DNA from: Naegleria gruberi
Lineage: Eukaryota
Assembly (NCBI GenBank): GCA_000004985.1
Contig: GG738926.1
Length of the DNA stretch: 64,000 nt
Direction: 5' to 3' (one strand)
Shown here: positions 1 to 64,000 of the stretch, piece after piece
Numbering within the stretch: the stretch's first letter is position 1
Layout of the letters: each line of letters begins with the position of its first letter
Notes under the pieces: model-generated
The model's database searches: none
What the model was told of the DNA's origin: nothing
Seen by the model: only the letters and a program-made list of their open reading frames with translations
Program-made: the position numbers and the translations under genes

Positions 1-5
1 ATATT

Positions 6-3000
6 ATGAATAAGAAATTAAAAAATAGAATTGATTTAAAACATTTATTATTAATTAAATTAATTAAATTAATTAATAGATTAGGTGGTGAAATTCAAAT
101 TATGAAAGAATCAAATGAAAAGAAAAAAGATATGTTAAAACATATTGCTGTTTTATTACCTGCTGTTGCTACTTTAATTAAATCTATTAATAATAATAAT
201 AATAATAATTTAAATTTAAATAATAATAATAATTTAAATAATAATTTAAATTTATTTAGAATGATGTGGTTTTATATAATTATATTTAAATTTAATAATC
301 CAAATGAATTTAATGATGAAACATTTGAATCATGTCAAATTATTGGAATGAATGGTCCAATTTTATTAAATTCTAATATTCATACGTTTATGGAAATTAA
401 TAAGGAAATTGAAGTAATTTTAGATTCTAAAAATATATTACAAGAAGAAAAGACATATTTTACACAACAATTAGAATCTTATATTAATCATGGTAAAGAT
501 ATACTTGTTAATCCTTCCATTTTAAGACAATTAACAATTGAAGAAGTAATATTTTTAATTTCAATGTATAATTTAGAATTATTTAGAGCACGTTCAGGTC
601 AACCATTAAAACATTTATTAAATTATTTAGAACATTATAATATATTTACAAATATAGTAAATACAACATTACAATCATTATTAAGAAGAATATTTGAACA
701 ATGGTTATTAATTTATATTAAATCTCAACCTCAACAATCTCAATTACAATCACAATTACAATATCAACAATCACAATATCAACAATCAACANNNNNNNNN
801 NNNNNNNNNNNNNNNNNNNNNNNNNNNNNNNNNNNNNNNNNATTAGAAATACAATCTGCTTTATATCAAGGTAATGATAATGGTAAAACTACTTTTATCA
901 TTTCTGTTAAAATTAAAAAGAATTTTAATAATATGAATAATTTGAATAAGACTAGTCTATCTAGTATTGCTAATAATAATATGAATAATATGAATAATAT
1001 GAATATGAATAATAATAATAATGAAATGATTGAAGAAGAAGAATATGAAGAATATTATTTACCTGAAAATTATAGTGATAGATGTAAATTATTTGAATCA
1101 TTTAATAGATTTACATTATCATGGATTAGTAAATCAATGACAGTTGCACCTAATGTAACACAAACAGCACTTCAACATTATTTAATTAAATTCCAACAAT
1201 CAGATGTTTCATCATTAAGACATTTTGGTTATACATTTGCTGTTTATTTATCAACACCTATTGAACATTTACAAGCAGTTGGAAGTAATATTTTATTAAA
1301 AAGTGATAAGAGAGGTTTTTCAATTCTATCACAAGATCAAGTTTCATTAACTCAATCCATTTCTGTAATGTCTTTTAGTTCTGGTCAAGCTAATTCTTTA
1401 AAATTAATGTTAGGTAAACGTTCTGCTGAATCAATGATTATTAATCAATTATCTAATTTAATGAAATTATATAATAATAATAATATGAATATGAATAATA
1501 CTAGTAATAATATGAATATGAATAATACTAGTAATAATGTTAAATTTTATGAACAATTATCAGATACAATGAAATTAGCAACAGCATTTGTATTAAGTGA
1601 AAATACATTAATAATATCATTATTACAATGGATAGTATGGTTACCTGTTTATATATTTACAAAAGAATCAATGGATATTGCTATTTATTGTTGGAATTGG
1701 ATTGCATCTGTTAAATCTAATGATTTTAATATTCCATTATTATCTGAAATTTCAAATGCATGGCAATTTACTATTCAAAAAGGATATGGTTTATTTAGTG
1801 GTCATCATGAAAAAGATGAAGCTGTTGAATTAGCTGTTCAATCTAATAATCAATCTAATACTACTACTAATACTAGTACTAATAATAATACTACTAATAA
1901 TAATACTAGTAATAATCAAACCAATCAATTCAATCAAACCAATCAAACATTTAATAATGTATCAGAATTTAAAGTATATTTAAATTCTAATTCTAATAAT
2001 ATAGAAAATAAGAAAGATACCTATCCACATCGTATTTGGATCAATTATTTATCAGAGAGATATCAAAGTGGTGGATTATTAAATGAAGCTATTGTTGATA
2101 TTTATTTAAAAATGTTATTAAGATCAGTTGAAAATATTAATAGATTAAGTAAATCACATTCATCATTAGGTACAAGATTTAGATTATCAAATTTATCATT
2201 ACAAGTATCTAGAAGTGTAATTGATTTACAATTTTATGATTATATTCCAAATGCAACTATATTACAACATCGTACATTTGCTGCTTTATTAAATTGGTTT
2301 ACATTACATCCAACTTGGTATAATCCAGGTTCTAATCATATTGTACAAGATGATTTGAAAGTATTAGCAGATGTTAAAAAGAGAATTAAAAGAGAACAAT
2401 CTGAATTGAATCGTTATCAATCTATTAATATTAATGATTCTCAAATTGGTTTAACAAATAATACTTCATCTAATGCAATTTTAGATTCAGATAATATTAG
2501 TATTAGTGGTATGAGTGTTAGAACTAGTTCACGTTCTGTTGGTTTTTCTATTAAAGCCATTTCATCAAGTCAATTATTATCTTCTACTAATACTGATAAT
2601 CAAGATTTTGATACAAGTATTTCACTTCATCCTCATACTACTGGTACTACTAATACTACTGGAGCTAGTACTACTACGTGGTGGTGGTGGTGGTGGTGGT
2701 GGCAGTGCTACTAATGGTACTACTACTAATAATTCTAATAATACTTCTAATAATAATAATAGAACAAGTAGATCTGATACACGTACAATTGTCTATTCAA
2801 CATCAGGAGTAGATGCAATATTAGATGTATTATTATTATTAATATCACATGAATATGATAGAATGATAATTTGGAATGAACCACAAAAATTAATATTAAC
2901 AGAAGATTATACAAAAATATCTTTAAATAAGTGGAAGATATTTATATCAACAGCATGGAGTTTTTCACCTAAATTAGCAATTAAAATGCATGTTAGATTT

Positions 3001-4965
3001 CCATTTGATATTATTAGAGATGAATTAGAAAAATTAGTTAAAAAATATCCACTTGATTCTATTCATATACCAGAAGCAACAGAATATTTAATTAATGAAT
3101 TAAATTGTAAAATGAATAGTAATGAATTGAATCATTTATTAATATGGTCAACATGTACATTATCAATGTCATTAAGATATTTAAACAAACCATTTATATC
3201 AAATTTAAATGTACAACAATATGCTATTAGAACATTACGTAAATTTTCACCTGAAGCTATTGTTTTTTATTTACCACAAATTGTACAATGTCTGAGACAT
3301 GATTATAATCATTTATTGAAAAGATTTATTATTTCTATTGTTAAAAATTCAGTCATGTTTACACATCAATTAATTTGGACTTTAAGAACTGAAATTGTTG
3401 AATCTAATCATTTAACATTAGAAGAATTACAAGAAATTAAATTACAAGAATTTGAATTGAGTGATATTTTAAAACCATTCTATATTGATGTTATTAAAGC
3501 ATTTGATTCTAATCAAATTAGATTATATAAAGAGGAATTTCACTTTTTTGATAAAATTACTAAAATATCAGGTTTATTAGTACCTGTTGAAAAAGATAAA
3601 AGACAAGAACGTTTAATTGAATATATGAAAGATATTAAACCATCATTTAATTTATACACTCCTACCAATACTCAATTCAGTATTACTGGTATGGATTATT
3701 TAGCTTCTAAAACTTTAAAATCTGCTAAAAAAGTTCCAATTTTAATTCCATTCTATGTTAAACAGAGACCATTAGGTTTTGATATTGGTGAGGATGTTAA
3801 TATGAATCAAAATAATATGAATGGTAATATGAATAATATGAATGGTAATATGAATGGTAATAATATGAATAATACTACTCAAAATAATCAAAATAATATA
3901 AAATTACCATGTATATTTAAAGCAGGAGATGATTGTAGACATGATCAATTAGCATTACAAATAATATCCATGTTTCAAAGAGTTTATGAAAGAATTGAAT
4001 TACCACTCTATTTATTCCCATATAGAGTAATTACAACAGGTAGAGGATTAGGTATTATTGAATGTGTACCTAATAGTAAATCTAGACATCAAATTGGTGA
4101 TTCTATTAATGCAGGTGATAATTTATATAATTATTTTATTAGAAAGTATGGTAATGTACATACTGTTGAATTCCAAAGAGCTAGAATGAATTTTATACAT
4201 TCAATGGCTGCTTATTCAATTGTATCATTTATTCTATCTATAAAAGATAGACATAATGGTAATATCATGTTAGATGAAGATGGACATGTTATTCATATTG
4301 ATTTTGGTTTTATATTTGATATATTGCCGGGTGGTAAATTTGGTATTGAACAAGTTGTACCTTTCAAATTAACAACTGAAATGTTAGCTTTAATGGGTGA
4401 AGAACAAGCAATTGAAGAATCTAGAAAGAAAGATCCATCTCAATTACCAGGTAATTCATCATCATCATCTTCAAGAGGTAATAATGGTGGTATGAGTAGT
4501 GTGAGTGGTATGAGTAGTTCAATTACCAATAATACTATTGCATCAACATCTAATAATATTACTAGTACTAGTGGTGGTGGTAAATCTAAAGTATCTATTA
4601 AAGATACAAATTTAGATTCTAAATCTAATCCATCAAATGTAAATGTCAATTCAGAATTAGATTCAGATACTAATGAACATTCAGAACCCTATAATTTATT
4701 TGTTGATTTAATGATTAGAGGATATTTAGCAGCACGTGATCATATGGATTCAATTATTGCTATTAGTGAAGTGATGGTACAATCTGGATTACCATGTTTT
4801 GCTAAGGAAGATTCAATTGAACGTTTAAAACAACGTTTATGTGCTGGTAAATCAGAGAGAGAAGCTATTTTATTTATCAAACAAAAAATTAAGGCTTCCT
4901 ATCAAAATGTTTTCTCTGTCATTTATGATGTTTATCAAGAAAAAGTTGAAGGTGTTAATAGATAA
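6..4965 (+). CDS. Phosphatidylinositol 4-kinase type III alpha (Stt4/PI4KA-like). 5' end probably lies upstream of the window. Contains a 49-N gap and a +1 frame change inside the (TGG)8 run near 2680-2700.
   Basis: C-terminal PI3K/PI4K catalytic signature (KAGDDCRHDQLALQIISMFQ..., LDEDGHVIHIDFGFIFDILPGG). Long helical N-terminal region with Asn-rich inserts. ORF 6..2714 (frame 1) continues as ORF 2515..4965 (frame 2) only after the TGG repeat. Confidence 0.8.
792..840. other. Assembly gap (49 N) inside the PI4K coding region
   Basis: Run of N characters. Confidence 0.99.
2679..2702 (+). repeat. (TGG)8 trinucleotide microsatellite inside a CDS. It reads poly-Trp in frame 1 and poly-Gly in frame 2, and is the site of the frame change.
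   Basis: tggtggtggtggtggtggtggtgg seen directly. Sensible coding sequence before it is in frame 1 and after it in frame 2. Confidence 0.9.
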
Positions 4966-5056
4966 ACTTTTTATTTCTTACCTTTATTATTTCTTACTTT
5001 TTATTCCTTCATTTTGGTCAGTCAGTTAGGAAAATGAATGTATACAATGAAAAATG

Positions 5057-7380
5057 NNNNNNNNNNNNNNNNNNNNNNNNNNNNNNNNNNNNNNNNNNNN
5101 NNNNNNNNNNNNNNNNNNNNNNNNNNNNNNNNNNNNNNNNNNNNNNNNNNNNNNNNNNNNNNNNNNNNNNNNNNNNNNNNNNNNNNNNNNNNNNNNNNNN
5201 NNNNNNNNNNNNNNNNNNNNNNNNNNNNNNNNNNNNNNNNNNNNNNNNNNNNNNNNNNNNNNNNNNNNNNNNNNNNNNNNNNNNNNNNNNNNNNNNNNNN
5301 NNNNNNNNNNNNNNNNNNNNNNNNNNNNNNNNNNNNNNNNNNNNNNNNNNNNNNNNNNNNNNNNNNNNNNNNNNNNNNNNNNNNNNNNNNNNNNNNNNNN
5401 NNNNNNNNNNNNNNNNNNNNNNNNNNNNNNNNNNNNNNNNNNNNNNNNNNNNNNNNNNNNNNNNNNNNNNNNNNNNNNNNNNNNNNNNNNNNNNNNNNNN
5501 NNNNNNNNNNNNNNNNNNNNNNNNNNNNNNNNNNNNNNNNNNNNNNNNNNNNNNNNNNNNNNNNNNNNNNNNNNNNNNNNNNNNNNNNNNNNNNNNNNNN
5601 NNNNNNNNNNNNNNNNNNNNNNNNNNNNNNNNNNNNNNNNNNNNNNNNNNNNNNNNNNNNNNNNNNNNNNNNNNNNNNNNNNNNNNNNNNNNNNNNNNNN
5701 NNNNNNNNNNNNNNNNNNNNNNNNNNNNNNNNNNNNNNNNNNNNNNNNNNNNNNNNNNNNNNNNNNNNNNNNNNNNNNNNNNNNNNNNNNNNNNNNNNNN
5801 NNNNNNNNNNNNNNNNNNNNNNNNNNNNNNNNNNNNNNNNNNNNNNNNNNNNNNNNNNNNNNNNNNNNNNNNNNNNNNNNNNNNNNNNNNNNNNNNNNNN
5901 NNNNNNNNNNNNNNNNNNNNNNNNNNNNNNNNNNNNNNNNNNNNNNNNNNNNNNNNNNNNNNNNNNNNNNNNNNNNNNNNNNNNNNNNNNNNNNNNNNNN
6001 NNNNNNNNNNNNNNNNNNNNNNNNNNNNNNNNNNNNNNNNNNNNNNNNNNNNNNNNNNNNNNNNNNNNNNNNNNNNNNNNNNNNNNNNNNNNNNNNNNNN
6101 NNNNNNNNNNNNNNNNNNNNNNNNNNNNNNNNNNNNNNNNNNNNNNNNNNNNNNNNNNNNNNNNNNNNNNNNNNNNNNNNNNNNNNNNNNNNNNNNNNNN
6201 NNNNNNNNNNNNNNNNNNNNNNNNNNNNNNNNNNNNNNNNNNNNNNNNNNNNNNNNNNNNNNNNNNNNNNNNNNNNNNNNNNNNNNNNNNNNNNNNNNNN
6301 NNNNNNNNNNNNNNNNNNNNNNNNNNNNNNNNNNNNNNNNNNNNNNNNNNNNNNNNNNNNNNNNNNNNNNNNNNNNNNNNNNNNNNNNNNNNNNNNNNNN
6401 NNNNNNNNNNNNNNNNNNNNNNNNNNNNNNNNNNNNNNNNNNNNNNNNNNNNNNNNNNNNNNNNNNNNNNNNNNNNNNNNNNNNNNNNNNNNNNNNNNNN
6501 NNNNNNNNNNNNNNNNNNNNNNNNNNNNNNNNNNNNNNNNNNNNNNNNNNNNNNNNNNNNNNNNNNNNNNNNNNNNNNNNNNNNNNNNNNNNNNNNNNNN
6601 NNNNNNNNNNNNNNNNNNNNNNNNNNNNNNNNNNNNNNNNNNNNNNNNNNNNNNNNNNNNNNNNNNNNNNNNNNNNNNNNNNNNNNNNNNNNNNNNNNNN
6701 NNNNNNNNNNNNNNNNNNNNNNNNNNNNNNNNNNNNNNNNNNNNNNNNNNNNNNNNNNNNNNNNNNNNNNNNNNNNNNNNNNNNNNNNNNNNNNNNNNNN
6801 NNNNNNNNNNNNNNNNNNNNNNNNNNNNNNNNNNNNNNNNNNNNNNNNNNNNNNNNNNNNNNNNNNNNNNNNNNNNNNNNNNNNNNNNNNNNNNNNNNNN
6901 NNNNNNNNNNNNNNNNNNNNNNNNNNNNNNNNNNNNNNNNNNNNNNNNNNNNNNNNNNNNNNNNNNNNNNNNNNNNNNNNNNNNNNNNNNNNNNNNNNNN
7001 NNNNNNNNNNNNNNNNNNNNNNNNNNNNNNNNNNNNNNNNNNNNNNNNNNNNNNNNNNNNNNNNNNNNNNNNNNNNNNNNNNNNNNNNNNNNNNNNNNNN
7101 NNNNNNNNNNNNNNNNNNNNNNNNNNNNNNNNNNNNNNNNNNNNNNNNNNNNNNNNNNNNNNNNNNNNNNNNNNNNNNNNNNNNNNNNNNNNNNNNNNNN
7201 NNNNNNNNNNNNNNNNNNNNNNNNNNNNNNNNNNNNNNNNNNNNNNNNNNNNNNNNNNNNNNNNNNNNNNNNNNNNNNNNNNNNNNNNNNNNNNNNNNNN
7301 NNNNNNNNNNNNNNNNNNNNNNNNNNNNNNNNNNNNNNNNNNNNNNNNNNNNNNNNNNNNNNNNNNNNNNNNNNNNNNNN
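5057..7380. other. Large assembly gap (about 2.3 kb of N)
   Basis: Run of N characters. The X-filled ORFs across it are artefacts. Confidence 0.99.
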
Positions 7381-8900
7381 ACAGAACAATATGTGTCAAC
7401 ATGATTTATTAATAGACATCCGTGGAACAACCATTTTATTATGTTTTATTCATCTTCAACTTTTCATGTTGTTTTGCGACGTATCTGATGATGAAATTAT
7501 TATGTTATCACCAACAAGAGGTGTCGTCAAAAACACCTACGTTGAAGTTGTAAATCATACGGACGTTCCGAAGTTTGGTGGAAAGAGACCTAATATGATG
7601 GAGGTTCAATTTAATGTTGGTAAATTTGATGGAACATGTAGTAAATATCCCATGATTTCTACGCCATACTGATAACTTGTAATACCAGACTGTAATCGAA
7701 TTGTTTCCTGTTAACGTTACCTAAGAGCTGTAACACTACGAGCATCAGATGTAATGTATGCATGTTGCTGTCTCGTTATTATAGTCATTGGTTGTAGTCA
7801 GAAAACAATAACGTAAGTCTAAATATCAAATATAACTTACGATTTTCCGAATCATGGTACCTGTGCGATGTAAACACATCATTAGTAAAATATGTAGCTG
7901 TGTTAGAAAATGGAGCTTGTTACTGTGTATTTTATTGAAACCTGAGTTACTCTTTAGAGTTTTCTGACTTGTTCAGACATCTATATCTTTCTATGATTCT
8001 AAATACTGAGTATTAGCTCCGTGGTACACAATTGAATAATGGAAGTATTATGATGCAAAGAGCTTCCTATTCTTAGCGTAAGTACATAACAGCATGGTAG
8101 CAGTGAAAATTATAATCATAAGATCCTACTGTAAATATGAAGTACGTATTACTGTACTTCTCCTAAATGATTCAAGTTTCATAATAAATAGATGGTGTCC
8201 CTTGTAATTCCAATTCAATTCTTTACAAGTTGAAATACCTCTCTTTTTTGAAGACAGTTAGTTCCACGACAGTGATGTATACCATTACGAGTTCTCTCCT
8301 TAATGTTGGTAGAAATGACACCTTCTGCAGCAGGTTATTCAATTTCGTATAACAAGAACTCTTTATATATTCAATAAATCTGTTATGATTAGGATCTACA
8401 CTATTGCCGTGTTGGTTAAAACGCCAATCGTAAGACATTAAGGTTCCTATAGAATATGACTACGTATTTTTCATAAACTTCGCAGTTTCCTAGAGAGTAA
8501 ATACTATTACCTATCACTTTCAATCTTTCAATATTAAATTAGTATTTTAATTTTGCGTCGCAATAGTTACATTGTGAATCAAAGAGAGATCAACTATTTA
8601 TCCTATTGCTCCAGTAAATATGAAGAGTTACAAATACTGAACTTGAAAAAGTACTTGAACTTAATATCCTTATTAGATTCATTTTATCATTTATTTGGAA
8701 AGGTTGTTCATGATAAAATTTATATTGTACAAAGGTTCACCGCCCTTTTGCTACACAATATAACACATTAGATAGACTAGACTGCAAATATTGTGTGTGT
8801 GCAATAGTGTTGTGATGTTGGTGGTGATGAACCTTAATAGAGATACAATATATCTCAACAACAAACTATTACTTGAACAACAATAAAAAAAACAAACAAA

Positions 8901-9353
8901 ATGATTAAGGCTACAACTATTATTGCTAGTTTACTTATTATTGTATTGTGTACACAATATACAATGGCACAAACATGTAAGATTGGTACCTTGTTTAATC
9001 AATCACCTAAACAATGTACAGATTGTACAACATGTACAGGTGCAAATCCAACATGTGCTACTAGAAGTGATGATCTTGAAGTTTCTTCTAACTTGATTTT
9101 ATTAACAGGTGATTGTAGGGTTGTTGGTATTGAACAAGCATGTTCTCGATATGATCCAAAGAATCAAAAATATGTTAATAATGATGGTTCATATAGAATT
9201 TGTAAGGCTTGGTGTGAAAAGAGAAAATCAACATGTAATGATCCAACTGATTGTTCAAATTATCCTACTACTGATTGTTGGAATAATTCTAATACTATGG
9301 TATTAAGTATGGGTACTTTTATTTTAATTCTCATTTCTATTCTTTTATTTTAA
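8901..9353 (+). CDS. Small secreted Cys-rich protein with N-terminal signal peptide and C-terminal hydrophobic GPI-anchor-like tail (ponticulin-like class). Paralog of 54356..54844.
   Basis: MIKATTIIASLLIIVLCTQYTMAQTCK... signal peptide. About 14 Cys. Motifs C-T-T-C-T-G and S-N-Y-P-T-T-D-C-W-N are shared with the 54.4 kb paralog. Terminal LSMGTFILILISILLF hydrophobic tail. Confidence 0.55.
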   Translation: MIKATTIIASLLIIVLCTQYTMAQTCKIGTLFNQSPKQCTDCTTCTGANPTCATRSDDLEVSSNLILLTGDCRVVGIEQACSRYDPKNQKYVNNDGSYRICKAWCEKRKSTCNDPTDCSNYPTTDCWNNSNTMVLSMGTFILILISILLF

Positions 9354-9431
9354 ATAAATAATTGTATTAATATTGTATATTTAATATTACAATTTAATAG
9401 TATTACAAATAATCCAATCTCCAATAATTGA

Positions 9432-9944
9432 ATCCAATCACTTTTATCAGTTGAAGTAATTGATATTTATTCTAAAAATATTAAATGATTACCATATGAA
9501 AATCATTTAAGTGAATGTAATTTACAAAATAATAATTTAATTAAAAAGAGGAACAGTTCAATAGATAATATTTCATATAATCAACAATTAAATTCACCTA
9601 ATCAATTTATTAAGAATAATAATTTTAATAATTTATTAAATATTAATAATAATAATAACTTTAATTTAGAAATTAATAATGAAAATTCACCTAATGAAAG
9701 TATTGATTGTCAATCAATGTTAAAAAGTGTGAATTCAAATTATTCAAATTTATCTTCATTATCAAATAATTTAATGAATCCAATTTCAATTTCTAATTTT
9801 AATTCTAATATTATTATAGAAAATATAATTAATAATTTAAACACTTTAGTTTATTAAACATATAATACAACATTCAATTAATTGAAAAAATCATCTAGGA
9901 AAATTATTAGATCTTCAATTTCATTTAGAGAATTATTAAATTAA
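9432..9944 (+). pseudogene. Decayed member of the AT-hook/'SISIKDLLN' family: one reading frame with three in-frame stops and no AT-hook
   Basis: One frame reads ...LLSVEVIDIYSKNIK*LPYENHLSECN...(Asn-rich)...TLVY*TYNTTFN*LKKSSRKIIRSSISFRELLN*. It retains the family's N-terminal (SxVE, IDIY), LPYEN and C-terminal IIRxSISxxxLLN-stop motifs. Stops at 9486, 9855 and 9879. Confidence 0.5.
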
Positions 9945-10396
9945 TTTGTAAATAGTAATTTCTATTTTGAAATTTTAATAATTCATCATGGACATTGATT
10001 TATTGTAATAATGATTGTAAATAAATAAGGTATCAATGTCCATGAATTTTATAGAAATTACAATTATTTATAAATGGAAAGTAATATTTTCAATGTTATA
10101 GATAATGACATTTCAAAGACATTTGGGAGTATCAACTTCCAAACATTATTAATGTGGTGATCATTTTCAACATTTTTATTCGAATCATGAAATAGACAAG
10201 ATGAATACCTACCATTTATGGCAAGTAAGATACTTTGTATTGCCGGCAATTGATTGAAAATGGCCCAATAGTACCATTTAATAACAATACATTCCCATTT
10301 GTGTTATCATGTTTATAAAACTTTTCATTTAAATAGGCGTTGGAGAGAAAACTCACTATATTAAAAAAACAACTCAACAAGCCTTTGAAATAGCCT

Positions 10397-11014
10397 TTGA
10401 TGATAACTTACCACAAATTCTCGTTAGTTGAATTTTCACCACCTCTTCAACAATCTAATAATGCTAATATTCCATCAATTGATATTTATCATGCAACCTC
10501 AACTAACATGAAATATTCCACCACCACCACCAAAACAATCACAACACAACAATTACCTAAAAGAAGAGGTAGACCATGTACTAGACGAATTGATCCATCT
10601 ATACCACTCATGACAATTACCAGAACTGAAATTATTTCAAATTCAATTGAACAACAACAATCAAATAATCTTGAAAAATTACTTCCCTATGAAAATCATA
10701 CAACCATTCAACCTCTGAAATCCAAAACCTTAACTAATTCCAATATTAATAAGAGAAAGAGATCTTCAAGTAATTCAACAATTACTAATAATACTTCATA
10801 TAATAACATTGATTGTATTCATCAACCATTGGAAAAGAAAAGTAAATTAATTGAAGATTATATTGAATCCAATGATGCAACATCACCACAACTTGCATTG
10901 CTATCAAAGCCAAACCATCAACAAAGGAGTAGTAGTGATATAAAGGGAGTAATTTCACCTCCAAATAGAAAAATTATTAGGACATCCATTTCAATCAAAG
11001 ACTTATTAAATTGA
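10397..11014 (+). CDS. Family member A: small low-complexity putative DNA-binding protein with AT-hook (KRRGRPCTRR) and conserved C-terminal IIRTSISIKDLLN
   Basis: MMITYHKFSLVEFSPP... N-terminus. RGRP AT-hook. MTITRTEI and LLPYENH motifs. The tail is identical in pattern to the paralogs at 12.6, 13.8 and 30.3 kb. Confidence 0.6.
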   Translation: MMITYHKFSLVEFSPPLQQSNNANIPSIDIYHATSTNMKYSTTTTKTITTQQLPKRRGRPCTRRIDPSIPLMTITRTEIISNSIEQQQSNNLEKLLPYENHTTIQPLKSKTLTNSNINKRKRSSSNSTITNNTSYNNIDCIHQPLEKKSKLIEDYIESNDATSPQLALLSKPNHQQRSSSDIKGVISPPNRKIIRTSISIKDLLN

Positions 11015-12595
11015 TAATATAGATGTGAGTCAATTATTTTCATTCTCATACAAATGAGGCCCGGGGACAAGTAAAAAATATATCGTTGGGGACAGCCCAT
11101 AATTAAAAATAACCAGGGTACAATTATCTGGTTGATAGAGTTGGTGAATTGTTGATTCAATTCTTAACTAAAACTACCAATGTTGCACCAATGAACAGAG
11201 TACATAGGATAGAGTAGTATGATACTTTTTGTTTTTTTGAATTTCCTTTAATGTTGGTGAGGAATGATAATTGTTAGTAAAAGAAAATTAGCTCTTTTAG
11301 CGTTGTTTTTACTTGAAAATTAGAAGAAATATTGATAATTAATAAAGAAAAAGTTGAAACTCAGAAGAGAATCATAACCCGTAAGCTCTTGTGCTCGTAT
11401 TGGCACTTTACATTTCGGAAGATAGTTTTAGGATTAACAAACAACCCTAAAATTACAAAGAAATCAATACGAAACTGAAATCCTGTTGTAAATCAGGAAA
11501 CCAACACAATCAGTGGTGGTATTATATCAATTTAATAACATTTTGATCGCACCCTTGTTGTATGAAGTAGTTTTTGAGAATACAAAATGATACTCAAAAA
11601 AGGCGAGCTGATTATCTCATCAACCAAAGAGAATCAACATCTAACAAATCAGAATCCTAACCCCATACAATTTTACTATAATTTTTGTGGTCTTTCTTGT
11701 AAAGTAATATTTGACTTTTCTATACCCAAATATTTTCCATCTGTCCGCAACAACATATTCTTTATTAGTCCCCAGGCCTCAATGGATATTTTGATTTGCA
11801 GGTGATTTCGGTAAATTTGTAATTGAAGCCTTAAAGACCAAGAGAAGAATCATGTATTAATAATAGGTGAATTTTAAGTCCGTTAAATTTTAAGACGTTA
11901 AACATGTAGAACATCAATAAGGGAATTATTAAATTAATAATTTTAATTATTACCATTTATAAATAAGAAATATGCCAGATGAAAATTTTAAGGATTTGGC
12001 AATTATTGAATAAAGACTTGATGTTATTTGAAAGGATTTCAAAGTTGGCTCATTCTTCAGCTAATTATCAAAAGATTGTTGTTTGATTTCTTCTTTAAAA
12101 CACAAAAAAGTTGTTTTTCCAATCATTTGTGAAGCCAATCTCCAGACGTGGCTAATAATTTATTCAAAACGAGGCCAATGAACATATTTGAATACTTTTA
12201 TACAAAGTGATGTAAGATAATCCGAGTGATAGGTATCATATCAATTAATCATTTTCGACACATGCCTAAATTGAAACTGATTACATTGATGTTTTAAAAT
12301 GGAACAATACAATCAATAGGTTCAAATGTCTATTTATCTCACATTAATGTGATTATACTTTTAGATTTGTTCTTCATGATATGTAGTTGAACAATGTCAT
12401 AAATGCCATTTAAAGGCCTTTAAAAATGTGATGTAAATGATCTCGGTGATGGAGATGAGAATCAACTTGTCAATAATAGTACCTTGTTCTATATTAATAC
12501 GTCATATTGTCTCGATTGGTCTTTACATCCCTCCCACAATTCAATGTTCTAAAGGTTTTATCAAGGTCAACAATCTAATTAAAAAAAGAAACAAA

Positions 12596-13018
12596 ATGTT
12601 CTACAACAAAATTTCAATGGTTGAATTTGCAAAGCCTTCAAATAATTCCAACTCTAAAATAACAAAGAAACAACACAATAATGTCCAAGTAAAAGTAACA
12701 CGTATTGAAACCAATGATATCAATCCACAAATATGTAAATTACAACCCTATGAAAGTCAATTCTACATTCAAAAACCAATTAAAAGAAATAAGAAACCAG
12801 ACGAAACTAGGAAACCTTCACAAATGAATAATACCACTATCATTACATCACCACCTCCACCACAATCAACACTACCAACAATATCATCAACATTATGTGA
12901 GTTAAATCATGTTGATGGTAGTGATTATCAAATGACTGTTAATAATAATCAAATAATGACTCAAGCAAAGAGACCAATTATAAGGACATCAATTTCAATA
13001 AACGAACTATTAAATTAA
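12596..13018 (+). CDS. Family member B (ORF 12437..13018; probable start at Met 12596, MFYNKISMVEFAKP). Lacks a clean RGRP but keeps the VTRIETN, LQPYES and IIRTSISINELLN motifs.
   Basis: Motif-by-motif correspondence with members A, C and D. AAAAATG start context at 12591-12598. Confidence 0.55.
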   Translation: MFYNKISMVEFAKPSNNSNSKITKKQHNNVQVKVTRIETNDINPQICKLQPYESQFYIQKPIKRNKKPDETRKPSQMNNTTIITSPPPPQSTLPTISSTLCELNHVDGSDYQMTVNNNQIMTQAKRPIIRTSISINELLN

Positions 13019-13779
13019 ATATTTTCATTAATTAGGTGAGATGTAAACTTGTTAAAATTGAGCTTTTTCAAAATAGTTCTCAATGATGAAGTCTATTTAA
13101 ACCAATTATTATTCTATTTGTTGATAAAGTGAGCTATTACAATATTGCATGGTAAATTTGTATATTTAAAGAAATTATATCAATTAAAATGGTGTTTTTT
13201 ATGGATCTATAATAGAAACATAATTTTCCAATTCCAACATGTCACTTTGTATTTAGCGATTTGATTGTCTAAATTAATCATACCTTTCAAAACAGGACAC
13301 TGTACCATTACAATACCTCAATTGTATCATACCACCTGTCATAATTATTATATATTATTTAAATGATTTTCATCCTTCACAACAGCCATATATCTCCTCT
13401 TCCATTAAGAATTTTGATAAACATGCCAATCAAATAATAAACCAAGAAAATGACAAGAGTTGAAATTCAAAATTGTTTTAAATTACTTCCTTTTGAAACA
13501 ATATTCATTGCTAAAGATTCAGCTTCATCAGAACATCAATCTGAAGAGATGACATCAAGTTGAAAGACAACCATTAAAAATCCAAAAATGAGGCTAGAGA
13601 TTTGGCCTGATCATTAATCAAGAATTAATATTTGAACTTTTTGCATCTAATAATGGATTAAGGTTTATTATGGAGATTAAAAATTCTACTTTAGTATTAT
13701 ACAGTTTTTAATAACTAGTGAGTTATATATCTCACTAAAATCACGATTACTTGAGAAATAAAAACACAATAACCACCAA

Positions 13780-14457
13780 ATGTATTATAGTAAATTATCA
13801 ATAGTTCAATTTAAAGAAGTCAAGTCTTCAAACAAGTCATCACTGCCAACCTCCATTGTTACCAAGAGAAGACGTGGAAGACCAGCAAAGAATGATCCAA
13901 AACCAATATTACCAATAGGTTATTTACAAATGATTACCTCTACAGAATCACTAGCTAGTTCTAATAGTAGTGTTGATAAAGTGGTACTACTTGATACTCC
14001 TAATCATTGTCGACAAGAGGATCTTGATTTCAAAGGCTTGTCGCAGAGTGGTAATAGTATGACCTATTTTCATAACAAGGCTTGTTGTAGCAAGGAGGAG
14101 AGTAGCAATAATAATATTAGCTTTCTAACAACACTTAATTCGAGGCTACATCCACAACCTATTTTCAATACAACATGTAATAATAATAATTGTCATCATT
14201 CACCATCATCCACTAATAATAATAATGTAAATAATTTCATCATGATGAAGAGCAATGATGATAATATTGATATTGATAATAATACAAGAAGATGTTCAAT
14301 GTTTGTAAATTATCAATGTGATGTAGATGATGAAAATAGCAACTTTTCACAAAGTAGAAGTATTCACAGTAGTGGTAACAGCAAAGTTATTTGTATTAAT
14401 ATGAGAAATAGGCGTCCATGCAGGACTTCAATATCAATAAAAGACTTGTTGAATTAA
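13780..14457 (+). CDS. Family member C: AT-hook (KRRRGRPAKNDPKP) protein ending ...RRPCRTSISIKDLLN
   Basis: MYYSKLSIVQFKEV N-terminus, RGRPAKN AT-hook, MITSTES, Asn/Ser-rich middle, conserved C-terminal tail. Lies 165 bp upstream of tRNA-Asn. Confidence 0.6.
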   Translation: MYYSKLSIVQFKEVKSSNKSSLPTSIVTKRRRGRPAKNDPKPILPIGYLQMITSTESLASSNSSVDKVVLLDTPNHCRQEDLDFKGLSQSGNSMTYFHNKACCSKEESSNNNISFLTTLNSRLHPQPIFNTTCNNNNCHHSPSSTNNNNVNNFIMMKSNDDNIDIDNNTRRCSMFVNYQCDVDDENSNFSQSRSIHSSGNSKVICINMRNRRPCRTSISIKDLLN

Positions 14458-14621
14458 TTTTTTTATTAATTATTTAAATTGTTTTTGTTGCAACGGCAAT
14501 TTGTTTTAAAATCCCAATTCGAATTGATGGACGAATTTTAAAATATAAAATTACTCGATTCAACAAAATGTTCCAATTACGGTATTACTTTCGTTTTGTT
14601 ACAAATCAATTCTGACAGAAA

Positions 14622-14694
14622 TCCCCCTTAGCTCAGTCGGTAGAGCGTCAGACTGTTAATCTGCAGGTCGGTGGTTCGAGCCCACCAGGGGGAG
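14622..14694 (+). tRNA. tRNA-Asn (anticodon GTT)
   Basis: Cloverleaf read by hand. Acceptor TCCCCCT/AGGGGGA. D-arm GCTC-AGTCGGTA-GAGC. Anticodon loop CTGTTAA (GTT at 34-36). T-arm GGTGG-TTCGAGC-CCACC. Discriminator G. Confidence 0.85.
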
Positions 14695-14704
14695 ATCTAG
14701 AATT

Positions 14705-17700
14705 TTATTTAACAATCTTTAGGAATCTTTTGCATTGTCTTGCCATTTCCTCCTTAAATTCAAGCAATTCCTCACCTCCTCCTTCACAATTCTTCACAAC
14801 TGCCAAATAAAATCTCTTAATTCCCACATGATTATTAATAACAAATAAACTTAGTGAGTCAACTTGTTCCTCTGTTAAAAAACCTTCCTTTTCTAATTTA
14901 AATAAAATTGCCTGAATTTCAATCCATATATTCTCCTCACTATTTTCAAATGTTGATAAAGATGATCTGGATTGTTGTTGATTTTTCTGATCATTTTCCT
15001 CATCTGATAATTTGTTAACTTCTGCTGCTGATGTTGAAATATTTTGTTGTGAATATCCATCTGATAATAATATTTCATCTTCTGATCCATTTACAATTTC
15101 AAATACTTCATGTTCATTCTTTAATTCTTCTAAACTATTATTGCTACTATTGCTAGTATTGCTATTATTCTGATTCATCATAGCAATAACATCATTTTCA
15201 TCATTATTATTAATATTACTATTATTGGATGATTCTACAACTTGAGAATTATTCACAATTTGTACATTTTGATCATTATTTACATTACTACTATTATTTA
15301 CATTATTATTATCAATATTATTATCATGATTATTATTCATTGCATTAATTTTAATAGTTTCTAATTTATCATTCAATATATTTTCAACTCTTTCTTTTAA
15401 ATTATTTAACTTGTTAACAATTTGAGATGCACTTGGTCTCTTTTCAGGTTCAATTTCCACACAATCAAATAAAATTTGTAAATATTCATCTTTTCCAATT
15501 AATTTTTGAACATTTGTTACTTTTTCATTTGGTTTTAAATAATCTGAAATTTTCTTCTTATTAGTTGGAATTTTAAAATCAATTTTTAATTGACCTGAAT
15601 ATAACATGAATGCGACAATACATCCAAATGACCAAATATCAACTTTTTCACTATACGAATCTTCATTATAAATTTCAGGAGCTAAATATAACATTGTACC
15701 ACATGCTGTTCTTGCAAGTGAACTTTGAACATTTTTAGCTAATCCAAAATCACTTAATTTCATAATTGGTTTCATATCATTACTATAATTAGTATTATTA
15801 TTATTAGTATTATTTGAATTTTCAAATGTTACAAAAATATTTGATGGTTTTAAATCTCGATGTATAATATTTCTCTCATGTATATATTCCAATGCTAATG
15901 CTATTTGAATTAACCATTCAATTATTTCCAATTCATTCCAATTTCCAATTTTATTCCAATAATTAACTTTCCTAACATAGAACATGCTTAAATCACCTGA
16001 TTCACAATATGGCATTATAATATTCAATACAAGTGATACCATTTCATTATTATTATCACCACCACTATTAGTATTATTATCATGTTGTTTTTCCTGATTA
16101 ATCATCATCATTCGTTTTTCAATAAAAAATGATAAAGTAGGTAAAATGTTAACATGTTTCAATTGTTGTAGAATTAAAATTTCATTAAATACACTATCAG
16201 ATGCAACTGATTTGTTTCTACCAACATTATCATTAAATATTATATCCATCCTTTTAAGTGCATAATATTTACTTGTAGAAATATTTCCATTATTATTATT
16301 ATTATTAGAATGAATAGAATTATTATTTAATAAGGAAGAAGTTACAGATGCATTTTCATCTCTCACCAGAAATACGCATGCTTGTCCACCTCTTCCTAAT
16401 AATCTTTCAATTACATAATTTCCAACTCTTGTTTCATTTAAAAAGGAAACTTTACGCAAATCACTAATTGAATTTTCATTTAAATTAGTTTCTAATAACC
16501 ACATATCATTAGCTCTAGCAACTAATTTATCTTTATCAACAATTCCACCAAATATTAATGCTTTACCACTATTAGAAATTGGTTGAATGATAAATCCAAT
16601 ACGCGCAGGTAGTGAATTTCTTTTATCATTCATTATTTCATTATTATTATCACTCATATTACCATTTATGGTAGTATTGAAGGTATTATTAAATTTTTTC
16701 CATTGTAAAGTTTCCAAATCCAATACAAAAGTATTATTTAAATAAAGTTTTTTATAAACACCTCCTACTAGTATTAGAAATTTACCCAAAACAACACATT
16801 TATGATCACTTCTCCTTTCAGGATAATCCTCCGATGGATCTCTATCAGGTAATAAATTCTTCCATCTATAGGAATCAATATCAAATAACCATAAATCATT
16901 GGTTTGAATTCCCTTTTCTAAAACTCCACCAAATAATAGAATTTTATCTTTAACTAATCCACACCAATGATTATATCTAGGAAGTGGTATATTATTATTA
17001 TTAGAAATATTACCATTATTAGAAGTATTATTAGAAGTATTATTAATATTTTGATATTCAATTTTTTTCCATTCAAATATAAAATTCTTATAATCTAAAA
17101 TATTTAATAACCACATATCATTTCTAAATGAACCATCATATCCACCATATAATAATATTGAATTATTACTAATAGGTGTTAGAGAATGATAATATCTTGC
17201 TGTTGGTATTTTAATTCCTAAATTCATTGTAAAACCATCTTTAATCATGAAATTATGTGAATCTGTAAATGTTGGAATCCAAGTTGAGTATTGTGAATTT
17301 TTAAATAGTGAATAATATTCATTATCTTCTTGTTCAATAGTAGATGATGATGATTGTGATGATTGTGAATGAGATGAATGAGATGAATTAGATGGTTTGT
17401 AATAACCTTTTAATTTACCTTCATGCCAAGTCATAGTTTCCAAATTTAGAAACCAAACATCGTTTAATCGAATTTTTTTATCTGCAATTCCACCAAATAT
17501 TAAAATAAATTTACTTTCTGGAATTGTACACATTCCATGACGTTCTCTTGGAATTGGAAATAAATATTTTAGGCAATGTGTTGGTGATTTTACTATATTT
17601 GGAATATTTTTCTTTAATTGGTTTAATTCTTCAAATATTAAATTTGATATTTTCTTTAAAAATTCAACCATTTTAGTTTGATAATTTTTAAATATTATTT

Positions 17701-18505
17701 CCAAATTTAATTTTTTAGATTGATTTACATTTTCCATATTTGGTAATTTTCCAATTTTCTTTTTTAGAAATAATTTTAAAGAAACTTCCAAACTTTCATT
17801 AGAAAGTGAATCTTGTCTCAAAATTTGATTCATTAAATTATTTAAATAAGTATGTAAATAGGTTAATTCATCTTTTCTATTATTAGATTTTATAAAATTG
17901 GCAACATTTGTAAATTCAACAATTGCACCTGGATCTATAAAATCAAATTTTCTAATCATGTATGTTTCTAATTTTACAATAAATATTACAATATATTACA
18001 ATAAATATTATAATATATTACAATATTGTAAAATGTATTATTAAAATAACTTACTAGGAGAAAATAACCAAACATTATTAATTCTCTTAAATCCAATACT
18101 AATACCTCCCATAAATGCAATAATACTTTCATTATCATCGATGTTATTAGATGATGATATCAGACAATCTAATACACATGAAGCATGTCCTGATAATGGA
18201 GGTGGTATATCTGTTTTACTCCAATCAGTAATATCATCACTATTATTATTATTATTAACATTATTAGTAGTAGTACTTTTATTGTTGAATGATGATGATG
18301 ATGAAGAGGATGAATTTCTATTGGATGATTTTTTTGATTGTTTATTCCGATGATCATCAAATAATTTATTATTATTATTTAATGATGATGATGGTGAGGA
18401 TGATGATGAATTATTTTGATGAGTTGAAGAAGTGAATGTTTTTAAATCATTGAGAGGAATGGATTGGAAGGAAATGGAAAGTGTGGAAAGTGTTTTATTT
18501 TCCAT
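14705..18505 (-). CDS. Kelch-repeat Ser/Thr protein kinase: N-terminal kelch beta-propeller, C-terminal kinase domain, long Asn/Ser-rich tail. Two ORFs (18505..18041 and 17959..14705) joined by a short AT-rich intron around 17960-18040.
   Basis: Repeated kelch signatures (LFGGxx...NDLWLFDxxxxxW, FGG motifs) in the N-terminal half. Kinase motifs YVIERLLGRGGQACVFL (Gly loop), HRDLKPSNIF, DFGLAK, APE, DIWSFGCIV. GTAAGT donor at the end of the upstream ORF. Confidence 0.75.
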
Positions 18506-18747
18506 TTTTTTTGTGTTCTTTAATATTGAAATTGTAAAACATTAATAAATAGATCAATATTAAAAAAAAATATTTAAAAGCAAATATTCAAGCTTCAGTC
18601 AGCCACCAATAATCGAAAAAAATAAACATAAATAGATCAAGAAGTTGTCAAGTCGAAAAGCAAACGAGTTACAACAAATATTACTAATTGTGGAGGTGAT
18701 CAATAATAATAATATAATAATAATAATATTATATAATCGATATATAT

Positions 18748-19863
18748 ATGGAGAGGGAAATATTTTCGGATGATGTTTGTTTTGAAATAATTTCCATGAT
18801 TGATTCTTCGTGGTTTATTTTAAATAATTGCGCTTTCATTTCAAAACAATTCTTTAATGTGATCAAGGAACGTTCAAGCCTTGTCATTCAATTCAGAGAA
18901 AAATTTACAGAGAAACGAATTGAATTATTTAGGAAAAGTCAATTTATGAATAGAATTGTGAATCTTAAATTTTCTAATTGGTTGCTTGATGCCATTGAAA
19001 AAATCAAATTCATCACTGAAATGAAACAATTAACATTACTTGATATAGGTTACAATCAAATTGGTGTAGAAGGAGCCAAATTGATAAGTGAAATGAAACA
19101 ATTAACATTACTTAATATTGGAACCAATGAAATTGGTGATGAGGGAGCCATAATGATAAGTGAAATGAAACAATTAACATTTCTTGATATTGGTGGCAAT
19201 CAAATTAGTGATGAAGGAGCCAGGTCAATAAGTAAAATGAGGCAATTAACATTTCTTGATATTTATGGCAATGGAATTGGTGATAAAGGAGCCAAATCAA
19301 TAAGTGAAATGCAACAATTAACATTACTTAATATTGGTGGCAATCAAATTGGTGATGAAGGAGCCAAATTGATAAGTCAAATGAAACAATTAACATTTCT
19401 TGATATTTATTGCAATGAAATTGATGTAGAAGGAGCCAAATGCATAAGTGAAATGCAACAATTAACATCACTTAATATTGGTAGCAATGAAATTGGTGTA
19501 GAAGGAGTCAAGTTCTTAAGTGAAATGCAACAATTAACATCACTTAATATTGGTGAAAATCTAATTGGTGATGAAGGAGCCAAATTGATAAGTCAAATGA
19601 AACAATTAACATTTCTTGATATTTATTGCAATGAAATTGGTGTAGAAGGAGCCAAATCAATTAGCGAAATGCAACAATTAACATCACTTAATATTGGTGA
19701 AAATGGAATTGGTGATGAAGGAGCCAAATTGATAAGTGAAATGAAACAATTAACATTTCTTGATATTTATTGCAATGAAATTGGTGTTGAGGGAGCCAAA
19801 TACATAAGTGAAATGAAACAATTAACATCACTTAATATATCTAACAATCAAATTGGTGTATGA
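18748..19863 (+). CDS. Leucine-rich-repeat (RNI/ribonuclease-inhibitor-like) protein built from about 12 tandem 24-aa units (MKQLTxLxIGxNxIGxEGAKxISE)
   Basis: Near-perfect 72-nt coding repeats. The ORF ends at a TGA created by one extra T in the last repeat (ggtgtaTgaagga versus ggtgtagaagga in other units). Confidence 0.7.
   Translation: MEREIFSDDVCFEIISMIDSSWFILNNCAFISKQFFNVIKERSSLVIQFREKFTEKRIELFRKSQFMNRIVNLKFSNWLLDAIEKIKFITEMKQLTLLDIGYNQIGVEGAKLISEMKQLTLLNIGTNEIGDEGAIMISEMKQLTFLDIGGNQISDEGARSISKMRQLTFLDIYGNGIGDKGAKSISEMQQLTLLNIGGNQIGDEGAKLISQMKQLTFLDIYCNEIDVEGAKCISEMQQLTSLNIGSNEIGVEGVKFLSEMQQLTSLNIGENLIGDEGAKLISQMKQLTFLDIYCNEIGVEGAKSISEMQQLTSLNIGENGIGDEGAKLISEMKQLTFLDIYCNEIGVEGAKYISEMKQLTSLNISNNQIGV
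19021..19860 (+). repeat. Tandem array of about 11.7 copies of a 72-bp coding repeat (LRR units)
   Basis: atgaaacaattaaca...ggtgatgaaggagccaaa units recur every 72 nt, seen directly. Confidence 0.75.
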
Positions 19864-19980
19864 AGGAGTCAAATTATTAACATGTTAATAACTTATTGTC
19901 TTTTTTCAGTAATGCCATCTGCTTTAACATCACTGTCCATACAAGGGAATAATAGGAACCTTGTTTATGTAATAGCTCAG

Positions 19981-21297
19981 TTAAATGAATTCAAAGACGC
20001 AATCTGTTAATGTTTGTCTTGTCAAATTTTCAAATAATCTTTCCTTGATTTTTGTAAATTCTTCCACAATTTTAAATTGAAATGAAAACATGAAACCCAT
20101 TTTGATATTTGCCTCTATTTTCGATTCTTTAACAAAATTTGAAAACATTAATTGAACTTGAAATAAATCAGGATTTGAATGAAATGGTCTAAATGATGCC
20201 ATACAAGGACTCTCAATATTTCTCTGATCAGAGATGGCAATTGCTGAAGGTGAATAATTAATAATATCATCTTCTGAAATCATTTGACCATTCTTTGCTA
20301 ATTGGTAAAGTACCTTGTCAGAGTATCCACCATTTAAATCACCAGATTGACATGAATCAATGTTGGTAATTGATTGGTTAAATTTCTTCCAATTTCTTTC
20401 AATTTGAAATGATAAATCTATTGGTTCAATTTCTTTATCATCATTTAAAGAATATACTACTGGATAAACTCTTCTCACACTATTCTCTTCCAAGTCAAAA
20501 ATATGCCATCTCAATTCATTTAACATAAAGTATTGGAAAGTTTCAGGTTTAGATTGATTAGAGCAAGAACATAATAGATAAAATCTATCATTCAATTCAC
20601 ACATGATATGTTTCATATGCACTGCATCTTCATCTGAGATTGGATGTTTCTCATTTTGAGATGTACATTCTTTCAATGAGTTCCAAACCGAGTCACTTTT
20701 GTTTTCAAGTGTAAATAACAGATTTGGATAATAATCAACATTTAAAAGTTGTTTCTTCTGTTGTTTCGTCAAGTTTGGGAAATCTTTCAATGTTGAATGT
20801 TGTTTCATTGTTTCTAATAAAATTTTCCAATAATTATCTCTTGAAATTTGGCAATGTATTTGTTCAGAATCGAATTCATCGTACAAATATTCAGTCTCTA
20901 ATGGAATCATATCCTTAGATTCCATCCAATATCCATTCTTTTTCAATGGAATCAGATTCATTTCATCATTATTTTCAATTAGCAAATATTGAGGAGTATA
21001 ATTTGCTGGAATTACACTTTTACAATTTAGGGAAAAGACAAAACGTGGAATTGCAGATTGATTATCTAATAACAGTAATCCATATATTCTCAAATTGTAA
21101 GTATTTGAATTTGAATAATGTTCGCGATATCGTCTATTGCTCCTACAATATGTACACCTATAGAAATTAAATTGATAGGTCCAGTGGTGACAACAATCAC
21201 ACGGTACATATTCATAATTTTCATCAACTTCAAAGGTTTGCAATAGTGGAAAGTGTGAATTGTCCTTGATGTTTCTTGTGGGGTTGTGTTGTGGCAT
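19981..21297 (-). CDS. Hypothetical protein with a Cys/His-rich N-terminal segment (CDCCHHWTYQFNFYRCTYCRSNRRY). The ORF 21632..21420 may be an upstream exon.
   Basis: Long ORF with ordinary amino-acid composition. Both it and the 21632..21420 ORF are partially duplicated at 55.5 kb. Confidence 0.5.
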   Translation of the reverse strand: MPQHNPTRNIKDNSHFPLLQTFEVDENYEYVPCDCCHHWTYQFNFYRCTYCRSNRRYREHYSNSNTYNLRIYGLLLLDNQSAIPRFVFSLNCKSVIPANYTPQYLLIENNDEMNLIPLKKNGYWMESKDMIPLETEYLYDEFDSEQIHCQISRDNYWKILLETMKQHSTLKDFPNLTKQQKKQLLNVDYYPNLLFTLENKSDSVWNSLKECTSQNEKHPISDEDAVHMKHIMCELNDRFYLLCSCSNQSKPETFQYFMLNELRWHIFDLEENSVRRVYPVVYSLNDDKEIEPIDLSFQIERNWKKFNQSITNIDSCQSGDLNGGYSDKVLYQLAKNGQMISEDDIINYSPSAIAISDQRNIESPCMASFRPFHSNPDLFQVQLMFSNFVKESKIEANIKMGFMFSFQFKIVEEFTKIKERLFENLTRQTLTDCVFEFI

Positions 21298-21887
21298 TTT
21301 ATTTGTTGATTTTGTTTAAATATTCGAAAATAGTAGTAAAAACTTAAAGAAAATAGGAAACAAGAGGAATGAACTTCCGTTAATCTTGGTTTATGTTCCT
21401 TATTTGTGAGAAATGAACTTTAAGCGGAAAGCATTCCGTTCTTTTTACAAGTTGTAATACTTCCACCAATTTTTATTCTTAACCAAATAAAGTTTACAAA
21501 AATTATTTTATTCCATGGTGAAGGTGGAATTATTAACAGGACAAATAGCTCAAAAACAAAACTGCAAAGATCACTTCCGGGTTTTTTACAGCAATCACCT
21601 TCCATGACCCTAGCCTGCAGCTTCTCCTCCATAAGTGATGTGTTTTAATTGCAGTGTGATTGCTGAGAATATTAATCATTGGTAGAGCATCTGTAAAATT
21701 GTTTGGAAAAAATAATCGTAACTTTTGGTTAGAATCAATTAAGTAATAAAACGAAAAGAAGAGACTGCATTGTTAACAATAACTATTACTGCAATATGAT
21801 ATTTAACTCTCGCCTCTAAACTCTTTTATTTACAATTATACAGTGTGGTATGGTGATTGATACTGTAGTGAGATAGATCTACAACAA

Positions 21888-22595
<708 letters not shown>

Positions 22596-22635
22596 TTATT
22601 TAAATTAATTTACAATTAAATATTAAAATCAAACT

Positions 22636-24717
22636 TTACACAACTGGATCAATTGAAATATAAGTCTCACAAGTACCAATTCCTTTCACTTTGACACCAG
22701 TTCTATGGGTAAACTTAGAGGCAAGATCTTGTGGTAATTTTTCATATGTTTTTGTACAAATTTGAAGGTGATTAGTAAGACTTGTAGATTGCATTCTTGA
22801 AGCAAAATTTACAGTAGCTCCCCAAACGTCATAAGCAGGCTTCTTCTTACCGACAATACCAGCAACAACTTCACCTGTACTCAAACCAATTTTAACATTC
22901 ACTTTGAATTTAGATGTTTTGTTCATATCAGAAACAATTTGTGCCATTTCAAAGGCTCCTCTTACTGCATTTTCCGCAAAATTATTATTCTGTTCTGGTA
23001 AACCACTTGCCAACATATCTATTTCTCATTAGAATCCAATTGAATTGAAATACTTACAATTATCACCAATGGTTTTGATCTTTTCCAATTGATATTTTTG
23101 TATCGTAACATCAAACTTTTCGAAAATGGAATCCAAAAAGCTTATCAGATTCTTTGGAGAAATTTCCATTGACAATTGGTTAAAGTTCTCAATGTCACTA
23201 AACATGATTGTTGCTTGATCGTGGAAGTCGTGAATAAGATCACCATTTACAACTCTAGAGGCTATAGAGGCTGGGAAAATTTGTTCAGCCAAGTGTTTGT
23301 ACTGTTCTGTCTTTGTAATGACGGCTGTCATATCTCTGGCAAACCCAAGGAAAATTCTTTGGTCCTTGTCATCTTTGATTTCAGTAATTTTAAGTTCAAC
23401 AGGAAAAATTTCTCCTGATTTTCTTTTGCCATTAACAACTCTGGTTTTGTCAACAACTCTCTTAATACCAGTCTTGATGTATCTGTTCACAAAGGCATTG
23501 TGATTGATAGCAATTTCATCAGGCATAATTACCGTCAGTGAATTGCCAATAATTTCACTTGCTCTAATACCAAAAACATGTTCAGCAGCAGGATTCCATG
23601 TGTTAACAATTGATAGAGTATCAATGGCAACGATAGGAATTGTTGAAAGTTGTGTTACTGCACTGTGGAACTGGAATGATTGTTGTTGAACTTCCCCTTC
23701 CTCAGCAGTATTATTTCCTTCATTATTTTCTTCTCCAATTAAACTCTTTCTATCCATACTAGCCTGACTGTTACCATCACCATCCTCGTCATCGTCTTCA
23801 TTGTCATCAGCAGCTGCAGCATTCTGATTCTTTAAAACATCTTCAAAATTACTTCCTTTCTGCATACCTTCAGGTTGAAGATAACAAATGAAGAATGGTA
23901 AACCATTTTTGATCATTTCGGTAATTCGTACACCAACCTTCTTGATCGGAGTTTTTGGATCCTTAATATCATACACAACCTTTTCTGCAAGCATTGATTT
24001 AGATCTAAGCTGCAAGTAATCTCTAATTCTTTTCTGAAGTTCACCTGCACTATTTTCATTCAAAATAAGGCAAACATTCTTCGACTGCAAATCTTTGAGG
24101 GATTTTCCAAACAATTCCTCACCGAAACTATTCATTGAATGAATATTTGTTTTTGTATCTACAACGAACACTGGACACATGCAAGCAGAGATATGTTCAT
24201 CCATTTGGAATGCTGGTTCTCCTTGTTCTCCATCATTATATTCTTCAACACCATCAAATTCATCTTCTGTTGGGAGGTCATCCTTGAAATCCACTATTGG
24301 TTTGTTATTGTTCATTTCCTCAATGTCATTATTTTGAGGAACATTATTTATATTGTTATTGTTGGTATTATTAATATCTTGTTTTTGAATATTATTATTT
24401 ACTGGAGGATTAGAAGAAGAAGATGTTGTCGATGGATTTTGTTGTTTCTCTGGGATATACTTTGGTTGATCCTCATAAGTCTTTGTTTTTTGTACATTAG
24501 CCTTTGTGTCGTTCTTACTAGCAACGTTATTATCCTTACTATTGTCCTTCTTTTGAGAGTTTCCTTGAGGTGGTTTGCTAACAATCGCTCCCATCGTGTA
24601 GTGTTTTTTTCTGTAGTTTTTGTTTGCGGGAAAATGGTTATTGTAGTGGTTGATTGTTTGAAAGGCAGTGATGTTGCTTTTTGTTCGCCACGCTGGTCCA
24701 TAATAGACTACCCACAA
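22636..24717 (-). CDS. Class III nucleotidyl (adenylyl-type) cyclase with two PAS domains. The catalytic domain is split by a 39-nt intron (23017..23055).
   Basis: PAS signature PIVAIDTLSIVNTWNPAAEHVFG...RKSGEIFPVELKITEI...FARDMT. Cyclase motifs FSDIENF..., EKIKTIGDN|YMLASGLPE (restored by removing the GTAAGT...TAG intron), YDVWGATVNFASRMQS. K (KIKTIGD) and D (YDVWG) at the specificity positions suggest ATP. Confidence 0.75.
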
Positions 24718-25031
24718 ACTATCTCTTAAGCTGTCTATTGATGTGTTTTGACTTGATGGTGGCTCAACAAACGGTACAGTGAAGGGAATAAGGAAATTGG
24801 GGAGGCTTTATTTGTTATGACCATATGTTCACTGTAAATGTTCTATAAATGTTCTGTAGACATAGGTATGATTCTCATTCAACTTTTATATTAAAAGGAA
24901 AGAGTTTTAATCAAGTTCAATGGCTATATGAGACAATGATGAATTCTTCTGCCTCATTCTTTAATGAAGGAAGTAATCTTAAATTCATCCATTCATCAAT
25001 CTCTCATCTTCCACTATATGTTGTCAACATT

Positions 25032-26270
25032 TTAAATATCAGTAACAACACCATTACTCATTGAACTGATGGTACTTCTTGTATCTGAATCATCATCATT
25101 TTTTTTCTTTCTAAAACTGAATACAGTACTAACACTTCTCACACTCTTTGTTAAACTTCTTAAATAGGTTTTGGCATCAAAATTTCCTTGATTTGCTGCT
25201 TTTCTATACCATTCCAATGCAACCTTTTCAGATTTTTCAATTCCACCCACTCCTTTCAAATAGAAATTAGCCAATTCACATTGAGCTCTGTCATTTCCTT
25301 GTAGAGCTGATTTTTGGAACCATTCAAATGCCCTTGTTAAATCCTTCTTTACAATTCTATTACCATCTTTACAAAATAATCCTAATTTACATTGAGCATC
25401 TGCATCAGATTGTTGAGCTGCCTTTTCAAAACATTCTAATGCCTTCTCTAATGATGCTGTTGTACCCTTTCCTAATTCATACATTAATCCTAAATTGTAA
25501 AAAGCTTCTGGAACATTTTGCATTGAAGATTTTTCATAATATTCGAATGCAATTGAATAATTTGATTGAATTCCAGCAAATGTTGGAGAATTTGGAATTC
25601 CCTGTTCATATAAAACACCAATACTATATTGAGCATGAGCATGTCCTTGATCAGATGATTTCTTATACCATTCAAATGCTTTCTCTTGAGATTCTAATAG
25701 AAATTCACCTTCCTCATACATGATTCCAATTCTATATTGTGCATCTGAATTACCTTGGAGTGCTGATTTTTCAAACAACTCGACTGCCTTTTCTAAATTC
25801 CTTGAAATATTGGAATTTCCATTGTAATAAATTAGACCAAGATTATATTGAGCAGCTGAATGACCTTGTTGAGCATAATTTTGTTGCATTCTCATGTTGG
25901 TGGTCAATTGAGTTTTCAAATTTTCAAGATGAAACTCTTCACATATTTTACACATTTTACAATATGTGTAAAAAGTCATATCACTATCGTAAATACCATA
26001 TTTAAACCAATCTAAAATGTATGTAAAACATTTTGGGTCACAATCAATAAAATAAATTGGCGAATTGTCAAGAATTTGGTCTTGATTCATCACTTTGACA
26101 TTTGTCATAGATTGATGGATTGACTTTTGACTAGTTATCATTGAATTTAATAAATTATTTGGTTCTCTATTATTATTAAACGTAAAAGATGCAACCGACA
26201 TGAATTTACCACCAACATTTAAATTTACTATTTGGTCAACTAATTTTTCGTTATTTTCTTGCATTGCCAA
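25032..26270 (-). CDS. BTB/POZ (T1/KCTD-type) domain protein with about 8 Sel1-like (TPR-type) repeats
   Basis: N-terminal NVGGKFMSVASFTF...YFIDCDPKCFTYILDWFKYG (T1-type BTB). Repeated AQYxLGxxYxxG...EKAxEWYxKAAxQG Sel1 units. Confidence 0.7.
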   Translation of the reverse strand: MAMQENNEKLVDQIVNLNVGGKFMSVASFTFNNNREPNNLLNSMITSQKSIHQSMTNVKVMNQDQILDNSPIYFIDCDPKCFTYILDWFKYGIYDSDMTFYTYCKMCKICEEFHLENLKTQLTTNMRMQQNYAQQGHSAAQYNLGLIYYNGNSNISRNLEKAVELFEKSALQGNSDAQYRIGIMYEEGEFLLESQEKAFEWYKKSSDQGHAHAQYSIGVLYEQGIPNSPTFAGIQSNYSIAFEYYEKSSMQNVPEAFYNLGLMYELGKGTTASLEKALECFEKAAQQSDADAQCKLGLFCKDGNRIVKKDLTRAFEWFQKSALQGNDRAQCELANFYLKGVGGIEKSEKVALEWYRKAANQGNFDAKTYLRSLTKSVRSVSTVFSFRKKKNDDDSDTRSTISSMSNGVVTDI

Positions 26271-26551
26271 TTGTTAACAGTAATATATTAGAGCGGAGAT
26301 TGTGAATTGAAAGTTGAGTATTTTTTTTGTGATTTTCAAAATCATAATAAAAAACCTTCTTGGCACTACTTATTACCAAATAGGAAATTAAATTTTATTG
26401 GAGTGTCATGAAGGGTCCAAAATTTTGTTTCATTCTCATTAGGATGTTAAAAGATTTTTATGGAAAAATGTGAGAGGAATCGAAAGAATTCAGTAAGAAT
26501 TGGTTTAAGGCATTTGGCAGTTGACAAAAAAAGTAAAATAATTGAATGAGA

Positions 26552-29500
26552 TTATATTTGTTTCATTTCAACATTTGTAGCTGGCATTACATTTCCATTA
26601 CTCAAATTCTTATGTGAATATTTTCCTGATAATATTTTCACCACAATTGCAATAATAATGATCAGTAATAATAATAAGGGAATTAAGGAAAGAAATGCTA
26701 AATAAGCTAAATTATTAGAAGGTGTTGGTTCTGAAAGTGTTGTTTGTCTATCAACAAGGACATTTAATTTAGCTTCTTTCCACATTATAGGTTGCATTAA
26801 CATGACATTTGACTTGTCGTCATAAACAATCATTTTGGCAATTGCTTGAGTTTCATCTCCAAAACTCATTTCATGATAAATTATTCTATTCTGCACTGAT
26901 ATAGATCTATATAATTCCAAACTTTGATAATATGAAATTTTGATATAGCTCATCACATTCTTACTTGATTGGGGATGTGTGAAATAATTTTCTGGGAAAA
27001 GAGCTTCCAATCGAACAGTTTCTCTCAGTTTAGCAGACGAAACATTCCATCTCAGTATTATTTCATCACTGTTAAAACCTTTAAATTGACATTGTTGACC
27101 TACAAACGTTGGTTGACAAGAACAAGTTCCATTCAATTGACAATTTCCATTTCCTGAACAAACTTTTGAATCTGAAAATGAAATATTGTAACATGAATAT
27201 GGAATTGAACAATCTAGACCTGAATACATGACATTTGAACATTGACATTTGTTGTAATCGACACATATTCCATTTTGGGAACAAACAGCATTATCTGTTG
27301 CATTCAATCCAAAACAAATTGGAATTCTACATTCAGGACCTGTGTACATTGTGTCATTGAAGCATTTACATGTATCCACATCAATACATTTGCCATGTCC
27401 ACCACCACAAACATATGGATCATCACTGGACATATCAAAACAAACAATCTTTTCACAATTCACACCACTATATCCATGTTGACATTCACACATATCAAAA
27501 TCATAACATTGTCCATGTCCAGAACAAACACTTGAATTGGTTGAACTAATTCCAAAACAGGAAGGTGATTTTGGAAGTGCCAACTTTCTAAGATACATAT
27601 TATCTGCAATGAATAAATCACCATCTGCATTAATGGTCATAGTTTCAGGTCCTATCAATGTCGTATCTGTACCCAATTGATAATTCATTGTTGGATTGGA
27701 ACTTTGTCCATTTCCTGCTATGGTAATAATACTTCCATTGAGAAGAACTTTGAAAATTCTATAATTGTCTCTATCAGAAATGAAGATTTCTCCTTCATCA
27801 TTAACAACTACACTTGTAGGACTAATCAGATTCAAATAATATTGAGTAAACACATTTTCCGACTAAACTTACCTTTTAAGGGAAGCATCAATGGCCAAAA
27901 TTCCATCTTGAAAATCATCCAAAATCTCATTGGAAAATCTTGTTGGTTGTGGAGCAGGAGGTGAATAGATACCATTTCCTGCAACTGTTGTAATGGTACT
28001 ATCATTTGCTGAAATCTTTCTAATTCTTCCATTTCCAGTATCTTTTTCATATTCGAAACTTTGAACAGTTCAACAACTTACCTGCAATGTAAATATCACC
28101 AGTTGATCGATGATAAAATCCACCAGCTGGATTAGCCAACTTGGCATATTCTGGTAAACCATTATCACCACCATATCCAATTGAAGTTCCACAAAAATCT
28201 GAAATTATTCCACTTTGTAAATCAACTTTTCTAATTTTGGATGAACCACTCTCAACTATATAAATCATATTTGAATAATCACCAAAAACTTGAACTGGTC
28301 GATTTAACATGGCACTTGTTGCTGGTCCACCATTTCCTGAATTTCCCAAACGTGAAATGCCAGCAAATAATATTTGTTGACCTGTTGTCACATCCATTTT
28401 GTAAACATTATTGTAAAACACAACTGCATAATAAATATTACCAGAATCGTCAACAAATAACCCACGCGGAACATTAACCATCAAATTTCCACCAATATAA
28501 TCAATAAATTTCGTATACAATTGACGATCCCCAATTGAGTAATAAATCTTTCTTAATAATCCACCTTGCACATCACCAATATAAATATCCTGATGATTAT
28601 TAATCTTGGCTGATTTGGAATTTATAAATGGAAATATGTATTGACCATATGTGGCATCGATAGCTCTAATTCCATCACCTGATGAAAAAGAATGACCATT
28701 ACCAACATAGGTATCAATTATTTGAGTTGGAATGTTGATTCTTCTTACTCTCAATTGACCAGTATCTAAACAAATTAGTTTCGTATAACAAAATTCTATT
28801 AGAAATAAAGACATACCTCCAATATAGATAAATTGATCATCTTTCGAAATGTAAACATCTTGAGGAAGCATAAAAGAACTTGTCAATGCATTCATGTTAT
28901 CTCCATTGTAACCTTGTTGTCCATTTCCCGCCACAAATCTCAAATAACCATCTTTATCAATTTTCTTTACTTTTTCGTTTGAACTTTCCACCCAGAAAAC
29001 TTCGCCTTGTGAGTTTAGTTTAACTCTTCTTGGTGTGAAAAGTTTGGCAGTTGAAGCTAGGACATTTTGATCATCACCAAGTTTACCACTGATACCTGCT
29101 AGTGTTGAAATTATTCCATTAGAATCTATCTTTCTAATGAGATAACTATTTGTATCTGAAATAATATTCGAAATGTTGTGAATTTAAAAACTAACCTGCA
29201 ATGTAAACTTCATTCTTCTTCTCATCGACATAAACTCCCTGAGGCATTGCTAAGAAGATTTGAGTTGCCAAATTACCAGTGTTAACCAGTTTACCATTTC
29301 CAGCAATTGTGTAAATTTTCCCATTCGAAACTTTCTTAATCTTTGCATTTAAAGTATCACAAATGTAAATCTCTTCCTGTTGATTTACATAGATACTATC
29401 TGGTGTATTCAAGACAGCTCCAAGTGCAGAATCTCCATCCATAGAATCACCTACATTCGAATAAAATTAACATTCGTCCGTATATTTCTCTCAACAACTT

Positions 29501-29971
29501 ACCATTACCACTCTCACTTCCAGCAACTGTTTCCAAACTTCCATCATTCAACACCTTAACAACATAATTCTTCATTACAAAGTAAACAATTGGTGGTAAG
29601 TAAATACTCTTCTCTAAAACAAATATATGATTTGGTTCGTAGGGAGTTTTCATCAAGGTTGAAACGATTCCAATCTTGGAAACCTTTCGAATTCTTTTGG
29701 AGGTGTATTCAGCAATGTACATGGTACCATCAGATGTAACATGAATTCCACTTGGACTATTAACACATGTAGTATTACCATAATAACCATCTCCACAATT
29801 ATCTGTTCCACTAATTGTTGTTAGCATGTAATTATTATCACTACCATTGGACAATGAAATTAACATGGTTGCAATAACCAACAATAGAGATAATATGACA
29901 ATGATTGGCCATGATAATTTTCTTCTTCTTCTTGTTGAATAACAAGCATTTCGGATAAAAGAAACACTCAT
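26552..29971 (-). CDS. Multi-exon type-I membrane protein: signal peptide, NHL-repeat beta-propeller, EGF-like Cys repeats, C-terminal TM anchor. Introns at 29452..29503, 29156..29195 and 27822..27872; the junction near 28047-28076 is unresolved.
   Basis: N-terminal LSWPIIVILSLLLVIATMLISL signal. Repeated NHL signatures (IYIADxxNxRIRKVxxNGxIxTxAGNG). EGF-like CSGHGQCYDFDMCECQHGYSGVNCE repeats. TM segment LAFLSLIPLLLLLIIIIAIVV. GTAAGT/GTTAGT...AG introns of 40-52 nt restore continuous NHL repeats. Confidence 0.65.
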
Positions 29972-30275
29972 TTCTCTTTAATGTGAAAATGCAATATTAC
30001 ACACAGTTGTTCAGATGTTTTTTTGAGTTGAGTAACAATTAGGTTCTGAACAAAGATCTTTAAAAGTGTCTATTGGATTGAGTGCGCTTGTGGTTTCATC
30101 CATTTATCCAGCAATGTGAGCGAACCATTTCACTGAAACCTTTCATTTATGAAAGTCTATTTAGGTAAGTCAGGATTACATTTCATGTTTTTATCCGGTC
30201 GAGTACTTTACAGTTCTTGAAATTAAATGTTCATTCTTGTACTCAAACTAAAAAAGGTCATTTGTGAGTGAATAT

Positions 30276-31040
30276 TCAATTGAGTAATTCTTTTATTGAG
30301 ATTGAGGTACGAATTATTCTCCTTGTTGTTGGACTATTGGTTGAAAGAGTGTTGCTATGCATTACAAGAGTGGATGTTGTTGGTATTGATAATGTTTCAA
30401 TAAAATCTTGTGTAGTATTAGATACACAATTTGATGAAGTGGATGAGATTGGTGAATGACTTGATTGTCTCTTATTTACATATTTTGGGGTGGAATATTT
30501 TGAATGATGAGAAGGTGAAATGTTCTCAGCATTGAACAATGAATTAAGTGAGCTAGAGGAAGAACATGATAATGATGGTGAATTACAATGGGAAGGAGCA
30601 ACAATATTTGAATTGTTTAAAAGTACAGGAACAGCTGGAATAATATGAGTTGTGGAGCTTACTTTGGATGATAATGTAGCAGATACTACAGATGGTAAAT
30701 AGGAACAAGATAACAAGCTATTATTAGATGTAGCTTTCTTGTTCTTCTGCTTGGTAATTCCAGATGAGAGACGAATCTCACTCTCATAAGGATAACATTG
30801 AGTTTTTGCTTGTGAATAGGAAGAGTGGGAGGAAGCATTGAACATTTCAGTCTTGGTTATCATCATTTTCACAGACGAGCTGTTTGGATTCTTGGCTGGT
30901 CGTCCTCTCTTTCGTGGCATTTCAGGATTGGAAGATAAGGAAGATGATAAAGGATTGTTGTATTGTCCAACACAAGTATTGTGCTGCTTTGAAGGGGTAG
31001 CAAATTCAACGACGGAAAACTTGGTATAGCAACCAGGCAT
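30276..31040 (-). CDS. Family member D (dispersed, inverted copy): AT-hook (PRKRGRPAKNPNSS) protein ending ...TRRIIRTSISIKELLN
   Basis: MPGCYTKFSVVEFATP N-terminus, RGRPAKN, MITKTEM, CYPYESE, Ser-rich middle, conserved C-terminal tail. Same motif order as members A-C. Confidence 0.6.
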   Translation of the reverse strand: MPGCYTKFSVVEFATPSKQHNTCVGQYNNPLSSSLSSNPEMPRKRGRPAKNPNSSSVKMMITKTEMFNASSHSSYSQAKTQCYPYESEIRLSSGITKQKNKKATSNNSLLSCSYLPSVVSATLSSKVSSTTHIIPAVPVLLNNSNIVAPSHCNSPSLSCSSSSSLNSLFNAENISPSHHSKYSTPKYVNKRQSSHSPISSTSSNCVSNTTQDFIETLSIPTTSTLVMHSNTLSTNSPTTRRIIRTSISIKELLN

Positions 31041-31781
31041 TTGTGTCGATTTGTTTTTTTTTGGATTTGTCTTGTTGGTCTTCGTTAATTGGAATGAGTG
31101 ATATTTATACAGATTGGCAGCCTTAATAGTAAATATATAGATAGAGGGAGAGATTATTCTGCTGATGTGCTATAATAAATTGTACGAGAGTCAAGAATCA
31201 GGGACGACTTTTGGTTAGAGAGTTTCAATTAAGGATTAATGAGCTTGACTGCGAATGCGATGAGACTCCCTATAACGCCTTAATAGATTTGTTTAATGCC
31301 AAATAGGAAATGCATTTTTATGCTCAGCCATTTATGGTGGTGTATATGGCCATTCAGAGATAAGGCACAAACTGTACTTTCGGATGACGTAAGGAGGAAA
31401 ATTGGTCCATCTATGGCTTTGAATCTTTTGAATTTGCGTAGTAATTTAAATATTAAATGAACTACCATTTGTTCACTATGAATAATTCATTTAAGATTCG
31501 CTGTATAGATATGGATTCAAAACGCAAGACCGATAGATTGCATTTATAAATCTATATTTGAAGGTTTGCTCGCTCATCTGTTCTTACGATTGATTCTAAG
31601 TGTAAAGTTTGTTTCTGTGGCATCATCATTCATCTATCAATAACCATAAATTATACAATGGGTACAGTTTAAACCTTGGATGCGACCATTTCTACTATTC
31701 ATGAAGTTTCAATCCAAGGTTTGTTTCAAAACATGGAATGTTCCTTCGTTGATATCTCGATAGTTTCAAATGTAAGATTCA

Positions 31782-33440
31782 TTATTGTGAAACATTGGAG
31801 AGAGTACCGAGTGATCTTCTCTTCTTATTTTCATATTCCTTGTACCACATGCGATTCAATTTGGCATTTTCCTCAACTGCCCTAAAGTATTGGAAATGGT
31901 CATTAATTTGTGCTGGATCCATATTAACAGTTCCACCTCTAGTGTTTAAATGTAACAATTCTTCAAAACTCTGTTGTAATTGTTTGGATCTCTTCTTCCA
32001 AATTTTACCAAGTACCATATCTGAATCGAATGGAATGTGTAAATCAGTATAAACTGTATGGATGAAACGTGTTGATTTCTCACCAGTTCCAAAGAACATG
32101 TAATTGAAGAGAATTTCAGCATCAACTCTATGTTCCTTATTCTTTCTCAAATCTTCTTCAATTTTGCAAGTGTGGCCAATATTCATATAACAATTGACAC
32201 TTTCATCATAAATTGAAGTCATGGTGTGAGGTAAATCTCTATTCTTGAATAAACTCAAGTTCATTAAAATTCCCAATTCACCAATTTGAAGAGCCAGTGG
32301 TGGATGTTCAGTGGTGTAAATGTTATCTCTATGGTCGTATGCTAAATGATGTGATTTGAGCAAATCATTGGAAGTCTTATTACATGGTGAAATGTATTTC
32401 AATAATTTAAAATCATCCATTAAGGTGTTATCCAATTTGAAACGAGTATTCATATCACAATATGTTGTCCAAACATCTTTAACTGAATATGGCAGATGCA
32501 TTACAATCTTGAACAGTTTCATTCCCTTCATTCTATCCTGACCTATCGAATAGGATGTTTTTGAGACGAATGTTTGCAGTGGATTTGGCTTTTCATGATA
32601 GGAAAGTTCTTTCCAATCAGGTGTGTCTTCACTCAACGTATAGGCAAAGAAAATGTCCTTCTCTGTCATGAGTTGAGATTGAAAATCTTTTGGTTTGAAT
32701 CGAATATCAACATTGTAACCATTAGAAACATTAATGGCAATAGTTCTTGTGTAATCTTTACCCTTCTTTGATAAAAACTTGTGTAATGTAGCAGATCTTA
32801 CATATCTCGGAAATTGGTCATAACTGTTATTCATTAAATTATTATACATCATTGTAAATAAAATTGTAAACTATTTAACAACTCACCTCAAATCCAACAT
32901 TACTTGATATTCAACCTTTCCAAACAATGCATGTGGTTCCAAATAATCAATCATCAACATGACATAATATTCATAATGATTATTATTCGAATCATTAACC
33001 TTCTCCAAACAATTTGTTACATTCTCCCACATGTTCAATGTAGAATCAATTACAACCTGACTCAAATTCAATCCCTTCGGTCCATTGCCAAAATATGTAC
33101 TAATTATTTGCTTGGCAACACTCACTAGATGGAGCACCTTCTTTACACATTCATTCTCCTTCCTCTCAACACCACCATTAGAAACTACCAACAGATTATC
33201 TTTAGTCTTGTGATAATCCAACTTGTAATGATCGAGAGAATTGAGAAAGAGCAATGGTTCATCATTGTGTTGAAATCTGAGAAATTCTATAAAGTTTTCA
33301 CGTGCCTCTGGTGCTTTCATCACCTCCTCAAATACAACTGCATAGTGAGCAGGAATAAACTTTGACATTTTTTGTTGTCGTTTCGTTATCGACGTCGTGG
33401 TTATTAGAAGAAGATAATCTGCTGCATTTGATGGGTTCAC
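31782..33440 (-). CDS. Protein with an N-terminal RGS-like domain. Two exons (33440..32887 and 32823..31782) joined by a 63-nt GTGAGT...CAG intron.
   Basis: FEEVMKAPEARENFIEFLRFQHNDEPLLFLNSLDHYK resembles the RGS core. Splicing joins ...LDL|S|YDQFPRYV in frame. The C-terminal 350 aa have no domain I recognise. Confidence 0.5.
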
Positions 33441-34331
33441 TGAATTTTTGTTCTCTATTAGAAAGGTTAATCTCTAAATGGTGTATCCATTACAATCTAA
33501 TGATAATTTAGCTTCGCAAAATACAATAACAATATTTGACCATTAATATCCAGGTGTTTCTCTTTAGAATGTATGTCTCGTAAAGTCTTCAACACGATGA
33601 ATTGTGCTGTTAAGACGGCAGCAGTCTGGACATAAGATGATTTTTGGTTCTTAGATTGTAATGTATGAAATTCTCATGTAAATCTTAAAAAGGTTCGTGT
33701 CGGACCTGATTGGGTTATTCAGGTTTATCTTCGTGATAGAGATTACAATGAATTTGTTATCAAAAAAGACAAATATTAATTAAAATATTATTTGATGAGT
33801 AAGCTTCATCTCTGTTTGTTGCGGTTAAAGTTATCGTTAGTTTTTTTGATTAAATTTTTTAAAATAAAATAATTATTGAAAAAATTACTCTCCTTTCAAC
33901 ATGACACCATGGTTGGAGCAATGAAATTTTAGTAACAGTTTTTACAAAGACTTCCTTTAATTAAATTTTTCTTTGATTCAGCTCCGGTGTGTTTGTTGAT
34001 TAAATCTCTGCATGAAGAAAACCATCAACTAACGAAAACATTTACCAAACAATAATAAAAAATGTACAACATTTTCCTACTCTGTGTTGGCATTATTTCT
34101 TGATGAATTATTACACACTCTAAGGCTGATAGTTACATCTTATCGGAGGAAAGATATTTTGTTCATTATTCCTCACAACATTTAGCCAAGACAATGTAGT
34201 AACAAAAAACAATTTGTACCAACTCTCTCGATTGTTGAATATTCCAAGATGATTCACTGAAGTTTACCATCTTCTCAATGTCATCATCCATATTCACTGC
34301 CAACTATCAGCTGTAGAACTTTCAGAAAAAA

Positions 34332-37300
34332 ATGGTCATTCGTACAGAATCTTCAACGTCTCTGTCGAGTGTATTACACGAAACATCATCCACCAATGGA
34401 TCAGTTTCCAATAGCACATCTAGTAGTGCTTCTTCATCATCCTTCACAAATACAAGTAATACACTCAGATATGGTGATATTATTTCATTGGCTATTTACT
34501 TTAATCCAACCATTCAATCATCACAACAACAACAACAAACAATTTCATCATCATCCTTTGATAAATTAAATAATTCAATGATGGATATTTTACATGATAG
34601 AAATTCTACTACAACACCATCAACACCAACTTCCAACTCTCCATTTCCATCATCACCATCCGCACCTACTACCACTACAACAACAACAAGCCTTGAACAA
34701 ATTGTTGGGTTTTTATCGATAAAGGGTTTACCTGGTCATACAAGATGTGGTCTATCTGTTGATGAATCAATTTTAAAGTCTTTTGACAATTCATTGTTTA
34801 TGGTCTGTCAAGGAGATACTTATACAGCAAGAAAAAAGTTTAACAAATTTCAAAGTCATCTTCAAAGTTTACAAAATTCCAATAATAATGGTGCTGTCAA
34901 TCATGTTAATAGTACTAATAATTTGAATGCTAGTAGTTATAGTTTTGGATCTTCATTTAAAAATCAACAAGTTAATACTAATAACAAACAACAAGTAATG
35001 ATTAATAATTTAAATTATCAAAATCAGTTAAATGAATTGAAGGAACGTATGAATCGTGAAGATCAGGAAAATACAATTGAAAAGGAAAGATCGTGGGGTA
35101 AACCTATACTTTATGGTCAACGTATTCAATTGTATCATATCAAATCTGGCATGTATTTAAATGTACTGAGATCGAATGCTGATTTGGAAAAATCTTCATT
35201 GAAATTATCTTTGAGTGAAGGTGATAGAATGTGTCATTTTCAATTTGCTCCACACTTTAAATTCAGAACAGAAGGAGAACCAATTCGTTTGACTGATAAG
35301 GTTATTATTATGAATGAAAAAACCAAACATTCTGTTCACATTTCACACTACAAGTATGTGAGACCAATTATTGTTAGAGATTTTGATAGATATGAAGTGA
35401 ATGCTAGTAGTCATCCTGGTGATAATATTTGGATTTTAAGATTGTACAGATCATACCTTCCTATGGATCAATTATTTATCAAGGGAGGCGATACAATTCG
35501 TATTGTACATCGTGACTTGTTGGGTGCTCTCTATCATCCAACTCCTTCTATTGAGAATACATCTGCTACTGTAGTTTCAACACCAACAACATCTTCAGAC
35601 GAAAGTTGTTCACTCAACTTGAATGGTAAATATAGTAGCTCTAGTATTACTACTCTATTCCAAATTGAAGGTCTTGATAGTTCGAGAGGTGGAATCATGT
35701 ACTATGCAACTCCTTGTAGATTTAAACACGTTTCTACAGGTAAATATATTGCTGCTAAACAAGTCGAAGTTCCTGATATTGAAGGAAACTCAGGTTCTCT
35801 TATTGGAAATAGTAACAACAATACAGCAACTACTACTGGTGCCACCAATAATACTGCCACATCAACCAATACAGTAAGTGCAGCTAGAAGTGGTTGGAGA
35901 AATTTACGTCGTCGTGTTAAAATCAAATTGAAATTAGTCTTGACAGATAATCCTAGAGATGAAGCTAGTGTATTCTATTTGTACTCTTCCGAGAATTCTA
36001 ATCAATTCACAACTTCTGATCCAATTCTTGGCCAAAGTTTACTTCGTATCAAACATGCTCAATCCAATACATGGCTCAGAGCCAACGATTTGAGTAACAA
36101 GATTACTTTTAATAATAGCAATAACAATAGTAATAACTTGATGGAATTATGGTTTGACTTGATTCAAAGAGAAAAAGACGTATTTTCAATGGAACATGTT
36201 AATAATACTTTCCAAATTAACTTGATCAAGGAAATTTATCCAATTCTAACAAATTTTGATATTAATTCTCATTATCAAAGAAATGACATTGACATTTTGT
36301 TGAATGCTCTCAAGTTAGTCATTTATTTATGTACAGATTCGATACAAGAAGATCCATTGAAACGTGAAGGGTCTCCTCATACTGAAATTCAGAACCACTT
36401 TAAAGAAATGAATATTATTGATGCCATCTTTACAATTATAGATTTATTAGATAACAATAACAATGCTATCAAAATGACAAGCACCCCTAGAGACTCATCT
36501 CCAATGTTACGTCGTTCTAGTATGCTGACTGATAACAATGAAACAACTGTATATAGTACGAGATTTAATAGTATTCTTGTACAAATGTGCTACAGAGCCA
36601 TTAAGCAATTGGCTAAACAAAATATTGTCAACTGTACACATGTGCTAAATAAGTATTTTACAACCATGCAAGATCACTTGTCGAGAGACGTTGGAGGTCA
36701 AGAGGTTTCTAATGCTCTTGTTGAAATTATTCACAACAATATGGAAGTTTTGGAACAAATTCCTAGTGAGAAGATTAATCACTTTTTCAAATTGATTACC
36801 ACTAGACAAAAGAAACCACTTTTTGTTTCCTTTTTGTCTAATCTGTGTAGATGTGGAGAAAGACCGGTTACAAAGAATCAAAAACATCTTGTCATGCTTC
36901 TTTCTGAAATTGATTGTAGAAACGTTTTCTATCTTCCAGAATATGATGATAGAGATGGTAAAATTTATGTTTACTGCAATGATGTGGATTCTATTGAATC
37001 TGAATCTCAAGTAGCAATAGATGAAGGAGTTACAGTCATTGATGAAACCAAAAAGGCAGAGCGTATTCTCTTGTCGGAACTTTCATCATACAATAACCAA
37101 ATGTTTAGAATTTTAATAGAAGGACTAAGCTTGTTATCTTCTTTATGTGTTGGTAGACATTTGGCAGGTATTAACTATGTTTCTGAATTATTACCATTGG
37201 ACTTGGTTATGGGAGTTGTTGAAAACGAATCTTATGGTATTGAGTTGAGAAGTGCCATGTGTGAAATCTTAGAATACTGTTTCCTTGATAACACCTCAAC

Positions 37301-40300
37301 TGGTGAGTGGCCTGCAATTAACCTGAGTCGTCCACTCGATCATGGCAATGCAAGAGAGGGAGCTAGAAATACCCAAACATCATCTAATAAGAAGGGTCAA
37401 GTTGAATTTGTTGACTATAGAAATAGATTTAAATCATTGAGATTATTTTTAATTGAATTCTTCCAAGCCAGTAAGAATTATCAATTAGAAGCAGAAAGAA
37501 CACCACTCATTTACAATTTAGTCAAAATCAGCTACAAATGCCTAATTTACCGTATTTTTAATCCATATGGCAACGATAGCGATTCACTCCAATTAAAGGC
37601 TAAGCTGGAACCAACTAATGCACCAATGTCTAACTCTGAAAGCTTTAAACTAATTGTAGAAGGTCAGGATGAGTACTTGTACTCCATGAAGGAAATGGAA
37701 GAATTCTTTAGTGCTTTATTGAAGACTCTTGATTCAACCAATGATAAGGGTGATAGAGCTACCATGTTTGATGACATTGAACAAAATTTAAATACCATGA
37801 AGATTAAGAAGAAGATTCTTGATATTTTCCTCTATGCTATGGATTTAAGAATTGACTATAGAATTTCTCTTATTATTACTGCCTACAATGCAAGAAACAA
37901 GATACTTATCACAGAAAATCAATTGAATGAATTCATCAAGAAAACAATTTATCAACCTGTTAACTTTTTCCAATTTGATAATGACAGCAGTGGCTCATAC
38001 AAGAACTTTGCATTCCCACTTTTAATTTTATTTAAATATCAAAATAGAGAAATTCCAGAAACAGCTTTGAAACTTTTGCAAAGATCTTTCAATCAAGCTA
38101 AGGAATTGAAAGAAAATTTACAAAAGGTTTCAATTTTAATTTCACAAAAATCAAGAAAGGCTTATCAATTGATTTATGCACTCTTTAATAGAATTCAAGT
38201 TCTTGTTTCTACAAGTACCTTCACCGGAGGTGATACATCTCCTGATTTTACCCTATTCAAAGACACTTGCTCTCAGTTAGGAAAATTAATGAAGGAAATT
38301 AAGGGTACGAAATCAGCATTCCGTAATCTTGGAGGCCATGAGCTTATCCTAAAGTGTTTGAGTACTTCATATCCTCAATACATCAAGGATAGGTTGAGTT
38401 TGTGCTGTATTGAATTGTTGACCGAGTTTGTAAGAGGGGACCAGAAGAATCAATTGGAACTCTTTAGAGAATTCAGATTCTTATTGGAAATCATGTCAAA
38501 TCAACTGGATACAACCGAGTTGTTGACAGAAATAGTACGTGAAAATGATCAAATCTTACTTTCAATGATCGACCCATTACTGATTAAATTATACTTGGAA
38601 AAAATAATATCAGTAGGTGCCAAGTCCTATCATTTAAACTTTTTACGTATCTTGACATGTGACTCTATGGGACATTCAATTCCTGCCAATCAAAACGAAA
38701 TTATTAATAATTTGAAAGAAGATTACCGTTCAATGATTGTTCTCTATAATGAAGAAGACTCAATGAAGGAACGTGAACGAATGATCAAAAATAATGACCA
38801 TCTTATTATTGGATCTGATTTGAATTACCATATTAACCTTTTATATTTGTTGAGAGATTGTACTCGTGACAAGGTTGGTCTTGCTGAAGGATCTGTACAG
38901 GCTATTTTACCATTCTCTGAGATGTTGTCTCATTTGACTGACTGTTATCTTATTCCTCCAGTTAGAGATCCAATGATGAAACTTTTGACAGAGTTGTACT
39001 TTATTACTGAAAAAGAGTCCACTCAAGATTTGTCTGATGTTAAAATTTGGAAACTTTTCCAAAAAATCAATGTTGAAATATCAACTTGGCTTCAAAATGA
39101 TGGTTGTATGAGATATCCAAAGGAATTTGAAGATGCATACTATTCTAAATATCCAGGAACAGAGATTCGAACTGTTTCAACTAATAACACAAATCAATCA
39201 AATTCTGATGAAACTAACAGTGAGGAGGTATTCAAGCGTGCATTCTTCAATGGATCTGATGAAGAAATATTTGTCAATGATATTTACATTTTCAAAGTTT
39301 TACTTCCTTTCATTGAAAGCTTCTTTGAAATGGTTTTCAATAAGGATGTTAAAAAAATGTTGTTGCAAAAGGAAAATAAGGAAGAAATCAAGACCATTAT
39401 TTATGATTTATTGAATAATATCACCCAAATTTACCTACATTGCTCATCCCATCGTGAAGATGTCAAGAGATGCCACATGTCCATTCAAAAGATTATGATA
39501 ACATCCGACATTGATGTGGACAGCAAATTCAAGCAACTTACCAAATTGGCTTTGGCTAAATCATCTACTGCCATGATGATCAAACAAGAATCTAATAAGG
39601 TTATGAAGCAAAAATATGCTGTTAAGAATATTGAAGAAGATTTCTTGCTCAAATACAAGAATTTCCTTGAAGAACTTGAAAAGAAAGGATTCTTCAAAGA
39701 GAAGGAACAATCTGATTTACCAAAGTTTGCTCAATTGCTGCAATCACATATTGAAGAATACTTACCAAGACTTGTTATGGTTCTTAAAATAATGATTGAA
39801 AATGGCGTCACAAGAGAAATGCAAGAAACATTCTTGGATTCAATTTCTACAATTGGTGCCATAGTACAACAGTACAATGCCAAGGAGGATTATAACTTCT
39901 CTGTACAACATTCCATTCCTGAATTGGTTCTCTTTTTGATTTGTTCAAGCAATAATGTATTTTCCAAACATGGTTTGGAGTTGGGAATTTCAACACTTGA
40001 TGGTGGTAATATTGAAAATCAACAACTTTATAATCGTCTCTTGAGAAGTGGAAATTATGAAAATTTCTTTGTGTCTATCAAGAACAAGATTAAACAATCC
40101 ATCTTGGAAGAAAAAGAAATGAGGAAGAGAGGAGCAACAAAATTGACAACCGAGTTGACATCCTATGCATGGGAGGTTTTAAGATTCTTACAATTGTTGT
40201 GTGAAGGTCACAACTTGGAGAATCAGCAAATGTTGCAAGATCAATCATCATTCAACAGAATGAGTATTGATCTTGTCAGTGAGTGCATAGAATATGTGAT

Positions 40301-42665
40301 CCACTTGTTCAAATATCTCAGTGCTTCCAACATTGACAAGGTTATTCAGGCCTTCAACTCTTTGAATGAATTTGTTCAGGGTCCTTGTGAACAGTCAATC
40401 CGTACTCTTTCATACTCATCAGGTTTATTTACAGTATTTAATGACATTGTTGAAAATGATATCATGATTGACAAGTCTTTACAAACTGAACCAACTGGAG
40501 CTTCTTTTGCAATGCATCAGTCACGTTCCACTTTCCTTCTCAAACATCAATCTATGGCTAATCAAAATGCTAATCTGAAAGCTGTAGAATTGGTGGATCA
40601 CATTACACTTAAGAAGGAAATGAACTTGTTAAAGACAGCCATTATCACACTTACAAGTATGTTGGAAGGAGGAAATAGATTGGCCAAGAGAATGGAAAGA
40701 AAATATCTCAACATCGAGCCTCTTATCGAACGTATGGAACAATGTGCTGATATGTGTATGCAAATGTCGTTCATTCAAAGTTTGATCATCAAAAGAAGAG
40801 AATTTAAAAAGTTTTCATCTGGAATTTTTGAACAATTCAGAGCTAACAAATCAAATATGGATCAAATGTTGTCATCAAAACTCAGCAAAGATTTTGGACA
40901 ACTACCAATAGAAAAGAAGCTCAAGTACTCAAATGATGTCAACCAGTATATCAGCAGGATGAAAGAATATGTTATTGAAGAATGTGAAGAGATAGGAACT
41001 AGTATTTACATACTTCTTAAATATTTAAATATTGAGATGGCAGATAGTTTTGAAGATGAGGACAGTGTTAGAAGAACTATAGTTTATCAATATTATCAAA
41101 GCTTGACAGGAAGTATCGAAATTATCCGTGATTCTAATATTGAAATTGTTAACTTTAAAAAGCCACACATGTGTCATAATTTATTGGAACAAACGAAGGA
41201 TGAGTTTGTACAACAATGTAATCGTGAAACAGCACAAACCAAAGTTGCAGATCTCTATGAATGGACCTATACTGTATTCTATACTGAAATGTTGCATTTA
41301 GAAAGGTATAGACAGAATGCAAATGGTTGGGAATCAAAAACTTGGAGATTTTTGGAAAATTACTGGAAGTATATGAAGAATTTATCCTTCCTTTTCTCTC
41401 TTTGTATTAATATTATTGTGCTCATATCTTTCCACAAGAAGTATGATGTATTCTCTGGAAATCTACCTATTCCTGGACAAAGTTATGGAGATAAAGGAAT
41501 TGATGGCATGATTATTACCCAAGGATTCAAGTGGTGGGGTGTTGGTATATTGGTTATTGTGTTAGGTATAATTCAGCTCATCACAACTCTATTACTGATA
41601 TTAATTTATTTGAGATTCTTCCTATTATTGAATGTGAAAAAGAAATTTGAACTAAAGAAAGGAGAAACATGGGAAGATGCTAAAACGAAGGATGACTTTA
41701 AGAAGAAGCTAATAATTAACATTCTCTCTGATAAGTACCTCTGGTGGTTGATTATTTACTTCTTGATTTCACTGATTGGTCTGTTTGTTACTCCACTGGT
41801 TTATTGTCTCCAGTTGTTTGAAGTAGTTACTTTGAGCCATGTTTTGCAAGATATTGTATTTTCAATTTTTGAAAACAGGAAGAAATTCTTCTTGTTCTCA
41901 ATCCTTACCATTTTCTCTCTGACTGCCTATGCTTTTACAGTATTTGCCTTCAAATGGGAGCAATGGATTATTGGCACAACGAATGCGTGTTCCAATACCA
42001 TACTGTGTTTTGCCACCACAATCAATTACAGTGTTAGAGCTGAAGCCTTCTTGGAAAATATTATGGACCCTCAACCGAATGACGTATTCAGATTCTTTAT
42101 GGATATTGTTTTCTACTTTATTGTAGTAGTTATTTTGTTGGATGTCTTGTTTGGTTTGATTTTGGACTCTTTCAGCGAACGTCGTGAAGCTCGTAACAAA
42201 TTGGAAAAGGAAAAGAAGGAGATTTGCTTTATTTGCCATAATGAAAAGAGTAGATTTGATATTCATGCCAATGAAGGTATCAACTTTGAAACTCACATTA
42301 TGAATGAGCATAACATGTGGAATTATGTCTATTTCCTCATTTACCTTTCCCAAAAACCACGTGATGAATATACTGGTACTGAGCAATATGTAGAATTGAA
42401 TGCAGCTAAATTATCATTCTTCCCAACCTTGAGAAGTAGAACTCTTGAATTGGTAGAAAGTGGATTATTGATGGAAGAAAAGTTACAACCTGACCATACA
42501 TCCTCCTCTGCTGATTCTGATGATGAGGATGAAAATGATTCTCATGACAACAGAGCAGATTTTGACATTTCTCAAACGCAATCAAAGAAGGGATCACTTA
42601 CAAAGATGAATGATGACTTTGAATCTATGATTAACAATAAGGATAGTTTGTTATTGTACATTTAA
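34332..42665 (+). CDS. iplA: Inositol 1,4,5-trisphosphate receptor-like Ca2+ release channel (IplA-type), single exon, 2777 aa
   Basis: N-terminal MIR/beta-trefoil-like ligand-binding region. Huge helical regulatory region. C-terminal 6-TM channel domain followed by the IP3R/RyR-specific CFICHNEKSRFD...HNMWNYVYFLIYLSQKPRDEYTGTEQYV Zn-finger/C-terminal motif. Confidence 0.85.
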   Translation: MVIRTESSTSLSSVLHETSSTNGSVSNSTSSSASSSSFTNTSNTLRYGDIISLAIYFNPTIQSSQQQQQTISSSSFDKLNNSMMDILHDRNSTTTPSTPTSNSPFPSSPSAPTTTTTTTSLEQIVGFLSIKGLPGHTRCGLSVDESILKSFDNSLFMVCQGDTYTARKKFNKFQSHLQSLQNSNNNGAVNHVNSTNNLNASSYSFGSSFKNQQVNTNNKQQVMINNLNYQNQLNELKERMNREDQENTIEKERSWGKPILYGQRIQLYHIKSGMYLNVLRSNADLEKSSLKLSLSEGDRMCHFQFAPHFKFRTEGEPIRLTDKVIIMNEKTKHSVHISHYKYVRPIIVRDFDRYEVNASSHPGDNIWILRLYRSYLPMDQLFIKGGDTIRIVHRDLLGALYHPTPSIENTSATVVSTPTTSSDESCSLNLNGKYSSSSITTLFQIEGLDSSRGGIMYYATPCRFKHVSTGKYIAAKQVEVPDIEGNSGSLIGNSNNNTATTTGATNNTATSTNTVSAARSGWRNLRRRVKIKLKLVLTDNPRDEASVFYLYSSENSNQFTTSDPILGQSLLRIKHAQSNTWLRANDLSNKITFNNSNNNSNNLMELWFDLIQREKDVFSMEHVNNTFQINLIKEIYPILTNFDINSHYQRNDIDILLNALKLVIYLCTDSIQEDPLKREGSPHTEIQNHFKEMNIIDAIFTIIDLLDNNNNAIKMTSTPRDSSPMLRRSSMLTDNNETTVYSTRFNSILVQMCYRAIKQLAKQNIVNCTHVLNKYFTTMQDHLSRDVGGQEVSNALVEIIHNNMEVLEQIPSEKINHFFKLITTRQKKPLFVSFLSNLCRCGERPVTKNQKHLVMLLSEIDCRNVFYLPEYDDRDGKIYVYCNDVDSIESESQVAIDEGVTVIDETKKAERILLSELSSYNNQMFRILIEGLSLLSSLCVGRHLAGINYVSELLPLDLVMGVVENESYGIELRSAMCEILEYCFLDNTSTGEWPAINLSRPLDHGNAREGARNTQTSSNKKGQVEFVDYRNRFKSLRLFLIEFFQASKNYQLEAERTPLIYNLVKISYKCLIYRIFNPYGNDSDSLQLKAKLEPTNAPMSNSESFKLIVEGQDEYLYSMKEMEEFFSALLKTLDSTNDKGDRATMFDDIEQNLNTMKIKKKILDIFLYAMDLRIDYRISLIITAYNARNKILITENQLNEFIKKTIYQPVNFFQFDNDSSGSYKNFAFPLLILFKYQNREIPETALKLLQRSFNQAKELKENLQKVSILISQKSRKAYQLIYALFNRIQVLVSTSTFTGGDTSPDFTLFKDTCSQLGKLMKEIKGTKSAFRNLGGHELILKCLSTSYPQYIKDRLSLCCIELLTEFVRGDQKNQLELFREFRFLLEIMSNQLDTTELLTEIVRENDQILLSMIDPLLIKLYLEKIISVGAKSYHLNFLRILTCDSMGHSIPANQNEIINNLKEDYRSMIVLYNEEDSMKERERMIKNNDHLIIGSDLNYHINLLYLLRDCTRDKVGLAEGSVQAILPFSEMLSHLTDCYLIPPVRDPMMKLLTELYFITEKESTQDLSDVKIWKLFQKINVEISTWLQNDGCMRYPKEFEDAYYSKYPGTEIRTVSTNNTNQSNSDETNSEEVFKRAFFNGSDEEIFVNDIYIFKVLLPFIESFFEMVFNKDVKKMLLQKENKEEIKTIIYDLLNNITQIYLHCSSHREDVKRCHMSIQKIMITSDIDVDSKFKQLTKLALAKSSTAMMIKQESNKVMKQKYAVKNIEEDFLLKYKNFLEELEKKGFFKEKEQSDLPKFAQLLQSHIEEYLPRLVMVLKIMIENGVTREMQETFLDSISTIGAIVQQYNAKEDYNFSVQHSIPELVLFLICSSNNVFSKHGLELGISTLDGGNIENQQLYNRLLRSGNYENFFVSIKNKIKQSILEEKEMRKRGATKLTTELTSYAWEVLRFLQLLCEGHNLENQQMLQDQSSFNRMSIDLVSECIEYVIHLFKYLSASNIDKVIQAFNSLNEFVQGPCEQSIRTLSYSSGLFTVFNDIVENDIMIDKSLQTEPTGASFAMHQSRSTFLLKHQSMANQNANLKAVELVDHITLKKEMNLLKTAIITLTSMLEGGNRLAKRMERKYLNIEPLIERMEQCADMCMQMSFIQSLIIKRREFKKFSSGIFEQFRANKSNMDQMLSSKLSKDFGQLPIEKKLKYSNDVNQYISRMKEYVIEECEEIGTSIYILLKYLNIEMADSFEDEDSVRRTIVYQYYQSLTGSIEIIRDSNIEIVNFKKPHMCHNLLEQTKDEFVQQCNRETAQTKVADLYEWTYTVFYTEMLHLERYRQNANGWESKTWRFLENYWKYMKNLSFLFSLCINIIVLISFHKKYDVFSGNLPIPGQSYGDKGIDGMIITQGFKWWGVGILVIVLGIIQLITTLLLILIYLRFFLLLNVKKKFELKKGETWEDAKTKDDFKKKLIINILSDKYLWWLIIYFLISLIGLFVTPLVYCLQLFEVVTLSHVLQDIVFSIFENRKKFFLFSILTIFSLTAYAFTVFAFKWEQWIIGTTNACSNTILCFATTINYSVRAEAFLENIMDPQPNDVFRFFMDIVFYFIVVVILLDVLFGLILDSFSERREARNKLEKEKKEICFICHNEKSRFDIHANEGINFETHIMNEHNMWNYVYFLIYLSQKPRDEYTGTEQYVELNAAKLSFFPTLRSRTLELVESGLLMEEKLQPDHTSSSADSDDEDENDSHDNRADFDISQTQSKKGSLTKMNDDFESMINNKDSLLLYI

Positions 42666-42683
42666 TAAATCCAATAAACCGGT

Positions 42684-43661
42684 TTATTTGCAAGAAAAAC
42701 AAGAACATGCTGGTATTATTTGGGAAGAACTGACACAATGGTCAATTTTGACAAGCGTGGAGGTGCTGATTTGTTCTGGAAAGTCAAATTGCACATTTCT
42801 CTTTACCCTCTTGTAAACAGCATTGGATTTAATAAACTCTTTGATATTTTGTGAATTACTAGTATTCATGTGATATTCAATTTTGATAAATTCAATGGCT
42901 TTCAGGTAGTTCTCTGTTGCATTATCGTAAGATTTATGACTGGTGCAAAATTCTCCAAAGAGTGAGAAAACTTCTTGTAAGTGTCTATAACATTGTATCT
43001 TGGAGGTGGTTGTGTCAAAATTGTCATTACTCAAAGCTTGTTTAAAGTAATTTATCGATTTTTCAAAAACGTGAGACTTGGTCAAAAGGGTTTTGGTTTC
43101 ACTAGCATTTTCGGAATTGATGTAAACTGTTTCTATATATCCAAACTCATCAATGTTTAATTTACTAAATATTGTAAATAAACAAACTCCAATAGTATCA
43201 CAAGTATGTGATTTAAATGATGTCGAGTCTCCTATTTCTATTAAATATTTAAATAAATCTATTAAATGTGTATAATTCACATAAATATCTTCCGAATCCA
43301 TTAGTGCTTGATCAATAGATACTATTCCGAACTTGTGATAAATATTCATAGTCCTATGCATAAAATCAAAATAAACATTCTTAAATTCCAACAATCTATT
43401 TAACACCTTCAACATTAAAACAATATTTTGATAATGCTCGGCTTGTTCAAATAAATTTAAAAGCTCCACTTCATTACATTCACTAATATCACCCAGTAAA
43501 CGACTCGATTTTTTCAATGATTTTCTTGGTGGTACAACCTGAGCCTTCGGAGGAGATGCTGTAATTTCCTTCACCTCCTGTTCTTCATCATCAGTTTTCT
43601 TCTTCAATTGTTTAATGCTGATCGGAGAAAAACTGGTCGAGGCTTCTTCATTGTTGTTCAT
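42684..43661 (-). CDS. Hypothetical protein (325 aa), convergent with the IP3R-like gene (stop codons 19 bp apart)
   Basis: Long ORF with ordinary composition. No domain I can name. Confidence 0.4.
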   Translation of the reverse strand: MNNNEEASTSFSPISIKQLKKKTDDEEQEVKEITASPPKAQVVPPRKSLKKSSRLLGDISECNEVELLNLFEQAEHYQNIVLMLKVLNRLLEFKNVYFDFMHRTMNIYHKFGIVSIDQALMDSEDIYVNYTHLIDLFKYLIEIGDSTSFKSHTCDTIGVCLFTIFSKLNIDEFGYIETVYINSENASETKTLLTKSHVFEKSINYFKQALSNDNFDTTTSKIQCYRHLQEVFSLFGEFCTSHKSYDNATENYLKAIEFIKIEYHMNTSNSQNIKEFIKSNAVYKRVKRNVQFDFPEQISTSTLVKIDHCVSSSQIIPACSCFSCK

Positions 43662-43874
43662 TTTTTTTGATTATTATTTGGAAATGAAAAATGGCGCCAT
43701 AATTGTCCAAGGCTTGAGGTTTAATTAAGGAATCGACAAGTTATTCCATCGGTTCTTATATTCCCGACCAAAGTGACTTGTTAAAAATCAGTGGAATCAA
43801 TAAACAATTGAACCAGATTGGAATCTAGGATTGGAGGATGTGGACAGATAAAAGTTTATTCAAAATTTTTTGAT

Positions 43875-45482
43875 TTATTGTGTTGATTTCTTCTTCTTTC
43901 TATTAAAACATGAACAGAATGGCCAATAGATAAATTCATAGACATCCAAAACTGATTTCATATTCAATAGATAGAGAGTAAGCAATAATAGGATCCATAT
44001 CAAAATGAGTTCTGATATGAATTCCAATGCCAAACTACCATCACCCATTGAAAAACTAGTTGACTCTGTGTTGAATTGAATATTCTCAACGGAAATCAAT
44101 ATGAGAAAGATGCACAAGACAATGAATGAAATTGTAATGAGCATTATAAATCTGGTAAATTTGAGAGATTTGAATGAATCAATCTTCTCCTGTGCATTCT
44201 TTGTTCTCGTCAAATCAAGGAATAATTTCATTCCAAATCCAAATATGGCCAAGCTCAAAACAATGAGGATTGTAATGAAGATGAGAAGAATGATACCAGT
44301 TCCCAACACTTCATTCAAACTAGAGGTGATAATATATGAAATTGCCACCGATAAGAAAAATCCCAATCCAACAAATAATAAAACTCTGAGTGGAATTAAG
44401 AGTTTTGGATCTGTGAGTTGTTTTCTCTTTTCACTGAATGCTAAATTGACCCACAGCAAGGTTACTACAAAGACACAAACAGTGATGAGGTAGTACACGA
44501 TGGCAATGATTAGTCTGGTTCTTTTAAAATCCTGAACTCCTAAAATTACTGCTCTAGCTATGGCATAGCCAATTATGGTGAGTGAAATCATAACTTTCAA
44601 AATTAAGGTAAAATGTTTTACAGAAAACCATGTAAATTCTGGATAAATATCAGAATCCTTTTCAATACCCATTGATCCCTCTTCACTGCCAGTCCACAAC
44701 GATCTAACATAGGTATTGAACTTGACAATTAAGTTTCTAATAACTTTGAATATTCTCAATTGAATAATAGAAGGAATAAGTGAAACTGTAATTGACACAA
44801 ATGCAACAATAAATGCCAAAATAACTACAATATAATGATAGGCATAAAAAGCTCGTTTCGAATGAATCAAATTACAATTAGTGGCCCACAAATTCTCCTC
44901 CTCGCAATAACACATAATAGTTGTGGTGTTTCCTCTATACGAATCTACAAAAGGACTACTTTTCGAATTGCCACACAATTGTGTTTGATCATAATCTGGA
45001 TTTTGAGCCATTATAATATCAATAGTTCTGTCCACTCCTCTACACTCTGAAACATTCCACATTTTCATTCGAAACTCATTACTCACCACATTACACAACA
45101 TGCAATATCTCTGAAAAACATAAGAAGGAAGGTCAAGACAAATTTCCTGACACGTTGTTTCGTTCCAATCGGGATGACCATTCCTTGCAGACTCACAAAA
45201 ATCATAAACTAAACTATCCATCACAACTTGTTGGTTATTTGGAAAGGGAACAATGTAGGAATCGGCTACAAGAATCTTGTTGAAACAAGGATAGGGAGTT
45301 GTGTTATTTTCACATGGCTCTTGGAAAATAAAGGGACTGTAATAGAGTGAATTATTATTGGCAGTTGAGTTGAGTGAAGTGTTGTAATAGAGTTGTTGTT
45401 CTTGTCCTAAACAATTATTAGAAACTGATGTGAATAAACAAAAAAGAAGGACAAGAAGAAGAATACCAAGGTTGTGAGACAT
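43875..45482 (-). CDS. Seven-transmembrane receptor-like protein with signal peptide and Cys-rich N-terminal ectodomain. Candidate frizzled/smoothened-like (Fsl) class. Tandem paralog 1.
   Basis: MSHNLGILLLVLLFCLFTSVS signal. About 14 conserved Cys (CENNTTPYPCFNKI, QRYCMLCNVVSNEFRMKMWNVSEC). Seven hydrophobic helices in the C-terminal half. Confidence 0.6.
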   Translation of the reverse strand: MSHNLGILLLVLLFCLFTSVSNNCLGQEQQLYYNTSLNSTANNNSLYYSPFIFQEPCENNTTPYPCFNKILVADSYIVPFPNNQQVVMDSLVYDFCESARNGHPDWNETTCQEICLDLPSYVFQRYCMLCNVVSNEFRMKMWNVSECRGVDRTIDIIMAQNPDYDQTQLCGNSKSSPFVDSYRGNTTTIMCYCEEENLWATNCNLIHSKRAFYAYHYIVVILAFIVAFVSITVSLIPSIIQLRIFKVIRNLIVKFNTYVRSLWTGSEEGSMGIEKDSDIYPEFTWFSVKHFTLILKVMISLTIIGYAIARAVILGVQDFKRTRLIIAIVYYLITVCVFVVTLLWVNLAFSEKRKQLTDPKLLIPLRVLLFVGLGFFLSVAISYIITSSLNEVLGTGIILLIFITILIVLSLAIFGFGMKLFLDLTRTKNAQEKIDSFKSLKFTRFIMLITISFIVLCIFLILISVENIQFNTESTSFSMGDGSLALEFISELILIWILLLLTLYLLNMKSVLDVYEFIYWPFCSCFNRKKKKSTQ

Positions 45483-46168
45483 TTTGTTTTTTCAGAGAAT
45501 TGACCACGTTCCATTGGTGGTCTATCCGTCTCAATTTGGTAATTGATTTGTGAACAGGAAACTCTGCAAAAACTGAGCAATTTGATAGGTGGAACAATCC
45601 ATACCCAACAGAAGAGAGAAGAATTTCTGTTTCATTGAAGCTGTTAATTGCTTGAGATTCATTGTTTATTCAATCTGCCTCCTAAATAGAGCATTGATTT
45701 AACTATATTTGTGAACATGAGAGTTGCTCTTTGTTTTGCAGTATCTGACACTTGAGATATGAACGGATCATTTATTAAGGAAGAAAAACTAATACAGAAA
45801 TTAAGAGTGAAAAAAAATGAATCAACAACCCTCAACTCCACAAAGCCAAACAAAACAGCAAATGTTCTTGTCCACCCTTAATCCAACGGAATATTTAGAT
45901 CAAATGTTGGTGACTGCTCACTTGAAGAATGCTATTACACAGAGTAGGTTTCCTAATATTTTCCGAGGTATTTAAAATTATAAAATAGTATTGGAAATGA
46001 GACCCGATGATCCACTAGAATTTATGGCGGAATAGTAAGTGGTTTTTTGTGAGAGTAATTAGTATTTACATATTCTATATCTGACCATAGTTTTAGTGAA
46101 GCTGCAAAGGAAAAGAAGAAAGTTTAATTGATGCAATCCAAATAGTACCTGTTTGAAGAGTATTAATG

Positions 46169-47761
46169 TTAGTTACTCGCTACTTGTTGAGGTGTTTTCT
46201 TCTTTTTGAATAGACCTACAATAGGCCAATAGAGAAACTCATAGGTATCCATAGCAGAGTTATGATTATACAAGTAGAAAGTTATCAAAGTAAGCATCCA
46301 AATCATAACGAGTTCAATAACAAATTCTATTGCCAATCCCAAATCGCCTCGAATAAAATTCACACCAAAGTTTTCTAATGAAAATATTATCAATAGTACA
46401 CACAAAATGATAAATGACGTGGTAATGAGAACTATGAATCGTGTAAATTTCATTGAAACAAAGGAGTCAATGTTATCCTTTTTGACTCTTGTAACTTTGT
46501 AATAGAGAGTAAAACCTGCAATAATAATAGCCAATCCTAACACTATTAAAATAGACATGAAAACTAGCAAAATTGTTCCTGATCCAATATTCAATGCCAG
46601 TATTCTTGTAATGACATAAGCAGCTAAGACTAGAAACATGAAAATTAATCCCACAATATAAATCACTCTGAGAGGAATCAACAATTGATCTTCTGTTTTT
46701 TTCTTTAACTCTTTAACCATCAAATTAATCCATAAAATGCAAATTGTAAATGTACTAATTGTAATCAGGAAAAAGACTATTGCTAAAATTATTTTGTAAT
46801 TGCTGAAATCTTCCACTATGAATAAAGCTATTCTAGATGCAAAGTATCCAAAGGCAGTACATGGAATAAGTAGATTTAACATGAATATGAAATGCTTGAG
46901 AGAAAATGCTTGCTTGGGCAGGAAAATTTCAGAATCACTTAAAACCAATCTCTCGTCTCCCTTAAAGGCAACCCTAACTAAATTATTGAGTTTTTGATTT
47001 AAAACTCTCACCTTTTTGAATAGTCTCGACTGAATTAGGGTTGGCAAGAGAAGCACAGAAAAAGAGAACACAGAAATGAGGAATGATAGAATAATAATAA
47101 TGTAGTGATAGGAGAAATAAGCAAGCTTTGTGGAGAGGTAGCCACAATTGGATGCCCAATAATCCCCCTCCTCACAATAACAAATAGTAACTGTTTGTTG
47201 AATTAGATAGAGAAGTAAAAGAGAACTTTTCGAACTGCCACAAATTTGGGTTTGATCGTAATCTGATGATTTTGTCATGGCCATATCAATTCTTCGGTCA
47301 GGAGCTGGACACTCAGTAACATTCCACATCTTCATCCTAAATTCATTACTCACTACATTACACAACATGCAATAGTTTTGGAATGTTGGATTTGATGATT
47401 TAGTACAAAGCTCTGTGTAGCATTTTGTTGCATTCCAATTATTTCGTGTGGCATAATAGTGGCAAATATCAAATCCTCTTGGTCCAAACGAAACAAGTTT
47501 TTCATTTGGGAACAAAATAAAGCTTGAAAAGATGGTTATCTTGTTAAAACAAGGATAGGGTGTAGTGTTGTTTTCACACGGTTCCAAGAAAGCATTGGGA
47601 CTGTAGTAGAGAGGTTTGTTGTTTGCGGTTGTGTTGAGTGAAGTGTAATAGTAATAATTTTGTGATGATTGTACATTTGACATTAAAAGCAGTAAGAAGG
47701 CAACCACAACAATCATAACAAAGCAATTGAACATGTTTTTTGATTTGTGAAAGCGTAACAA
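46169..47761 (-). CDS. Seven-transmembrane receptor-like protein, tandem paralog 2 (same architecture; probable start Met at 47734)
   Basis: Shares CENNTTPYPCFNKI, NYCMLCNVVSNEFRMKMWNVTEC, LLIPLRV and the 7 TM helices with the 43875..45482 gene. Confidence 0.6.
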   Translation of the reverse strand: MLRFHKSKNMFNCFVMIVVVAFLLLLMSNVQSSQNYYYYTSLNTTANNKPLYYSPNAFLEPCENNTTPYPCFNKITIFSSFILFPNEKLVSFGPRGFDICHYYATRNNWNATKCYTELCTKSSNPTFQNYCMLCNVVSNEFRMKMWNVTECPAPDRRIDMAMTKSSDYDQTQICGSSKSSLLLLYLIQQTVTICYCEEGDYWASNCGYLSTKLAYFSYHYIIIILSFLISVFSFSVLLLPTLIQSRLFKKVRVLNQKLNNLVRVAFKGDERLVLSDSEIFLPKQAFSLKHFIFMLNLLIPCTAFGYFASRIALFIVEDFSNYKIILAIVFFLITISTFTICILWINLMVKELKKKTEDQLLIPLRVIYIVGLIFMFLVLAAYVITRILALNIGSGTILLVFMSILIVLGLAIIIAGFTLYYKVTRVKKDNIDSFVSMKFTRFIVLITTSFIILCVLLIIFSLENFGVNFIRGDLGLAIEFVIELVMIWMLTLITFYLYNHNSAMDTYEFLYWPIVGLFKKKKTPQQVASN

Positions 47762-47977
47762 TCATACACTCATATTATGAGCCCTTCTGTTGAAACGTTT
47801 TGCAGATCTACAAACAATTGTTTTGCCTTACCATAAATAGAAGGAACACTCAGAGATGTAACAGAGATGTAATATTACCTCTCTGAGAGGCATTTCCTTG
47901 AGTTCTTTAACAAGATGGGCTCTGATGAATATTAACCAAGTTGTCTGTTTTATCAATTACTGACTATCAATTGATAA

Positions 47978-48835
47978 TTACTTTTGTTTAAAAGACTCCC
48001 TTATTGTCTTCTCCATCTCTTTTAATCCTAGAGTAACACAAGTTGAGTTTTGGGAGCGAACTTCATCTACACAATCAAAGAGTAAGCCTACTTTTTCATT
48101 CTCTAAAAGGTTTCTATTCACTTTCTCTGCGCAGTCAGCTACTTTTCTCTGGCAAGAAATCATCAATGCCTTATAGAAATATTCCTGTGAAGAGGCTAAA
48201 CAAAACTCATTTGACATTGATATCAGATCTTGGTCCTTGTTTGCTCTAGGTTTAGATTCTAAACAGTTTAACAATCTCTTCTTCACATCAGGAATAGAGA
48301 TACCCAACATGGTTTCCAACTCTTCCTGATTGTTCACATCTTGGTAAGATCCCTTATTGGCTGCTTTCCATTCCCTCATACGATTAGAAAATTGTGGCAT
48401 AAAATCTCTGAACCTACTGCCTCTCACATTTCTAACAAAATTCTCATTTGTCCGTGTAGTTCCATCCAATATTGAGGAATCACTTTCAAAGCAATTATCA
48501 ATTTTAGCTAAAGTACTATCAATTTCATCATTTTGTACATTGAAAGAATTTCCCTGAATCAAGTTTATGTTTGTTAAACAATTTTCCTTTTCTTTTTGTC
48601 TTTCCGCTTCCATCAAGAATAAACAAGACCAATTAAATTTCATCTTGAATTCATAAGGTAAATTCTTAATACCATCATGTTTTTCCATCATTAATTTACA
48701 CTTGTTGTGATCTCCGAGTGCTCGAAGAAAGTTTCTCGTCTGAGCAATCTCAGCCTTGTACTGTTTATCGTTTTCCTTTGGTATCGACATTTTTTTAAAA
48801 TTGCTTGTTCCGAAATTATATTCCTCTTCATACAC
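47978..48835 (-). CDS. Hypothetical protein (285 aa)
   Basis: ORF only. Confidence 0.4.
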   Translation of the reverse strand: MYEEEYNFGTSNFKKMSIPKENDKQYKAEIAQTRNFLRALGDHNKCKLMMEKHDGIKNLPYEFKMKFNWSCLFLMEAERQKEKENCLTNINLIQGNSFNVQNDEIDSTLAKIDNCFESDSSILDGTTRTNENFVRNVRGSRFRDFMPQFSNRMREWKAANKGSYQDVNNQEELETMLGISIPDVKKRLLNCLESKPRANKDQDLISMSNEFCLASSQEYFYKALMISCQRKVADCAEKVNRNLLENEKVGLLFDCVDEVRSQNSTCVTLGLKEMEKTIRESFKQK

Positions 48836-48973
48836 ATACTAGACTATTAGAAAATACAAAGAAATAAATTATAGAGAGGAACTAATTTTCAAAGCCTATG
48901 CTAAACATCAAGCCATTCTTCATCTTCACAAGCAAATCATCATTATATTTTTTAAAAATAAAAATTTAAAAAA

Positions 48974-49318
48974 ATGTTGAACAGACTTGCCCGTGCCTCT
49001 CGTGGTATTCATCATCAAATTTCCACTCCTCTCATCATCAACCAAACTAGATTCTACAGTAACTCTCCATCCTATCCAAAGAATGTCATTGAACAAAAGG
49101 TCATCGAAATTCTTACTAAACACGATAATATAAAAACAACACCAACAGGTACTTCTCATTTAGTGAAAGATTTAGGTTTGGATTCTTTGGACTCTGCTGA
49201 AATTATTCATGAAGTTGAAAATGAATTTGTTCTTGAAATTAATGATGACGTTGCTTTCCAACTTCAATCTGTCCCACAAATTGTTGAATTCGTATACAAG
49301 GAAACTCATCATCATTAA
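48974..49318 (+). CDS. Mitochondrial acyl carrier protein (NDUFAB1-type)
   Basis: N-terminal presequence MLNRLARASRGIHH.... Phosphopantetheine-attachment motif DLGLDSLDSAEIIHEVENEF. Confidence 0.8.
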   Translation: MLNRLARASRGIHHQISTPLIINQTRFYSNSPSYPKNVIEQKVIEILTKHDNIKTTPTGTSHLVKDLGLDSLDSAEIIHEVENEFVLEINDDVAFQLQSVPQIVEFVYKETHHH

Positions 49319-49420
49319 ATAATTTATTAAAAGGGTGATTTAAATAATGAATTTAAACTCGGATTCTATGTTGGGACTTGAATTAGTATTAATAATCGGA
49401 TTAACCTATTGGTTGACATT

Positions 49421-50905
49421 CTATTCATCTTGTCTTATGCTAGCAATAGTCTTTTCAAATTCATCTTGCTCTCTTTGCTTTTTCTTTCTCATTTCGGTCT
49501 TGTACTTTCTTGCTCTGGATATATATTGTTCTCTACTGATTCTATCTGCTTGATGAGGGTTTGCAAAGATTCTGGCTATTGTCATTCCTGTTTGCAGTGG
49601 GATGTCTTTCATTAATTCATTACTCAACAGATTAATCTGTTTTGCATCATAGGTTACTCTTTCCTCTTGGCTCATAATCTTTTCCTTTTGTATTTTCTCT
49701 TCATTTAAAAAGTATGTCACTAAACCATCTCTAAGCTCAGCATCCCTGGCAGAAGAGATTTCCTCGTTTTGTTGAGATTGTGGTAAACTCTCTGCAGTTC
49801 CTCTGACTGTGTGTTGATCCTCTGGCAGTGATTTAAGGTATTCGTATTGTTCATAGCTCTTATTAAGATAGGATAAATCAACATTTCTTCTCCTTATTTC
49901 TCCTTTCAATCTTGCCATTTTCAATTTTTCCAAGTCAGGAAGAACTGGTTCAACGTAGTTCTTCCTTTCCTCCAGTGCATCTTTAACATACTCACTCGGT
50001 CTTAGCATATGTACGATATGTTTGTTATGAGAGTTGAGTGATGGATCAATGAATCTAAAGTCATTTTCTCTTCTTTCGTACGAGATGGATAACGTCTCCA
50101 GATCAATATTATTGTCTATATCATCAAATCCAAGTAATCTGAGAGTTGTCAAATACTCTCTTTTAATATGTGTCTCTCCTTGAGTTTTTCTCTTTGGAGC
50201 TCTTAAATAAAGTGGTCTCGTGTAAGGGTCATCAAAGTTGTTAGGTTCTGGTGAATGTGAATAAAGGAAATTTGTCCTCTGATTCAGAAAATGCTGATAG
50301 TCCTTGTCATTTTCGTCATCATCAAATGTAATGTACACTCTCTCGTTAAATTGAACTGATTTCCTTTCCTTTCCCCTGCTTTCGTCCGAGAGTGGTTCCT
50401 TAAGTATTGTTTTGTTACCTCTTTTTTGTTGTCCAAACTTTAGAGGAGAAAGTCTGTTCCCCCTTGAAGTTGGAGAATCAACAGAGTATTTGGAAGGTGA
50501 ATTATTAAATAAGGGACTTCTGGGATATTTTGGTGTAGCAACTTTTTTGAATACAGTCTTCTTTAGACCAGGATTCTTCTCGATGGTTATTGTTATGTTT
50601 TTCCTTGCATAAGGATTTCTATATACATATGTATCCTCATCCTTAGGAACATCAATTTTCAATTCCTTTGGAATTTTTGGTGGAGGTTGATGCTGCTCGG
50701 TAGAGGAATTTGTTGGATCAATGTTGACATTAAGAAACATCGACTTCCTTGGAGTCAATGTATCCCTTTTGGGTTCATCAAACATCCAATTTCTCTTCGT
50801 TGCTGTGCTGGAGTGGGCCAATCTCGGTGCAGTCTTTAAATCTGAATCTGCTGTTGAAGCCCTGGCCTGGCTTGTTTTTAAATATGGTCTTCTCTTACTG
50901 GTCAT
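49421..50905 (-). CDS. Hypothetical basic, Pro/Lys-rich protein (494 aa)
   Basis: ORF only. Low-complexity N-terminal half, more structured C-terminal half. Confidence 0.4.
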   Translation of the reverse strand: MTSKRRPYLKTSQARASTADSDLKTAPRLAHSSTATKRNWMFDEPKRDTLTPRKSMFLNVNIDPTNSSTEQHQPPPKIPKELKIDVPKDEDTYVYRNPYARKNITITIEKNPGLKKTVFKKVATPKYPRSPLFNNSPSKYSVDSPTSRGNRLSPLKFGQQKRGNKTILKEPLSDESRGKERKSVQFNERVYITFDDDENDKDYQHFLNQRTNFLYSHSPEPNNFDDPYTRPLYLRAPKRKTQGETHIKREYLTTLRLLGFDDIDNNIDLETLSISYERRENDFRFIDPSLNSHNKHIVHMLRPSEYVKDALEERKNYVEPVLPDLEKLKMARLKGEIRRRNVDLSYLNKSYEQYEYLKSLPEDQHTVRGTAESLPQSQQNEEISSARDAELRDGLVTYFLNEEKIQKEKIMSQEERVTYDAKQINLLSNELMKDIPLQTGMTIARIFANPHQADRISREQYISRARKYKTEMRKKKQREQDEFEKTIASIRQDE

Positions 50906-51148
50906 ATGGATTGTATCATTTCAATTTAATGATGAACGATAAAACCCGAAACAAAACTGGGGGTTTTAGAGTGATGAAGTTTTCATGCAGCACTTGTTGT
51001 TGCTTCTCAGAGTTCCAGCAACGGTAATTTTTTTAAGGTTTTCTTCAGTACATTTTTGTGATTTTGATTTTGAGCGCCAAAATTTTGTACAAAAAAAACT
51101 GTGATATTGCCTTAACGATTTTGGAGGCAAATTTATTGTTGTAGTATC

Positions 51149-52168
51149 ATGAGAAATAGGAAAGAAAATATGTTGAAGAGCAATACAATAACAACAACTC
51201 TTAATAATTTTAATAATTCTAAGAATACAACAAGGGAAGAGGAAAACCTTCAATTCAATTTTCCAACTTTTCCGAAGGGATTTGATGAGTCACAGCTATC
51301 ACTCTATCATTCTCTTTTATTAAAACAATGTACAAAATGTGATCATAGAAACGAGCATGCTAACAATACAACTAGTAAACCAGAGATTCCAACAAGAAGC
51401 ACAATACAAAATGATTGTATTAAAACAATCCCTAGAGTTAACCCTTTATCGAGTGGAGTGAGTTTCCGATCACTACCAAAAGCAACCTGTGATGATATCA
51501 TCAAAGTGTGTAACTTTTACGTAGAGAAGTGTGAGGGAAAATACAGTGAAAAAACTAGAGCCTACAGAATGATGGTGGAAATGGCGAATGAAATTATTAA
51601 ATTAACAAACATTATACAAAGGGATTTCGAAGTGGAATATAGCAAACAACGAGAGCAGAATGTTCACTTGAATAAGGTTTGTGAGGAGTGGAATAATTAT
51701 TTTGGAAAAACAGTAGATGATAAATATTCAAAACTGAGCCCACGAGATATTCGATTAATAATTGATAAACTGGAAATGGATGTGAAGAAATATGAGGATA
51801 CATTGAATGAGGAGCGATTAAGACACTACGAACAAGAACGAAAATTACACTTGATGATCAATGAGCATCACGAGGCCAGCAGGAAGAGCATTAGAAACAT
51901 GATGAAACAAACATCAGCACCAACTTTTCAAAAGAGTCCAACACCTCTCTATCAACCAAATTTCGAACAGACCTCCCTCGTTGAAACTCTTCTAGAAGAA
52001 AACAGACAATTGAAAAAACAAGTTCAAGAACTGACAGGCAGTACCTCCAAATATCGAACAAGCCACCACAACATGACCTCATCCTCCACCCTTCAAGATT
52101 CAATCAGCAGTAATAGTAGCTCTTCCCAAAGTACCTCCTCCATCAAATACAACACCCTATTCCAATAA
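51149..52168 (+). CDS. Hypothetical protein with predicted coiled-coil middle (339 aa)
   Basis: ORF only. Confidence 0.35.
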   Translation: MRNRKENMLKSNTITTTLNNFNNSKNTTREEENLQFNFPTFPKGFDESQLSLYHSLLLKQCTKCDHRNEHANNTTSKPEIPTRSTIQNDCIKTIPRVNPLSSGVSFRSLPKATCDDIIKVCNFYVEKCEGKYSEKTRAYRMMVEMANEIIKLTNIIQRDFEVEYSKQREQNVHLNKVCEEWNNYFGKTVDDKYSKLSPRDIRLIIDKLEMDVKKYEDTLNEERLRHYEQERKLHLMINEHHEASRKSIRNMMKQTSAPTFQKSPTPLYQPNFEQTSLVETLLEENRQLKKQVQELTGSTSKYRTSHHNMTSSSTLQDSISSNSSSSQSTSSIKYNTLFQ

Positions 52169-52371
52169 TAAAGCACTCAAAGAGATACTCGTTTCATAAT
52201 ACATCATACTACTGTCGTAAAAAACTCTCGATCTTGAAGAGAGAAGTAATCCATTACATAGGATATCTTGGTAAATAAACAGTAAGTTTGTTTGCTCAAT
52301 ATCATAAATCGGGTGATGAATCCTTTTAAAAAAATCAACGGTAACTTTTAAAAAATAGTGCACACCACATC

Positions 52372-54066
52372 TTGCATTATCACACAAACAAAATGGCAGA
52401 CCTTGAGGATCTACATCACCATCAGAATGGTGTTATTGTTGGACCAACCATTGGTGATGTTATTTCTAATGGAGATGATGATGATAACCTGGATGAGATT
52501 GAATTAAATTATCAATCTTCTCTCACTCTGGATAACAAGGAGAGTGTACTTCATGAAGCTCATTCCGAACCATCTTCTAACGTTGATGAAAAGGAAGTTG
52601 AAGAACATCATCATTTGAATAATAATAATAATTATCAAGATGAAATTGTTCCACCTCCTTCCGAACAGAGAGCCATCTTTACAAGCAGCTCAACGAGTGA
52701 TATTCGTTCTAGGAGTGATTCAATTACGAGCCAATCCACTCATTCATCAAATTCAGAGACATCGTCATCCCTTTCTATAGGGGCTATTCATCAGACAAAT
52801 AATTTATCTTCATCATCATCGTCTTCAGTAGAACCAAAAAGATCAAGCCTAAGAACACCTGAGAATGGTGATATTACCATTGATATGATTCAACAAAATA
52901 TTAAATTACAAAAACAATTAATTGAACAATCTATGAAAGAAAAGGAAAGGAAAAGGAAAGAAAAAGCAAAAGAACAATTAATTCAATCAAATTTAGATTA
53001 TTGGCATAATACAATACTACCACATATTGAAAAATATGGTTGCATTGATAAAACCATGTATAAGAAGTGGTATAAGAATGGTATTCCAAGTCCTTTGAGA
53101 AGTAAAATGTGGGTGGCTTCTCTAGGAAATGAGTTACAAATTACTCCTGGTCTATATGAAATTCTGAAAGATAAGACAAATCAACCTTCAACTATGGAAA
53201 GACAATGTTCAAGTATTGATCTAATTTCTGTGGATTTATCAAGAACTTTCCCTGCTCTCCAATTTTTCCAATATCCTGATGGTCCATACTATCAACCATT
53301 TAAAACAATTTTGGAATGTTATTCAAAGTTTAGACCAGATATTGGCTACGTACAAGGAATGAGTTATATGGTAGCAACATTATTACTTTATATGGATGAA
53401 TATGATGCATTTGTTTGTTTTTGTAACTTGTTACATAGATCAAAATGTAATTCTAACCCTCTAGCTATGAGTTTAGTTGGAACACCAGCAGGATCTGCTT
53501 CATCTTCTGCCACTACATCTTCTGCTTCTGCTGCATCAGTGGTGTCTTCAATTTTGTTTGGACCAAAGAAGAGAACTGCAGAATTCACTTCCAATTATCA
53601 TACACTCTATACCAGCAATCATTTCATTCCATTTTTTACTATGAACACTGATTATATTGATAAGAATGTGAAATTTGTACGAATACTATTAAGAGAACAT
53701 CACGCACAACTTTACAAGCACTTGGTTGTGGATTTGGGAGTTGAATTTGCAGTAATTATAATAGACTGGTTCCTTACATTGTTTAGTAAATCTCTTCCAC
53801 TTGATGTGGTTGCAAGAATTTGGGATGGTTATCTAGTTCATGGTAGACTTTACATGTATTCTTGCACAATGGGAATATTGATCTATTACCAAAAGGAATT
53901 ACTTTCTGCTGACTATGAACGAGTTATGTATTTCTTAACTCATTTATCTACAGCCACCAATCAATTCGAAACATTGGATGTGGAAGAAATGTTTTCAATT
54001 ATAAATACAGATTGTAGATTAAGTGAGAGACGTATCAATAAGTATATTAGAATGATGGAAAAATAA
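52372..54066 (+). CDS. TBC-domain Rab GTPase-activating protein
   Basis: Arg-finger IxxDxxR (ISVDLSRTFP) and Gln-finger YxQ (GYVQGMSYM) motifs. DWFLTLFSKSLPLDVVARIWD. Acidic/Ser-rich N-terminus. Confidence 0.8.
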   Translation: MHYHTNKMADLEDLHHHQNGVIVGPTIGDVISNGDDDDNLDEIELNYQSSLTLDNKESVLHEAHSEPSSNVDEKEVEEHHHLNNNNNYQDEIVPPPSEQRAIFTSSSTSDIRSRSDSITSQSTHSSNSETSSSLSIGAIHQTNNLSSSSSSSVEPKRSSLRTPENGDITIDMIQQNIKLQKQLIEQSMKEKERKRKEKAKEQLIQSNLDYWHNTILPHIEKYGCIDKTMYKKWYKNGIPSPLRSKMWVASLGNELQITPGLYEILKDKTNQPSTMERQCSSIDLISVDLSRTFPALQFFQYPDGPYYQPFKTILECYSKFRPDIGYVQGMSYMVATLLLYMDEYDAFVCFCNLLHRSKCNSNPLAMSLVGTPAGSASSSATTSSASAASVVSSILFGPKKRTAEFTSNYHTLYTSNHFIPFFTMNTDYIDKNVKFVRILLREHHAQLYKHLVVDLGVEFAVIIIDWFLTLFSKSLPLDVVARIWDGYLVHGRLYMYSCTMGILIYYQKELLSADYERVMYFLTHLSTATNQFETLDVEEMFSIINTDCRLSERRINKYIRMMEK

Positions 54067-54355
54067 ACAGCCCTACAATCTATTCGCACCCAAAGCAAGG
54101 ATTAGGAAACGATTCTTTTTGGCTTGCTTTTCTCGTCGCACATGTTTTTTGTTTCACACTAATTTTTTGTTTTAGCTCATTTCTTGCTTTAGTATCTTTA
54201 TGAGGTGTGTAGTTTGTAGTGTTCCACCATTTCTGGCACAATTTTGAAAATTTAATTATTTCTTTCACTCCGATCAACCAACAGTTGTGAGATTCACCTT
54301 TCAATCATATGATTTTTAATTGTGATAATTTATTTTTCCATGATGATGAAATAAT

Positions 54356-54844
54356 TTAAAACATGAAAGTAGCAACAATGGCAGCAAGAGCAAACAAGAC
54401 CCAATTGACCTTTCCACTCAATGGAGCACTATTCCAACAATTAGTTTCAGGATAGGATGAACAATCTTTGAAATTAGTAGAAGATGTTCCACAAGCATCC
54501 TTAACCTTTTGACAATATGAACGACAAACAGTAATTGAACCAGAAGAGCTGGCATATTTAGCATTATTTACATCACAAACAGCACATGAATACATTTTCA
54601 TATACATGACACATGACTCTGAAGCTTTGAGAAGTGTGAGAGCACTAACAACGATAGAAGCTGCTGTATCTTGAATTACACTACAACATGATTTAGTTAC
54701 ACCTGTACAAGTGGTGCATGAGGAACATGGACTTGGATCAAAGGCAACAATTGCATTCTTGCAGGTTTGAGCTGTGACAGATGTGGTAGAGACACAGAGA
54801 ATGAGAGAAATGAGGAGAATTACAAGAATTGATTTGTTTAACAT
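54356..54844 (-). CDS. Small secreted Cys-rich GPI-anchor-like protein; paralog of 8901..9353 (ponticulin-like class)
   Basis: Signal peptide. AQTCK start of the mature chain. CSSCTTCTG and SSYPETNCWN motifs. C-terminal hydrophobic tail. Confidence 0.55.
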   Translation of the reverse strand: MLNKSILVILLISLILCVSTTSVTAQTCKNAIVAFDPSPCSSCTTCTGVTKSCCSVIQDTAASIVVSALTLLKASESCVMYMKMYSCAVCDVNNAKYASSSGSITVCRSYCQKVKDACGTSSTNFKDCSSYPETNCWNSAPLSGKVNWVLFALAAIVATFMF

Positions 54845-55520
54845 TTTTTTGGGATTTGTTTTTATCGGTTGAGATGGCTCTCTAATTTATTCTCCATGAT
54901 GAATATTGGCACATGACATGTTTGGATAACATGAAGGGTTGAAAGGTAAAATGCTCATTGTAAATGTGAAGATCTTCTGAAAAGATGCGTAACGTTTGAT
55001 GGACAACATAGCGACGAGGTTGAGCTTTTTACTAGCTGATTAACTGTAGATGTTTGAGATGCACTTTCTAAACGAATGCCATGGACTGCATTGACTTGTT
55101 GTCCATTGTAAGATTGAGAGAATTTATTGTAATACTACAGTTAAGATTCGGATAAAGACCAGTGACTTACTGTAATGTTACAATCAAACTCTTCAATTTT
55201 GTGTACAATTTTGGAAATAATATAATGTGCTTTTCACTTTCATTTGTCATGTGGTCATCCTCATTCTTCTGTATGGTCTTTGACATTGAAATCTCAAACA
55301 TACTCATTATCTCCAGCTGTTAAAATCACTTTTTATCAAGTAATCCTAATTCAATACAGGAAACAACTGGTGTTCTGGTTAGATGTTTGGGGAAGACTCA
55401 GAAGTGGTCGCTCACAAGTGTTGGATATTGAATTAATTGTTTTATTACATTATAGATTCTAACCAAAAGTTACAAGAATTTTTTTCAAACAATTTTACAC
55501 ATGCTGTACCAATGATCACT

Positions 55521-55790
55521 TTTCTCAGCAATCACACTGCAATTAAAACACATCACTTTGAGGAGAAGCTGCAGGCTAGGGTCATGGAAGGTGATTGCTG
55601 TAAAAAACCCGGAAGTGATCTCTGCAGTTTTGTTTTTTGGCTATTTTTTCAAAATTTGATGTGGAATTCCACAGTGCATATGAAACATATCATGTGTGAA
55701 TTGAATGATGGATTTTATCTATCATGTTCTTACTCCAAACAATCTAAACCTGAAACTTTCCAATACTTAATGTGAAATGAATTGAGATTT
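55521..55790 (+). pseudogene. Chimeric duplicated fragment: about 130 bp matching 21540..21665 (reverse strand) fused to about 140 bp matching 20560..20700 (reverse strand). Truncated ORF. Lies 50 bp upstream of tRNA-Arg.
   Basis: Direct comparison: ...EEKLQARVMEGDCCKKPGSDLCSFVF... and ...VHMKHIMCELNDGFYLSCSYSKQSKPETFQYLM versus the 19981..21632 locus. DNA identity is roughly 90% by eye. Confidence 0.6.
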
Positions 55791-55839
55791 AACAAAATTC
55801 GCGAATATTACTTGGTGCTAGTATACATTATAATGTAAA

Positions 55840-55913
55840 GCCGTCATAGCTCAGTTGGATAGAGCACAGGACTTCTAATCCTGGGGTCGTGGGTTCGAGC
55901 CCCATTGTCGGTA
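55840..55913 (+). tRNA. tRNA-Arg (anticodon TCT); one T-T mismatch in the acceptor stem
   Basis: Hand-folded. Acceptor GCCGTCA/TGTCGGT. D-arm GCTC-AGTTGGATA-GAGC. Anticodon stem CAGGA/TCCTG with loop CTTCTAA. T-arm GTGGG-TTCGAGC-CCCAT. Confidence 0.75.
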
Positions 55914-56059
55914 TCTGATTTTATTCTTAAAGTAAACATTTTTGAATTTATTGCTAAGATGATTAGAGTGACCAATGGTTGTGTGAAAGATCAATTTTGT
56001 GTTAGCCAAATCAATATGATAATAGCTATTTAACCTATTTTAATTTTCAGTTTAAAGTA

Positions 56060-58744
56060 TTATTCATCACTACTATAGCTACTATCACTAGTATCACTAT
56101 CAGATGAGTAGCTCGATTCCAATGTTTCTATTTTTCTAATAACTCTCTGAGCTTGAATTTTAACAGAGATAGGGAACTGATCTAGATGTCTCAGAATAAA
56201 TAAAACATTTGTAAAATCATGATCTTCAACATCCAGTGAATCGGTATCAAACAAGTATTCTACAAACTCAAAAATACAGCCAAAGATGAGAAATTGCTTT
56301 TCCTTTGGAACTGTAGCTTTGAAGGGATAGACTAAAAGGTTTGGCAGAAAGTCATATAGACTAATTGCAAAGCTACGATTTCTTGTTAATAATAATATAG
56401 CAATCAATACCTCCTCGAATAGGTCAATGTTTGATAATTTCATCAATGCCAAATGAGCAGTTTCAAAATGTTCATCAGTTACATGAGAGAGTAATTGCTC
56501 TCCTCCATTTTGTACAATTTCATTGAGAATGATTGAACTCAAAGCCGAAGCGGAAAGCTGTAAACTCTGAACAATACTTGGAAATGATGGGATAATGAGT
56601 GATAAATGGGTGAGCAGGGCTTCTGATGGAATGGATGCCTCAATAAGTTCGTTAAACAAGTAATCATAGAGAAAATCCTTCTTTTCTTCTGATTGAATTT
56701 CATTCACATCAAATGGACAATGAATCAATAATCCCTTCTCGTAAAGATTTTCAATTAGGACAGCTAATGATCCAATATCAGCTAGTGTATTGCTCATAGC
56801 AGTATCTACTTTCTTTTTTGAAATTACAATTCTAATGAACTTGGTAAGGAATGGATAAAAATCAAACTGTTCAAAAACTCTCGACAATGCGTTTAGATCT
56901 GTTTCTTTGATTATTTTGGCCATGGCTTTGGTGGTTGATAATATTAATTCGTCATTTAGCTTAAACTCATCTTTCTCAAATATTTCCTCAGTCTTTTTCT
57001 TAATAACCAAAAGAATCTTTTCAAATTTAATATTATCATTAATAAATCCAAATAATGTCTCAATCATGTCAAAGCATTCTATAACATTTTCTTTGTGTGT
57101 TTCTAATTTTTCTTCATCACTTAAATCTTGCATATCTTTCAAGTATTCGATTGTGTCGCTCATTATTATGGTTTCAAACAGATTGCTGATAAGCTGTCTA
57201 AATCTCTCCAACATTGAACCGTTCATATTATTGACATCAAAGCAGCAACTAACATTTTCCAGCATTTCACAATATTCCTTGATATTTGTGATATTGGCTT
57301 GGCCAGCATTGATTATTGTTCCCAGTAAATCATCAGAGCACTTCTCTTTTTCGAGGAAGTAACGGGCAATAGTCCTATTAGCAGAACTTCTGATGATTCT
57401 ATTGCTAGAGAATAAAGAATTTTTCCATATTTCTAAAATGCAAGAAATCATCTGTTTAAACTCTTCTGGTATTTCTTCCAACTTGTCCACATCAAGGCAT
57501 ACAGCAGGTAATGAAATGATATTAGCTGACTCTCTCAAAAGTCCTTCGTATTGTGTTTTAATTTCGTTTCTCTTCAAGTTTTCAATTATTAAATCTTTAA
57601 ATTGTAGAAGTACTGAAACACGTAAGAGAATATCATGCCTAATTATCAGTTCATCCTGGTCTTCGTACTCCTTTTCCATCAATACAAATCCAAGAGTGTT
57701 CATTATTTTGCCTTTAACAATGTACACATGATCTCCAAAGTTTTCAGATTGTTCGTTCGTAATATTCGAAGCTTCCATATCCTTAACTTCTTCGTAATCT
57801 TTCTTCATTAAGGAAAACAAATGACTCCACCTTGTGTCGTCAGTATTTGCTAGTTTTGCAAGAGTTAACATTTTCGTTGCATCTACTTTTAAATCCTCTG
57901 TATCATCCTCCAAGCTTAGCCCAGTAAGTTTATAAATTAATTCAATGTAAATTGGAATACAGTTTAAAATTTTTGATCTTAATTCATCCAATTCATCGAT
58001 TTCAATTGAAAAGATATCTTTAAGGAATGGAGGCCAAAACGAAATATTAGAACCCATTAAAGGTTGGTTCTCTTGTTTCCAATTTTGGTCATTGTTTTCC
58101 TTCAAATACTTGACCTTCTTTTCCTTCATATATTTCAACGTAGTCAGCATTACAAAACATGAATTGTAATATTTTTCCATATCCGAAATAGGTAAATATC
58201 GATAACTGAAAATGTCAACTTGTAATTTAGTATATAAATGTAAAACAATTTTCTGCCAAGCCTCCAAAATTCCAATTCCAGTTTCGAATTGTCTCACCTG
58301 TCCATTATATGCCTCCTTTTTCAATTTCTTGGCACAATCAAACACTTCCTTCAATACATTCTCTTCAACATAATAAAGAAATGGAACAAAAGCCTCTGAT
58401 CTAATTCTTGTCATTGTCTCACGTGAAACTATAAAGTAATGATAAATCATCAGCATGGTCTTGATACAAATTACATCTTCGTCATCATGATCCCGCTCAT
58501 CAAATACAAATAATTTAGAACCAGTATAATATGATAAATCATCATCAAAATCAAAATGACTTGACAATATTTTGTTAGTTTCTTTATGACGGTCTTTCCA
58601 GAAAATGGAAACTAGTGAATAATTAGTTCGGACAATCATCTTTACTTCATCAAAATTTCTACGTAAATCATTCAAAGAGTCAAGTTTTCTACATTCCGAC
58701 ATGTAGTCCTCTTGAATGAACGGAAAAATTCCATCTTTAATCAT
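56060..58744 (-). CDS. Large hypothetical protein (894 aa), probably helical-repeat, with an acidic Ser-rich C-terminus
   Basis: Uninterrupted ORF with ordinary composition. No motif I can name. Confidence 0.45.
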   Translation of the reverse strand: MIKDGIFPFIQEDYMSECRKLDSLNDLRRNFDEVKMIVRTNYSLVSIFWKDRHKETNKILSSHFDFDDDLSYYTGSKLFVFDERDHDDEDVICIKTMLMIYHYFIVSRETMTRIRSEAFVPFLYYVEENVLKEVFDCAKKLKKEAYNGQVRQFETGIGILEAWQKIVLHLYTKLQVDIFSYRYLPISDMEKYYNSCFVMLTTLKYMKEKKVKYLKENNDQNWKQENQPLMGSNISFWPPFLKDIFSIEIDELDELRSKILNCIPIYIELIYKLTGLSLEDDTEDLKVDATKMLTLAKLANTDDTRWSHLFSLMKKDYEEVKDMEASNITNEQSENFGDHVYIVKGKIMNTLGFVLMEKEYEDQDELIIRHDILLRVSVLLQFKDLIIENLKRNEIKTQYEGLLRESANIISLPAVCLDVDKLEEIPEEFKQMISCILEIWKNSLFSSNRIIRSSANRTIARYFLEKEKCSDDLLGTIINAGQANITNIKEYCEMLENVSCCFDVNNMNGSMLERFRQLISNLFETIIMSDTIEYLKDMQDLSDEEKLETHKENVIECFDMIETLFGFINDNIKFEKILLVIKKKTEEIFEKDEFKLNDELILSTTKAMAKIIKETDLNALSRVFEQFDFYPFLTKFIRIVISKKKVDTAMSNTLADIGSLAVLIENLYEKGLLIHCPFDVNEIQSEEKKDFLYDYLFNELIEASIPSEALLTHLSLIIPSFPSIVQSLQLSASALSSIILNEIVQNGGEQLLSHVTDEHFETAHLALMKLSNIDLFEEVLIAILLLTRNRSFAISLYDFLPNLLVYPFKATVPKEKQFLIFGCIFEFVEYLFDTDSLDVEDHDFTNVLFILRHLDQFPISVKIQAQRVIRKIETLESSYSSDSDTSDSSYSSDE

Positions 58745-59164
58745 TTTTTTTTAATTATGACAAAAACTTGATCAAAACTTTCCCAATGGCATGCTATTCT
58801 TTTAATATGAATTAAAAAAATGGCGCAAACTACTGCCAATGAGTTACTGGAGGAAATCATGCATTTCATGAAGCAGCAGTTGGAGAAGGCTGTTACAAAT
58901 TCTGATGTTTCGATCCTTAACAAAATCTTACCAAGTGATCTGTGTGCTTATCTGGTGCCGGATAAAAGCAAAAAAAATAAGAAAGAAAAACTAGCTGATA
59001 TTTGCCTGCAACTAGGAATCAAAGAAGATGGAGATGGTGCATATGAATATTATGAAGAAGATGAAGATGGAGATGGTGCATAGAAGATAGAATGATACTG
59101 ATCCTTCACTCGTATAACTGATGAATTTTCATCGATTCTTAAACTGGATGAATCTCCATATTTT

Positions 59165-59659
59165 GTGGGAGTCCTAATTGATTTTAATTCGTCTAGATTA
59201 GAATGTCAGAATTTGATATCAGACGAATATTTTCCTCTCTGCACACACAAACCTCAAGATCATGATGAATTCTTTGAGAATGAAACTATTCCAACCATTT
59301 CATTCACAAAAGCTCATGATATTTATGCACTTTCGTTTGTAATGACACAACTTGTTACAATTCTATTTTTTGTAATGAGCCACCTTTCAAATATTAATCA
59401 AGCCATCACTCAATTCTTGATTGATTATAGAAATCCAGTTGATAAGGAATGGATATTAAAACAGTGGGAATTTTTATGTAAGGAATCAAATTATATCTTT
59501 AAGAATGCTCAACATTTGGAAATATTTTCACAAATTTCCAAATTTGTTTTCAAATCCTTCGTCTTTTTCCACAAGTTCATATTACGAAAAAGAGTTGCAA
59601 TCCATCAAGCATTCTTTATTAACATAACTCCCATACTATTCGTAAAGTTAAATATTTAA
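59165..59659 (+). CDS. Possible hypothetical protein (164 aa)
   Basis: ORF only, weak. Confidence 0.2.
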   Translation: MGVLIDFNSSRLECQNLISDEYFPLCTHKPQDHDEFFENETIPTISFTKAHDIYALSFVMTQLVTILFFVMSHLSNINQAITQFLIDYRNPVDKEWILKQWEFLCKESNYIFKNAQHLEIFSQISKFVFKSFVFFHKFILRKRVAIHQAFFINITPILFVKLNI

Positions 59660-59714
59660 GAAAAAGGTTTAATACCTGTGGATTTGGAATTGGTGTGTCA
59701 AATATCTTGGGAGT

Positions 59715-60763
59715 TTGAAAAATCCACAAAAAATGTCGAAACATGTTGAAGGTGTGATATTTGCCCTGCTCCTCCCCACGCTTCTCGTCATATTGCAACT
59801 ATGTGAAAACTCTATACAATCAATTGCCATTGGAGGTGGTAAAATTTCTGGAAATGTTGAATTTCCGTTTATGGTTTCCATTCAATATAGATTTGATTCG
59901 GGAGAATTTAATCACTTTTGTGGAGGATCTATTATTTCTAAGCAACACATTCTAACAGCAGGTAATTTGAAGAATTTATTAAAATTAATTGGAATTTGTA
60001 AATGCTAGCTCATTGTTTCTATTCGAAAGGAGAGCTAATTTCTATAGAAAGATTGAGGATTAGATATGGAAGTTCCGATTTATCTTCTAATGATTTATTG
60101 GAAATTATCATTTCTGATCTGTTTATTCATCCAAATTTCACATTAGAAACTAACCGAAATGATATTGCCATTGTGAAAACAATTAATGAATTGGAAATCA
60201 ACAACTCAACCACTCGTATAGCATTCTTAGAATCAGAAACTATACCTAATGGATTTAAATTGATTGCAGTTGGATGGGGATTTTACAATGAACAACAAAC
60301 TTCATTTTCAAACAAATTAAGAAGAGCAAGAATTCCACTCACTTCATTGTTGAATTGTAATGGAATGGGATTGAGAGCTAATTCTCCAAATCAATTATGT
60401 GCTGGCGATGGAGGTGGTGCAGATACTTGTAAGTTGAATTGTTGAATTGAGTTTCGAATATAGGATTGAGGTATTGGAGATAGTGGAGGACCATTATTTA
60501 GATTTGAAGGACTTTTTGATTTTGCATTGGTTGGAATTATCAGTTATGGAAGAGATGTTAAATGTGGCTCAATGAATAGTTTGACAGTTTACACAAATAT
60601 TTCACATTACAATCCCTTTATTGTAAATGTTATTGGAAATGTAACATTTTCTCCCTTTGATCCAAATGCCAATTACAATAGAGCACTAATCAATCACTCA
60701 ATTATTTTACAACTTTCTTATTGGATTATTGGTTTATGCCTTTTATTTCAAACCATTACCTGA
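59715..60763 (+). CDS. Secreted trypsin-like (S1 family) serine protease. Three exons; introns 59962..60008 and 60429..60470.
   Basis: Signal peptide. IGGGKISGNVEFPFMVSIQ...FCGGSIISKQHILTA|AHCF (His). NDIAIVK (Asp). CAGDGGGADTC|IGDSGGPL (Ser). GIISYGRDVKCG. Catalytic-triad motifs become contiguous only after removing two GTAA(T/G)T...AG introns. Confidence 0.75.
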
Positions 60764-61046
60764 ATTGACATGAGATACTTTCCTTTAATGAAATTTGAAT
60801 ATTTCCCATTAATTGGACTTGGGACGTAAAGAAGTAGTTCATTAGAAAACCAAATTGAAAATAAGATTTAGATCAAAAGAGTGAAATGAATTTAAACTTC
60901 TACTGTTGAACTCTTTTAGAAATATCAGTTTCTTCAATTGATTCTCTCTTTCTCTTCTCAGTTTCTTTGAACTGTTCTATTCTCACAATGTTTTCCCACG
61001 AATGAATGCGTATTAGAAATATACATTTGCTGGAAGATCAAAAAAA

Positions 61047-61514
61047 ATGGCAGAAAGCAGTTGGCACGATTTACCTCAAGTTGTTCAATTAGAAATATTC
61101 ACCTTTTTATCAATTAAACATCTCGGAAAGGTTCTTTCTTTGAGCAAGACGATTCAACAACAATTGGACGAAAGTGAATACTTTTGGCAGAAATTATCAG
61201 TCAATTATGCTCGAGTTCTGGATGATCCAAACATTATGGAGCAAACCAAAGCATTAGCAAATGATCAAACTGAAAAGAATCTTCATGAAAAGTATTCGAA
61301 TCATTTCGAATTATTGATGAAAGCAAAAGATAAGAAAAAAGTAGAGTTACAAACCAAGGTAATGGTTGAGAAGAGAAGAAAAAAATTAGAATTGTTGAGA
61401 AGTAGTTTGATGTCAGCACTTTTGACTCGTGCTTCTGGCTCAGAAAAGAAAGAAGAAAAGAAAGAAGAAAATTTCGATTTGGAAAAGGAAATTGAAAAAT
61501 TGCAGTTTGATTGA
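61047..61514 (+). CDS. Small F-box-like protein
   Basis: DLPQVVQLEIFTFLSIKHLGKVLSLSKTIQQQL matches the F-box LPxEIxxxIFxxL pattern. Lys/Glu-rich coiled C-terminus. Confidence 0.5.
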   Translation: MAESSWHDLPQVVQLEIFTFLSIKHLGKVLSLSKTIQQQLDESEYFWQKLSVNYARVLDDPNIMEQTKALANDQTEKNLHEKYSNHFELLMKAKDKKKVELQTKVMVEKRRKKLELLRSSLMSALLTRASGSEKKEEKKEENFDLEKEIEKLQFD

Positions 61515-62825
61515 AATGAGCTCGAGTGTTATTCGAATGATTGGAACTGACTTTCTAATAAAATTTTACAAGGTCACTCAATCATTTTGTATGCGATTTT
61601 TAAAAATAAAGTCTTCATGCTGAGCTATTGTCACAATTCATAACAATAAAAAAAACTGTCAAATGCCAAAAGGTTCCATTAAACTCAAAATTAGTGGTGG
61701 TAGAAGAAGTGGTTACAATAGCAGTAGCTCACACAGATCCGAGGACTCCCAAACTATTTTCACTAATTTTTCAACTTCAAAGAGACAATTTGAGTGTTGT
61801 GAGAATGAATGTCCAGTTCAAGGTGAAGTTGAACCCAAAGTTCAATATGGAAGCATGCTTGAAAGACAAGCACAACTATTTACACAATCCATGCACACAG
61901 GTTTATATGGATATTGTACCAAGAAGGGAATGGATCAGAATGCAATTGTTCCAGCTATTAAGATGGGGAGTCAATATTTGGAAGGAATAAGCAAGAAAAT
62001 TACAAAATTATTCCAATAATAAATGAGTAAAAATCTTTCTCAATCATCTTACAGAAACTTGTATTAGAAATTGACCATTAATAATTTAATAATAGAATAC
62101 AAATTTATAACAGAAACTGATTATTGTAACTTTAATAGATATTTTAGTTGGATGGACCAAAAACAGCTGTTGTAAAATTTTATCACATGATGGAAAGTCC
62201 GAAAATGGGCTGTGAAAAAAAACCATTGTAAACAACATAGACGGTTGACAGAATGACAACTTATTTAAAAAAAAATTAAAAAAAAAGAAAATGTATCACC
62301 ACTTCTTGACTCAGCACTTTGAAACTTGTAGAACTACACTTCTTCCCATCAACAAACCTGTGTTCAATTATTGGTACCAATACCTATTTGACTATACACC
62401 AATATACCAATAATTACAGTGTTGAGTAGAATTGTTCCTTCTCACACCATTACCCAAGTTGTTGGTGCACCATTAAAGCTGTAATAGAGATGAATATTGG
62501 CTCCCACACTTGAAAGCAATTTTTAAATTGCACAAAGTTTGTGAGATTTGCACACCACCAACAGTGATATGAGCACAATCACGATTGATGATTTGACTTG
62601 AAAAAATGGAGATTCTATAAATGGTTGAATTGGGCGAAAATTAAGAAATTGTAATCAGTAACACTATAAGTTGAGAAAATCACGTCCCTGGATGGTGATT
62701 GCGTGAGTGACATTAAAATAATCGATGATTACTTCAGTGATGTCACAGCCCCATTAAGCTTTCATTTACTAAATTGATTGTGGAATGGAAACTCAATGGC
62801 ACCTTGTGGATTTTAAATAGATTGT

Positions 62826-63302
62826 TTGTTTAAACTAAAGCTTAAAAAAACAACAGAAATGAAAATTGCAGAGATTTTAAATTATATCCAACATTCACAC
62901 AGGTATAATCATGATGATATTAATTATTTGTGCGGGTACTTTGCCATTGTGCAAGACGGAAAGAGGGGAATAGATATTTCTGCAACCAATATTCGTGCGT
63001 TTCTCGACACACTTCTCAAGACCCCAAAAGGTGAAGTTACAAAACTATTTTGGTACGGAAACTATGGCGGCCCAGGTACCAACTCAACACTGCTTCCAAT
63101 AGATGCTCTTGATGCAGCATGTCTATTTCATGATAAATACTTGCCAAAAGATAGGTTTCAAGACCTTACAAAATTTATTAGACGTCATTTCGGTGCACAA
63201 AATTGCTCAACAGACGCAAATTGGTATATCGATAGAATCAATGGTTTATTTTTTAGTTACGTAGAACCTGTTTATATGAATTGGTTTGTGTCAAAGAGCT
63301 AA
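62826..63302 (+). CDS. Secretory-phospholipase-A2-like small protein (Ca-loop YGNYGGPG and catalytic HDxxY motifs)
   Basis: WYGNYGGPGTNSTLLPIDALDAACLFHDKYL resembles the sPLA2 Ca2+-binding loop (Y-G-x-Y-x-G-x-G) followed by the C-x-x-H-D-x-x-Y active site. No clear signal peptide. Confidence 0.5.
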   Translation: MFKLKLKKTTEMKIAEILNYIQHSHRYNHDDINYLCGYFAIVQDGKRGIDISATNIRAFLDTLLKTPKGEVTKLFWYGNYGGPGTNSTLLPIDALDAACLFHDKYLPKDRFQDLTKFIRRHFGAQNCSTDANWYIDRINGLFFSYVEPVYMNWFVSKS

Positions 63303-63505
63303 GCTTATTATTGAAAAGTGTGCTCATCAAGAATACAACCAATTCAATATTAAAGCTTTGAATTAAATTTTAAATTAAAAAATCAAAAAAAATTCATCAC
63401 AGCACCCGAAAGATTCACATTTTGATGCTTTTTTGATATCCATCATTGAAACCTTTTTTGAAATTTAATAATTTATTATATAGATAATAATACATACAAG
63501 AATAA

Positions 63506-64000
63506 TGGAAGCAAACAAGGACTCTGCCATTCAATGTTTGCATATGGCAAAAGAATCAATTACCGATGCTTCTAATTCATCTCATCCCGAGGCTTGTTAT
63601 GATAAAGCAATTCGATTGATAAATAAGGCCAAGAAGTTGTATGAAGATGTAAATCCCTCTCATCACGGATTTGATAAAAATTTAAAATCAATTGATGATT
63701 TACTTGGATATGTTTTAACGAAAAAACATCAACATGGTCCTCATCATCAATCAAGTGCTGCTAGTAGCAGCAGTTCATCAACAACTCCATCATCTTCAAG
63801 AAGTAATAATCAAGAATCTTCTTCATCATCAGGTAATGAAAGTGGTAATGATTCATCTCCAACATATACAAAAGAACAAAAAGATGAAGTTCTTAAAATA
63901 ATTTCCTACAAGGACGATTACTACAAAGTTTTGGGAGTTGACAAGAAGGCAACCAAGGATGAAATTAAAAAGGCATATAGAAAATTAGCTTTGAAATTTC
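63506..64000 (+). CDS. DnaJ (Hsp40) homolog, DNAJB12/14-like; 3' end runs off the window
   Basis: N-terminal MEANKDSAIQCLHMAKESI... (DNAJB12/14-type leader). Ser-rich linker. J-domain start DYYKVLGVDKKATKDEIKKAYRKLALKF. Confidence 0.75.

Follow-up and report, generated by a model that had tools for sequence, protein, structure and literature searches.

Within a 64,000-nucleotide stretch of Naegleria gruberi DNA (GenBank assembly GCA_000004985.1, contig GG738926.1; hereafter, the window), we identified a tandem, head-to-tail, birth-and-death array of genes for small proteins that share an ordered set of short motifs. This family pattern is far above chance, and selection on the family was shown to act at the protein level. 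The C-terminal tail of the proteins is nearly identical to the Tup1-binding peptide of yeast MATalpha2. On the basis of these motifs and of analogy with known systems, we tentatively read the proteins as motif-only chromatin adaptors that would recruit a WD40 co-repressor, and we hold this reading with somewhat less than even confidence.

The array and its relatives

The members and remnants of the family in the window are as follows.

9432–9944, plus strand: decayed copy psi1; one frame with three in-frame stops; tail HMM E=2e-4
10400–11014, plus strand: gene A; intact, intronless, 204 aa; YHKFSLVEF 10409–10435, AT-hook KRRGRPCT 10559–10582, MTITRTE 10610–10630, LLPYE 10679–10693, RTSISIKDLLN 10979–11011
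11902–11937, plus strand: tail remnant psi2 of a further decayed copy; TCRTSIRELLN*
12596–13018, plus strand: gene B; intact, intronless, 140 aa, identical to XP_002669443 / NAEGRDRAFT_75559; YNKISMVEF 12602–12628, VKVTRIE 12689–12709, LQPYE 12740–12754, RTSISINELLN 12983–13015
13450–13563, plus strand: possible internal remnant psi3; MTRVEIQNCFKLLPFE...
13780–14457, plus strand: gene C; intact, intronless, 225 aa, identical to P0003; YSKLSIVQF 13786–13812, AT-hook RRRGRPAK 13867–13890, QMITSTE 13927–13947, RTSISIKDLLN 14422–14454
30276–31040, minus strand: gene D, the fourth intact member; 254 aa, NAEGRDRAFT_82132 = P0002; YTKFSVVEF 31002–31028, RKRGRPAK 30891–30914, MMITKTE 30846–30866, CYPYE 30783–30797, RTSISIKELLN 30279–30311

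The four array copies described in an earlier note (psi1 and genes A–C) are all present where it had placed them, except that gene A had been started at a TTG at 10397, whereas the start that a eukaryote can use is the ATG at 10400. The NCBI model of gene A (P0001, 168 aa) begins at the internal M38 and leaves out the conserved N-terminal motif. The two further remnants, psi2 and psi3, had been missed. The N-terminal third of psi1 is gone, and with it the N-terminal motif and the AT-hook; the copy keeps K*LPYENH and RKIIRSSISFRELLN*. In psi2, two codons are deleted relative to the family motif, and this remnant is weak when taken alone (HMM E=2.2). In psi3, the mid motif and a PYE-type motif share one frame and follow each other as they do in the family; the N- and C-terminal motifs are lost. 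Gene D lies 16 kb away from the array. A six-frame scan of the window with the family HMM matched only these family pieces. A 51-nt C-terminal block occurs in four copies at 67–82% identity in DNA that is otherwise unalignable. We propose that the array would expand and decay through tandem duplication.

The family comprises at least seven intact N. gruberi genes, four in the window and three on other scaffolds, together with two environmental relatives, both of which come from a single metagenome. No further members were returned when 1.84 billion proteins were searched exhaustively with HMMER, and no relatives were detected in the other annotated Naegleria species. Neither Pfam nor PDB contained a domain or structural relative, all members are annotated simply as “predicted protein,” and we found no paper naming these N. 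gruberi genes, in agreement with the original description of a linear-motif-only family not recognised from the literature. The dictyostelid origin implied by that description was wrong, as the proteins are 100% identical to NCBI predicted proteins of N. gruberi. The family is best read as lineage-restricted in Naegleria, with small proteins of 134–254 aa; it appears to be fast-evolving, as judged from the divergence of paralogues only.

Tandem copies with decayed neighbors, low-complexity Asn/Ser-rich sequences, and annotation only as predicted proteins might also be expected of mobile-element fragments, or of non-functional, spurious ORFs in AT-rich DNA. We consider this highly improbable, and it is largely refuted by several results. 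Matches to transposon fragments or known proteins, which the earlier note had raised as a challenge to its own reading, were absent from the HMMER, Pfam, and PDB results, and no transposase, integrase, or other domain was matched in the genes or their neighbors. The sole repeated DNA consists of motif-coding blocks, with no terminal repeats, and the motifs are kept in the environmental relatives, whose neighboring sequences differ. Furthermore, intact and decayed copies are clearly told apart: intact ORFs of 140–254 codons survive in DNA of ~30% GC, and the adjoining copies gather stops. Synonymous substitutions within the invariant motifs also argue against spurious ORFs.

Shared motifs, the AT-hook, and predicted structure

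Alignment of the nine sequences revealed five collinear short motifs: YxKFSxVEF, an RGRP AT-hook, MxITxTE, PYE, and the C-terminal R[TS]SISI[KNR][DE]LLN. Twelve alignment columns are invariant: Y, S, F, E, R, S-I-S-I, and L-L-N. The ordered set was confirmed as originally described, apart from gene B, which has no RGRP, and gene C, which has no PYE motif. The order is strictly kept, the spacers range from ~15 to >150 residues, and the tail runs to the last residue of the protein in all nine members. The paralogues use different synonymous codons in the invariant tail (R, AGG/CGT; T, ACA/ACT/ACC; I, ATT/ATA/ATC; L, TTA/CTA/TTG/CTC), so the constraint acts on the tail peptide and not on the DNA. 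As a separate observation, the N-terminal F-S-[ILMV]-V-E-F and the EH1 motif have F-S-I and a hydrophobic residue at +5 in common.

The sequence [KR][KR]RGRPx[KT], i.e., the AT-hook (PF02178) core with basic flanks, is found at the same relative position in eight of the nine members. The AT-hook proposed earlier is thus present as an RGRP core in all members except gene B, and it lies below the Pfam threshold everywhere: no member reaches the gathering threshold of 17.4 bits (the best in the window is gene C, with 10.3 bits), and the profile matches only three of the nine members at all, with a best E=0.01 across the family. Such sub-threshold scores are usual for single AT-hooks of 13 residues. 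A lone AT-hook binds DNA weakly, which counts against the chromatin-adaptor reading; in that reading, the single canonical-looking hook ([KR][KR]RGRPxK) would contact AT-rich DNA with low specificity. HMGA and other AT-hook proteins resemble the family in the R-G-R-P core, the Lys/Arg flanks, a Pro that often precedes the core, and the disordered protein context. However, HMGA has three AT-hooks and an acidic C-terminal tail, whereas the family has one hook, an ISIKDLLN-type C-terminus, and no acidic tail. Membership in HMGA was rejected on the grounds of the single hook and the C-terminal motif.

In two AlphaFold2 runs on family proteins, the mean pLDDT was 54 and 59, and the proteins are predicted to be intrinsically disordered. 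The sole element recurring in both runs was a short helix on I-K-[DE]-L-L, with the locally highest pLDDT (~70–76, from a nine-sequence alignment), at residues 199–203 in gene A and 129–132 in the family protein P0004. In gene A, residues 6–12 (KFSLVEF) were paired with residues 73–80 (MTITRTEI) as a beta-hairpin. This hairpin, together with the helix, the alternating hydrophobic pattern of the motifs (typical of strands), and their strictly conserved order, could be explained if the motifs form a small split domain with an N-terminal strand, a middle strand, a C-terminal helix, and long variable loops, the first of which holds the AT-hook; such a domain would fold alone or as a dimer and bind DNA directly. 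We regard this as improbable. The P0004 model contains the C-terminal helix alone and no hairpin, and the length of the spacers between the motifs varies about tenfold or more, as given above. With pLDDT values of 50–76, pTM values of 0.14–0.20, and an alignment of nine sequences, the models are weak evidence either way.

The C-terminal tail and known co-repressor motifs

The family tail ISIKDLLN and the N-terminal IPIKDLLN of yeast MATalpha2 are identical at seven of eight residues, for which the chance is ~2e-8 per comparison. MATalpha2 starts with MNKIPIKDLLNPQ, and this peptide binds the WD40 domain of Tup1 and is a published variant of EH1, in which Ile replaces F/Y/H. Mutation of I4, L9, or L10 in alpha2 abolishes this binding. 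The tail has the I-x-I-x-x-L-L pattern of the MATalpha2-type Tup1-interaction motif, the equivalents of I4, L9, and L10 are invariant in the family, and across the nine members variation is confined to the x positions, with I, I, L, and L unchanged. In both systems, Ile occupies the first hydrophobic position and the motif lies at a protein terminus. However, the motif is N-terminal in MATalpha2 and at the extreme C-terminus in the family, which counts against the co-repressor reading. Moreover, alpha2 is a homeodomain protein and the family has no folded DNA-binding domain; the likeness goes no further than the motif and is possibly a product of convergence. We rejected the family as a homologue of MATalpha2 because it has no Pfam domain or PDB relative and the motif alone is shared.

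The tail had been described as EH1-like, and this was borne out in part. It is identical at six of ten residues to the TN/EH1 motif of NK2, TPFSVKDILNLE, with which it shares the hydrophobic spacing, a Ser at position 2, K-D, and the trailing N. At EH1 positions 3, 6, and 7, I-S-I-[KNR]-[DE]-L-L has small hydrophobic residues with the EH1 spacing. However, the strict definition of EH1, with an aromatic residue (F/Y/H) first, fails because the first position of the tail is Ile, invariantly so in the nine members. When bound to TLE1, EH1 lies over the propeller channel as a short amphipathic helix; for the family tail, the weak AlphaFold2 models give a short helix. The carriers of EH1 are metazoan homeodomain, Fox, and T-box factors, whereas the family has no sequence-specific DNA-binding domain and its host is a heterolobosean. 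The hydrophobic skeleton of the tail is by itself common, with 116 matches in the six-frame window, and the co-repressor argument therefore hangs on one short peptide identity, which is possibly convergent.

Alternatively, these could be motif-only nuclear proteins whose tail serves in targeting or turnover (as a C-terminal degron, an NLS/NES, or a kinase-regulated docking site), in which case the likeness to alpha2 would reflect that role or convergence. The N-terminal 13 residues of alpha2 are also listed as an atypical NLS, and the peptide overlaps the Deg1 degron. The fixed position of the tail at the very last residue in nine of nine members is what a signal read through its free carboxylate would show, and the invariant R-[TS]-S-I-S in its basic context (RRIIRTSIS) looks phosphorylatable. 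However, the conserved residues are exactly those whose mutation breaks the binding of alpha2 to Tup1, and the tail also matches metazoan TN/EH1 motifs, for which no role as a degron or an NLS is known. A C-terminal position is also typical of the Groucho-binding WRPW/WRPY motifs, and we know of no described class of C-degron that ends in -LLN. A targeting or turnover role seems rather unlikely to us, although less so than the split domain. We give a slightly higher probability, still well below even, to a bolder reading in which this heterolobosean tail truly is a motif for Tup/Groucho interaction and its carriers are disordered AT-hook adaptors of a growing family instead of classical transcription factors.

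Candidate partners of the Naegleria co-repressors

Copley (2016) reported two co-repressor-like proteins in N. gruberi, one Tup-like, with a match to Tup_N, and the other a basal Groucho-like WD40 protein that lacks TLE_N and in which one pocket residue is altered to Leu. Both types of co-repressor may go back to the eukaryotic common ancestor, and Tup-like pockets were predicted to be able to take EH1-like motifs without the first Phe (Copley, 2016). In the same study, no EH1 or WRPW motif was found among the N. gruberi proteins with transcription-factor domains. The family described here may supply the missing partners of these Tup/Groucho-like repressors. As a recruiter of a WD40 co-repressor, each protein would fold its C-terminal ISIK[DE]LLN-COOH into a short amphipathic helix, and this helix would sit on the WD40 propeller of the Tup-like (or Groucho-like) protein, as alpha2 IPIKDLLN does with Tup1 and EH1/TN motifs do with Groucho/TLE. 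The N-terminal YxKFSxVEF and MxITxTE motifs would bind a partner, possibly a sequence-specific factor. More speculatively, the N-terminal F-S-[ILMV]-V-E-F could be a second handle, such that each protein could engage Groucho-like as well as Tup-like propellers. That the family proteins are nuclear, bind DNA and a co-repressor, and act in repression is our inference.

Ripply/Bowline is the nearest analogue in terms of how such proteins would work, as it too is a small protein consisting essentially of at least two short conserved motifs. In Ripply, WRPW recruits the WD40 co-repressor Groucho/TLE and FPIQ binds T-box factors. However, there is no sequence relationship with the family, and Ripply uses WRPW, has no AT-hook, and is found only in animals. 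In the EAR motif–TOPLESS system, a co-repressor of the Gro/Tup1/TPL type is brought in by a repression motif that is short and amphipathic, and plant EAR-motif adaptors bridge transcription factors to TOPLESS. The logic of recruitment is the same as that proposed for the family tail, whereas the motif (LxLxL) and the receptor domain on TOPLESS are different and there is no homology.

The corrected NCBI model of gene A stands whatever the tail binds, and should the tail not bind a co-repressor, the family would still be a clean example of one united by linear motifs alone. The absence of an EH1/WRPW partner in the Naegleria survey of Copley (2016) left open whether these co-repressors work alike outside animals and fungi. 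The family tail, which is near-identical to the Tup1-binding motif that genetics defined in alpha2 and is invariant in nine paralogues that otherwise hardly align, is a concrete and cheaply testable candidate for such a partner. If it binds, motif scans limited to proteins with known transcription-factor domains overlook lineage-specific adaptors. It would then be the first Tup/Groucho-interaction motif outside the opisthokonts, and the peptide-in-propeller code would either be nearly as old as the last eukaryotic common ancestor or have been re-invented almost residue for residue.

The tandem array and its genomic surroundings

The tandem array described in the earlier note was confirmed on the + strand at 9432–14457, where three intact, intronless ORFs (genes A, B, and C) accompany a decayed copy in AT-rich sequence (20–35% GC across the window). 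A fourth intact member, gene D, lies 16 kb from the array and adjoins NHL-repeat ORFs (28047–28991 and 29447–29971). The encoded proteins carry five motifs in a fixed order: YxKFSxVEF, an RGRP AT-hook, MxITxTE, PYE, and a C-terminal R[TS]SISI[KNR][DE]LLN (hereafter, the tail).

Family genes, decayed copy, and putative remnants in the window
9432–9944, + strand: decayed copy, one frame with three internal stops
10400–11014, + strand: gene A, intact intronless ORF
11902–11937: tail remnant TCRTSIRELLN-stop, between intact genes of the array, putative family copy
12596–13018, + strand: gene B, intact intronless ORF
13450–13563: possible internal fragment MTRVEIQNCFKLLPFE..., between intact genes of the array, putative family copy
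13780–14457, + strand: gene C, intact intronless ORF
30276–31040, − strand: gene D (NAEGRDRAFT_82132, 254 aa), fourth intact member

The decayed copy has lost its N-terminal third and retains K-stop-LPYENH and RKIIRSSISFRELLN-stop. Together, the remnants at 11902–11937 and 13450–13563 suggest that the array formerly held up to six copies.

The gene A ORF (10397–11014) shared 100% identity with an NCBI entry titled “predicted protein [Naegleria gruberi],” and three other window ORFs were identical to N. gruberi predicted proteins; this ruled out the dictyostelid source that had been implied for the window. The start of gene A is likely the ATG at 10400, with the TTG at 10397 merely reflecting the bacterial start-codon rule of the ORF tool. 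The NCBI model of gene A (P0001, 168 aa) begins at the internal Met38 and is without YHKFSLVEF (region 10400–10510), the N-terminal motif present in every other member. Because ATG 10400 is likely the true start, this gene model needs correcting.

The neighboring genes are ordinary, encoding a PI4-kinase, a Kelch-kinase, LRR and NHL-repeat proteins, an IP3-receptor-like protein, a PAS-cyclase, and a RabGAP; no transposase was found among them, and a transposon origin of the family was rejected, as no features supported it. The PI4-kinase is split across overlapping + strand ORFs (6–2714, with the PI4K_N region, and 2515–4965, with the PIK accessory and catalytic domains), probably by an intron or a frame change. 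This gene adjoins an assembly gap, a run of N at 5058–7381 that produced spurious “ORFs” of 790–870 aa in all six frames and an apparent dip to 10–15% GC. A 2777-aa ORF (34332–42665, + strand) contains the IP3/ryanodine-receptor domains Ins145_P3_rec, MIR, RIH, and RIH_assoc, and was therefore interpreted as an IP3-receptor-like channel gene. Two tRNA genes were also found: tRNA-Asn(GTT) at 14622–14694, 165 bp downstream of gene C and between it and the convergent Kelch-kinase gene (14705–17959, − strand), and tRNA-Arg(TCT) at 55840–55913.

Family distribution and conservation of the motifs

Besides the genes in the window, profile searches identified three paralogues located on different N. 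gruberi scaffolds: P0004 and P0005 (134 aa each) and P0007 (179 aa, XP_002669870). P0004 and P0005, located on 351-kb and 43-kb scaffolds, are 93% identical, being either the products of a very recent duplication or separately assembled haplotypes. Two environmental members, P0008 and P0009, were found on short AT-rich eukaryotic contigs of a single ENA metagenome, ERZ929261 (PRJEB11402).

Environmental members
L001, 61–576: environmental member, contig GC 32–34%, ERZ929261
L002, 150–581: environmental member, contig GC 32–34%, ERZ929261

The L001 member adjoins an intronless CDK-like kinase gene with a PSTSIRE motif, and the source of both members is presumably a Naegleria-like heterolobosean. 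No synteny with the window was detected for either contig, the matches being confined to motif-coding DNA and generic kinase similarity. Word-indexed searches and an exhaustive HMMER comparison with 1.84 billion representative proteins recovered no homologues beyond N. gruberi and these two metagenome proteins. An alignment scan of the JGI metagenomes and IMG/VR gave no relatives, with tblastn confirmation through one divergent member, which may miss true ones; no match was obtained to a 36-nt degenerate nucleotide pattern encoding R[TS]SISIxxLLN-stop. Other annotated Naegleria species yielded no member, but their short ORFs may be unannotated. A literature search on the gene identifiers and on project PRJEB11402 returned nothing.

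The same motif set, in the same order, was present in all paralogues and environmental relatives. Overall pairwise identity, apart from the 93% pair, was 22–37% with many gaps. Across the nine members, 12 columns were invariant, and all lay inside motifs: YxKFSxVEF contributed Y, S, and F; MxITxTE contributed E; and the tail contributed R, S-I-S-I, and L-L-N. When the family HMM was run against all stop-to-stop six-frame pieces of the window, it recovered the four genes, with E values between 1e-40 and 1e-73; the pseudogene tail, at E = 2e-4, was the only other piece recovered. The motif pattern thus exceeds chance. The reading of these ORFs as junk is contradicted by several observations. First, the DNA repeated between copies is limited to motif-coding sequence, including a 51-nt C-terminal block that occurs four times at 67–82% identity. 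Second, codons of the invariant tail differ synonymously among paralogues (Arg, AGG/CGT; Thr, ACA/ACT/ACC; Ile, ATT/ATA/ATC; Leu, TTA/CTA/TTG/CTC), and therefore selection acts on the peptide. Additionally, the decayed copy has in-frame stops whereas the other ORFs are intact. We conclude that the family is real, previously undescribed, lineage-restricted, and conserved in its motifs only, and that its layout is that of a birth-and-death tandem array.

Linear-motif architecture of the proteins

No Pfam family reached the threshold in any member, and a PDB profile search gave no relative, only sub-threshold AT-hook-type matches (GLYR1, E = 0.14). About two-thirds of the residues are polar or disorder-promoting. 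AlphaFold2 models built with the family alignment were of low confidence, with a mean pLDDT of 54 for gene A and 59 for P0004; the sole element common to both, with the best local confidence, was a helix of 4–5 residues on I-K-[DE]-L-L of the tail. The motifs might instead be pieces of a split mini-domain, as a hairpin between the N-terminal and mid motifs in one model would suggest, but the hairpin was not reproduced in the other. Because of the missing Pfam and PDB matches, the composition, the low pLDDT, and the single shared short helix, the linear-motif-only architecture stands, in agreement with the motif-only conservation first noticed in the sequence.

The AT-hook assignment held in part. 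The RGRP element, [KR][KR]RGRPx[KT], in many cases with a Pro just before it, conforms to the AT-hook core and is kept in eight of the nine members, but it is absent from gene B, and the Pfam AT_hook model was matched below threshold in three of the nine (best E = 0.01). The family lies outside the alpha2, homeodomain, and HMGA families.

The C-terminal tail and possible co-repressor recruitment

The earlier note likened the tail, exemplified by the last 15 residues TTRRIIRTSISIKELLN, to an EH1 peptide. Its first hydrophobic residue is non-aromatic, which places it outside the strict EH1 definition, but it fits the alpha2-type IxIxxLL pattern and is closer to a known EH1 variant, the N-terminus of S. 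cerevisiae MATalpha2 (MNKIPIKDLLNPQ): IPIKDLLN of MATalpha2 and ISIKDLLN of the family are identical at seven of eight positions. The alpha2 motif has been treated as an EH1 motif whose first hydrophobic residue is Ile rather than F/Y/H (Burglin and Affolter, 2015; Copley, 2016), and mutation of I4, L9, or L10 abolishes its interaction with the Tup1 WD40 domain. Within the Naegleria family, the corresponding I, I, L, and L never change, variation being confined to the “x” positions. When TSISIKDLLN of the family is compared with the NK2-class TN/EH1 motif (TPFSVKDILNLE), 6 of 10 residues are the same. EH1 binds TLE1 (PDB 2CE8) as an amphipathic helix that is short and lies across the channel of the propeller, a mode that fits the predicted tail helix. 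The bare hydrophobic skeleton is frequent, with 116 six-frame matches in the window, and weight can be given only to the near-identity, which has a chance of about 2e-8 per comparison, and to the invariance across the whole family. That the tail may work like an alpha2-type motif is a reasoned hypothesis, and we claim no membership. The tail could alternatively be a degron, an NLS, or a phospho-regulated signal, and the MATalpha2 peptide itself has been described as an atypical NLS. The N-terminal F-S-[ILMV]-V-[EQ]-F (10415–10435, 12608–12628, 13792–13812, and 31002–31022) shares F-S-I and the +5 hydrophobic residue with EH1 FSIxxIL and is without the final Leu of the consensus; it may serve as a second co-repressor handle, of the Phe type, or be unrelated.

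Potential partners have been reported in N. gruberi, namely a Tup-like protein containing Tup_N and a WD40 protein that branches basally to the Groucho clade and carries Leu in one of two pocket-defining positions; Tup-type pockets have been proposed to bind EH1-like motifs without the first Phe (Copley, 2016). The screen for EH1 and WRPW motifs in that study, which gave none in N. gruberi, was confined to proteins with known transcription-factor domains and would therefore have missed the family. We found no literature precedent for an AT-hook combined with EH1. Under an alpha2-type reading of the tail, the disordered protein would be loosely tethered to AT-rich chromatin by the AT-hook, the N-terminal and mid motifs would bind a further partner, and the C-terminal helix would recruit a Tup-like or Groucho-like propeller, leading to repression. 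Argued from short-motif resemblance and literature context, this mechanism of tethering and recruitment is tentative, and we give it somewhat less than an even chance. The interpretation in the earlier note is supported in part and made more specific. The nearest functional analogues are small adaptors built of motifs only, such as Ripply, which engages Groucho/TLE through WRPW and T-box factors through FPIQ. With this family, it becomes directly testable whether Tup/Groucho proteins outside the opisthokonts rely on EH1-type peptides for recruitment.

Follow-up and report, generated by a model that had tools for sequence, protein, structure and literature searches.

Does the short stretch of DNA between the gene for EFC36697 and the first intact member of a small gene family in Naegleria gruberi hold a further member of that family, and if so, is that member dead? 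Within the window (the whole stretch of 64,000 nucleotides of contig GG738926.1 that we analysed), positions 9432..9944 of the + strand read in one frame as IQSLLSVEVIDIYSKNIK*LPYENHLSE...NTLVY*TYNTTFN*LKKSSRKIIRSSISFRELLN*, in which asterisks are stops and the terminal TAA lies at 9942. A sequence-only reading of this DNA had reported this single frame with stops at 9486, 9855 and 9879, and had taken it for a disabled member of the local family that stands first in the + strand cluster and lacks the AT-hook. Translation and codons agree with the reported frame, save that its spelling 'ISQSLL' has one S too many, and the homology blocks, lesions and position that we describe below bear out the assignment. 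We consider it very probable that 9432..9944 is a non-functional duplicated (unprocessed) pseudogene of an undescribed N. gruberi family. Tandem families under birth and death leave duplicated pseudogenes of this sort, and as a product of gene duplication the copy is nothing unusual; the family deserves more attention than its dead member.

The analysis delimits an unnamed family with a clear motif architecture, for which searches of Pfam and the PDB found no family and no relative. From the N-terminus its members carry YxKFSxVEF, usually one AT-hook (RGRP), ITxTE, PYE and a C-terminal RxIIRTSISIKELLN that runs straight into the stop codon. Written as patterns, the N-terminus is M-x(0-15)-Y-x-[KT]-[FIL]-S-x-[VI]-[EQ]-F, the mid-protein block [LQYH]-P-Y-[EI] and the C-terminus R-x-[IVP]-[IVC]-R-[TS]-S-I-S-[IL]-[KRN]-[DE]-[LI]-L-N, directly followed by the stop; the terminal peptides are YHKFSLVEF at the N-terminus and RRIIRTSISIKELLN at the C-terminus. 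A profile search of 1.84 billion representatives returned 11 proteins at E <= 0.001, nine of which belong to the family and share its motif order, namely the four copies A to D in the window (copy A entering as its annotated 168-aa model), EFC36017, EFC37126 and three proteins from environmental contigs; the other two, of 2846 and 875 aa, were each aligned in many short stretches. The family extends to at least seven N. gruberi proteins, two of which are probably alleles (EFC41102 is near-identical to EFC36017), and to environmental relatives (P0009, P0011 and P0012). The AT-hook is present in nine of the ten intact members, the exception being EFC36699, which is copy B. Measured against the Pfam AT_hook model (PF02178; gathering threshold 17.4 bits), copies D and C score 14.4 and 10.3 bits, both below the threshold, and copies A and B and the protein P0006 give no match. 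AlphaFold2 predicts disorder for the family protein (mean pLDDT 51), with only the two termini reaching ~66-76. A search of the literature on Naegleria and AT-hooks found nothing on the family. It is an undescribed, lineage-restricted family of small intrinsically disordered proteins, and, to judge from the structure model, these proteins seem to carry short linear motifs together with one AT-hook. The intact members resemble HMGA-type AT-hook proteins in being small and predicted to be disordered and in having the R-G-R-P core, but differ from them in that they have a single sub-threshold hook and terminal motifs that are absent from HMGA, while the pseudogene has no hook.

Copies A to D each consist of one unbroken, intronless ORF, and their coordinates, with those of the other features of the locus, are collected in Table 1. 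The candidate pseudogene begins 78 nt past the stop codon of EFC36697, with which it shares a reading frame, and ends 456 nt before the ATG of copy A. EFC36697 itself is Cys-rich with a hydrophobic N-terminus and C-terminus and, by eye, resembles proteins that are secreted or carry a GPI anchor; Pfam gave no match for it. We also note that the run of N between 5057 and 7380 gives spurious ORFs of ~800 aa in all six frames.

Table 1. Features of the window that bear on the candidate pseudogene and its array
Feature	Position	Strand	Remarks
Assembly gap (N run)	792..841		
Assembly gap (N run)	5057..7380		
Upstream gene EFC36697	8901..9353	+	exact protein match; 150 aa
In-frame TGA closing the frame upstream	9429..9431	+	
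Body of the probable pseudogene	9432..9944	+	171 codons including terminal TAA; 3 internal stops
ATTGATATTTAT (I-D-I-Y)	9459..9470	+	identical (12/12 nt) to copy A 10478..10489, a copy A-specific segment
Stop 1, TGA	9486..9488	+	aligned to TTA (Leu) of K-L-[LQ]-P-Y-E in copies A and B
LPYENH block	9489..9506	+	14/15 nt shared with copy A 10685..10699 over the P-Y-E-N-H codons (9492..9506)
Asn-rich low-complexity tandem repeat	9599..9680	+	27-nt unit, 2.9 copies
AGT ATT GAT TGT (S-I-D-C)	9699..9710	+	in frame with copy A AAC ATT GAT TGT (N-I-D-C), ~10805..10816
Stop 2, TAA	9855..9857	+	
Stop 3, TAA	9879..9881	+	
C-terminal family motif RKIIRSSISFRELLN	9897..9944	+	followed by a stop at the family position
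Nested inverted repeat, 107-nt hairpin	9955..10061	+	directly 3' of the pseudogene stop
Copy A, intact	10400..11014	+	204 aa; annotated only as 168-aa EFC36698
Second relic, C-terminal remnant CRTSIRELLN*	11905..11937	+	body ~11218..11937, between A and B
Copy B (EFC36699), intact	12596..13018	+	140 aa; without AT-hook
Copy C (EFC36700), intact	13780..14457	+	225 aa
tRNA-Asn(GTT)	14622..14694	+	between copy C and a kinase gene at 14705..17959
Copy D (EFC36737), intact	30276..31040	-	254 aa; dispersed, 16 kb away, opposite strand
tRNA-Arg(TCT)	55840..55913	+	

The link to the family is clearest at the C-terminus. A PSSM made from the last 16 residues and the stop of intact members only gives 36.2 bits at 9894..9944 (intact members themselves reach 53-57 bits), and at no other non-member site in the six frames of the 64-kb window does it exceed 6 bits. 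An HMM of the C-terminus finds the copy at E ~5e-4 to 9e-4 among 6100 translated pieces, and a nucleotide profile made from the 3' ends of copies A to D matches 9892..9946 in nhmmer at E = 4e-4. Two substitutions in the motif, T>S and K>R, are also present in the intact proteins P0010 and P0011; a third, the Ile>Phe change that turns the ISI core into ISFRELL, is seen in no intact member. The LPYENH block scores 16.9 bits, the best of all non-member matches, against a background maximum of 12.7 bits. The earlier claims that both of these motifs are kept, and that they reflect homology and not composition, are thus sustained by block PSSM, HMM and nhmmer scores above background. Copy A shares more with the candidate than these motifs. 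The segment ATTGATATTTAT occurs at two sites only in the window, one in the candidate and one in copy A (0.23 expected), CCNTATGAAAATCAT is confined to the same pair, and these two blocks together with the 48-nt C-terminal block are unique to the candidate and copy A and are collinear. The DNA-level alignment to copy A that had been proposed as a check gives z = 4.7 when made globally, a value reached by none of 200 codon shuffles, with z = 2.1-2.8 against the other copies; judged by sequence, copy A is the nearest paralogue. We also considered 9531..9944 as a separate unit of the copy B type, the segment 9531..9555 resembling the leader of copy B, and rejected it: a PYE block is missing where such a unit should have one, the global alignment to B reaches no more than the z range just given for the other copies, and brief AT-rich matches that occur twice are nothing unusual.

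Other parts of the family architecture were not recovered. The peptide 'SLLSVEV' (9438..9458) lies outside the top 30 matches of the N-terminal profile, with noise extending to 8.6 bits, and the N-terminal PSSM gives nothing above 6 bits on the pseudogene; two further candidate remnants, 'IVYLILQF' (9375..9398) and 'YYNLIVLQI' (9385..9411), are not above background either. Of the compressed N-terminal motif SxVE..IDIY that had been proposed, SxVE is therefore at chance (<4 bits), and IDIY stands only as the nucleotide identity with copy A. Neither the AT-hook [KR]-[KR]-R-G-R-P, searched for with a family-derived matrix in any frame of 9354..9944, nor the ITxTE block [MVF]-[IV]-[TK]-x-[TIS]-E, searched for in every frame of the pseudogene, gave a match. 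The distance from IDIY to LPYENH is 30 nt here and 204 nt in copy A, and the corresponding in-frame gap of ~174 nt (58 codons) spans both the AT-hook and the ITxTE block of copy A. The lost AT-hook had been offered as a sign of decay; it is indeed absent in all frames, but its loss is no proof of decay, because intact EFC36699 is also without one, and hook-less members can thus persist as ORFs.

Stop 1 stands opposite a conserved Leu TTA (candidate ATT AAA TGA TTA CCA TAT; copy A GAA AAA TTA CTT CCC TAT; copy B TGT AAA TTA CAA CCC TAT); one T>G change in this codon accounts for it. The + strand contains no ATG in 9354..9484, and the pseudogene therefore has no available start codon; within its frame there is none upstream of 9717, and the ATG at 9717 (MLKSVNS...) opens an ORF of 46 codons, which stop 2 closes ahead of the C-terminal motif. 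The ATG at 9485 with the following 'ATTACC' was tried as a start like that of copy A (ATG ATA ACT) and was set aside as chance, since it opens an ORF of four codons and overlaps the far stronger LPYENH. Compared with the intact family, then, the copy has the LPYE block and the C-terminal RxIIR[TS]SIS.[KR][DE]LLN-stop, and it lacks an ATG, a supported N-terminal motif, the AT-hook and ITxTE, with three stops and the Ile>Phe change besides. We infer that no family-type protein would be made from 9432..9944.

The sequence-only reading had also called the copy decayed, which is right in so far as the copy is disabled but overstates its condition. The frame has three internal stops where 17.7 +/- 3.9 would be expected from composition, and it includes an open run of 122 codons, a length reached in none of 5000 shuffles, although this mononucleotide-shuffle null is a generous one, as AAT-rich repeats alone keep two of three frames open. 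The other five frames contain 10 to 40 stops, and the neighbouring + frame 17, against 4 in the pseudogene frame. GC content differs by codon position (15.8%, 23.4% and 7.6%; p = 3e-4, or 4e-5 without the tandem repeat), and the length differences from copy A between shared blocks (-42, -174, +84 and +39) are all multiples of three; the 27-nt repeat supplies the larger part of the +84, which falls between LPYENH and the IDC block. At the C-terminus the pseudogene and copy A are identical at 38/48 nt, and copies A and B at 39/48. Overall GC is 15.6%, compared with 26-35% in the surrounding intergenic DNA, which fits recently coding Asn/Ile/Lys-rich sequence with slippage and not long neutral decay. 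The preserved frame, the periodicity and a C-terminus as close to A as A is to B in DNA together argue that the copy went on coding over most of its existence. We take it for an ancient, divergent paralogue whose disablement came late.

How firmly this holds depends on four other readings of the same locus. It is extremely unlikely that the resemblance to the family arose by chance in AT-rich, Asn-rich low complexity with no homology behind it, even though the interior has only ~59-60% DNA identity to all copies, which is the AT-rich background, and aligns with many off-diagonal HSPs. The N-terminal motif is at noise, as said, and the full-length family HMM run against whole six-frame translations leaves the pseudogene at noise too (E = 1.1); low-complexity composition swamps that model, which is why block-wise profiles are needed. 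Chance would have to account for a C-terminal block of 36 bits in a window with no comparable site, for a stop codon at the exact family position, for in-frame blocks shared with copy A only and in the same order, and for a strand and position that agree with the array; the C-terminal PSSM, nhmmer and the global alignment already effectively refute it. An intact gene, in which faults of sequencing or assembly created the stops and perhaps removed the start, or a null allele found in the reference only, would explain the strong frame preservation, the codon periodicity and a C-terminal motif as conserved as between intact paralogues. Both N runs lie in the vicinity, and an identical copy C protein is listed both as EFC36700 and, on a second contig, as EFC35928, which indicates that part of the cluster is represented in the assembly a second time, by a redundant or haplotype scaffold. 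Such a gene would nevertheless require at least four independent base errors (in the codons at 9429, 9487, 9855 and 9879) and a lost ATG within 520 nt, with the closest assembly gap 2 kb off, and the 58-codon in-frame gap is beyond any base-calling error. Nor did any source yield a similar protein: a word-index search with the pseudo-translation against 5.8 billion protein clusters returned no match even at E <= 10. Even if the stops are disregarded, the copy lacks a start codon and has lost two conserved motifs; sequencing error cannot rescue the gene, and we regard this reading as very improbable.

Frame preservation and periodicity would equally be expected of a working gene of altered structure, one that is spliced, that starts at the internal ATG 9717 or whose stops are read through, and that yields a shortened protein without a hook, as in the intact copy B. 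Enumeration of GT-AG pairs found two frame-preserving intervals, 9456..9548 and 9719..9898, that jointly remove all three stops. This sole two-intron solution, however, deletes LPYENH, gains no ATG and leaves a first exon (9432..9455) that abuts the TGA at 9429; no frame-preserving intron removes stop 1 and keeps LPYENH, and no single one takes out all three stops and spares both motifs. Copies A to D in the window have no introns, the ORF from ATG 9717 halts short of the C-terminal motif, and read-through would have to act on codons with which the paralogues terminate (TGA in A and D, TAA in B and C, so that both are real terminators in the copy A-D family). There is neither a gene model nor a predicted protein at the locus, and we rate a gene of this kind as highly unlikely. 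Somewhat less remote, though still unlikely, is that the coding sequence is dead and its DNA has been reused, as the 3' UTR or terminator of EFC36697 or as the upstream regulatory region of copy A, a reading that is compatible with a pseudogene and does not exclude one. It draws on the short distances to both neighbours and on the strong hairpin right behind the stop, which has perfect 14-nt arms (9986..9999 and 10032..10045; -29.8 kcal/mol, z = -3.9), was found once in the 64-kb window and may be a terminator, a foldback element or a palindrome. Against it, no conserved non-coding element was detected, and an Rfam scan of 8000..15000 yielded nothing but one tRNA.

The pseudogene reading, which we prefer, would entail the following history. 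A tandem duplication inside the cluster candidate-A-(relic)-B-C would have given rise to the copy, nearest to A, which would then have diverged for a long time while coding, as the multiple-of-three indels, the periodicity and the kept C-terminal motif suggest. Later it would have been disabled; the lesions seen are the T>G change in the conserved KLLPYE Leu codon, two more TAA stops, the absence of a start codon behind the in-frame TGA at 9429 and the in-frame gap over the AT-hook and ITxTE, and the 78 nt to the upstream stop leave scant room for a promoter. The order of the disabling events, and a disablement that is recent relative to the divergence from copy A, are inferred. Since intronless copies cannot tell duplication from retroposition, position and orientation alone point to a tandem duplication: the copy lies beside copy A, in the same orientation and at the ~1 kb spacing of the array. 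No flank homology was found beyond the stop codon. The locus is like other duplicated pseudogenes in lying next to intact paralogues of the same orientation and in having homology blocks, nonsense substitutions and a lost start, but unlike the usual cases in that intron content is uninformative on its origin, and its frame has been kept far better than is typical of old pseudogenes. The frame is unusually well preserved for a dead gene, and a strain- or haplotype-specific null allele, or a very recent inactivation, would look the same as a fixed loss.

A second relic lies in the same array, which runs in the order candidate, A, relic, B, a questionable position and C at ~1 kb spacing. Its C-terminal remnant has a 2-codon deletion, with YDTFCFFEF and KLLCSYWH upstream in the same frame, and it is the second-best non-member match of the 3'-end nhmmer profile (E = 0.039). 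In the best frame of this relic there are 15 stops, and codon periodicity is absent, which argues that it is much older than the pseudogene at 9432..9944 and that family members do die in this array. The proposal that the family undergoes birth and death thus gains from a second, more eroded case; this is a small tandem family that gains and loses members. A possible third relic between B and C (13444..13510, + strand; KKMTRVEIQNCFKLLPFETI, compare MTITRTEI...KLLPYENHTTI of copy A) scores at background.

What the intact proteins might do is suggested by their termini. The EH1 motif is FxIxxIL and the Tup1-binding motif of MATalpha2 is IxIxxLL; Copley 2016 (PMC4943189) reports for N. gruberi a Tup-like as well as a Groucho-like protein. 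The C-terminal I-S-I-K-[ED]-L-L of the family fits IxIxxLL exactly and resembles EH1, as a pattern match of seven residues only, and we noted the IxIxxLL fit in copies A to D and in P0006, P0007 and P0009 to P0012. The N-terminal F-S-x-V-E-F resembles FxIxx-hydrophobic, likewise as a pattern match only, and in the ISFRELL of the pseudogene the central Ile of IxIxxLL is replaced by Phe. The terminal motifs may therefore be Tup/Groucho-interaction motifs, an idea that bears on whether EH1-type repression predates animals and fungi (PMC4943189). A bolder version, which we consider distinctly unlikely, is that the locus is no fixed dead gene but a very recently disabled or still polymorphic hook-less member of an undescribed heterolobosean family of disordered AT-hook adaptors that would recruit Tup-/Groucho-like co-repressors via FSxVEF and ISIKELL. 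If that were true, the array, with its three intact copies and at least two relics within 5 kb, would record the rapid turnover of a lineage-specific repressor toolkit, and co-repressor recruitment of the EH1 type would extend to Discoba.

Lastly, the locus bears on the annotation of the N. gruberi genome. The accessions EFC36697, EFC36698, EFC36699 and EFC36700 run consecutively and skip 9432..9944, which indicates that no gene model was ever made there, and the copy adds one more unannotated pseudogene to this genome. The 168-aa model EFC36698 begins at an internal Met of copy A, whose ORF extends to the ATG at 10400, and translation of the extension (10400..10507, + strand) gives MITYHKFSLVEF, the N-terminus conserved in the family. 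The public EFC36698 model thus appears to be truncated at the N-terminus, and copy A is at present annotated without this conserved part.

Follow-up and report, generated by a model that had tools for sequence, protein, structure and literature searches.

The window analysed here is a 64,000-nucleotide stretch of Naegleria gruberi NEG-M DNA (contig GG738926.1), within which a two-exon cyclase gene is encoded on the minus strand, so that window positions descend along the gene. The spliced product is a protein of 639 amino acids that is identical, residue for residue, to N. gruberi XP_002669478.1 (UniProt D2W2F0). By the identity of this predicted product, the locus is the N. gruberi gene NAEGRDRAFT_75565, with two exons and a 39-nt intron that is spliced out. 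The gene model is already public and annotated; the gene itself is unstudied. An initial reading of the letters alone (hereafter the sequence-only reading) had named no strand for the gene and had extended it to position 24717, which only opens the frame; the start codon is the ATG at 24594 (MGAIVSK...). The features of the locus, in the order of transcription, are as follows.

24595..24717, minus strand: probable 5′ untranslated region; open frame only, without an ATG
23058..24594, minus strand: exon 1; codons 1-512 and the first base of codon 513, beginning at ATG 24594
24574..24594, minus strand: N-terminal MGAIVSK; candidate N-myristoylation signal (Gly2, Ser6, Lys7)
24208..24573, minus strand: disordered N-terminal region in which Asn, Lys and Asp are abundant; remainder of aa 1-129, pLDDT 22-32
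23869..24204, minus strand: PAS1, aa 131-242; divergent FixL-lineage PAS domain without a haem ligand
23695..23865, minus strand: acidic low-complexity linker, aa 244-300, assigned by composition; pLDDT <50
23323..23655, minus strand: PAS2, aa 314-424; predicted FixL-type haem-PAS domain (Pfam PAS and PAS_9; phmmer against solved structures)
23500..23502, minus strand: His365 codon; predicted proximal haem ligand, aligned with BjFixL His200 and RmFixL His194
23482-23484, minus strand: Arg371 codon; aligned with BjFixL Arg206 (propionate contact)
23440..23442, minus strand: Arg385 codon; aligned with BjFixL Arg220 (contact to bound O2)
23224..23322, minus strand: linker from PAS2 to the cyclase domain, aa 425-457; includes ...QYKHLAEQIFPASIASRV and is nearly invariant among orthologues
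22657..23223, minus strand: class III cyclase homology domain, aa 458-633, split by the intron; D467, K507, D511, D576, N583, R587, K624
23019..23057, minus strand: 39-nt phase-1 spliceosomal intron, GTAAGT...CTAAT...ATAG, with an in-frame TAA stop
22636..23018, minus strand: exon 2; aa 513-639 and the stop codon (22636-22638), with D576, N583, R587 and K624
21888..22592, minus strand: PFA-DSP (Y_phosphatase2) phosphatase gene, Pfam E = 1.1e-58, 43 nt downstream of the cyclase gene

Orthologues of the cyclase were found in N. fowleri, N. lovaniensis, Willaertia and Acrasis, and every close homologue comes from the Heterolobosea. The downstream PFA-DSP gene had been noticed on the same strand from the start, with a spacer counted as 44 bp instead of 43 nt. 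This phosphatase, 91-94% identical between genera, also follows the cyclase orthologue in N. fowleri, N. lovaniensis and Willaertia. In Acrasis it is not adjacent to the cyclase orthologue, and we rejected an operon-like functional link across all Heterolobosea on that basis.

The 39-nt GTAAGT...TAG intron proposed by the sequence-only reading is real, but its coordinates, given as 23017-23055, were off by 2 nt; it runs from 23057 to 23019. The splice sites are canonical GT-AG, removal of the segment restores the reading frame, and a CTAAT motif inside it would place the branch A 10 nt from the 3′ end. Splicing joins GDN to YMLASGLPE in frame, as had been claimed for the metal-binding motif, but the second metal-binding Asp, D511, is already encoded in exon 1. 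What splicing brings back is the rest of the D511 strand and the C-terminal 127 amino acids carrying D576, N583 and R587. With the intron retained, the frame ends 11 codons on (...GDNCKYFNSIGF, then stop). An intron interrupts the same codon in N. fowleri (42 nt), N. lovaniensis (50 nt) and a contig from SRR636569 (42 nt); the intron sequence differs between the four sequences while the position is kept, and the Willaertia orthologue has no intron at this position. A retained 50-nt intron would shift the frame in N. lovaniensis, the lengths not all being multiples of three. Introns of the Acrasis gene measure 37, 40 and 40 nt. A length of 39 nt, initially described as near the lower size limit, is therefore unremarkable in a gene family where 37-42 nt is usual. 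We rejected an exceptional intron size on the similar introns of the relatives and on the minimum intron length of 30 bp set by workers on N. fowleri (PMC8296547).

A Pfam search of the spliced product returned Guanylate_cyc (PF00211) at aa 458-633 (E = 1.7e-51; 174.9 bits against a cut-off of 21.9) together with two separate PAS stretches, in agreement with the PAS-PAS-cyclase architecture first proposed. The cyclase domain aligns with the C1 and C2 domains of AC5, AC8 and AC9 and with mycobacterial Cya, which gave the best single-domain matches among solved structures (135 bits). Both metal-binding Asp residues are present, D467 (FSDIENF) and D511 (TIGDNY), in alignment with the Asp residues of the AC5, AC8 and AC9 C1 domains. 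The first metal-site motif is atypical, reading FSDIENFN against the usual F-x-D-I-x-G-F-T. The transition-state Asn and Arg correspond to N583 and R587 in TVNFASRM, aligned with the C2 motif VNVASRM. In the mammalian adenylyl cyclase C2 domain, a Lys/Asp pair specifies ATP (adenine); guanylyl cyclases carry Glu and Cys, or similar residues, at these two positions. In the alignment, K507 (KIKTIGD) falls on the Lys of the C2 motif EKIKTIG and D576 (YDVWG) on the Asp of YDIWG, and the earlier prediction of ATP specificity from the Lys/Asp pair is supported. The domain thus carries the full canonical set of class III residues, and ATP is its predicted substrate because Lys507 and Asp576 occupy the substrate-specifying positions. 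Both metal-binding Asp residues are replaced in the Willaertia orthologue, the changes being D467G and D511E; catalysis is therefore not indispensable to every member of the family. Immediately upstream of the domain, the linker aligns with the segment just ahead of the AC9 C2 domain, and we take its ...QYKHLAEQIFPASIASRV stretch to resemble the cyclase transducer element found ahead of the catalytic domain in class IIIa enzymes.

PAS2 is matched by both Pfam PAS and PAS_9. With phmmer against the sequences of solved structures, the top seven distinct sequences were all FixL haem domains (E = 5.6e-19 to 2e-15), including RmFixL 1d06 (5.6e-19) and BjFixL 1dp6 (2.8e-16). EcDOS/DosP came next (4e-7), and LOV domains reached only ~0.01. 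A LOV or flavin sensor was rejected, the FixL matches being better by about 16 orders of magnitude. In FixL, Arg206 of the B. japonicum protein (R200 in SmFixL) contacts a haem propionate and Arg220 contacts the bound O2; in EcDOS, a Met supplies the distal sixth haem ligand. His365 of PAS2 aligns with the proximal His of helix F-alpha (BjFixL H200) and is invariant in the six heterolobosean sequences, and both R371 and R385 are invariant across the heterolobosean sequences. The equivalents of BjFixL M192, H200, R206, Y207, R220, L236 and I238 are kept in all heterolobosean PAS2 domains and lost in PAS1, and the distal-pocket positions I215, L236 and I238 are Val, Leu and Ile in PAS2. Haem binding in this PAS cluster is reported to depend primarily on the F-alpha His (PMC10468136). 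We infer that PAS2 is a FixL-type haem-PAS domain, the binding of haem and the gas sensed being predictions. The sequence-only reading had listed haem and O2 among candidate PAS ligands, and missed that PAS2 specifically is of the FixL type by sequence. The conserved His and Arg residues are necessary, not sufficient, for a FixL-type O2 sensor, and the FG loop reads TGIKRVVDKT here against TSDPHIIGIG in BjFixL. A dependence of Naegleria on prey as its source of haem has been reported (PMC9928731), a caveat to the assignment, though one with which haemoproteins remain compatible.

PAS1 barely passes on its own (Pfam PAS, 24.2 bits against a cut-off of 22.6), and a search against the sequences of solved structures gave it no match even at E up to 1. 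It adopts the PAS fold in AlphaFold models, with a pLDDT of about 80-90 in the full-length model, and a Foldseek search with it placed FixL haem domains on top (E = 5.6e-6). At the positions of BjFixL H200, R206 and R220, PAS1 carries Leu, Asp and Val or Ile in the Naegleria, Willaertia and P0005 sequences; only the Acrasis PAS1 keeps the His. We class PAS1 as a FixL-lineage PAS domain and not as a haem sensor, because the proximal His and both Arg residues are replaced in the Naegleria protein. The AlphaFold models (mean pLDDT 53 and 60) were used for fold assignment only. Their confidence is low overall because the underlying alignment holds six sequences, and both PAS2 (pLDDT about 51-79) and the linker (<50) are poorly modelled.

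No hydrophobic stretch in the product reaches a transmembrane score, but the description of the enzyme as soluble is not supported: M1 and G2 are invariant, and the Met-Gly start, found in 9/9 relatives, points to N-myristoyl tethering at a membrane. The N-myristoylation motif calls for a Met-Gly start, followed by a small third residue and by Ser or Thr as the sixth. MGAIVSK conforms to this rule (Gly2, Ala3, Ser6), and Ser or Thr at position 6 occurs only in the Naegleria, Willaertia and P0005 sequences. The Met-Gly start in all relatives suggests that the protein may be N-myristoylated, and so held by a lipid anchor, rather than freely soluble. Between species, the disordered N-terminal region shows a pN of 0.44-0.50.

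We lean, with modest confidence, towards a model in which the gene encodes a cytosolic, probably N-myristoylated 639-aa protein composed of a tail, PAS1, a haem-binding PAS2 and a homodimeric class IIIa cyclase, and in which O2 would be converted into a cAMP signal. PAS1, degenerate and without a haem ligand, would probably serve in dimerization or signal relay. PAS2 probably carries haem b on His365; its ferrous haem would bind O2, with Arg385 contacting the O2. As in FixL, binding of O2 would move the FG loop and beta-sheet of PAS2. This change would travel through the helical linker and the transducer element to the cyclase dimer and alter its activity, the class IIIa domain turning ATP into cAMP as a homodimer. 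The direction of the O2 effect, switching the enzyme on or off, is not readable from the sequence. Naegleria is a free-living amoeba that moves between oxic and anoxic habitats, and cAMP would then signal oxygen tension in the cell.

The same pocket would fit other signals too. Structures of FixL domains exist with NO, CO and cyanide as ligands, and FG214, a related haem-PAS protein, works as a redox switch (bioRxiv 10.64898/2026.03.15.711900), so that a haem-bound PAS2 might respond physiologically to NO, CO or the redox state of its iron instead of O2. We regard this as quite unlikely, given that the Arg equivalent to BjFixL R220, the residue tied to O2 recognition, is invariant and that the position of the distal sixth-ligand Met of EcDOS has no Met here, the local sequence being D-K-T-R. 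It is also unlikely that the PAS domains hold no cofactor at all and act as dimerization or protein-interaction modules, with the cyclase constitutive or controlled otherwise, for example by the disordered N-terminal tail or a myristoyl switch. In favour of this reading, a haem ligand is clearly missing from PAS1, no ligand is known for many PAS domains (PMC10468136), and the case for haem is built on sequence. Against a cofactor-free PAS2 stands the retention of its haem-pocket residues from Naegleria to Acrasis despite saturated synonymous sites: PAS1, PAS2 and both halves of the cyclase domain show pN values of 0.07-0.14 at pS values of 0.6-1.0. PAS1, equally fit for dimerization, has lost exactly those residues.

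Other alternatives concern the enzyme and the gene, and we consider them far weaker than the haem-PAS cyclase model. The N. fowleri and Acrasis orthologues bear the automatic UniRef name 'guanylate cyclase', and the Pfam family spans both activities; yet a guanylyl cyclase, or an enzyme of dual specificity, is very unlikely with K507 and D576 at the ATP-specifying C2 positions, where guanylyl cyclases have Glu/Cys or similar residues, and with adenylyl cyclases as the best matches among solved structures. Guanylyl specificity was rejected on the alignment with these structures. A pseudogene or mis-assembled locus, in which the 39-nt segment is retained and the product truncated and inactive, is barely credible. 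The segment does contain an in-frame stop, and prokaryote-style gene callers split the gene here into P0001 (521 aa) and P0042 (126 aa), but exon 2, read in the spliced frame, shows strong purifying selection (pN 0.14 and pS 0.63-0.74 against N. fowleri and N. lovaniensis), on which grounds we rejected intron retention. The splice signals are moreover canonical, and the intron position is common to four sequences, in which the intron length is not always a multiple of three. The sequence-only reading had set the enzyme against the ACA, ACB and ACG cyclases of Dictyostelium, a contrast that is irrelevant for a product identified by exact identity as an N. gruberi protein; this identity, with close homologues that are all heterolobosean, led us to reject a dictyostelid origin. 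A cyclase class new to Dictyostelium, possibly acquired by recent horizontal transfer from bacteria and carrying an exceptionally small intron, is accordingly highly improbable. It is true that the closest named cyclase domains outside Heterolobosea are bacterial (37-42% identity) and that the closest solved PAS domains are those of rhizobial FixL. Nevertheless, the source is not Dictyostelium, the gene is interrupted by spliceosomal introns, its orthologues extend through Naegleria, Willaertia and Acrasis, a length of 37-42 nt is normal for introns of this family, and multi-PAS cyclases of a similar kind occur in diatoms. Identity to bacterial proteins nowhere goes above about 44%, and any transfer would therefore be ancient.

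The predicted enzyme shares parts with several characterized systems. FixL, the O2-sensing histidine kinase of Bradyrhizobium japonicum and Sinorhizobium meliloti, is the closest solved relative of PAS2 (E = 5.6e-19); PAS2 keeps its proximal His, propionate Arg, O2-contacting Arg and distal hydrophobic residues, and BjFixL has the same tandem layout, its haem-PAS domain being preceded by a PAS domain that lacks haem. Unlike FixL, which acts as a histidine kinase with FixJ, the Naegleria protein belongs to a eukaryote, has a class III cyclase as its output and a different FG loop, and its haem is predicted. EcDOS/DosP, the second-best group of solved structures for PAS2 (E = 4e-7), and AxPDEA1 combine a haem-PAS sensor with a cyclic-nucleotide enzyme on one polypeptide, as proposed here. 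These proteins make or degrade c-di-GMP, whereas the Naegleria enzyme is predicted to make cAMP, and the haem of EcDOS is six-coordinate with a Met ligand that is absent from PAS2. Class IIIa cyclases, comprising mycobacterial Cya of the Rv1625c type and the mammalian C1/C2 enzymes, have all six catalytic residues in common with the Naegleria domain, including the Lys/Asp substrate pair, and a transducer-like segment likewise precedes it; the Naegleria enzyme differs in having no membrane domain and in its atypical DIENFN first metal motif. Each Naegleria chain has one cyclase domain, and the enzyme would therefore be a homodimer with two equivalent sites.

Among protists, trypanosomatids have globin-coupled oxygen-sensing adenylyl cyclases (PMC7719234). 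These proteins, HemAC-Lm and the OACs, place a haem sensor before a C-terminal class III adenylyl cyclase in an excavate and follow the same proposed logic from O2 to cAMP; their sensor is a globin and not a PAS domain, and the likeness is one of analogy between non-homologous sensors. Photoactivated cyclases (Euglena and Naegleria PAC, bPAC and the LOV-cyclase mPAC) likewise join a small sensor through a helical linker to a class III cyclase, and Naegleria has such enzymes (PMC9928731). Their sensors are BLUF or LOV flavin domains, whereas PAS2 matches LOV weakly (E about 0.01) and FixL strongly. A homologue search from PAS2 by itself gave no match; only four candidates had words in common with the query. 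In a search of representative proteins, giant proteins carrying as many as 13 PAS repeats in tandem dominated, and the cyclase-bearing subset was picked out with a local HMM. Diatom multi-PAS cyclases (the Conticribra weissflogii KAL7466838.1 cluster, P0092) carry FixL-type PAS repeats with His...Arg, followed by the same type of cyclase. Their alignment with the Naegleria product is continuous from PAS domain through linker to cyclase, at 30-36% identity. The diatom proteins, which are uncharacterized, have 3-7 haem-type PAS repeats, compared with one live and one degenerate copy in Naegleria.

To our knowledge, the pairing of a FixL-type haem-PAS domain with an adenylyl cyclase has been characterized in no organism. 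Characterized haem-PAS sensors drive kinases and c-di-GMP enzymes, and the O2-sensing adenylyl cyclase known from protists relies on a globin. Our literature search found no FixL-type haem-PAS cyclase in Naegleria or diatoms; most subscription journals lay outside it, which makes this absence weak evidence. As first read, the gene is ordinary: it is annotated, it has an intron of a size normal for the lineage, and it is one of dozens of sensor-coupled cyclases in an organism with at least 81 cyclases (PMC9928731) and 50-80 PAS proteins (PMC10468136). The part that deserves follow-up is the FixL-type haem pocket of PAS2. If PAS2 binds haem, a direct sensor of oxygen or another gas would be wired to cAMP in a free-living amoeba, and the pathogen N. 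fowleri has a near-identical orthologue of the cyclase. The protein is small and without a membrane-spanning segment. It could also become a gas-controlled cAMP tool. We put just short of an even chance on the broader proposal that the Heterolobosea, including the brain pathogen N. fowleri, possess a conserved adenylyl cyclase, tethered to the membrane, whose FixL-type haem-PAS domain senses O2 directly, and that the same module feeds the diatom cyclases. If true, with up to seven copies of the module in diatoms, this would amount to a widespread and unrecognized route from gas to cAMP in eukaryotes.

On the minus strand, open frames at 23029-24717 and 22636-23016 flank a short segment; the frame is open as far upstream as 24717, with the first ATG at 24594 (MGAIVSK...). 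Translation from this ATG with the intron removed yields a 639-aa product, identical end to end to N. gruberi XP_002669478.1 (EFC36734.1; UniProt D2W2F0). The derived exon structure is that of the public gene model, and the gene is already annotated publicly, under the locus name NAEGRDRAFT_75565. Because of this identity, we assign the window to N. gruberi NEG-M and not to a dictyostelid, the setting assumed in the sequence-only reading. Window GC is ~33%, in line with the published N. gruberi figure (PMC8296547). Gene model and organism, taken jointly, are close to certain. The earlier reading had recognized the gene itself, but its coordinates required correction: the first ATG is at 24594, not 24717, and the intron, placed at 23017-23055, is shifted by two bases. 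GC is 17–31% in the first 20 kb and ~31–37% elsewhere, and runs of N (assembly gaps) occupy 792-841 and 5057-7380. An ENA assembly annotated with a prokaryotic gene caller contains a copy 99% identical to the gene, which the caller cut at the intron into P0001 (521 aa) and P0042 (126 aa), both on 3,626-bp contigs; the P0042 fragment represents the cluster containing the true N. gruberi protein.

The minus-strand junction reads ...AAA ACC ATT GGT GAT AAT T, followed by the intron GTAAGTATTTCAATTCAATTGGATTCTAATGAGAAATAG and then AT ATG TTG GCA...; unspliced read-through meets a stop after 11 codons (GDNCKYFNSIGF, then stop). An intron interrupts precisely this codon position, GDN/YML, in N. fowleri (42 nt) and N. 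lovaniensis (50 nt), where the internal sequences are unrelated, and also in a heterolobosean contig from SRR636569 (42 nt; protein 62% identical). If retained, the N. lovaniensis intron would break the frame. Between N. gruberi and these two congeners, synonymous sites are saturated (pS 0.63–1.05). Non-synonymous differences amount to 0.07–0.14 in the two PAS domains and in each half of the cyclase domain, including the part encoded by exon 2, so this exon is translated in the frame that splicing produces. The 39-nt intron is real.

Its size had been described as near the lower limit for spliceosomal introns. In the Acrasis kona relative there are three introns (37, 40 and 40 nt, none at the Naegleria position), the remaining introns in the orthologues from N. 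fowleri and N. lovaniensis measure 49–80 nt, and N. fowleri workers set a minimum intron length of 30 bp after viewing predicted genes (PMC8296547). A strict scan of the window for GTAAGT introns returned five (39, 52, 83, 87 and 274 nt), the other four each connecting long open frames:

Introns beginning with GTAAGT in the window
23057..23019, minus strand, cyclase intron, 39 nt, phase 1, GT-AG
18054-17968, minus strand, candidate intron, 87 nt
28081-27808, minus strand, candidate intron, 274 nt
29502-29451, minus strand, candidate intron, 52 nt
35874-35956, plus strand, candidate intron, 83 nt

Given the relatives' introns, the 30-bp minimum and the window scan, the intron is unremarkable: at 39 nt it is among the shorter ones in N. 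gruberi, yet normal for the lineage. One of the four candidates ties a Kelch ORF (18041-18505) to a Kelch-kinase ORF (14705-17959), and two lie within NHL/EGF (teneurin-like) ORFs (26552-29971). PAS1 carries an additional intron near aa 237 in N. fowleri and N. lovaniensis (59 and 80 nt), and N. fowleri has a third, of 49 nt, directly ahead of the final three codons. Both are absent from the N. gruberi gene; intron gain or loss has thus taken place inside the genus.

The proposed PAS-PAS-cyclase architecture was borne out, with two stretches matching the Pfam PAS family:

Regions of the 639-aa product
aa 1-129 and 244-300, low-complexity regions (composition and predicted disorder)
~aa 131-242, PAS1 (Pfam PAS alone, 24.2 bits against a curated cut-off of 22.6)
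aa 314-424, PAS2 (Pfam PAS)
aa 458-633, Guanylate_cyc (Pfam, E 1.7e-51)

PAS1 has no sequence match among solved structures. Its fold is supported by both AlphaFold models, which contain the PAS strand and helix order (pLDDT ~80–90 in the full-length model), and by Foldseek, whose top matches are FixL PAS domains (E 5.6e-6). No transmembrane segment was found in the product. All nine family members recovered begin with Met-Gly, and the Naegleria and Willaertia sequences have Ser/Thr at position 6; together these form the usual context for N-myristoylation. The label 'soluble' is for this reason probably wrong in the sense relevant to signalling.

The main result beyond the sequence-only reading is the identity of PAS2. 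Against solved structures, its first seven distinct matches are all FixL haem domains (S. meliloti FixL 1d06, E 5.6e-19; B. japonicum FixL 1dp6, E 2.8e-16), followed by the EcDOS/DosP haem domain. A LOV-type sensor was rejected, LOV domains reaching E ~0.01 at best. In a joint alignment, the equivalents of BjFixL Met192, His200, Arg206, Tyr207, Arg220, Leu236 and Ile238 are kept in PAS2 of every heterolobosean sequence. The proximal ligand His200 corresponds to His365, Arg206 to Arg371 and Arg220 to Arg385; these three and Tyr372 are invariant from Naegleria to Acrasis. Arg371 and Val380 correspond to SmFixL R200 and I209, two residues targeted by mutagenesis in work on the conformational changes that accompany ligand release in the SmFixL haem-PAS domain (PMC10765370). 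By alignment, PAS2 is a FixL-type haem-PAS domain, and it probably binds haem. In PAS1 the residues aligned with His200, Arg206 and Arg220 are Leu, Asp and Val/Ile, and the domain is a degenerate member of this lineage. The first PAS domain of Acrasis retains the His.

Catalytic residues were placed by alignment to solved adenylyl cyclases. D467 and D511 occupy the positions of the two metal-binding Asp in C1 domains, K507 and D576 those of the substrate-specifying Lys and Asp in C2 domains, and N583 and R587 those of the transition-state Asn and Arg. In class III cyclases, a full residue set in a single chain gives a homodimer with two equivalent sites; since all catalytic residues are in one chain here, the enzyme should be such a homodimer. 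Among single-domain matches, mycobacterial Rv1625c-type Cya proteins score highest (135 bits), and the segment immediately ahead of the domain (QYKHLAEQIFPASIASRV) aligns with that preceding the AC9 C2 domain, two results consistent with subclass IIIa. The ATP specificity proposed earlier agrees with K507 and D576, and we predict it with good confidence. Automatic UniRef names conflict: the N. gruberi and N. lovaniensis proteins are labelled 'adenylate cyclase', those of N. fowleri and Acrasis 'guanylate cyclase'. Splicing had been credited with restoring the metal-binding motif; what it brings back is the remainder of the domain and not the metal ligand, because the D511 codon is in exon 1.

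The flanking genes are ordinary eukaryotic ones (Kelch-kinase, LRR, BTB-Sel1 and NHL/EGF proteins). As noted previously, a PFA-DSP gene lies downstream on the same strand.

Neighbours and orthologue loci
25032-26270, minus strand, upstream neighbour, BTB/POZ with at least 6 Sel1 repeats (Pfam Sel1 E 1.7e-57)
21888-22592, minus strand, N. gruberi PFA-DSP (Y_phosphatase2) gene
L001:4001-6091, N. fowleri orthologue gene; PFA-DSP gene at L001:6249-6929, same strand
L002:4001-6074, N. lovaniensis orthologue gene; PFA-DSP gene at L002:6183-6845, same strand
L003:4001-5935, Willaertia magna orthologue (P0004); PFA-DSP gene at L003:5982-6587, same strand
L004:4512-6239, Acrasis kona AKO1_010388 (P0006)

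This order is kept in four species, with spacers of 43 nt (N. gruberi), 46 nt (Willaertia), 108 nt (N. lovaniensis) and 157 nt (N. fowleri), but not in Acrasis. The PFA-DSP protein is 91–94% identical over ~175 aa between these genera, a conservation far above that of the cyclase. The Willaertia gene is intronless, lacking the intron at GDN/YML. Both metal-binding Asp are substituted in its product (FSDIENF to FCGIENF; TIGDNY to TIGENY), while the PAS2 haem-pocket residues and the remainder of the protein are still conserved; this product may be a sensor that has lost catalytic activity. In the Acrasis protein each PAS domain retains the haem-ligand His, and the long disordered N-terminal tail is missing. 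The same Acrasis locus is present on contigs L004 and L005.

Querying all 1.84 billion representative proteins with a segment comprising PAS2 and the first half of the cyclase domain (E ≤ 0.001) gave 58,741 matches, the top ranks being mostly giant proteins that contain as many as 13 FixL-like PAS repeats. A cyclase domain follows the last repeat in 10 of the 149 best representatives, including a Leptospiraceae protein and a diatom cluster (Conticribra weissflogii and MMETSP transcripts). In the diatom clusters P0092, P0144 and P0174, cyclases stand behind 3–7 FixL-type repeats, seven with the His...Arg signature in P0092; no paper describing them was found in the literature. Dozens of representatives (P0044-P0072 and others; 1,700–5,500 aa) have ~13 tandem PAS repeats, each 30–37% identical to PAS2, and one protein has 31 matched stretches. 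The closest named cyclase domains outside Heterolobosea are bacterial, at 37–42% identity, and a recent transfer is an unlikely origin of the fusion.

In the mechanism we propose, haem b held on His365 would bind O2, with Arg385 contacting the bound ligand. Binding would rearrange the FG loop and β-sheet, as in FixL, and the helical linker would relay the change to the cyclase dimer, altering cAMP output; sequence gives no reading of the direction of the switch. The chances of O2 being the signal seem evenly balanced; NO, CO or redox state could be the true signal instead, and sequence cannot distinguish among them.

Overall, the earlier interpretation stands in part: the organism is different, an intron of this kind is usual in the lineage and a public annotation of the gene already existed. 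Naegleria has at least 81 cyclases, photoactivated ones among them (PMC9928731), and N. gruberi has 50–80 PAS proteins (PMC10468136). Literature searches gave no account of an adenylyl cyclase with a FixL-type haem-PAS domain; their incomplete coverage makes this weak evidence. In the characterized protist adenylyl cyclases that sense O2, the sensor is a globin (PMC7719234), in contrast to the haem-PAS predicted for the Naegleria cyclase. The combination of haem-PAS and adenylyl cyclase is plausible, and the gene belongs to two known kinds, PAS-regulated class III cyclases and haem-PAS sensors.

What the first reader, a model, noticed from the sequence alone, without database searches (positions are those of the whole stretch)
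30276..31040. Fifth family member dispersed 16 kb away on the opposite strand
ORF 31040..30276 (-) has the same motif order (KFSVVEF, PRKRGRPAKNP, MITKTEM, CYPYESE, ...RRIIRTSISIKELLN-stop) as the tandem array. It sits alone between the NHL/EGF membrane-protein gene and the RGS-like gene. Its AT-hook, RGRPAKN(D/P), is nearly identical to that of copy C (13780) but differs from copy A, suggesting a C-to-D duplication followed by transposition or inversion.
Basis: seen in the sequence. Interest (0 to 1): 0.55.

Follow-up and report, generated by a model that had tools for sequence, protein, structure and literature searches.

The report
Old dispersed paralogue, Naegleria AT-hook family
The ORF is a real, intact and anciently diverged member of a small-protein family found only in Naegleria gruberi-like amoebae, not a recent transposed copy of array gene C; the family's invariant tail closely resembles the yeast MATalpha2 peptide that recruits the Tup1 co-repressor.

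Summary
ORF 31040..30276 (-) is 254 aa and 100% identical to N. gruberi hypothetical protein NAEGRDRAFT_82132. It carries all five motifs in the stated order and lies between an NHL/EGF gene and an RGS gene.

The proposed C-to-D duplication followed by transposition is refuted:
- D is no closer to C than to the other members. C is D's nearest relative in 1 of 1000 bootstraps; among A, B and C, A is nearest in 93%.
- RGRPAKN or RGRPxKN also occurs in unlinked family members, so it is the likely ancestral form.
- No flanking DNA or repeats are shared, and synonymous sites are saturated.

The family has at least 8 intact paralogues in N. gruberi on at least 5 scaffolds, plus members in two environmental or sequencing runs. 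No member was found elsewhere in 1.84 billion representative proteins. The window also holds two decayed relics in the array.

The proteins are basic and predicted to be disordered. They carry one AT-hook between two predicted strand motifs, and an invariant C-terminus RTSISIK(D/E)LLN. That tail matches the Tup1-binding N-terminus of yeast MATalpha2 (IPIKDLLN) at 7 of 8 positions. N. gruberi encodes both Tup-like and Groucho-like co-repressors, and no partners for them are known.

My best guess, which is inferred and untested, is that these are small AT-hook adaptors that recruit such a co-repressor. As a dispersed paralogue the finding is ordinary. The family is a modest new lead.

The parts
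30276..31040 (-). Gene D: intact 254-aa family member (NAEGRDRAFT_82132), stop codon included
   Evidence: HMM 119.6 bits
31002..31028 (-). N-terminal motif Y-T-K-F-S-V-V-E-F (residues 5-13); predicted beta-strand 8-13
   Evidence: (S9 and F13 invariant in 15-16 sequences)
30882..30917 (-). AT-hook P-R-K-R-G-R-P-A-K-N-P-N (residues 42-53)
   Evidence: Pfam AT_hook 14.4 bits, below the 17.4 cut-off; RGRP at 30908; R45, G46 and R47 nearly invariant
30843..30863 (-). Motif M-I-T-K-T-E-M (residues 60-66); predicted beta-strand 61-67
30777..30797 (-). Motif C-Y-P-Y-E-S-E (residues 82-88); an [LQ]PYE-type motif present in about half of the members
30279..30323 (-). Invariant C-terminal motif R-R-I-I-R-T-S-I-S-I-K-E-L-L-N (residues 240-254), ending at the stop codon; predicted helix 249-253; resembles the Tup1-binding motif of MATalpha2 and the eh1 motif
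   Evidence: comparison sequence
9579..9944 (+). Pseudogene Z at the head of the tandem array: LPYENH ... RKIIRSSISFRELLN*, with two in-frame stops and no N-terminal motif or AT-hook
   Evidence: i-Evalue 4.9e-5
10400..11014 (+). Gene A (204 aa from the ATG at 10400). The annotated model P0003 starts at an internal Met and omits the conserved N-terminal motif
11902..11940 (+). Possible second relic Z2: ...TCRTSI-RELLN**, preceded by stop codons; only the 3' end of a gene survives
   Evidence: blastn 83-92% over 26-35 nt to environmental members; HMM i-Evalue 0.57, not significant alone
12596..13018 (+). Gene B (140 aa), a family member without an AT-hook
13780..14457 (+). Gene C (225 aa), AT-hook RGRPAKND

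Best explanation
SHOWN. ORF D is a genuine, intact, protein-coding member of a lineage-restricted family. The family has at least 8 intact paralogues in N. gruberi, plus relatives in two environmental or sequencing runs. It evolves by birth and death: the window holds a head-to-tail array of three intact genes and two decayed relics, and other copies are scattered singly across scaffolds. D is one of the old scattered copies. It is about 30-45% identical to every other member even on conserved columns, and it is not a recent derivative of C. The proteins are short (131-263 aa), basic (D has pI 9.7) and rich in Ser/Thr/Asn. They are predicted to be disordered except at a few short conserved motifs.

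INFERRED mechanism. The single AT-hook (KRGRPxKN) contacts the minor groove of AT-rich DNA. It sits between two conserved strand-forming motifs, (Y)xKFSIVEF and MxIxSTE, which may pair into a hairpin that presents it. The invariant extreme C-terminus RTSISIK(D/E)LLN forms a short amphipathic helix. That helix docks on a partner protein, most plausibly the WD40 propeller of the Tup-like or Groucho-like co-repressor that N. gruberi is reported to encode. On this reading the family are small DNA-tethered repressor adaptors. The AT-hook-less copy B could act as a non-DNA-binding competitor. The invariant R-T-S just before the helix could allow control by phosphorylation; this last point is speculative.
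For: Real gene and family:
- 100% match to an annotated protein.
- ORF length far beyond chance.
- Family HMM hits at D, A, B and C with i-Evalues from 2e-24 to 6.5e-38.
- 16 members share the same motif order, each with the start codon just before motif 1 and the stop codon right after motif 5.

Selection acts on the peptide:
- In the last 11 codons of 10 members, 212 pairwise codon differences are synonymous and 75 are non-synonymous. For A-D alone the counts are 29 and 7.

Ancient divergence and no shared flanks.

Restricted distribution:
- An exhaustive HMM search of 1.84 billion representatives returned 16 hits. Thirteen are family members, from N. gruberi or runs ERR1078381 and SRR25266754. 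The other three (P0011, P0012, P0015) match only the AT-hook region in several stretches.

Disorder plus motifs:
- Two AlphaFold runs (7-row and 16-row alignments) gave mean pLDDT 50 and 53.
- Both gave the same three elements: strand 8-13, strand 61-67 and helix 249-253. These are the most confident segments, at about 67-78.
- Composition is 51% S+T+N+P+Q, with 24 K+R against 9 D+E.

AT-hook: an RGRP core flanked by K/R in most members.

Co-repressor link:
- The MATalpha2 N-terminus is MNKIPIKDLLNPQ.
- Ile4, Leu9 and Leu10 are needed to bind the Tup1 WD40 domain, and the IxIxxLL spacing parallels eh1 FxIxxIL.
- The family tail ISIKDLLN (A, C) matches IPIKDLLN at 7 of 8 positions, and ISIKELLN (D) at 6 of 8 plus a conservative D-to-E change. 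All three mutation-sensitive positions match.
- Copley 2016 reports both a Tup-like and a Groucho-like protein in N. gruberi, found no EH1/WRPW-bearing transcription factors there, and suggests that Tup-type pockets may bind eh1-like motifs lacking the initial Phe.
Against: - No experiment or interaction prediction supports DNA binding, nuclear localisation or co-repressor binding.
- The Pfam AT_hook score is below the gathering threshold in every member (best E 0.01). A single AT-hook binds DNA weakly on its own (general knowledge).
- The motif match to MATalpha2 is 8 residues long, was found post hoc, and would be convergence rather than homology.
- Copley notes that without the initial F/Y the eh1 pattern is poorly specified and that many amphipathic helices fit it.
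- In MATalpha2 the motif is N-terminal; here it is C-terminal.
- The same 13 residues of MATalpha2 are also listed as an atypical nuclear localisation signal, so the resemblance is functionally ambiguous.
- Copy B lacks the AT-hook yet keeps the other motifs, so DNA binding is not essential to every member.
- The predicted strand pairing has only moderate confidence.
Confidence: 0.4

Rival explanations
1. One reading: D arose recently from array copy C by duplication and then moved by transposition or inversion to its present site on the opposite strand.
For: C and D share the heptapeptide RGRPAKN. They lie on the same scaffold, 15.8 kb apart, on opposite strands.
Against: - D is not closer to C. 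Bit scores are D-A 50.1 and D-C 43.1, and C is nearest to D in 1 of 1000 bootstraps.
- RGRPAKN or RGRPxKN also occurs in the unlinked members P0009, P0010 and P0014.
- 3 of the 7 RGRPAKN codons differ between C and D, and there is no DNA similarity outside the motif-coding segments or in the flanks.
- No terminal repeats or target-site duplications were found.
Confidence: 0.03
2. The family is nuclear and associated with DNA or chromatin, as proposed, but the conserved C-terminal helix does something other than recruit Tup or Groucho. It could be a nuclear-targeting signal, a generic PhixxLL-type docking helix for another cofactor, or a phospho-regulated docking site. The protein would then act as an architectural, HMGA-like factor or as an activator adaptor.
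For: - The MATalpha2 residues 1-13 that the tail resembles are also catalogued as an atypical nuclear localisation signal.
- IKELL also fits a PhixxLL amphipathic pattern.
- Copley warns that the eh1 pattern without F/Y is poorly specified.
- The invariant R-T-S-I fits basophilic kinase consensus sites (my own knowledge, not tested).
- About half of the members have K/R-x2-4-PY (for example KLQPYE and KTQCYPYE), which resembles the C-terminal half of a PY-type nuclear localisation signal (from memory, not tested).
Against: Invariance of 8-11 consecutive residues at the extreme C-terminus across paralogues that are otherwise about 25% identical is tighter than typical nuclear localisation signals need. 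The residue-for-residue match covers exactly the positions whose mutation breaks Tup1 binding.
Confidence: 0.33
3. The family does not bind DNA at all. The RGRP segment is merely a basic patch (a nuclear localisation signal, RNA-binding or protein-binding), and the proteins are disordered regulators or substrates in some other pathway, such as differentiation, the cell cycle or signalling.
For: The Pfam AT_hook score is below threshold in all members. Copy B has no AT-hook but is otherwise intact. P0016, P0017, P0018 and P0019 have RGRK instead of RGRP. There is no folded DNA-binding domain.
Against: The R-G-R core is nearly invariant and is flanked by K/R, as in true AT-hooks. The only non-family hits of the profile are multi-AT-hook proteins and, in the PDB, the AT-hook region of GLYR1.
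Confidence: 0.18
4. D is a spurious ORF or a dead pseudogene, or the family is carried by a mobile element, which would explain the dispersal.
For: The protein is low-complexity and Ser-rich with no Pfam domain. Family members are scattered over many scaffolds, and two decayed copies lie in the array.
Against: - The reading frame is intact, and the conserved motifs sit exactly at the start and the stop.
- Synonymous changes far outnumber non-synonymous ones in the conserved tail.
- ORF length is well beyond chance.
- There are no shared flanks, terminal repeats or transposase-like neighbours.
- In the environmental contigs, neighbouring genes differ from locus to locus.
Confidence: 0.04

Closest known systems
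Tup1-interaction motif at the N-terminus of yeast MATalpha2 (MNKIPIKDLLNPQ), read as a Phe-less variant of the eh1 motif
   Same: I-x-I-K-D-L-L-N matches at 7 of 8 positions for copies A and C, and at 6 of 8 plus a D-to-E change for D. The match includes the three positions (I4, L9, L10) whose mutation abolishes Tup1 binding. The motif sits at an extreme terminus of a DNA-associated protein, and the host organism encodes a Tup-like protein.
   Different: The motif is C-terminal here and N-terminal in alpha2. There is no homeodomain and no sequence similarity outside the motif, so at best this is convergence. Binding is untested.
Metazoan eh1 (engrailed homology 1) Groucho/TLE-binding motif, consensus FS[VI]xx[IL][LM]
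   Same: Positions 2-7 (S-I-x-x-L-L) fit the consensus. A short amphipathic helix is predicted. N. gruberi has a Groucho-like protein whose pocket carries Leu at one of the two discriminating pocket positions, in place of the usual aromatic residue.
   Different: Position 1 is Ile, not the defining Phe or Tyr. The family N-terminal motif FSIVEF matches only positions 1-3. The strict consensus is found once in the six-frame translation of the window, and not in any family member.
HMGA-type AT-hook architectural proteins
   Same: Small, basic, intrinsically disordered proteins with an RGRP AT-hook core flanked by basic residues.
   Different: There is one AT-hook instead of three, no acidic C-terminal tail, and extra conserved terminal motifs. 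One member (B) lacks the hook, and four members have RGRK.
Plant EAR-motif repressors that recruit TOPLESS (short C-terminal LxLxL or DLNxxP motifs)
   Same: The same logic applies: a short hydrophobic motif at the extreme C-terminus of a small DNA-associated protein recruits a WD40/LisH-type co-repressor (comparison from my own knowledge).
   Different: The motif sequence differs (ISIKELLN against LxLxL), there is no homology, and a TOPLESS-type partner in Naegleria was not examined.

Membership tests
Unnamed N. gruberi family (A, B, C, P0005, P0007/8, P0010, P0019 and others) | Five motifs in fixed order: N-terminal xKFSxVEF, AT-hook, MxIxxTE, (L/Q)PYE, and C-terminal RxIIRTSISIK(D/E)LLN followed by the stop | tested here: met
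   D has all five. Family HMM 119.6 bits, i-Evalue 6.5e-38.
AT-hook (Pfam PF02178) | Score at or above the Pfam gathering threshold (17.4 bits) | tested here: not met
   D scores 14.4 bits, E 0.035. Five of 16 members match at E<=1, best E 0.01. Short-motif models often fall below threshold.
AT-hook (Pfam PF02178) | R-G-R-P core flanked by basic residues | tested here: met
   D has PRKRGRPAKN. RGRP is found only in A, C and D across the six-frame window. R45, G46 and R47 are nearly invariant in the family. Absent in B; RGRK in P0016-P0019.
AT-hook (Pfam PF02178) | Binds the minor groove of AT-rich DNA | not testable with these tools
   Needs EMSA, footprinting or NMR.
HMGA proteins | Three AT-hooks plus an acidic C-terminal tail | tested here: not met
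   D has one RGRP. The C-terminus is RTSISIKELLN, not acidic.
eh1 motif (Groucho/TLE ligand) | Consensus FS[VI]xx[IL][LM] beginning with Phe (or Tyr) | tested here: not met
   The tail is I-S-I-K-E-L-L, with Ile at position 1. The regex finds no family member. Consensus as given.
eh1 motif (Groucho/TLE ligand) | Hydrophobic spacing i, i+2, i+5, i+6 in a short helix | tested here: met
   I247, I249, L252, L253. Helix 249-253 in both AlphaFold models.
MATalpha2-type Tup1-interaction motif | IxIxxLL with Ile and Leu-Leu at the mutation-sensitive positions | tested here: met
   ISIK(D/E)LL in D, A and C. Reference sequence and mutation data.
MATalpha2-type Tup1-interaction motif | Physical binding to the WD40 domain of a Tup or Groucho co-repressor | not testable with these tools
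   No multimer prediction or interaction assay is available, and the Naegleria co-repressor sequences could not be fetched.
MATalpha2-type Tup1-interaction motif | A Tup or Groucho partner is present in the same organism | not tested
   Reported in the literature for N. gruberi (Copley 2016). Not verified here.
Recent segmental or transposed duplicate of copy C | D is closest to C; flanks or terminal repeats are shared; synonymous divergence is low | tested here: not met

The most novel reading that the evidence does not exclude
This family may be the missing class of ligands for the Tup-like and/or Groucho-like co-repressors of Naegleria. They would be minimal repressors made of a single AT-hook plus a Phe-less eh1/alpha2-type docking helix at the extreme C-terminus. 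If so, recruitment of WD40 co-repressors by an IxIxxLL/FxIxxIL-type helix would operate in a discoban (excavate) lineage. That would mean it either dates back to the last eukaryotic common ancestor or was reinvented with almost the same peptide as in yeast MATalpha2.
Probability: 0.22. Interest if true: 0.65.

Novelty: new variant of a known kind. Interest (0 to 1): 0.33.

Why it matters
As stated, the finding is routine: one more paralogue of a lineage-specific gene family, 16 kb from a tandem array. Its proposed origin is wrong.

The family as a whole is more useful. It has no Pfam model, no solved relative and no mention in the literature searched. It is confined to N. gruberi-like amoebae. 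Its one absolutely conserved element is nearly the same peptide that yeast MATalpha2 uses to recruit Tup1.

Copley (2016) showed that N. gruberi, unusually, encodes both Tup-like and Groucho-like co-repressors, and could not find any motif-bearing partners for them. This family gives a concrete set of candidates that can be tested cheaply with peptide pull-downs and point mutants. A positive result would bear on how old helix-in-propeller co-repressor recruitment is among eukaryotes. A negative result would still define a new family of short-linear-motif proteins in a model free-living relative of the pathogen N. fowleri.

Tried and rejected
1. Pfam scans of D, A, B and C and of all 16 members returned only sub-threshold AT_hook matches and noise.
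2. A profile search of the PDB returned only the AT-hook region of GLYR1 at E 0.48.
3. A word-indexed search with D alone found only D itself. Profile searches added only N. gruberi and environmental members.
4. An exhaustive HMM search of 1.84 billion representatives found no member outside those sources.
5. A scan of JGI metagenome contigs for the C-terminal pattern gave 141 pattern matches, none confirmed as a relative.
6. An exact-sequence look-up of D's contig found nothing on record, so no synteny comparison was possible. The genome collection holds only bacteria and archaea and was not used.
7. Two AlphaFold runs gave low-confidence, largely disordered models. No fold search was run, because matches to such models are meaningless.
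8. DNA comparison of genes plus flanks, and repeat finding around D, showed no shared flanks, terminal repeats or breakpoints.
9. I looked for a conserved 3'UTR element after seeing blastn matches that run about 15 nt past the stop codons. The alignment shows only AT-rich sequence there, with no conserved element.
10. An in-frame FSIIQF 90 nt upstream of C is separated from it by a stop codon and looks like chance.
11. Literature searches for the locus tags and accessions, and for Naegleria plus AT-hook, found nothing on this family.
12. The kinase next to the environmental member in L001 shows only generic kinase similarity to the Kelch-kinase next to C, so there is no evidence of a duplicated gene pair.
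13. dN/dS between orthologue pairs (P0005/P0006 and P0019/P0017) could not be computed, because the N. gruberi DNA for those loci is not available here.
Full report
**What the window is.** ORF 31040..30276 (-) is 100% identical over all 254 residues to hypothetical protein NAEGRDRAFT_82132 of Naegleria gruberi, on a 174,974-bp scaffold. The window is therefore nuclear DNA of this heterolobosean amoeba, with about 32% G+C. The bacterial-code ORF lists are usable because most of these genes have no introns.

- A frame this long is expected about 2e-4 times in the window by chance.
- In a six-frame scan of all 64 kb, the C-terminal motif followed by a stop codon occurs exactly five times: at 9915, 10985, 12989 and 14428 (+) and at 30305 (-).
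- The N-terminal motif occurs at A, B, C and D, plus one in-frame chance hit upstream of C that is cut off by a stop codon.
- RGRP occurs only in A, C and D.
- A family HMM scores D at 119.6 bits.
- The neighbours are as described: NHL/EGF exons at 26552-29971 (-), and an RGS domain at 32883-33440 (-) followed by a 356-aa ORF with no Pfam match.

**Family inventory in the window.**
- Intact genes: A 10400-11014, B 12596-13018, C 13780-14457 (all +) and D (-).
- Pseudogene Z lies upstream of A at about 9579-9944. It reads LPYENH ... RKIIRSSISFRELLN*, has two in-frame stops, and lacks the N-terminal motif and the AT-hook.
It reads TCRTSI-RELLN** and is preceded by stop codons. It was picked up because its DNA is 83-92% identical over 26-35 nt to the 3' ends of environmental family members. 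The HMM alone does not find it significant.
- The array therefore shows gene birth and death.
- B has lost the AT-hook.
- The public model of A (P0003, 168 aa) starts at an internal Met and drops the conserved N-terminal motif. The ATG at 10400 restores it.

**Family beyond the window.** Profile searches and source look-ups add more N. gruberi paralogues on other scaffolds:
- P0005 (1.0 Mb scaffold)
- P0007 and P0008 (94% identical, possibly alleles)
- P0010 (207 kb scaffold)
- P0019 (747 kb scaffold)

Further members come from one ENA metagenome run, ERR1078381 (P0006, P0009, P0013, P0016, P0017, P0018), and one Logan run, SRR25266754 (P0014).
- P0006 is 93% identical to P0005 on the conserved columns.
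- P0017 is a near-copy of P0019.
- The metagenome organism is therefore a close relative of N. gruberi.

The exhaustive search of 1.84 billion representatives returned 16 hits. Thirteen are family members and three are unrelated multi-AT-hook proteins. No named N. fowleri, N. lovaniensis or other eukaryotic protein appeared. There is no Pfam family, no solved relative and no mention in the papers searched.

That is what I find.
- BLASTP bit scores are D-A 50.1, D-C 43.1 and D-B 31.6.
- On 120 well-occupied alignment columns, D is 44-45% identical to P0007/P0008, 40% to A, 36% to C and 33% to B.
- C is D's nearest neighbour in 1 of 1000 column bootstraps. Among A, B and C alone, A wins 932 times.
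- RGRPAKN recurs in P0009, and RGRPxKN in P0010 and P0014. It is therefore the likely ancestral state, and copy A's RGRPCTRR is the divergent one.
- C and D differ at 3 of the 7 RGRPAKN codons.
- Genes plus 500-bp flanks share DNA similarity only in the short segments that encode the terminal motifs.
- Only 14-24 nt chance repeats flank D.
- All pairwise identities in the family, apart from the two near-identical pairs and P0016/P0018, lie between 24% and 45%. This is a star-like, old radiation.
- At least four other paralogues sit on other scaffolds, so a solitary copy is normal for this family.
- An ancient inversion cannot be tested without a related genome, but nothing calls for one.

**The gene is under selection as a protein.** In the last 11 codons of ten members with DNA in hand, 212 pairwise codon differences are synonymous and 75 are non-synonymous. 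The latter fall almost entirely at the K/R/N/Q and D/E positions. For A-D alone the counts are 29 and 7. The peptide is conserved, not the DNA. Sequence just past the stop codons is merely AT-rich.

**What the protein looks like.**
- D is 23% Ser and 51% S+T+N+P+Q, with pI 9.7.
- Two AlphaFold runs, with 7-row and 16-row alignments, gave mean pLDDT 50 and 53.
- Both runs gave the same three elements: strand 8-13 (FSVVEF), strand 61-67 (ITKTEMF) and helix 249-253 (IKELL). These are the most confident segments, at about 67-78.
- The AT-hook lies in the loop between the two strands.
- Invariant columns across 16 sequences are S9, F13, R244, S246, I247, S248, L253 and N254. Nearly invariant columns are R45, G46, R47, I249 and L252.
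- This is a disordered protein built from short linear motifs.

**How it most likely works (inferred).** The RGRP core flanked by K/R is the signature of an AT-hook, which binds the minor groove of AT-rich DNA (established knowledge). The Pfam score is below threshold in every member.

The tail I-S-I-K-(D/E)-L-L-N has the hydrophobic spacing of the eh1 motif (FxIxxIL). It is almost the same peptide as the N-terminus of yeast MATalpha2, MNKIPIKDLLNPQ. In MATalpha2, Ile4, Leu9 and Leu10 are required for binding the Tup1 WD40 domain (Komachi 1994, as cited by Copley 2016). Copies A and C match IPIKDLLN at 7 of 8 positions. D matches at 6 of 8, plus a D-to-E change.

Copley (2016) makes several relevant points:
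- N. gruberi encodes both a Tup-like and a Groucho-like protein.
- The Groucho-like protein has Leu at a discriminating pocket position.
- No EH1- or WRPW-bearing Naegleria transcription factors could be found.

Putting these together, my best guess is a DNA-tethered mini-repressor: the AT-hook binds DNA and the C-terminal helix recruits the co-repressor propeller. I rate the mechanism at roughly 0.25-0.4. That D is a genuine, old paralogue I rate above 0.9.

**Cautions.**
- The motif match is short, was found post hoc, and would be convergent.
- Without the leading Phe or Tyr the eh1 pattern is loosely defined, and the strict consensus is not met.
- The same MATalpha2 residues are also listed as an atypical nuclear localisation signal, so the tail could be a targeting signal or dock on a different cofactor.
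- B lacks the hook, and four members have RGRK.
- No interaction, localisation or DNA-binding test is possible with these tools.

**Comparison with known systems.** The family works most like repressors that carry an eh1-type or alpha2-type motif, and like plant EAR-motif proteins (a short terminal motif that recruits a co-repressor). It resembles HMGA proteins in being small, basic, disordered and AT-hook-bearing. It is a member of none of these:
- the eh1 consensus fails at position 1;
- HMGA needs three hooks and an acidic tail;
- there is no homology to MATalpha2 outside the 8 residues.

**Verdict.** As a finding about genome dynamics it is ordinary. As a by-product it defines an undescribed Naegleria-restricted family with a testable link to Tup/Groucho co-repressors. 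Interest 0.33. The most novel reading still open has probability about 0.22 and would merit about 0.65.

Noticed in passing
window 11902-11940 (+): Short relic of a further family member between A and B. It reads ...TCRTSI-RELLN** and is preceded by stop codons. Its DNA is 83-92% identical to the 3' ends of environmental members.
   Followed up: partly
window 9579-9944 (+): Pseudogene at the head of the array. It keeps LPYENH and RKIIRSSISFRELLN* but has two in-frame stops and no N-terminal motif or AT-hook.
   Followed up: yes
window 10400-10510 (+): The public gene model for copy A (168 aa, starting MKYST) omits the family's conserved N-terminal motif. The upstream ATG at 10400 gives 204 aa with MITYHKFSLVEF, so the annotated start is probably wrong.
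   Followed up: partly
window 12596-13018 (+): Copy B is intact and keeps the N- and C-terminal motifs, but it has no AT-hook (SKITKKQHN in its place). It may be a non-DNA-binding variant.
   Followed up: partly
window 14622-14694 (+) and 55840-55913 (+): tRNA-Asn(GTT) lies 165 nt downstream of copy C and just before the Kelch-kinase gene. tRNA-Arg(TCT) lies at 55.8 kb.
   Followed up: yes
window 4001-8000: Extremely AT-rich stretch: G+C is 15% at 4-6 kb and 10% at 6-8 kb, against about 32% elsewhere. Only small tandem repeats were found at 3.8 and 5.0 kb. Its nature is unknown.
   Followed up: partly
window 34332-42665 (+): Single 2777-aa ORF with Ins145_P3_rec, MIR, RIH and RIH_assoc domains, indicating an IP3-receptor/ryanodine-receptor-like channel.
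   Followed up: partly
window 31782-33440 (-): The RGS-domain ORF (32883-33440) is followed on the same strand, after a 30-nt gap, by a 356-aa ORF (31782-32852) with no Pfam match. They are probably one gene with a short intron or frame change, giving an RGS domain plus an uncharacterised C-terminal domain.
   Followed up: no
window 14705-17959 (-), 23029-24717 (-), 25032-26270 (-): Signalling genes surround the family: a Kelch-repeat protein kinase, a PAS plus adenylate/guanylate cyclase fragment, and a BTB plus Sel1-repeat protein.
   Followed up: partly
L001-L006 (ENA ERZ929261, run ERR1078381): One metagenome run carries at least six family members. Two are near-identical to N. gruberi paralogues (P0006 to P0005; P0017 to P0019). 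It therefore contains a close relative of N. gruberi, and P0009, P0013, P0016 and P0018 have no annotated NEG-M counterpart.
   Followed up: partly
window 8901-9353 (+): 150-aa Cys-rich ORF with a signal-peptide-like N-terminus and a hydrophobic C-terminus, no Pfam match, lying directly upstream of the array's pseudogene.
   Followed up: no

Follow-up and report, generated by a model that had tools for sequence, protein, structure and literature searches.

The spacer upstream of a tRNA-Arg(TCT) gene in Naegleria gruberi NEG-M holds a 424-bp relic that is probably the non-functional remnant of an old inverted duplication at the DNA level, since decayed by deletion. A tract of at least 1.53 kb (22035-20508, minus strand), comprising the 3' third of a phosphatase gene, the entire spacer behind it and the first 60% of a gene for a 438-aa protein, would have given rise to an inverted copy in the spacer that precedes the tRNA gene, and this copy would have held no complete gene from the outset. 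Neutral drift of the copy would then have brought 6-10% substitutions and small indels, and two large deletions (~210 bp and ~900 bp) would have united the three blocks that survive.

All positions refer to the window, by which we mean the whole 64,000-nt stretch of DNA that was analysed. The window is AT-rich, with a GC content of 29.9%, and contains long open reading frames (ORFs), most of them without introns. Positions 4001-8000 have a GC content of 10-15% as against ~32% elsewhere, and short low-complexity repeats surround this AT-rich part (170-3900, 9600-9680 and 15260-17050). Two ORFs of ~530 aa each on the minus strand, 43875-45482 and 46169-47761, are in places 74-80% identical at the DNA level (44874-45382 versus 47144-47646) and look like a tandem pair of paralogues.

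A BLASTN search with positions 55200-56200 as query against the whole window returned three matches besides the query itself, all of them inverted and in the order of the source. The preliminary description of this DNA had reported a duplicated fragment inverted with respect to its source, and the E-values, which go down to 8e-82, bear this out; judged from the alignments, the similarity is real and far above chance. The relic and its surroundings are made up as follows.

55365..55422, plus strand: block A; BLASTN identity of 89.7% over 58 nt to 22035-21978, E 1e-16
55423..55438, plus strand: junction between blocks A and B; 16 nt that align only with indels, to the source as far as ~21964
55439..55646, plus strand: block B; BLASTN identity of 91.4% over 210 columns to 21752-21543, E 8e-82
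55672..55788, plus strand: block C; BLASTN identity of 94.0% over 117 nt to 20624-20508, E 5e-47
55840..55913, plus strand: tRNA-Arg(TCT), intact; ARAGORN, and Rfam RF00005 with 65.2 bits

Block A corresponds to 19 codons from the catalytic-loop region of the gene for a PFA-DSP phosphatase, the copy reading TGVLVRCLGKTQKWSLTSV, and was also found by tblastn with the phosphatase as query (E 4e-6). To its left, weaker homology probably extends to ~55354. The homology of block B runs on with indels to 55671, where the junction alignment assigns AATTCCA to source positions ~21530-21524; within the block, 55558-55646 is 95.5% identical to the source. Block C represents codons 225-263 of the 438-aa gene NAEGRDRAFT_75563. 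The relic, 55365-55788 (424 bp), is wholly accounted for by homology to this host locus. Even by sensitive blastn and tblastn, homology outside blocks A, B and C was not detected, and a self-BLAST of the whole window gave no further copies of the pair of relic and source. Both source pieces named in the preliminary description are real, but their count was wrong, as the block at 55365-55422 had been missed. The first piece starts not at 55521 but ~80 bp further left, at 55439; the second derives from 20624-20508 rather than from about 20560-20700, and the two source pieces lie 918 bp apart instead of about 850 bp.

The relic occupies the spacer between NAEGRDRAFT_82136 and tRNA-Arg(TCT), 34 kb from its source on the same scaffold. 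Its homology stops 51 bp short of the tRNA, which had been correctly reported downstream of the fragment and which is a neighbour that lies outside the duplicated tract. Adjacency to a tRNA gene is probably incidental, since mobile-element sequence is absent and nothing comparable is found upstream of the other tRNA of the window (Asn, 14622-14694).

The three donor segments lie within two genes and the spacer between them.

21888..22592, minus strand: source gene 1, PFA-DSP / Siw14-type phosphatase NAEGRDRAFT_75564; Pfam Y_phosphatase2, E 1e-58
21543..21752, minus strand: source of block B in the inter-gene spacer, between the phosphatase stop at 21888 and the start of the 438-aa gene at 21297
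19981..21297, minus strand: source gene 2, NAEGRDRAFT_75563; 438 aa, single exon, 100% identical to XP_002669476

The donor of block A (21978-22035) falls within the phosphatase gene and that of block C (20508-20624) within NAEGRDRAFT_75563, while the source of block B overlaps the 5' part of a 70-aa ORF at 21420-21632. With block A coming from the phosphatase gene, the copied tract takes in the end of one gene, the spacer and the beginning of the next gene. A hidden last phosphatase exon was considered for block B and rejected: orthologous phosphatases end in …QQFIELFTI, at the same point as the ORF in the window, which makes block B 3'UTR or spacer.

The phosphatase ORF matches XP_002669477 exactly from the methionine at 22316. 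NAEGRDRAFT_75564 is annotated with 142 aa from this methionine, and the open frame has 234 aa. Its orthologues from N. fowleri (226 aa) and Willaertia (201 aa) align upstream of Met 22316, with tblastn reaching 22424, so that the NEG-M phosphatase model looks truncated at its N-terminus. Next to the phosphatase, a PAS-domain adenylate/guanylate cyclase is split over the minus-strand ORFs 22636-23016 and 23029-24717, with the Guanylate_cyc domain spanning the gap; a short intron is the likely cause of this split at 22636-24717. The cyclase is split likewise in prokaryote-style gene calls on N. fowleri contigs.

The 438-aa protein, annotated as 'predicted protein', has no Pfam domain, and its sole relative in the protein search is a 98% identical strain variant; NAEGRDRAFT_75563 is an orphan gene. 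Compared with its counterpart on L001, a contig from a sister strain (ENA ERZ929261, k127_56442), it shows 9 synonymous and 9 non-synonymous differences (pS 0.037, pN 0.008), and the resulting pN/pS of 0.225 marks it as a real, constrained gene. Tail to tail with it lies an ORF at 18748-19863 (plus strand) with a tandem array of a 72-bp unit at 19005-19875 (12 copies, 80% matches, and a super-period of 216 bp). Translated, the array yields LRR_6 repeats of 24 residues (Pfam LRR_6, E 3e-55), and the protein is of the RNI-like leucine-rich-repeat kind. On the plus strand at 21399-21498, a sub-threshold Rfam match to U5 snRNA (24.7 bits versus a gathering threshold of 40, E 0.17 in a 600-nt search) is most likely due to chance, as the candidate has 4 nt in place of a consensus stretch of 25 nt.

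Relative to the source, ~210 bp are missing between blocks A and B, among them the stop codon of the phosphatase, and ~900 bp between blocks B and C, including the ATG and the first 224 codons of the 438-aa gene. The stretches that now lie between the blocks (16 nt and 25 nt) align, with indels, to source sequence past the block edges (to ~21964 and ~21524). Such resemblance to the adjoining source is expected of contiguous DNA that has decayed. The resemblance favours deletion at a later stage, although with 6-10% divergence the junctions themselves are blurred.

These missing segments bear on the origin proposed in the preliminary description, a template-switched or retro-copied pseudogene fragment or a copy of a partially processed transcript. 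A retrocopy would stem from a read-through or partially processed transcript of both source genes, with insertion upstream of a tRNA in the manner of tRNA-targeted retroelements. The phosphatase gene and the 438-aa gene share a strand, which makes a read-through RNA conceivable, and the end of homology 51 bp upstream of the tRNA recalls the position of TRE5-A in Dictyostelium. TRE5-A sits ~50 bp from tRNA genes. However, neither missing segment has GT..AG ends: one begins with CTTCACC… and ends with …GAAGATGC, the other begins at about GACGATT… and ends with …CTTTTC. The second missing segment, moreover, deprives a single-exon gene of its start codon and 224 codons, and the third block, from the neighbouring gene, speaks against the proposed transcript as well. 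Poly-A and target-site duplications had been suggested as marks to look for. Runs of at least 6 A or T occur only inside block B, and none borders on an end of the homology, so neither end carries poly(A) or poly(T); a target-site duplication is equally absent, as no direct repeat longer than 6 nt flanks the relic and the longest k-mer shared by the flanks (CATTAT, 6 nt) lies far from the edges. Around the relic there is no retroelement body, LTR or ORF for reverse transcriptase or integrase; the ORFs at 54.3-58.7 kb are host genes, and the neighbours encode a RabGAP-TBC protein, a 162-aa membrane protein and an 894-aa orphan. Processed pseudogenes and the tRNA-targeted elements TRE5-A and DGLT-A of Dictyostelium or Ty3 of yeast thus resemble the relic solely in the position ~50 bp upstream of a tRNA; the relic differs from them in having no poly(A), target-site duplication, LTR, reverse transcriptase or integrase and no splice-like edges, and in holding spacer DNA from between two genes. 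We consider a retrocopy highly improbable. Searches of the literature returned nothing relevant on Naegleria transposable elements near tRNA genes, on segmental duplications or on ENA project PRJEB11402.

The preliminary description had also raised the idea that the two source pieces are exons of one gene. The 438-aa ORF coincides exactly with the single-exon NAEGRDRAFT_75563, which speaks against this. Nor does the 70-aa ORF qualify as its upstream exon: it has no match in the protein collection, and in the sister strain its frame is broken by one 8-bp and two 1-bp indels, while the spacer is otherwise ~97% identical and the 438-aa gene is kept. On this comparison, the 70-aa ORF at 21420-21632 appears to be spurious.

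Blocks B and C are joined in phase, giving rise to a short ORF across the junction.

55437..55775, plus strand: fused ORF; 112 codons with TTG as start, 87 aa with the first in-frame ATG (55512) as start

This fused ORF exists as previously described, with TTG as its listed start and an end reading …CSFVFWLFFQNLMWNSTVHMKHIMCELNDGFYLSCSYSKQSKPETFQYLM before the stop codon. The stop (55773-55775) lies 64 bp before tRNA-Arg(TCT), not 50 bp; it is the homology that ends at 51 bp. Taken at face value, the relic might be a young chimeric gene with an ORF of 87-112 codons, or block B might have been kept as a promoter or RNA gene. The in-phase join and the 95.5% identity of 55558-55646 to the source would speak for such a function. 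Yet an in-phase join is expected by chance in one of three cases, and block B as a whole (91%) is no more similar to its source than blocks A and C. In every start variant tried, the fused ORF and the 70-aa source ORF had no match in a collection of 15 billion proteins. A HMMER search of the fused ORF against 1.84 billion cluster representatives found the parent gene alone (aa 224-258), its sole homologue; two other matches in this search are artefacts that add up weak similarities over repeats in giant proteins. The new stop cuts the parental frame, the ATG of the small ORF is gone, the substitutions are mostly non-synonymous and the frame of the 70-aa ORF is itself shifted in the sister strain. 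Block B is without an Rfam match and folds like its shuffles. A functional product or element is therefore, in our estimate, very unlikely, and the fused ORF is best read not as a gene but as a frame that by chance stays open through blocks B and C, the join being a probable accident of the second deletion.

Several other identities were tried for block B. Rfam searches of both copies, at gathering thresholds and with E-values up to 10, gave sub-threshold noise only and no structured RNA or known family. On either strand and in either copy, the block folded no better than shuffled sequences (z-scores of +1.2, -0.3 and +0.3). Derivation from SSU rRNA was rejected with no significant alignment and no cmscan match. 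Membership of block B or the 438-aa gene in a multi-copy or mobile family was likewise dismissed, as self-BLAST of the window gives this pair alone. Scanning JGI metagenomes with a 22-mer of block B returned one chance match without flanking homology.

The lesions of the copy are consistent with loss of constraint. Each of the two gene pieces is truncated, and the 70-aa source ORF has lost its ATG in the copy. Relative to the source, the relic carries 6-10% substitutions together with several small indels. Block A shows 2 synonymous and 4 non-synonymous differences; block C shows 1 synonymous and 5 non-synonymous differences and, in addition, a change from TTA to the stop codon TGA. At all seven sites at which block C differs, the source gene of the sister strain is like that of NEG-M. 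Taken together, blocks A and C have 3 synonymous versus 9 non-synonymous differences and one stop, as compared with a pN/pS of 0.225 for the parent gene; these are small counts (6 and 6 sites, plus the stop), by which neutral decay of the copy is supported rather than proven. The earlier characterization of a chimeric-looking and probably dead fragment agrees with these lesions and with the neutral pattern, but the mechanisms proposed for it do not hold.

We compared the window with two contigs of the sister strain, L001 and L003; a further contig, L002, turned out to be unrelated and bacterial. L003, on which the RabGAP-TBC gene and the gene for the 162-aa protein lie, matches the window as far as 55353 and from there on reads TCACTCACAAGTA…AATAAATTGTTTTATTACA, the last part of block A and, behind it, the first part of block B. 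The sister strain thus has the relic at the same site, minus 55354-55410. This further deletion of 57 bp is flanked by TCA microhomology. L003 ends 10 nt into block B, and our view of the sister-strain relic extends to that point. Copy and source of block B diverge by 8.6%, as compared with a divergence between the strains of 3.7% at synonymous sites (pS) and ~3-5% in spacers, so that the duplication fits an age older than the split of the strains.

Between the RabGAP-TBC gene and that for the 162-aa membrane protein, 150 bp of spacer present in the window (54071-54220) are absent from L003, an indel polymorphism between the strains. Indels of ~100 bp thus arise readily in these spacers.

The homology of L001 to the window stops at the inner edge of block B (~21546). 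Positions 13-110 of L001 match eukaryotic SSU rRNA (Rfam RF01960, positions 1229-1323, 20.8 bits, E 1e-3). This rRNA-like head has changes at core positions that are normally invariant, shows no similarity to block B and is joined at window position ~21546-21560, in the upstream region of the 438-aa gene. It is either an assembly chimera at the edge of a repeat or a chromosomal insert derived from rDNA. Naegleria rDNA is normally confined to a plasmid, and a chromosomal insert of this kind would be unusual for that reason. The homology of L001 stops, and L003 itself comes to its end, at an edge of block B, which suggests assembly breaks induced by the repeat.

The direction of the duplication can be read from N. 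fowleri. There, the PAS-cyclase adjoins the phosphatase as it does in the window, and the gene after the phosphatase encodes an E2F/DP factor; neither the 438-aa gene nor block B is found at this place. The relic holds merely 19 phosphatase codons. The conserved adjacency of cyclase and phosphatase makes the locus at 22 kb the ancestral home of block A, and the locus at 55 kb the recipient.

A different course of events would build the three-piece structure in one step. Repair of a break or a stalled fork in the spacer upstream of the tRNA would have copied three short tracts one after another, all from the one donor that lies 34 kb away, with template switching (MMBIR/FoSTeS) or repeated strand invasion during SDSA as candidate mechanisms, and the gaps would never have been part of the copy. 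Indeed, the blocks are short (58-210 bp), follow the source order in a single orientation and have their donor in cis; a target-site duplication is absent, and a tRNA gene lies next to the site. Replication forks are known to pause at tRNA genes in yeast. In its multiple pieces, its cis donor, its inversion and its lack of a target-site duplication, the relic resembles templated insertions of the MMBIR/FoSTeS type and the 'filler DNA' of double-strand break repair. It differs from them in its strict collinearity and in the donor resemblance between the pieces: unlike random filler, the stretches of 16 nt and 25 nt align to source sequence beyond the block edges. In addition, the sister-strain relic lost 57 bp after the insertion, at TCA microhomology, and the 150-bp indel elsewhere in the spacer indicates that such events are common. 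We consider copying of three tracts in one step unlikely, and less likely than a duplication followed by deletions; that a single templated patchwork insertion arose specifically through replication-associated break repair next to tRNA-Arg is, in our judgement, quite unlikely. If this were true, template switching of the MMBIR kind would have left a natural footprint at a Pol III gene of a heterolobosean amoeba.

For the duplication with later deletions, both the order of events (one duplication first, deletions afterwards) and the lack of function of the relic are what we infer from comparing the sequences. By its properties the relic is an ordinary non-processed pseudogene fragment, another instance of a well-known kind. 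Like other relics of segmental duplication, it contains intergenic DNA and parts of two adjacent genes, with homology running in native order through the spacer, and has neither poly(A) nor target-site duplications. Its stop codon, lost ATG, truncations and neutral-looking substitutions point to relaxed constraint, though the substitution counts are small; the parent site is the ancestral one, and the relic is common to the sister strain, where it has been further and independently eroded. It departs from the typical case in being very small (424 bp of at least 1.53 kb) and inverted, and in having ends without repeats or mobile-element sequence that would explain the move.

Many such relics next to tRNA genes, if found genome-wide, would hint at Pol III loci that are prone to breakage, a question on which a single relic says nothing. 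For the annotation of N. gruberi, 55365-55788 is to be treated as a pseudogene relic, and neither the 112-codon ORF nor the 70-aa ORF as a gene. With ~70% of a 1.5-kb duplicate gone at ~9% divergence, and more lost in one strain, the relic represents a small, dated case of rapid deletional loss from a spacer in the compact genome of N. gruberi.
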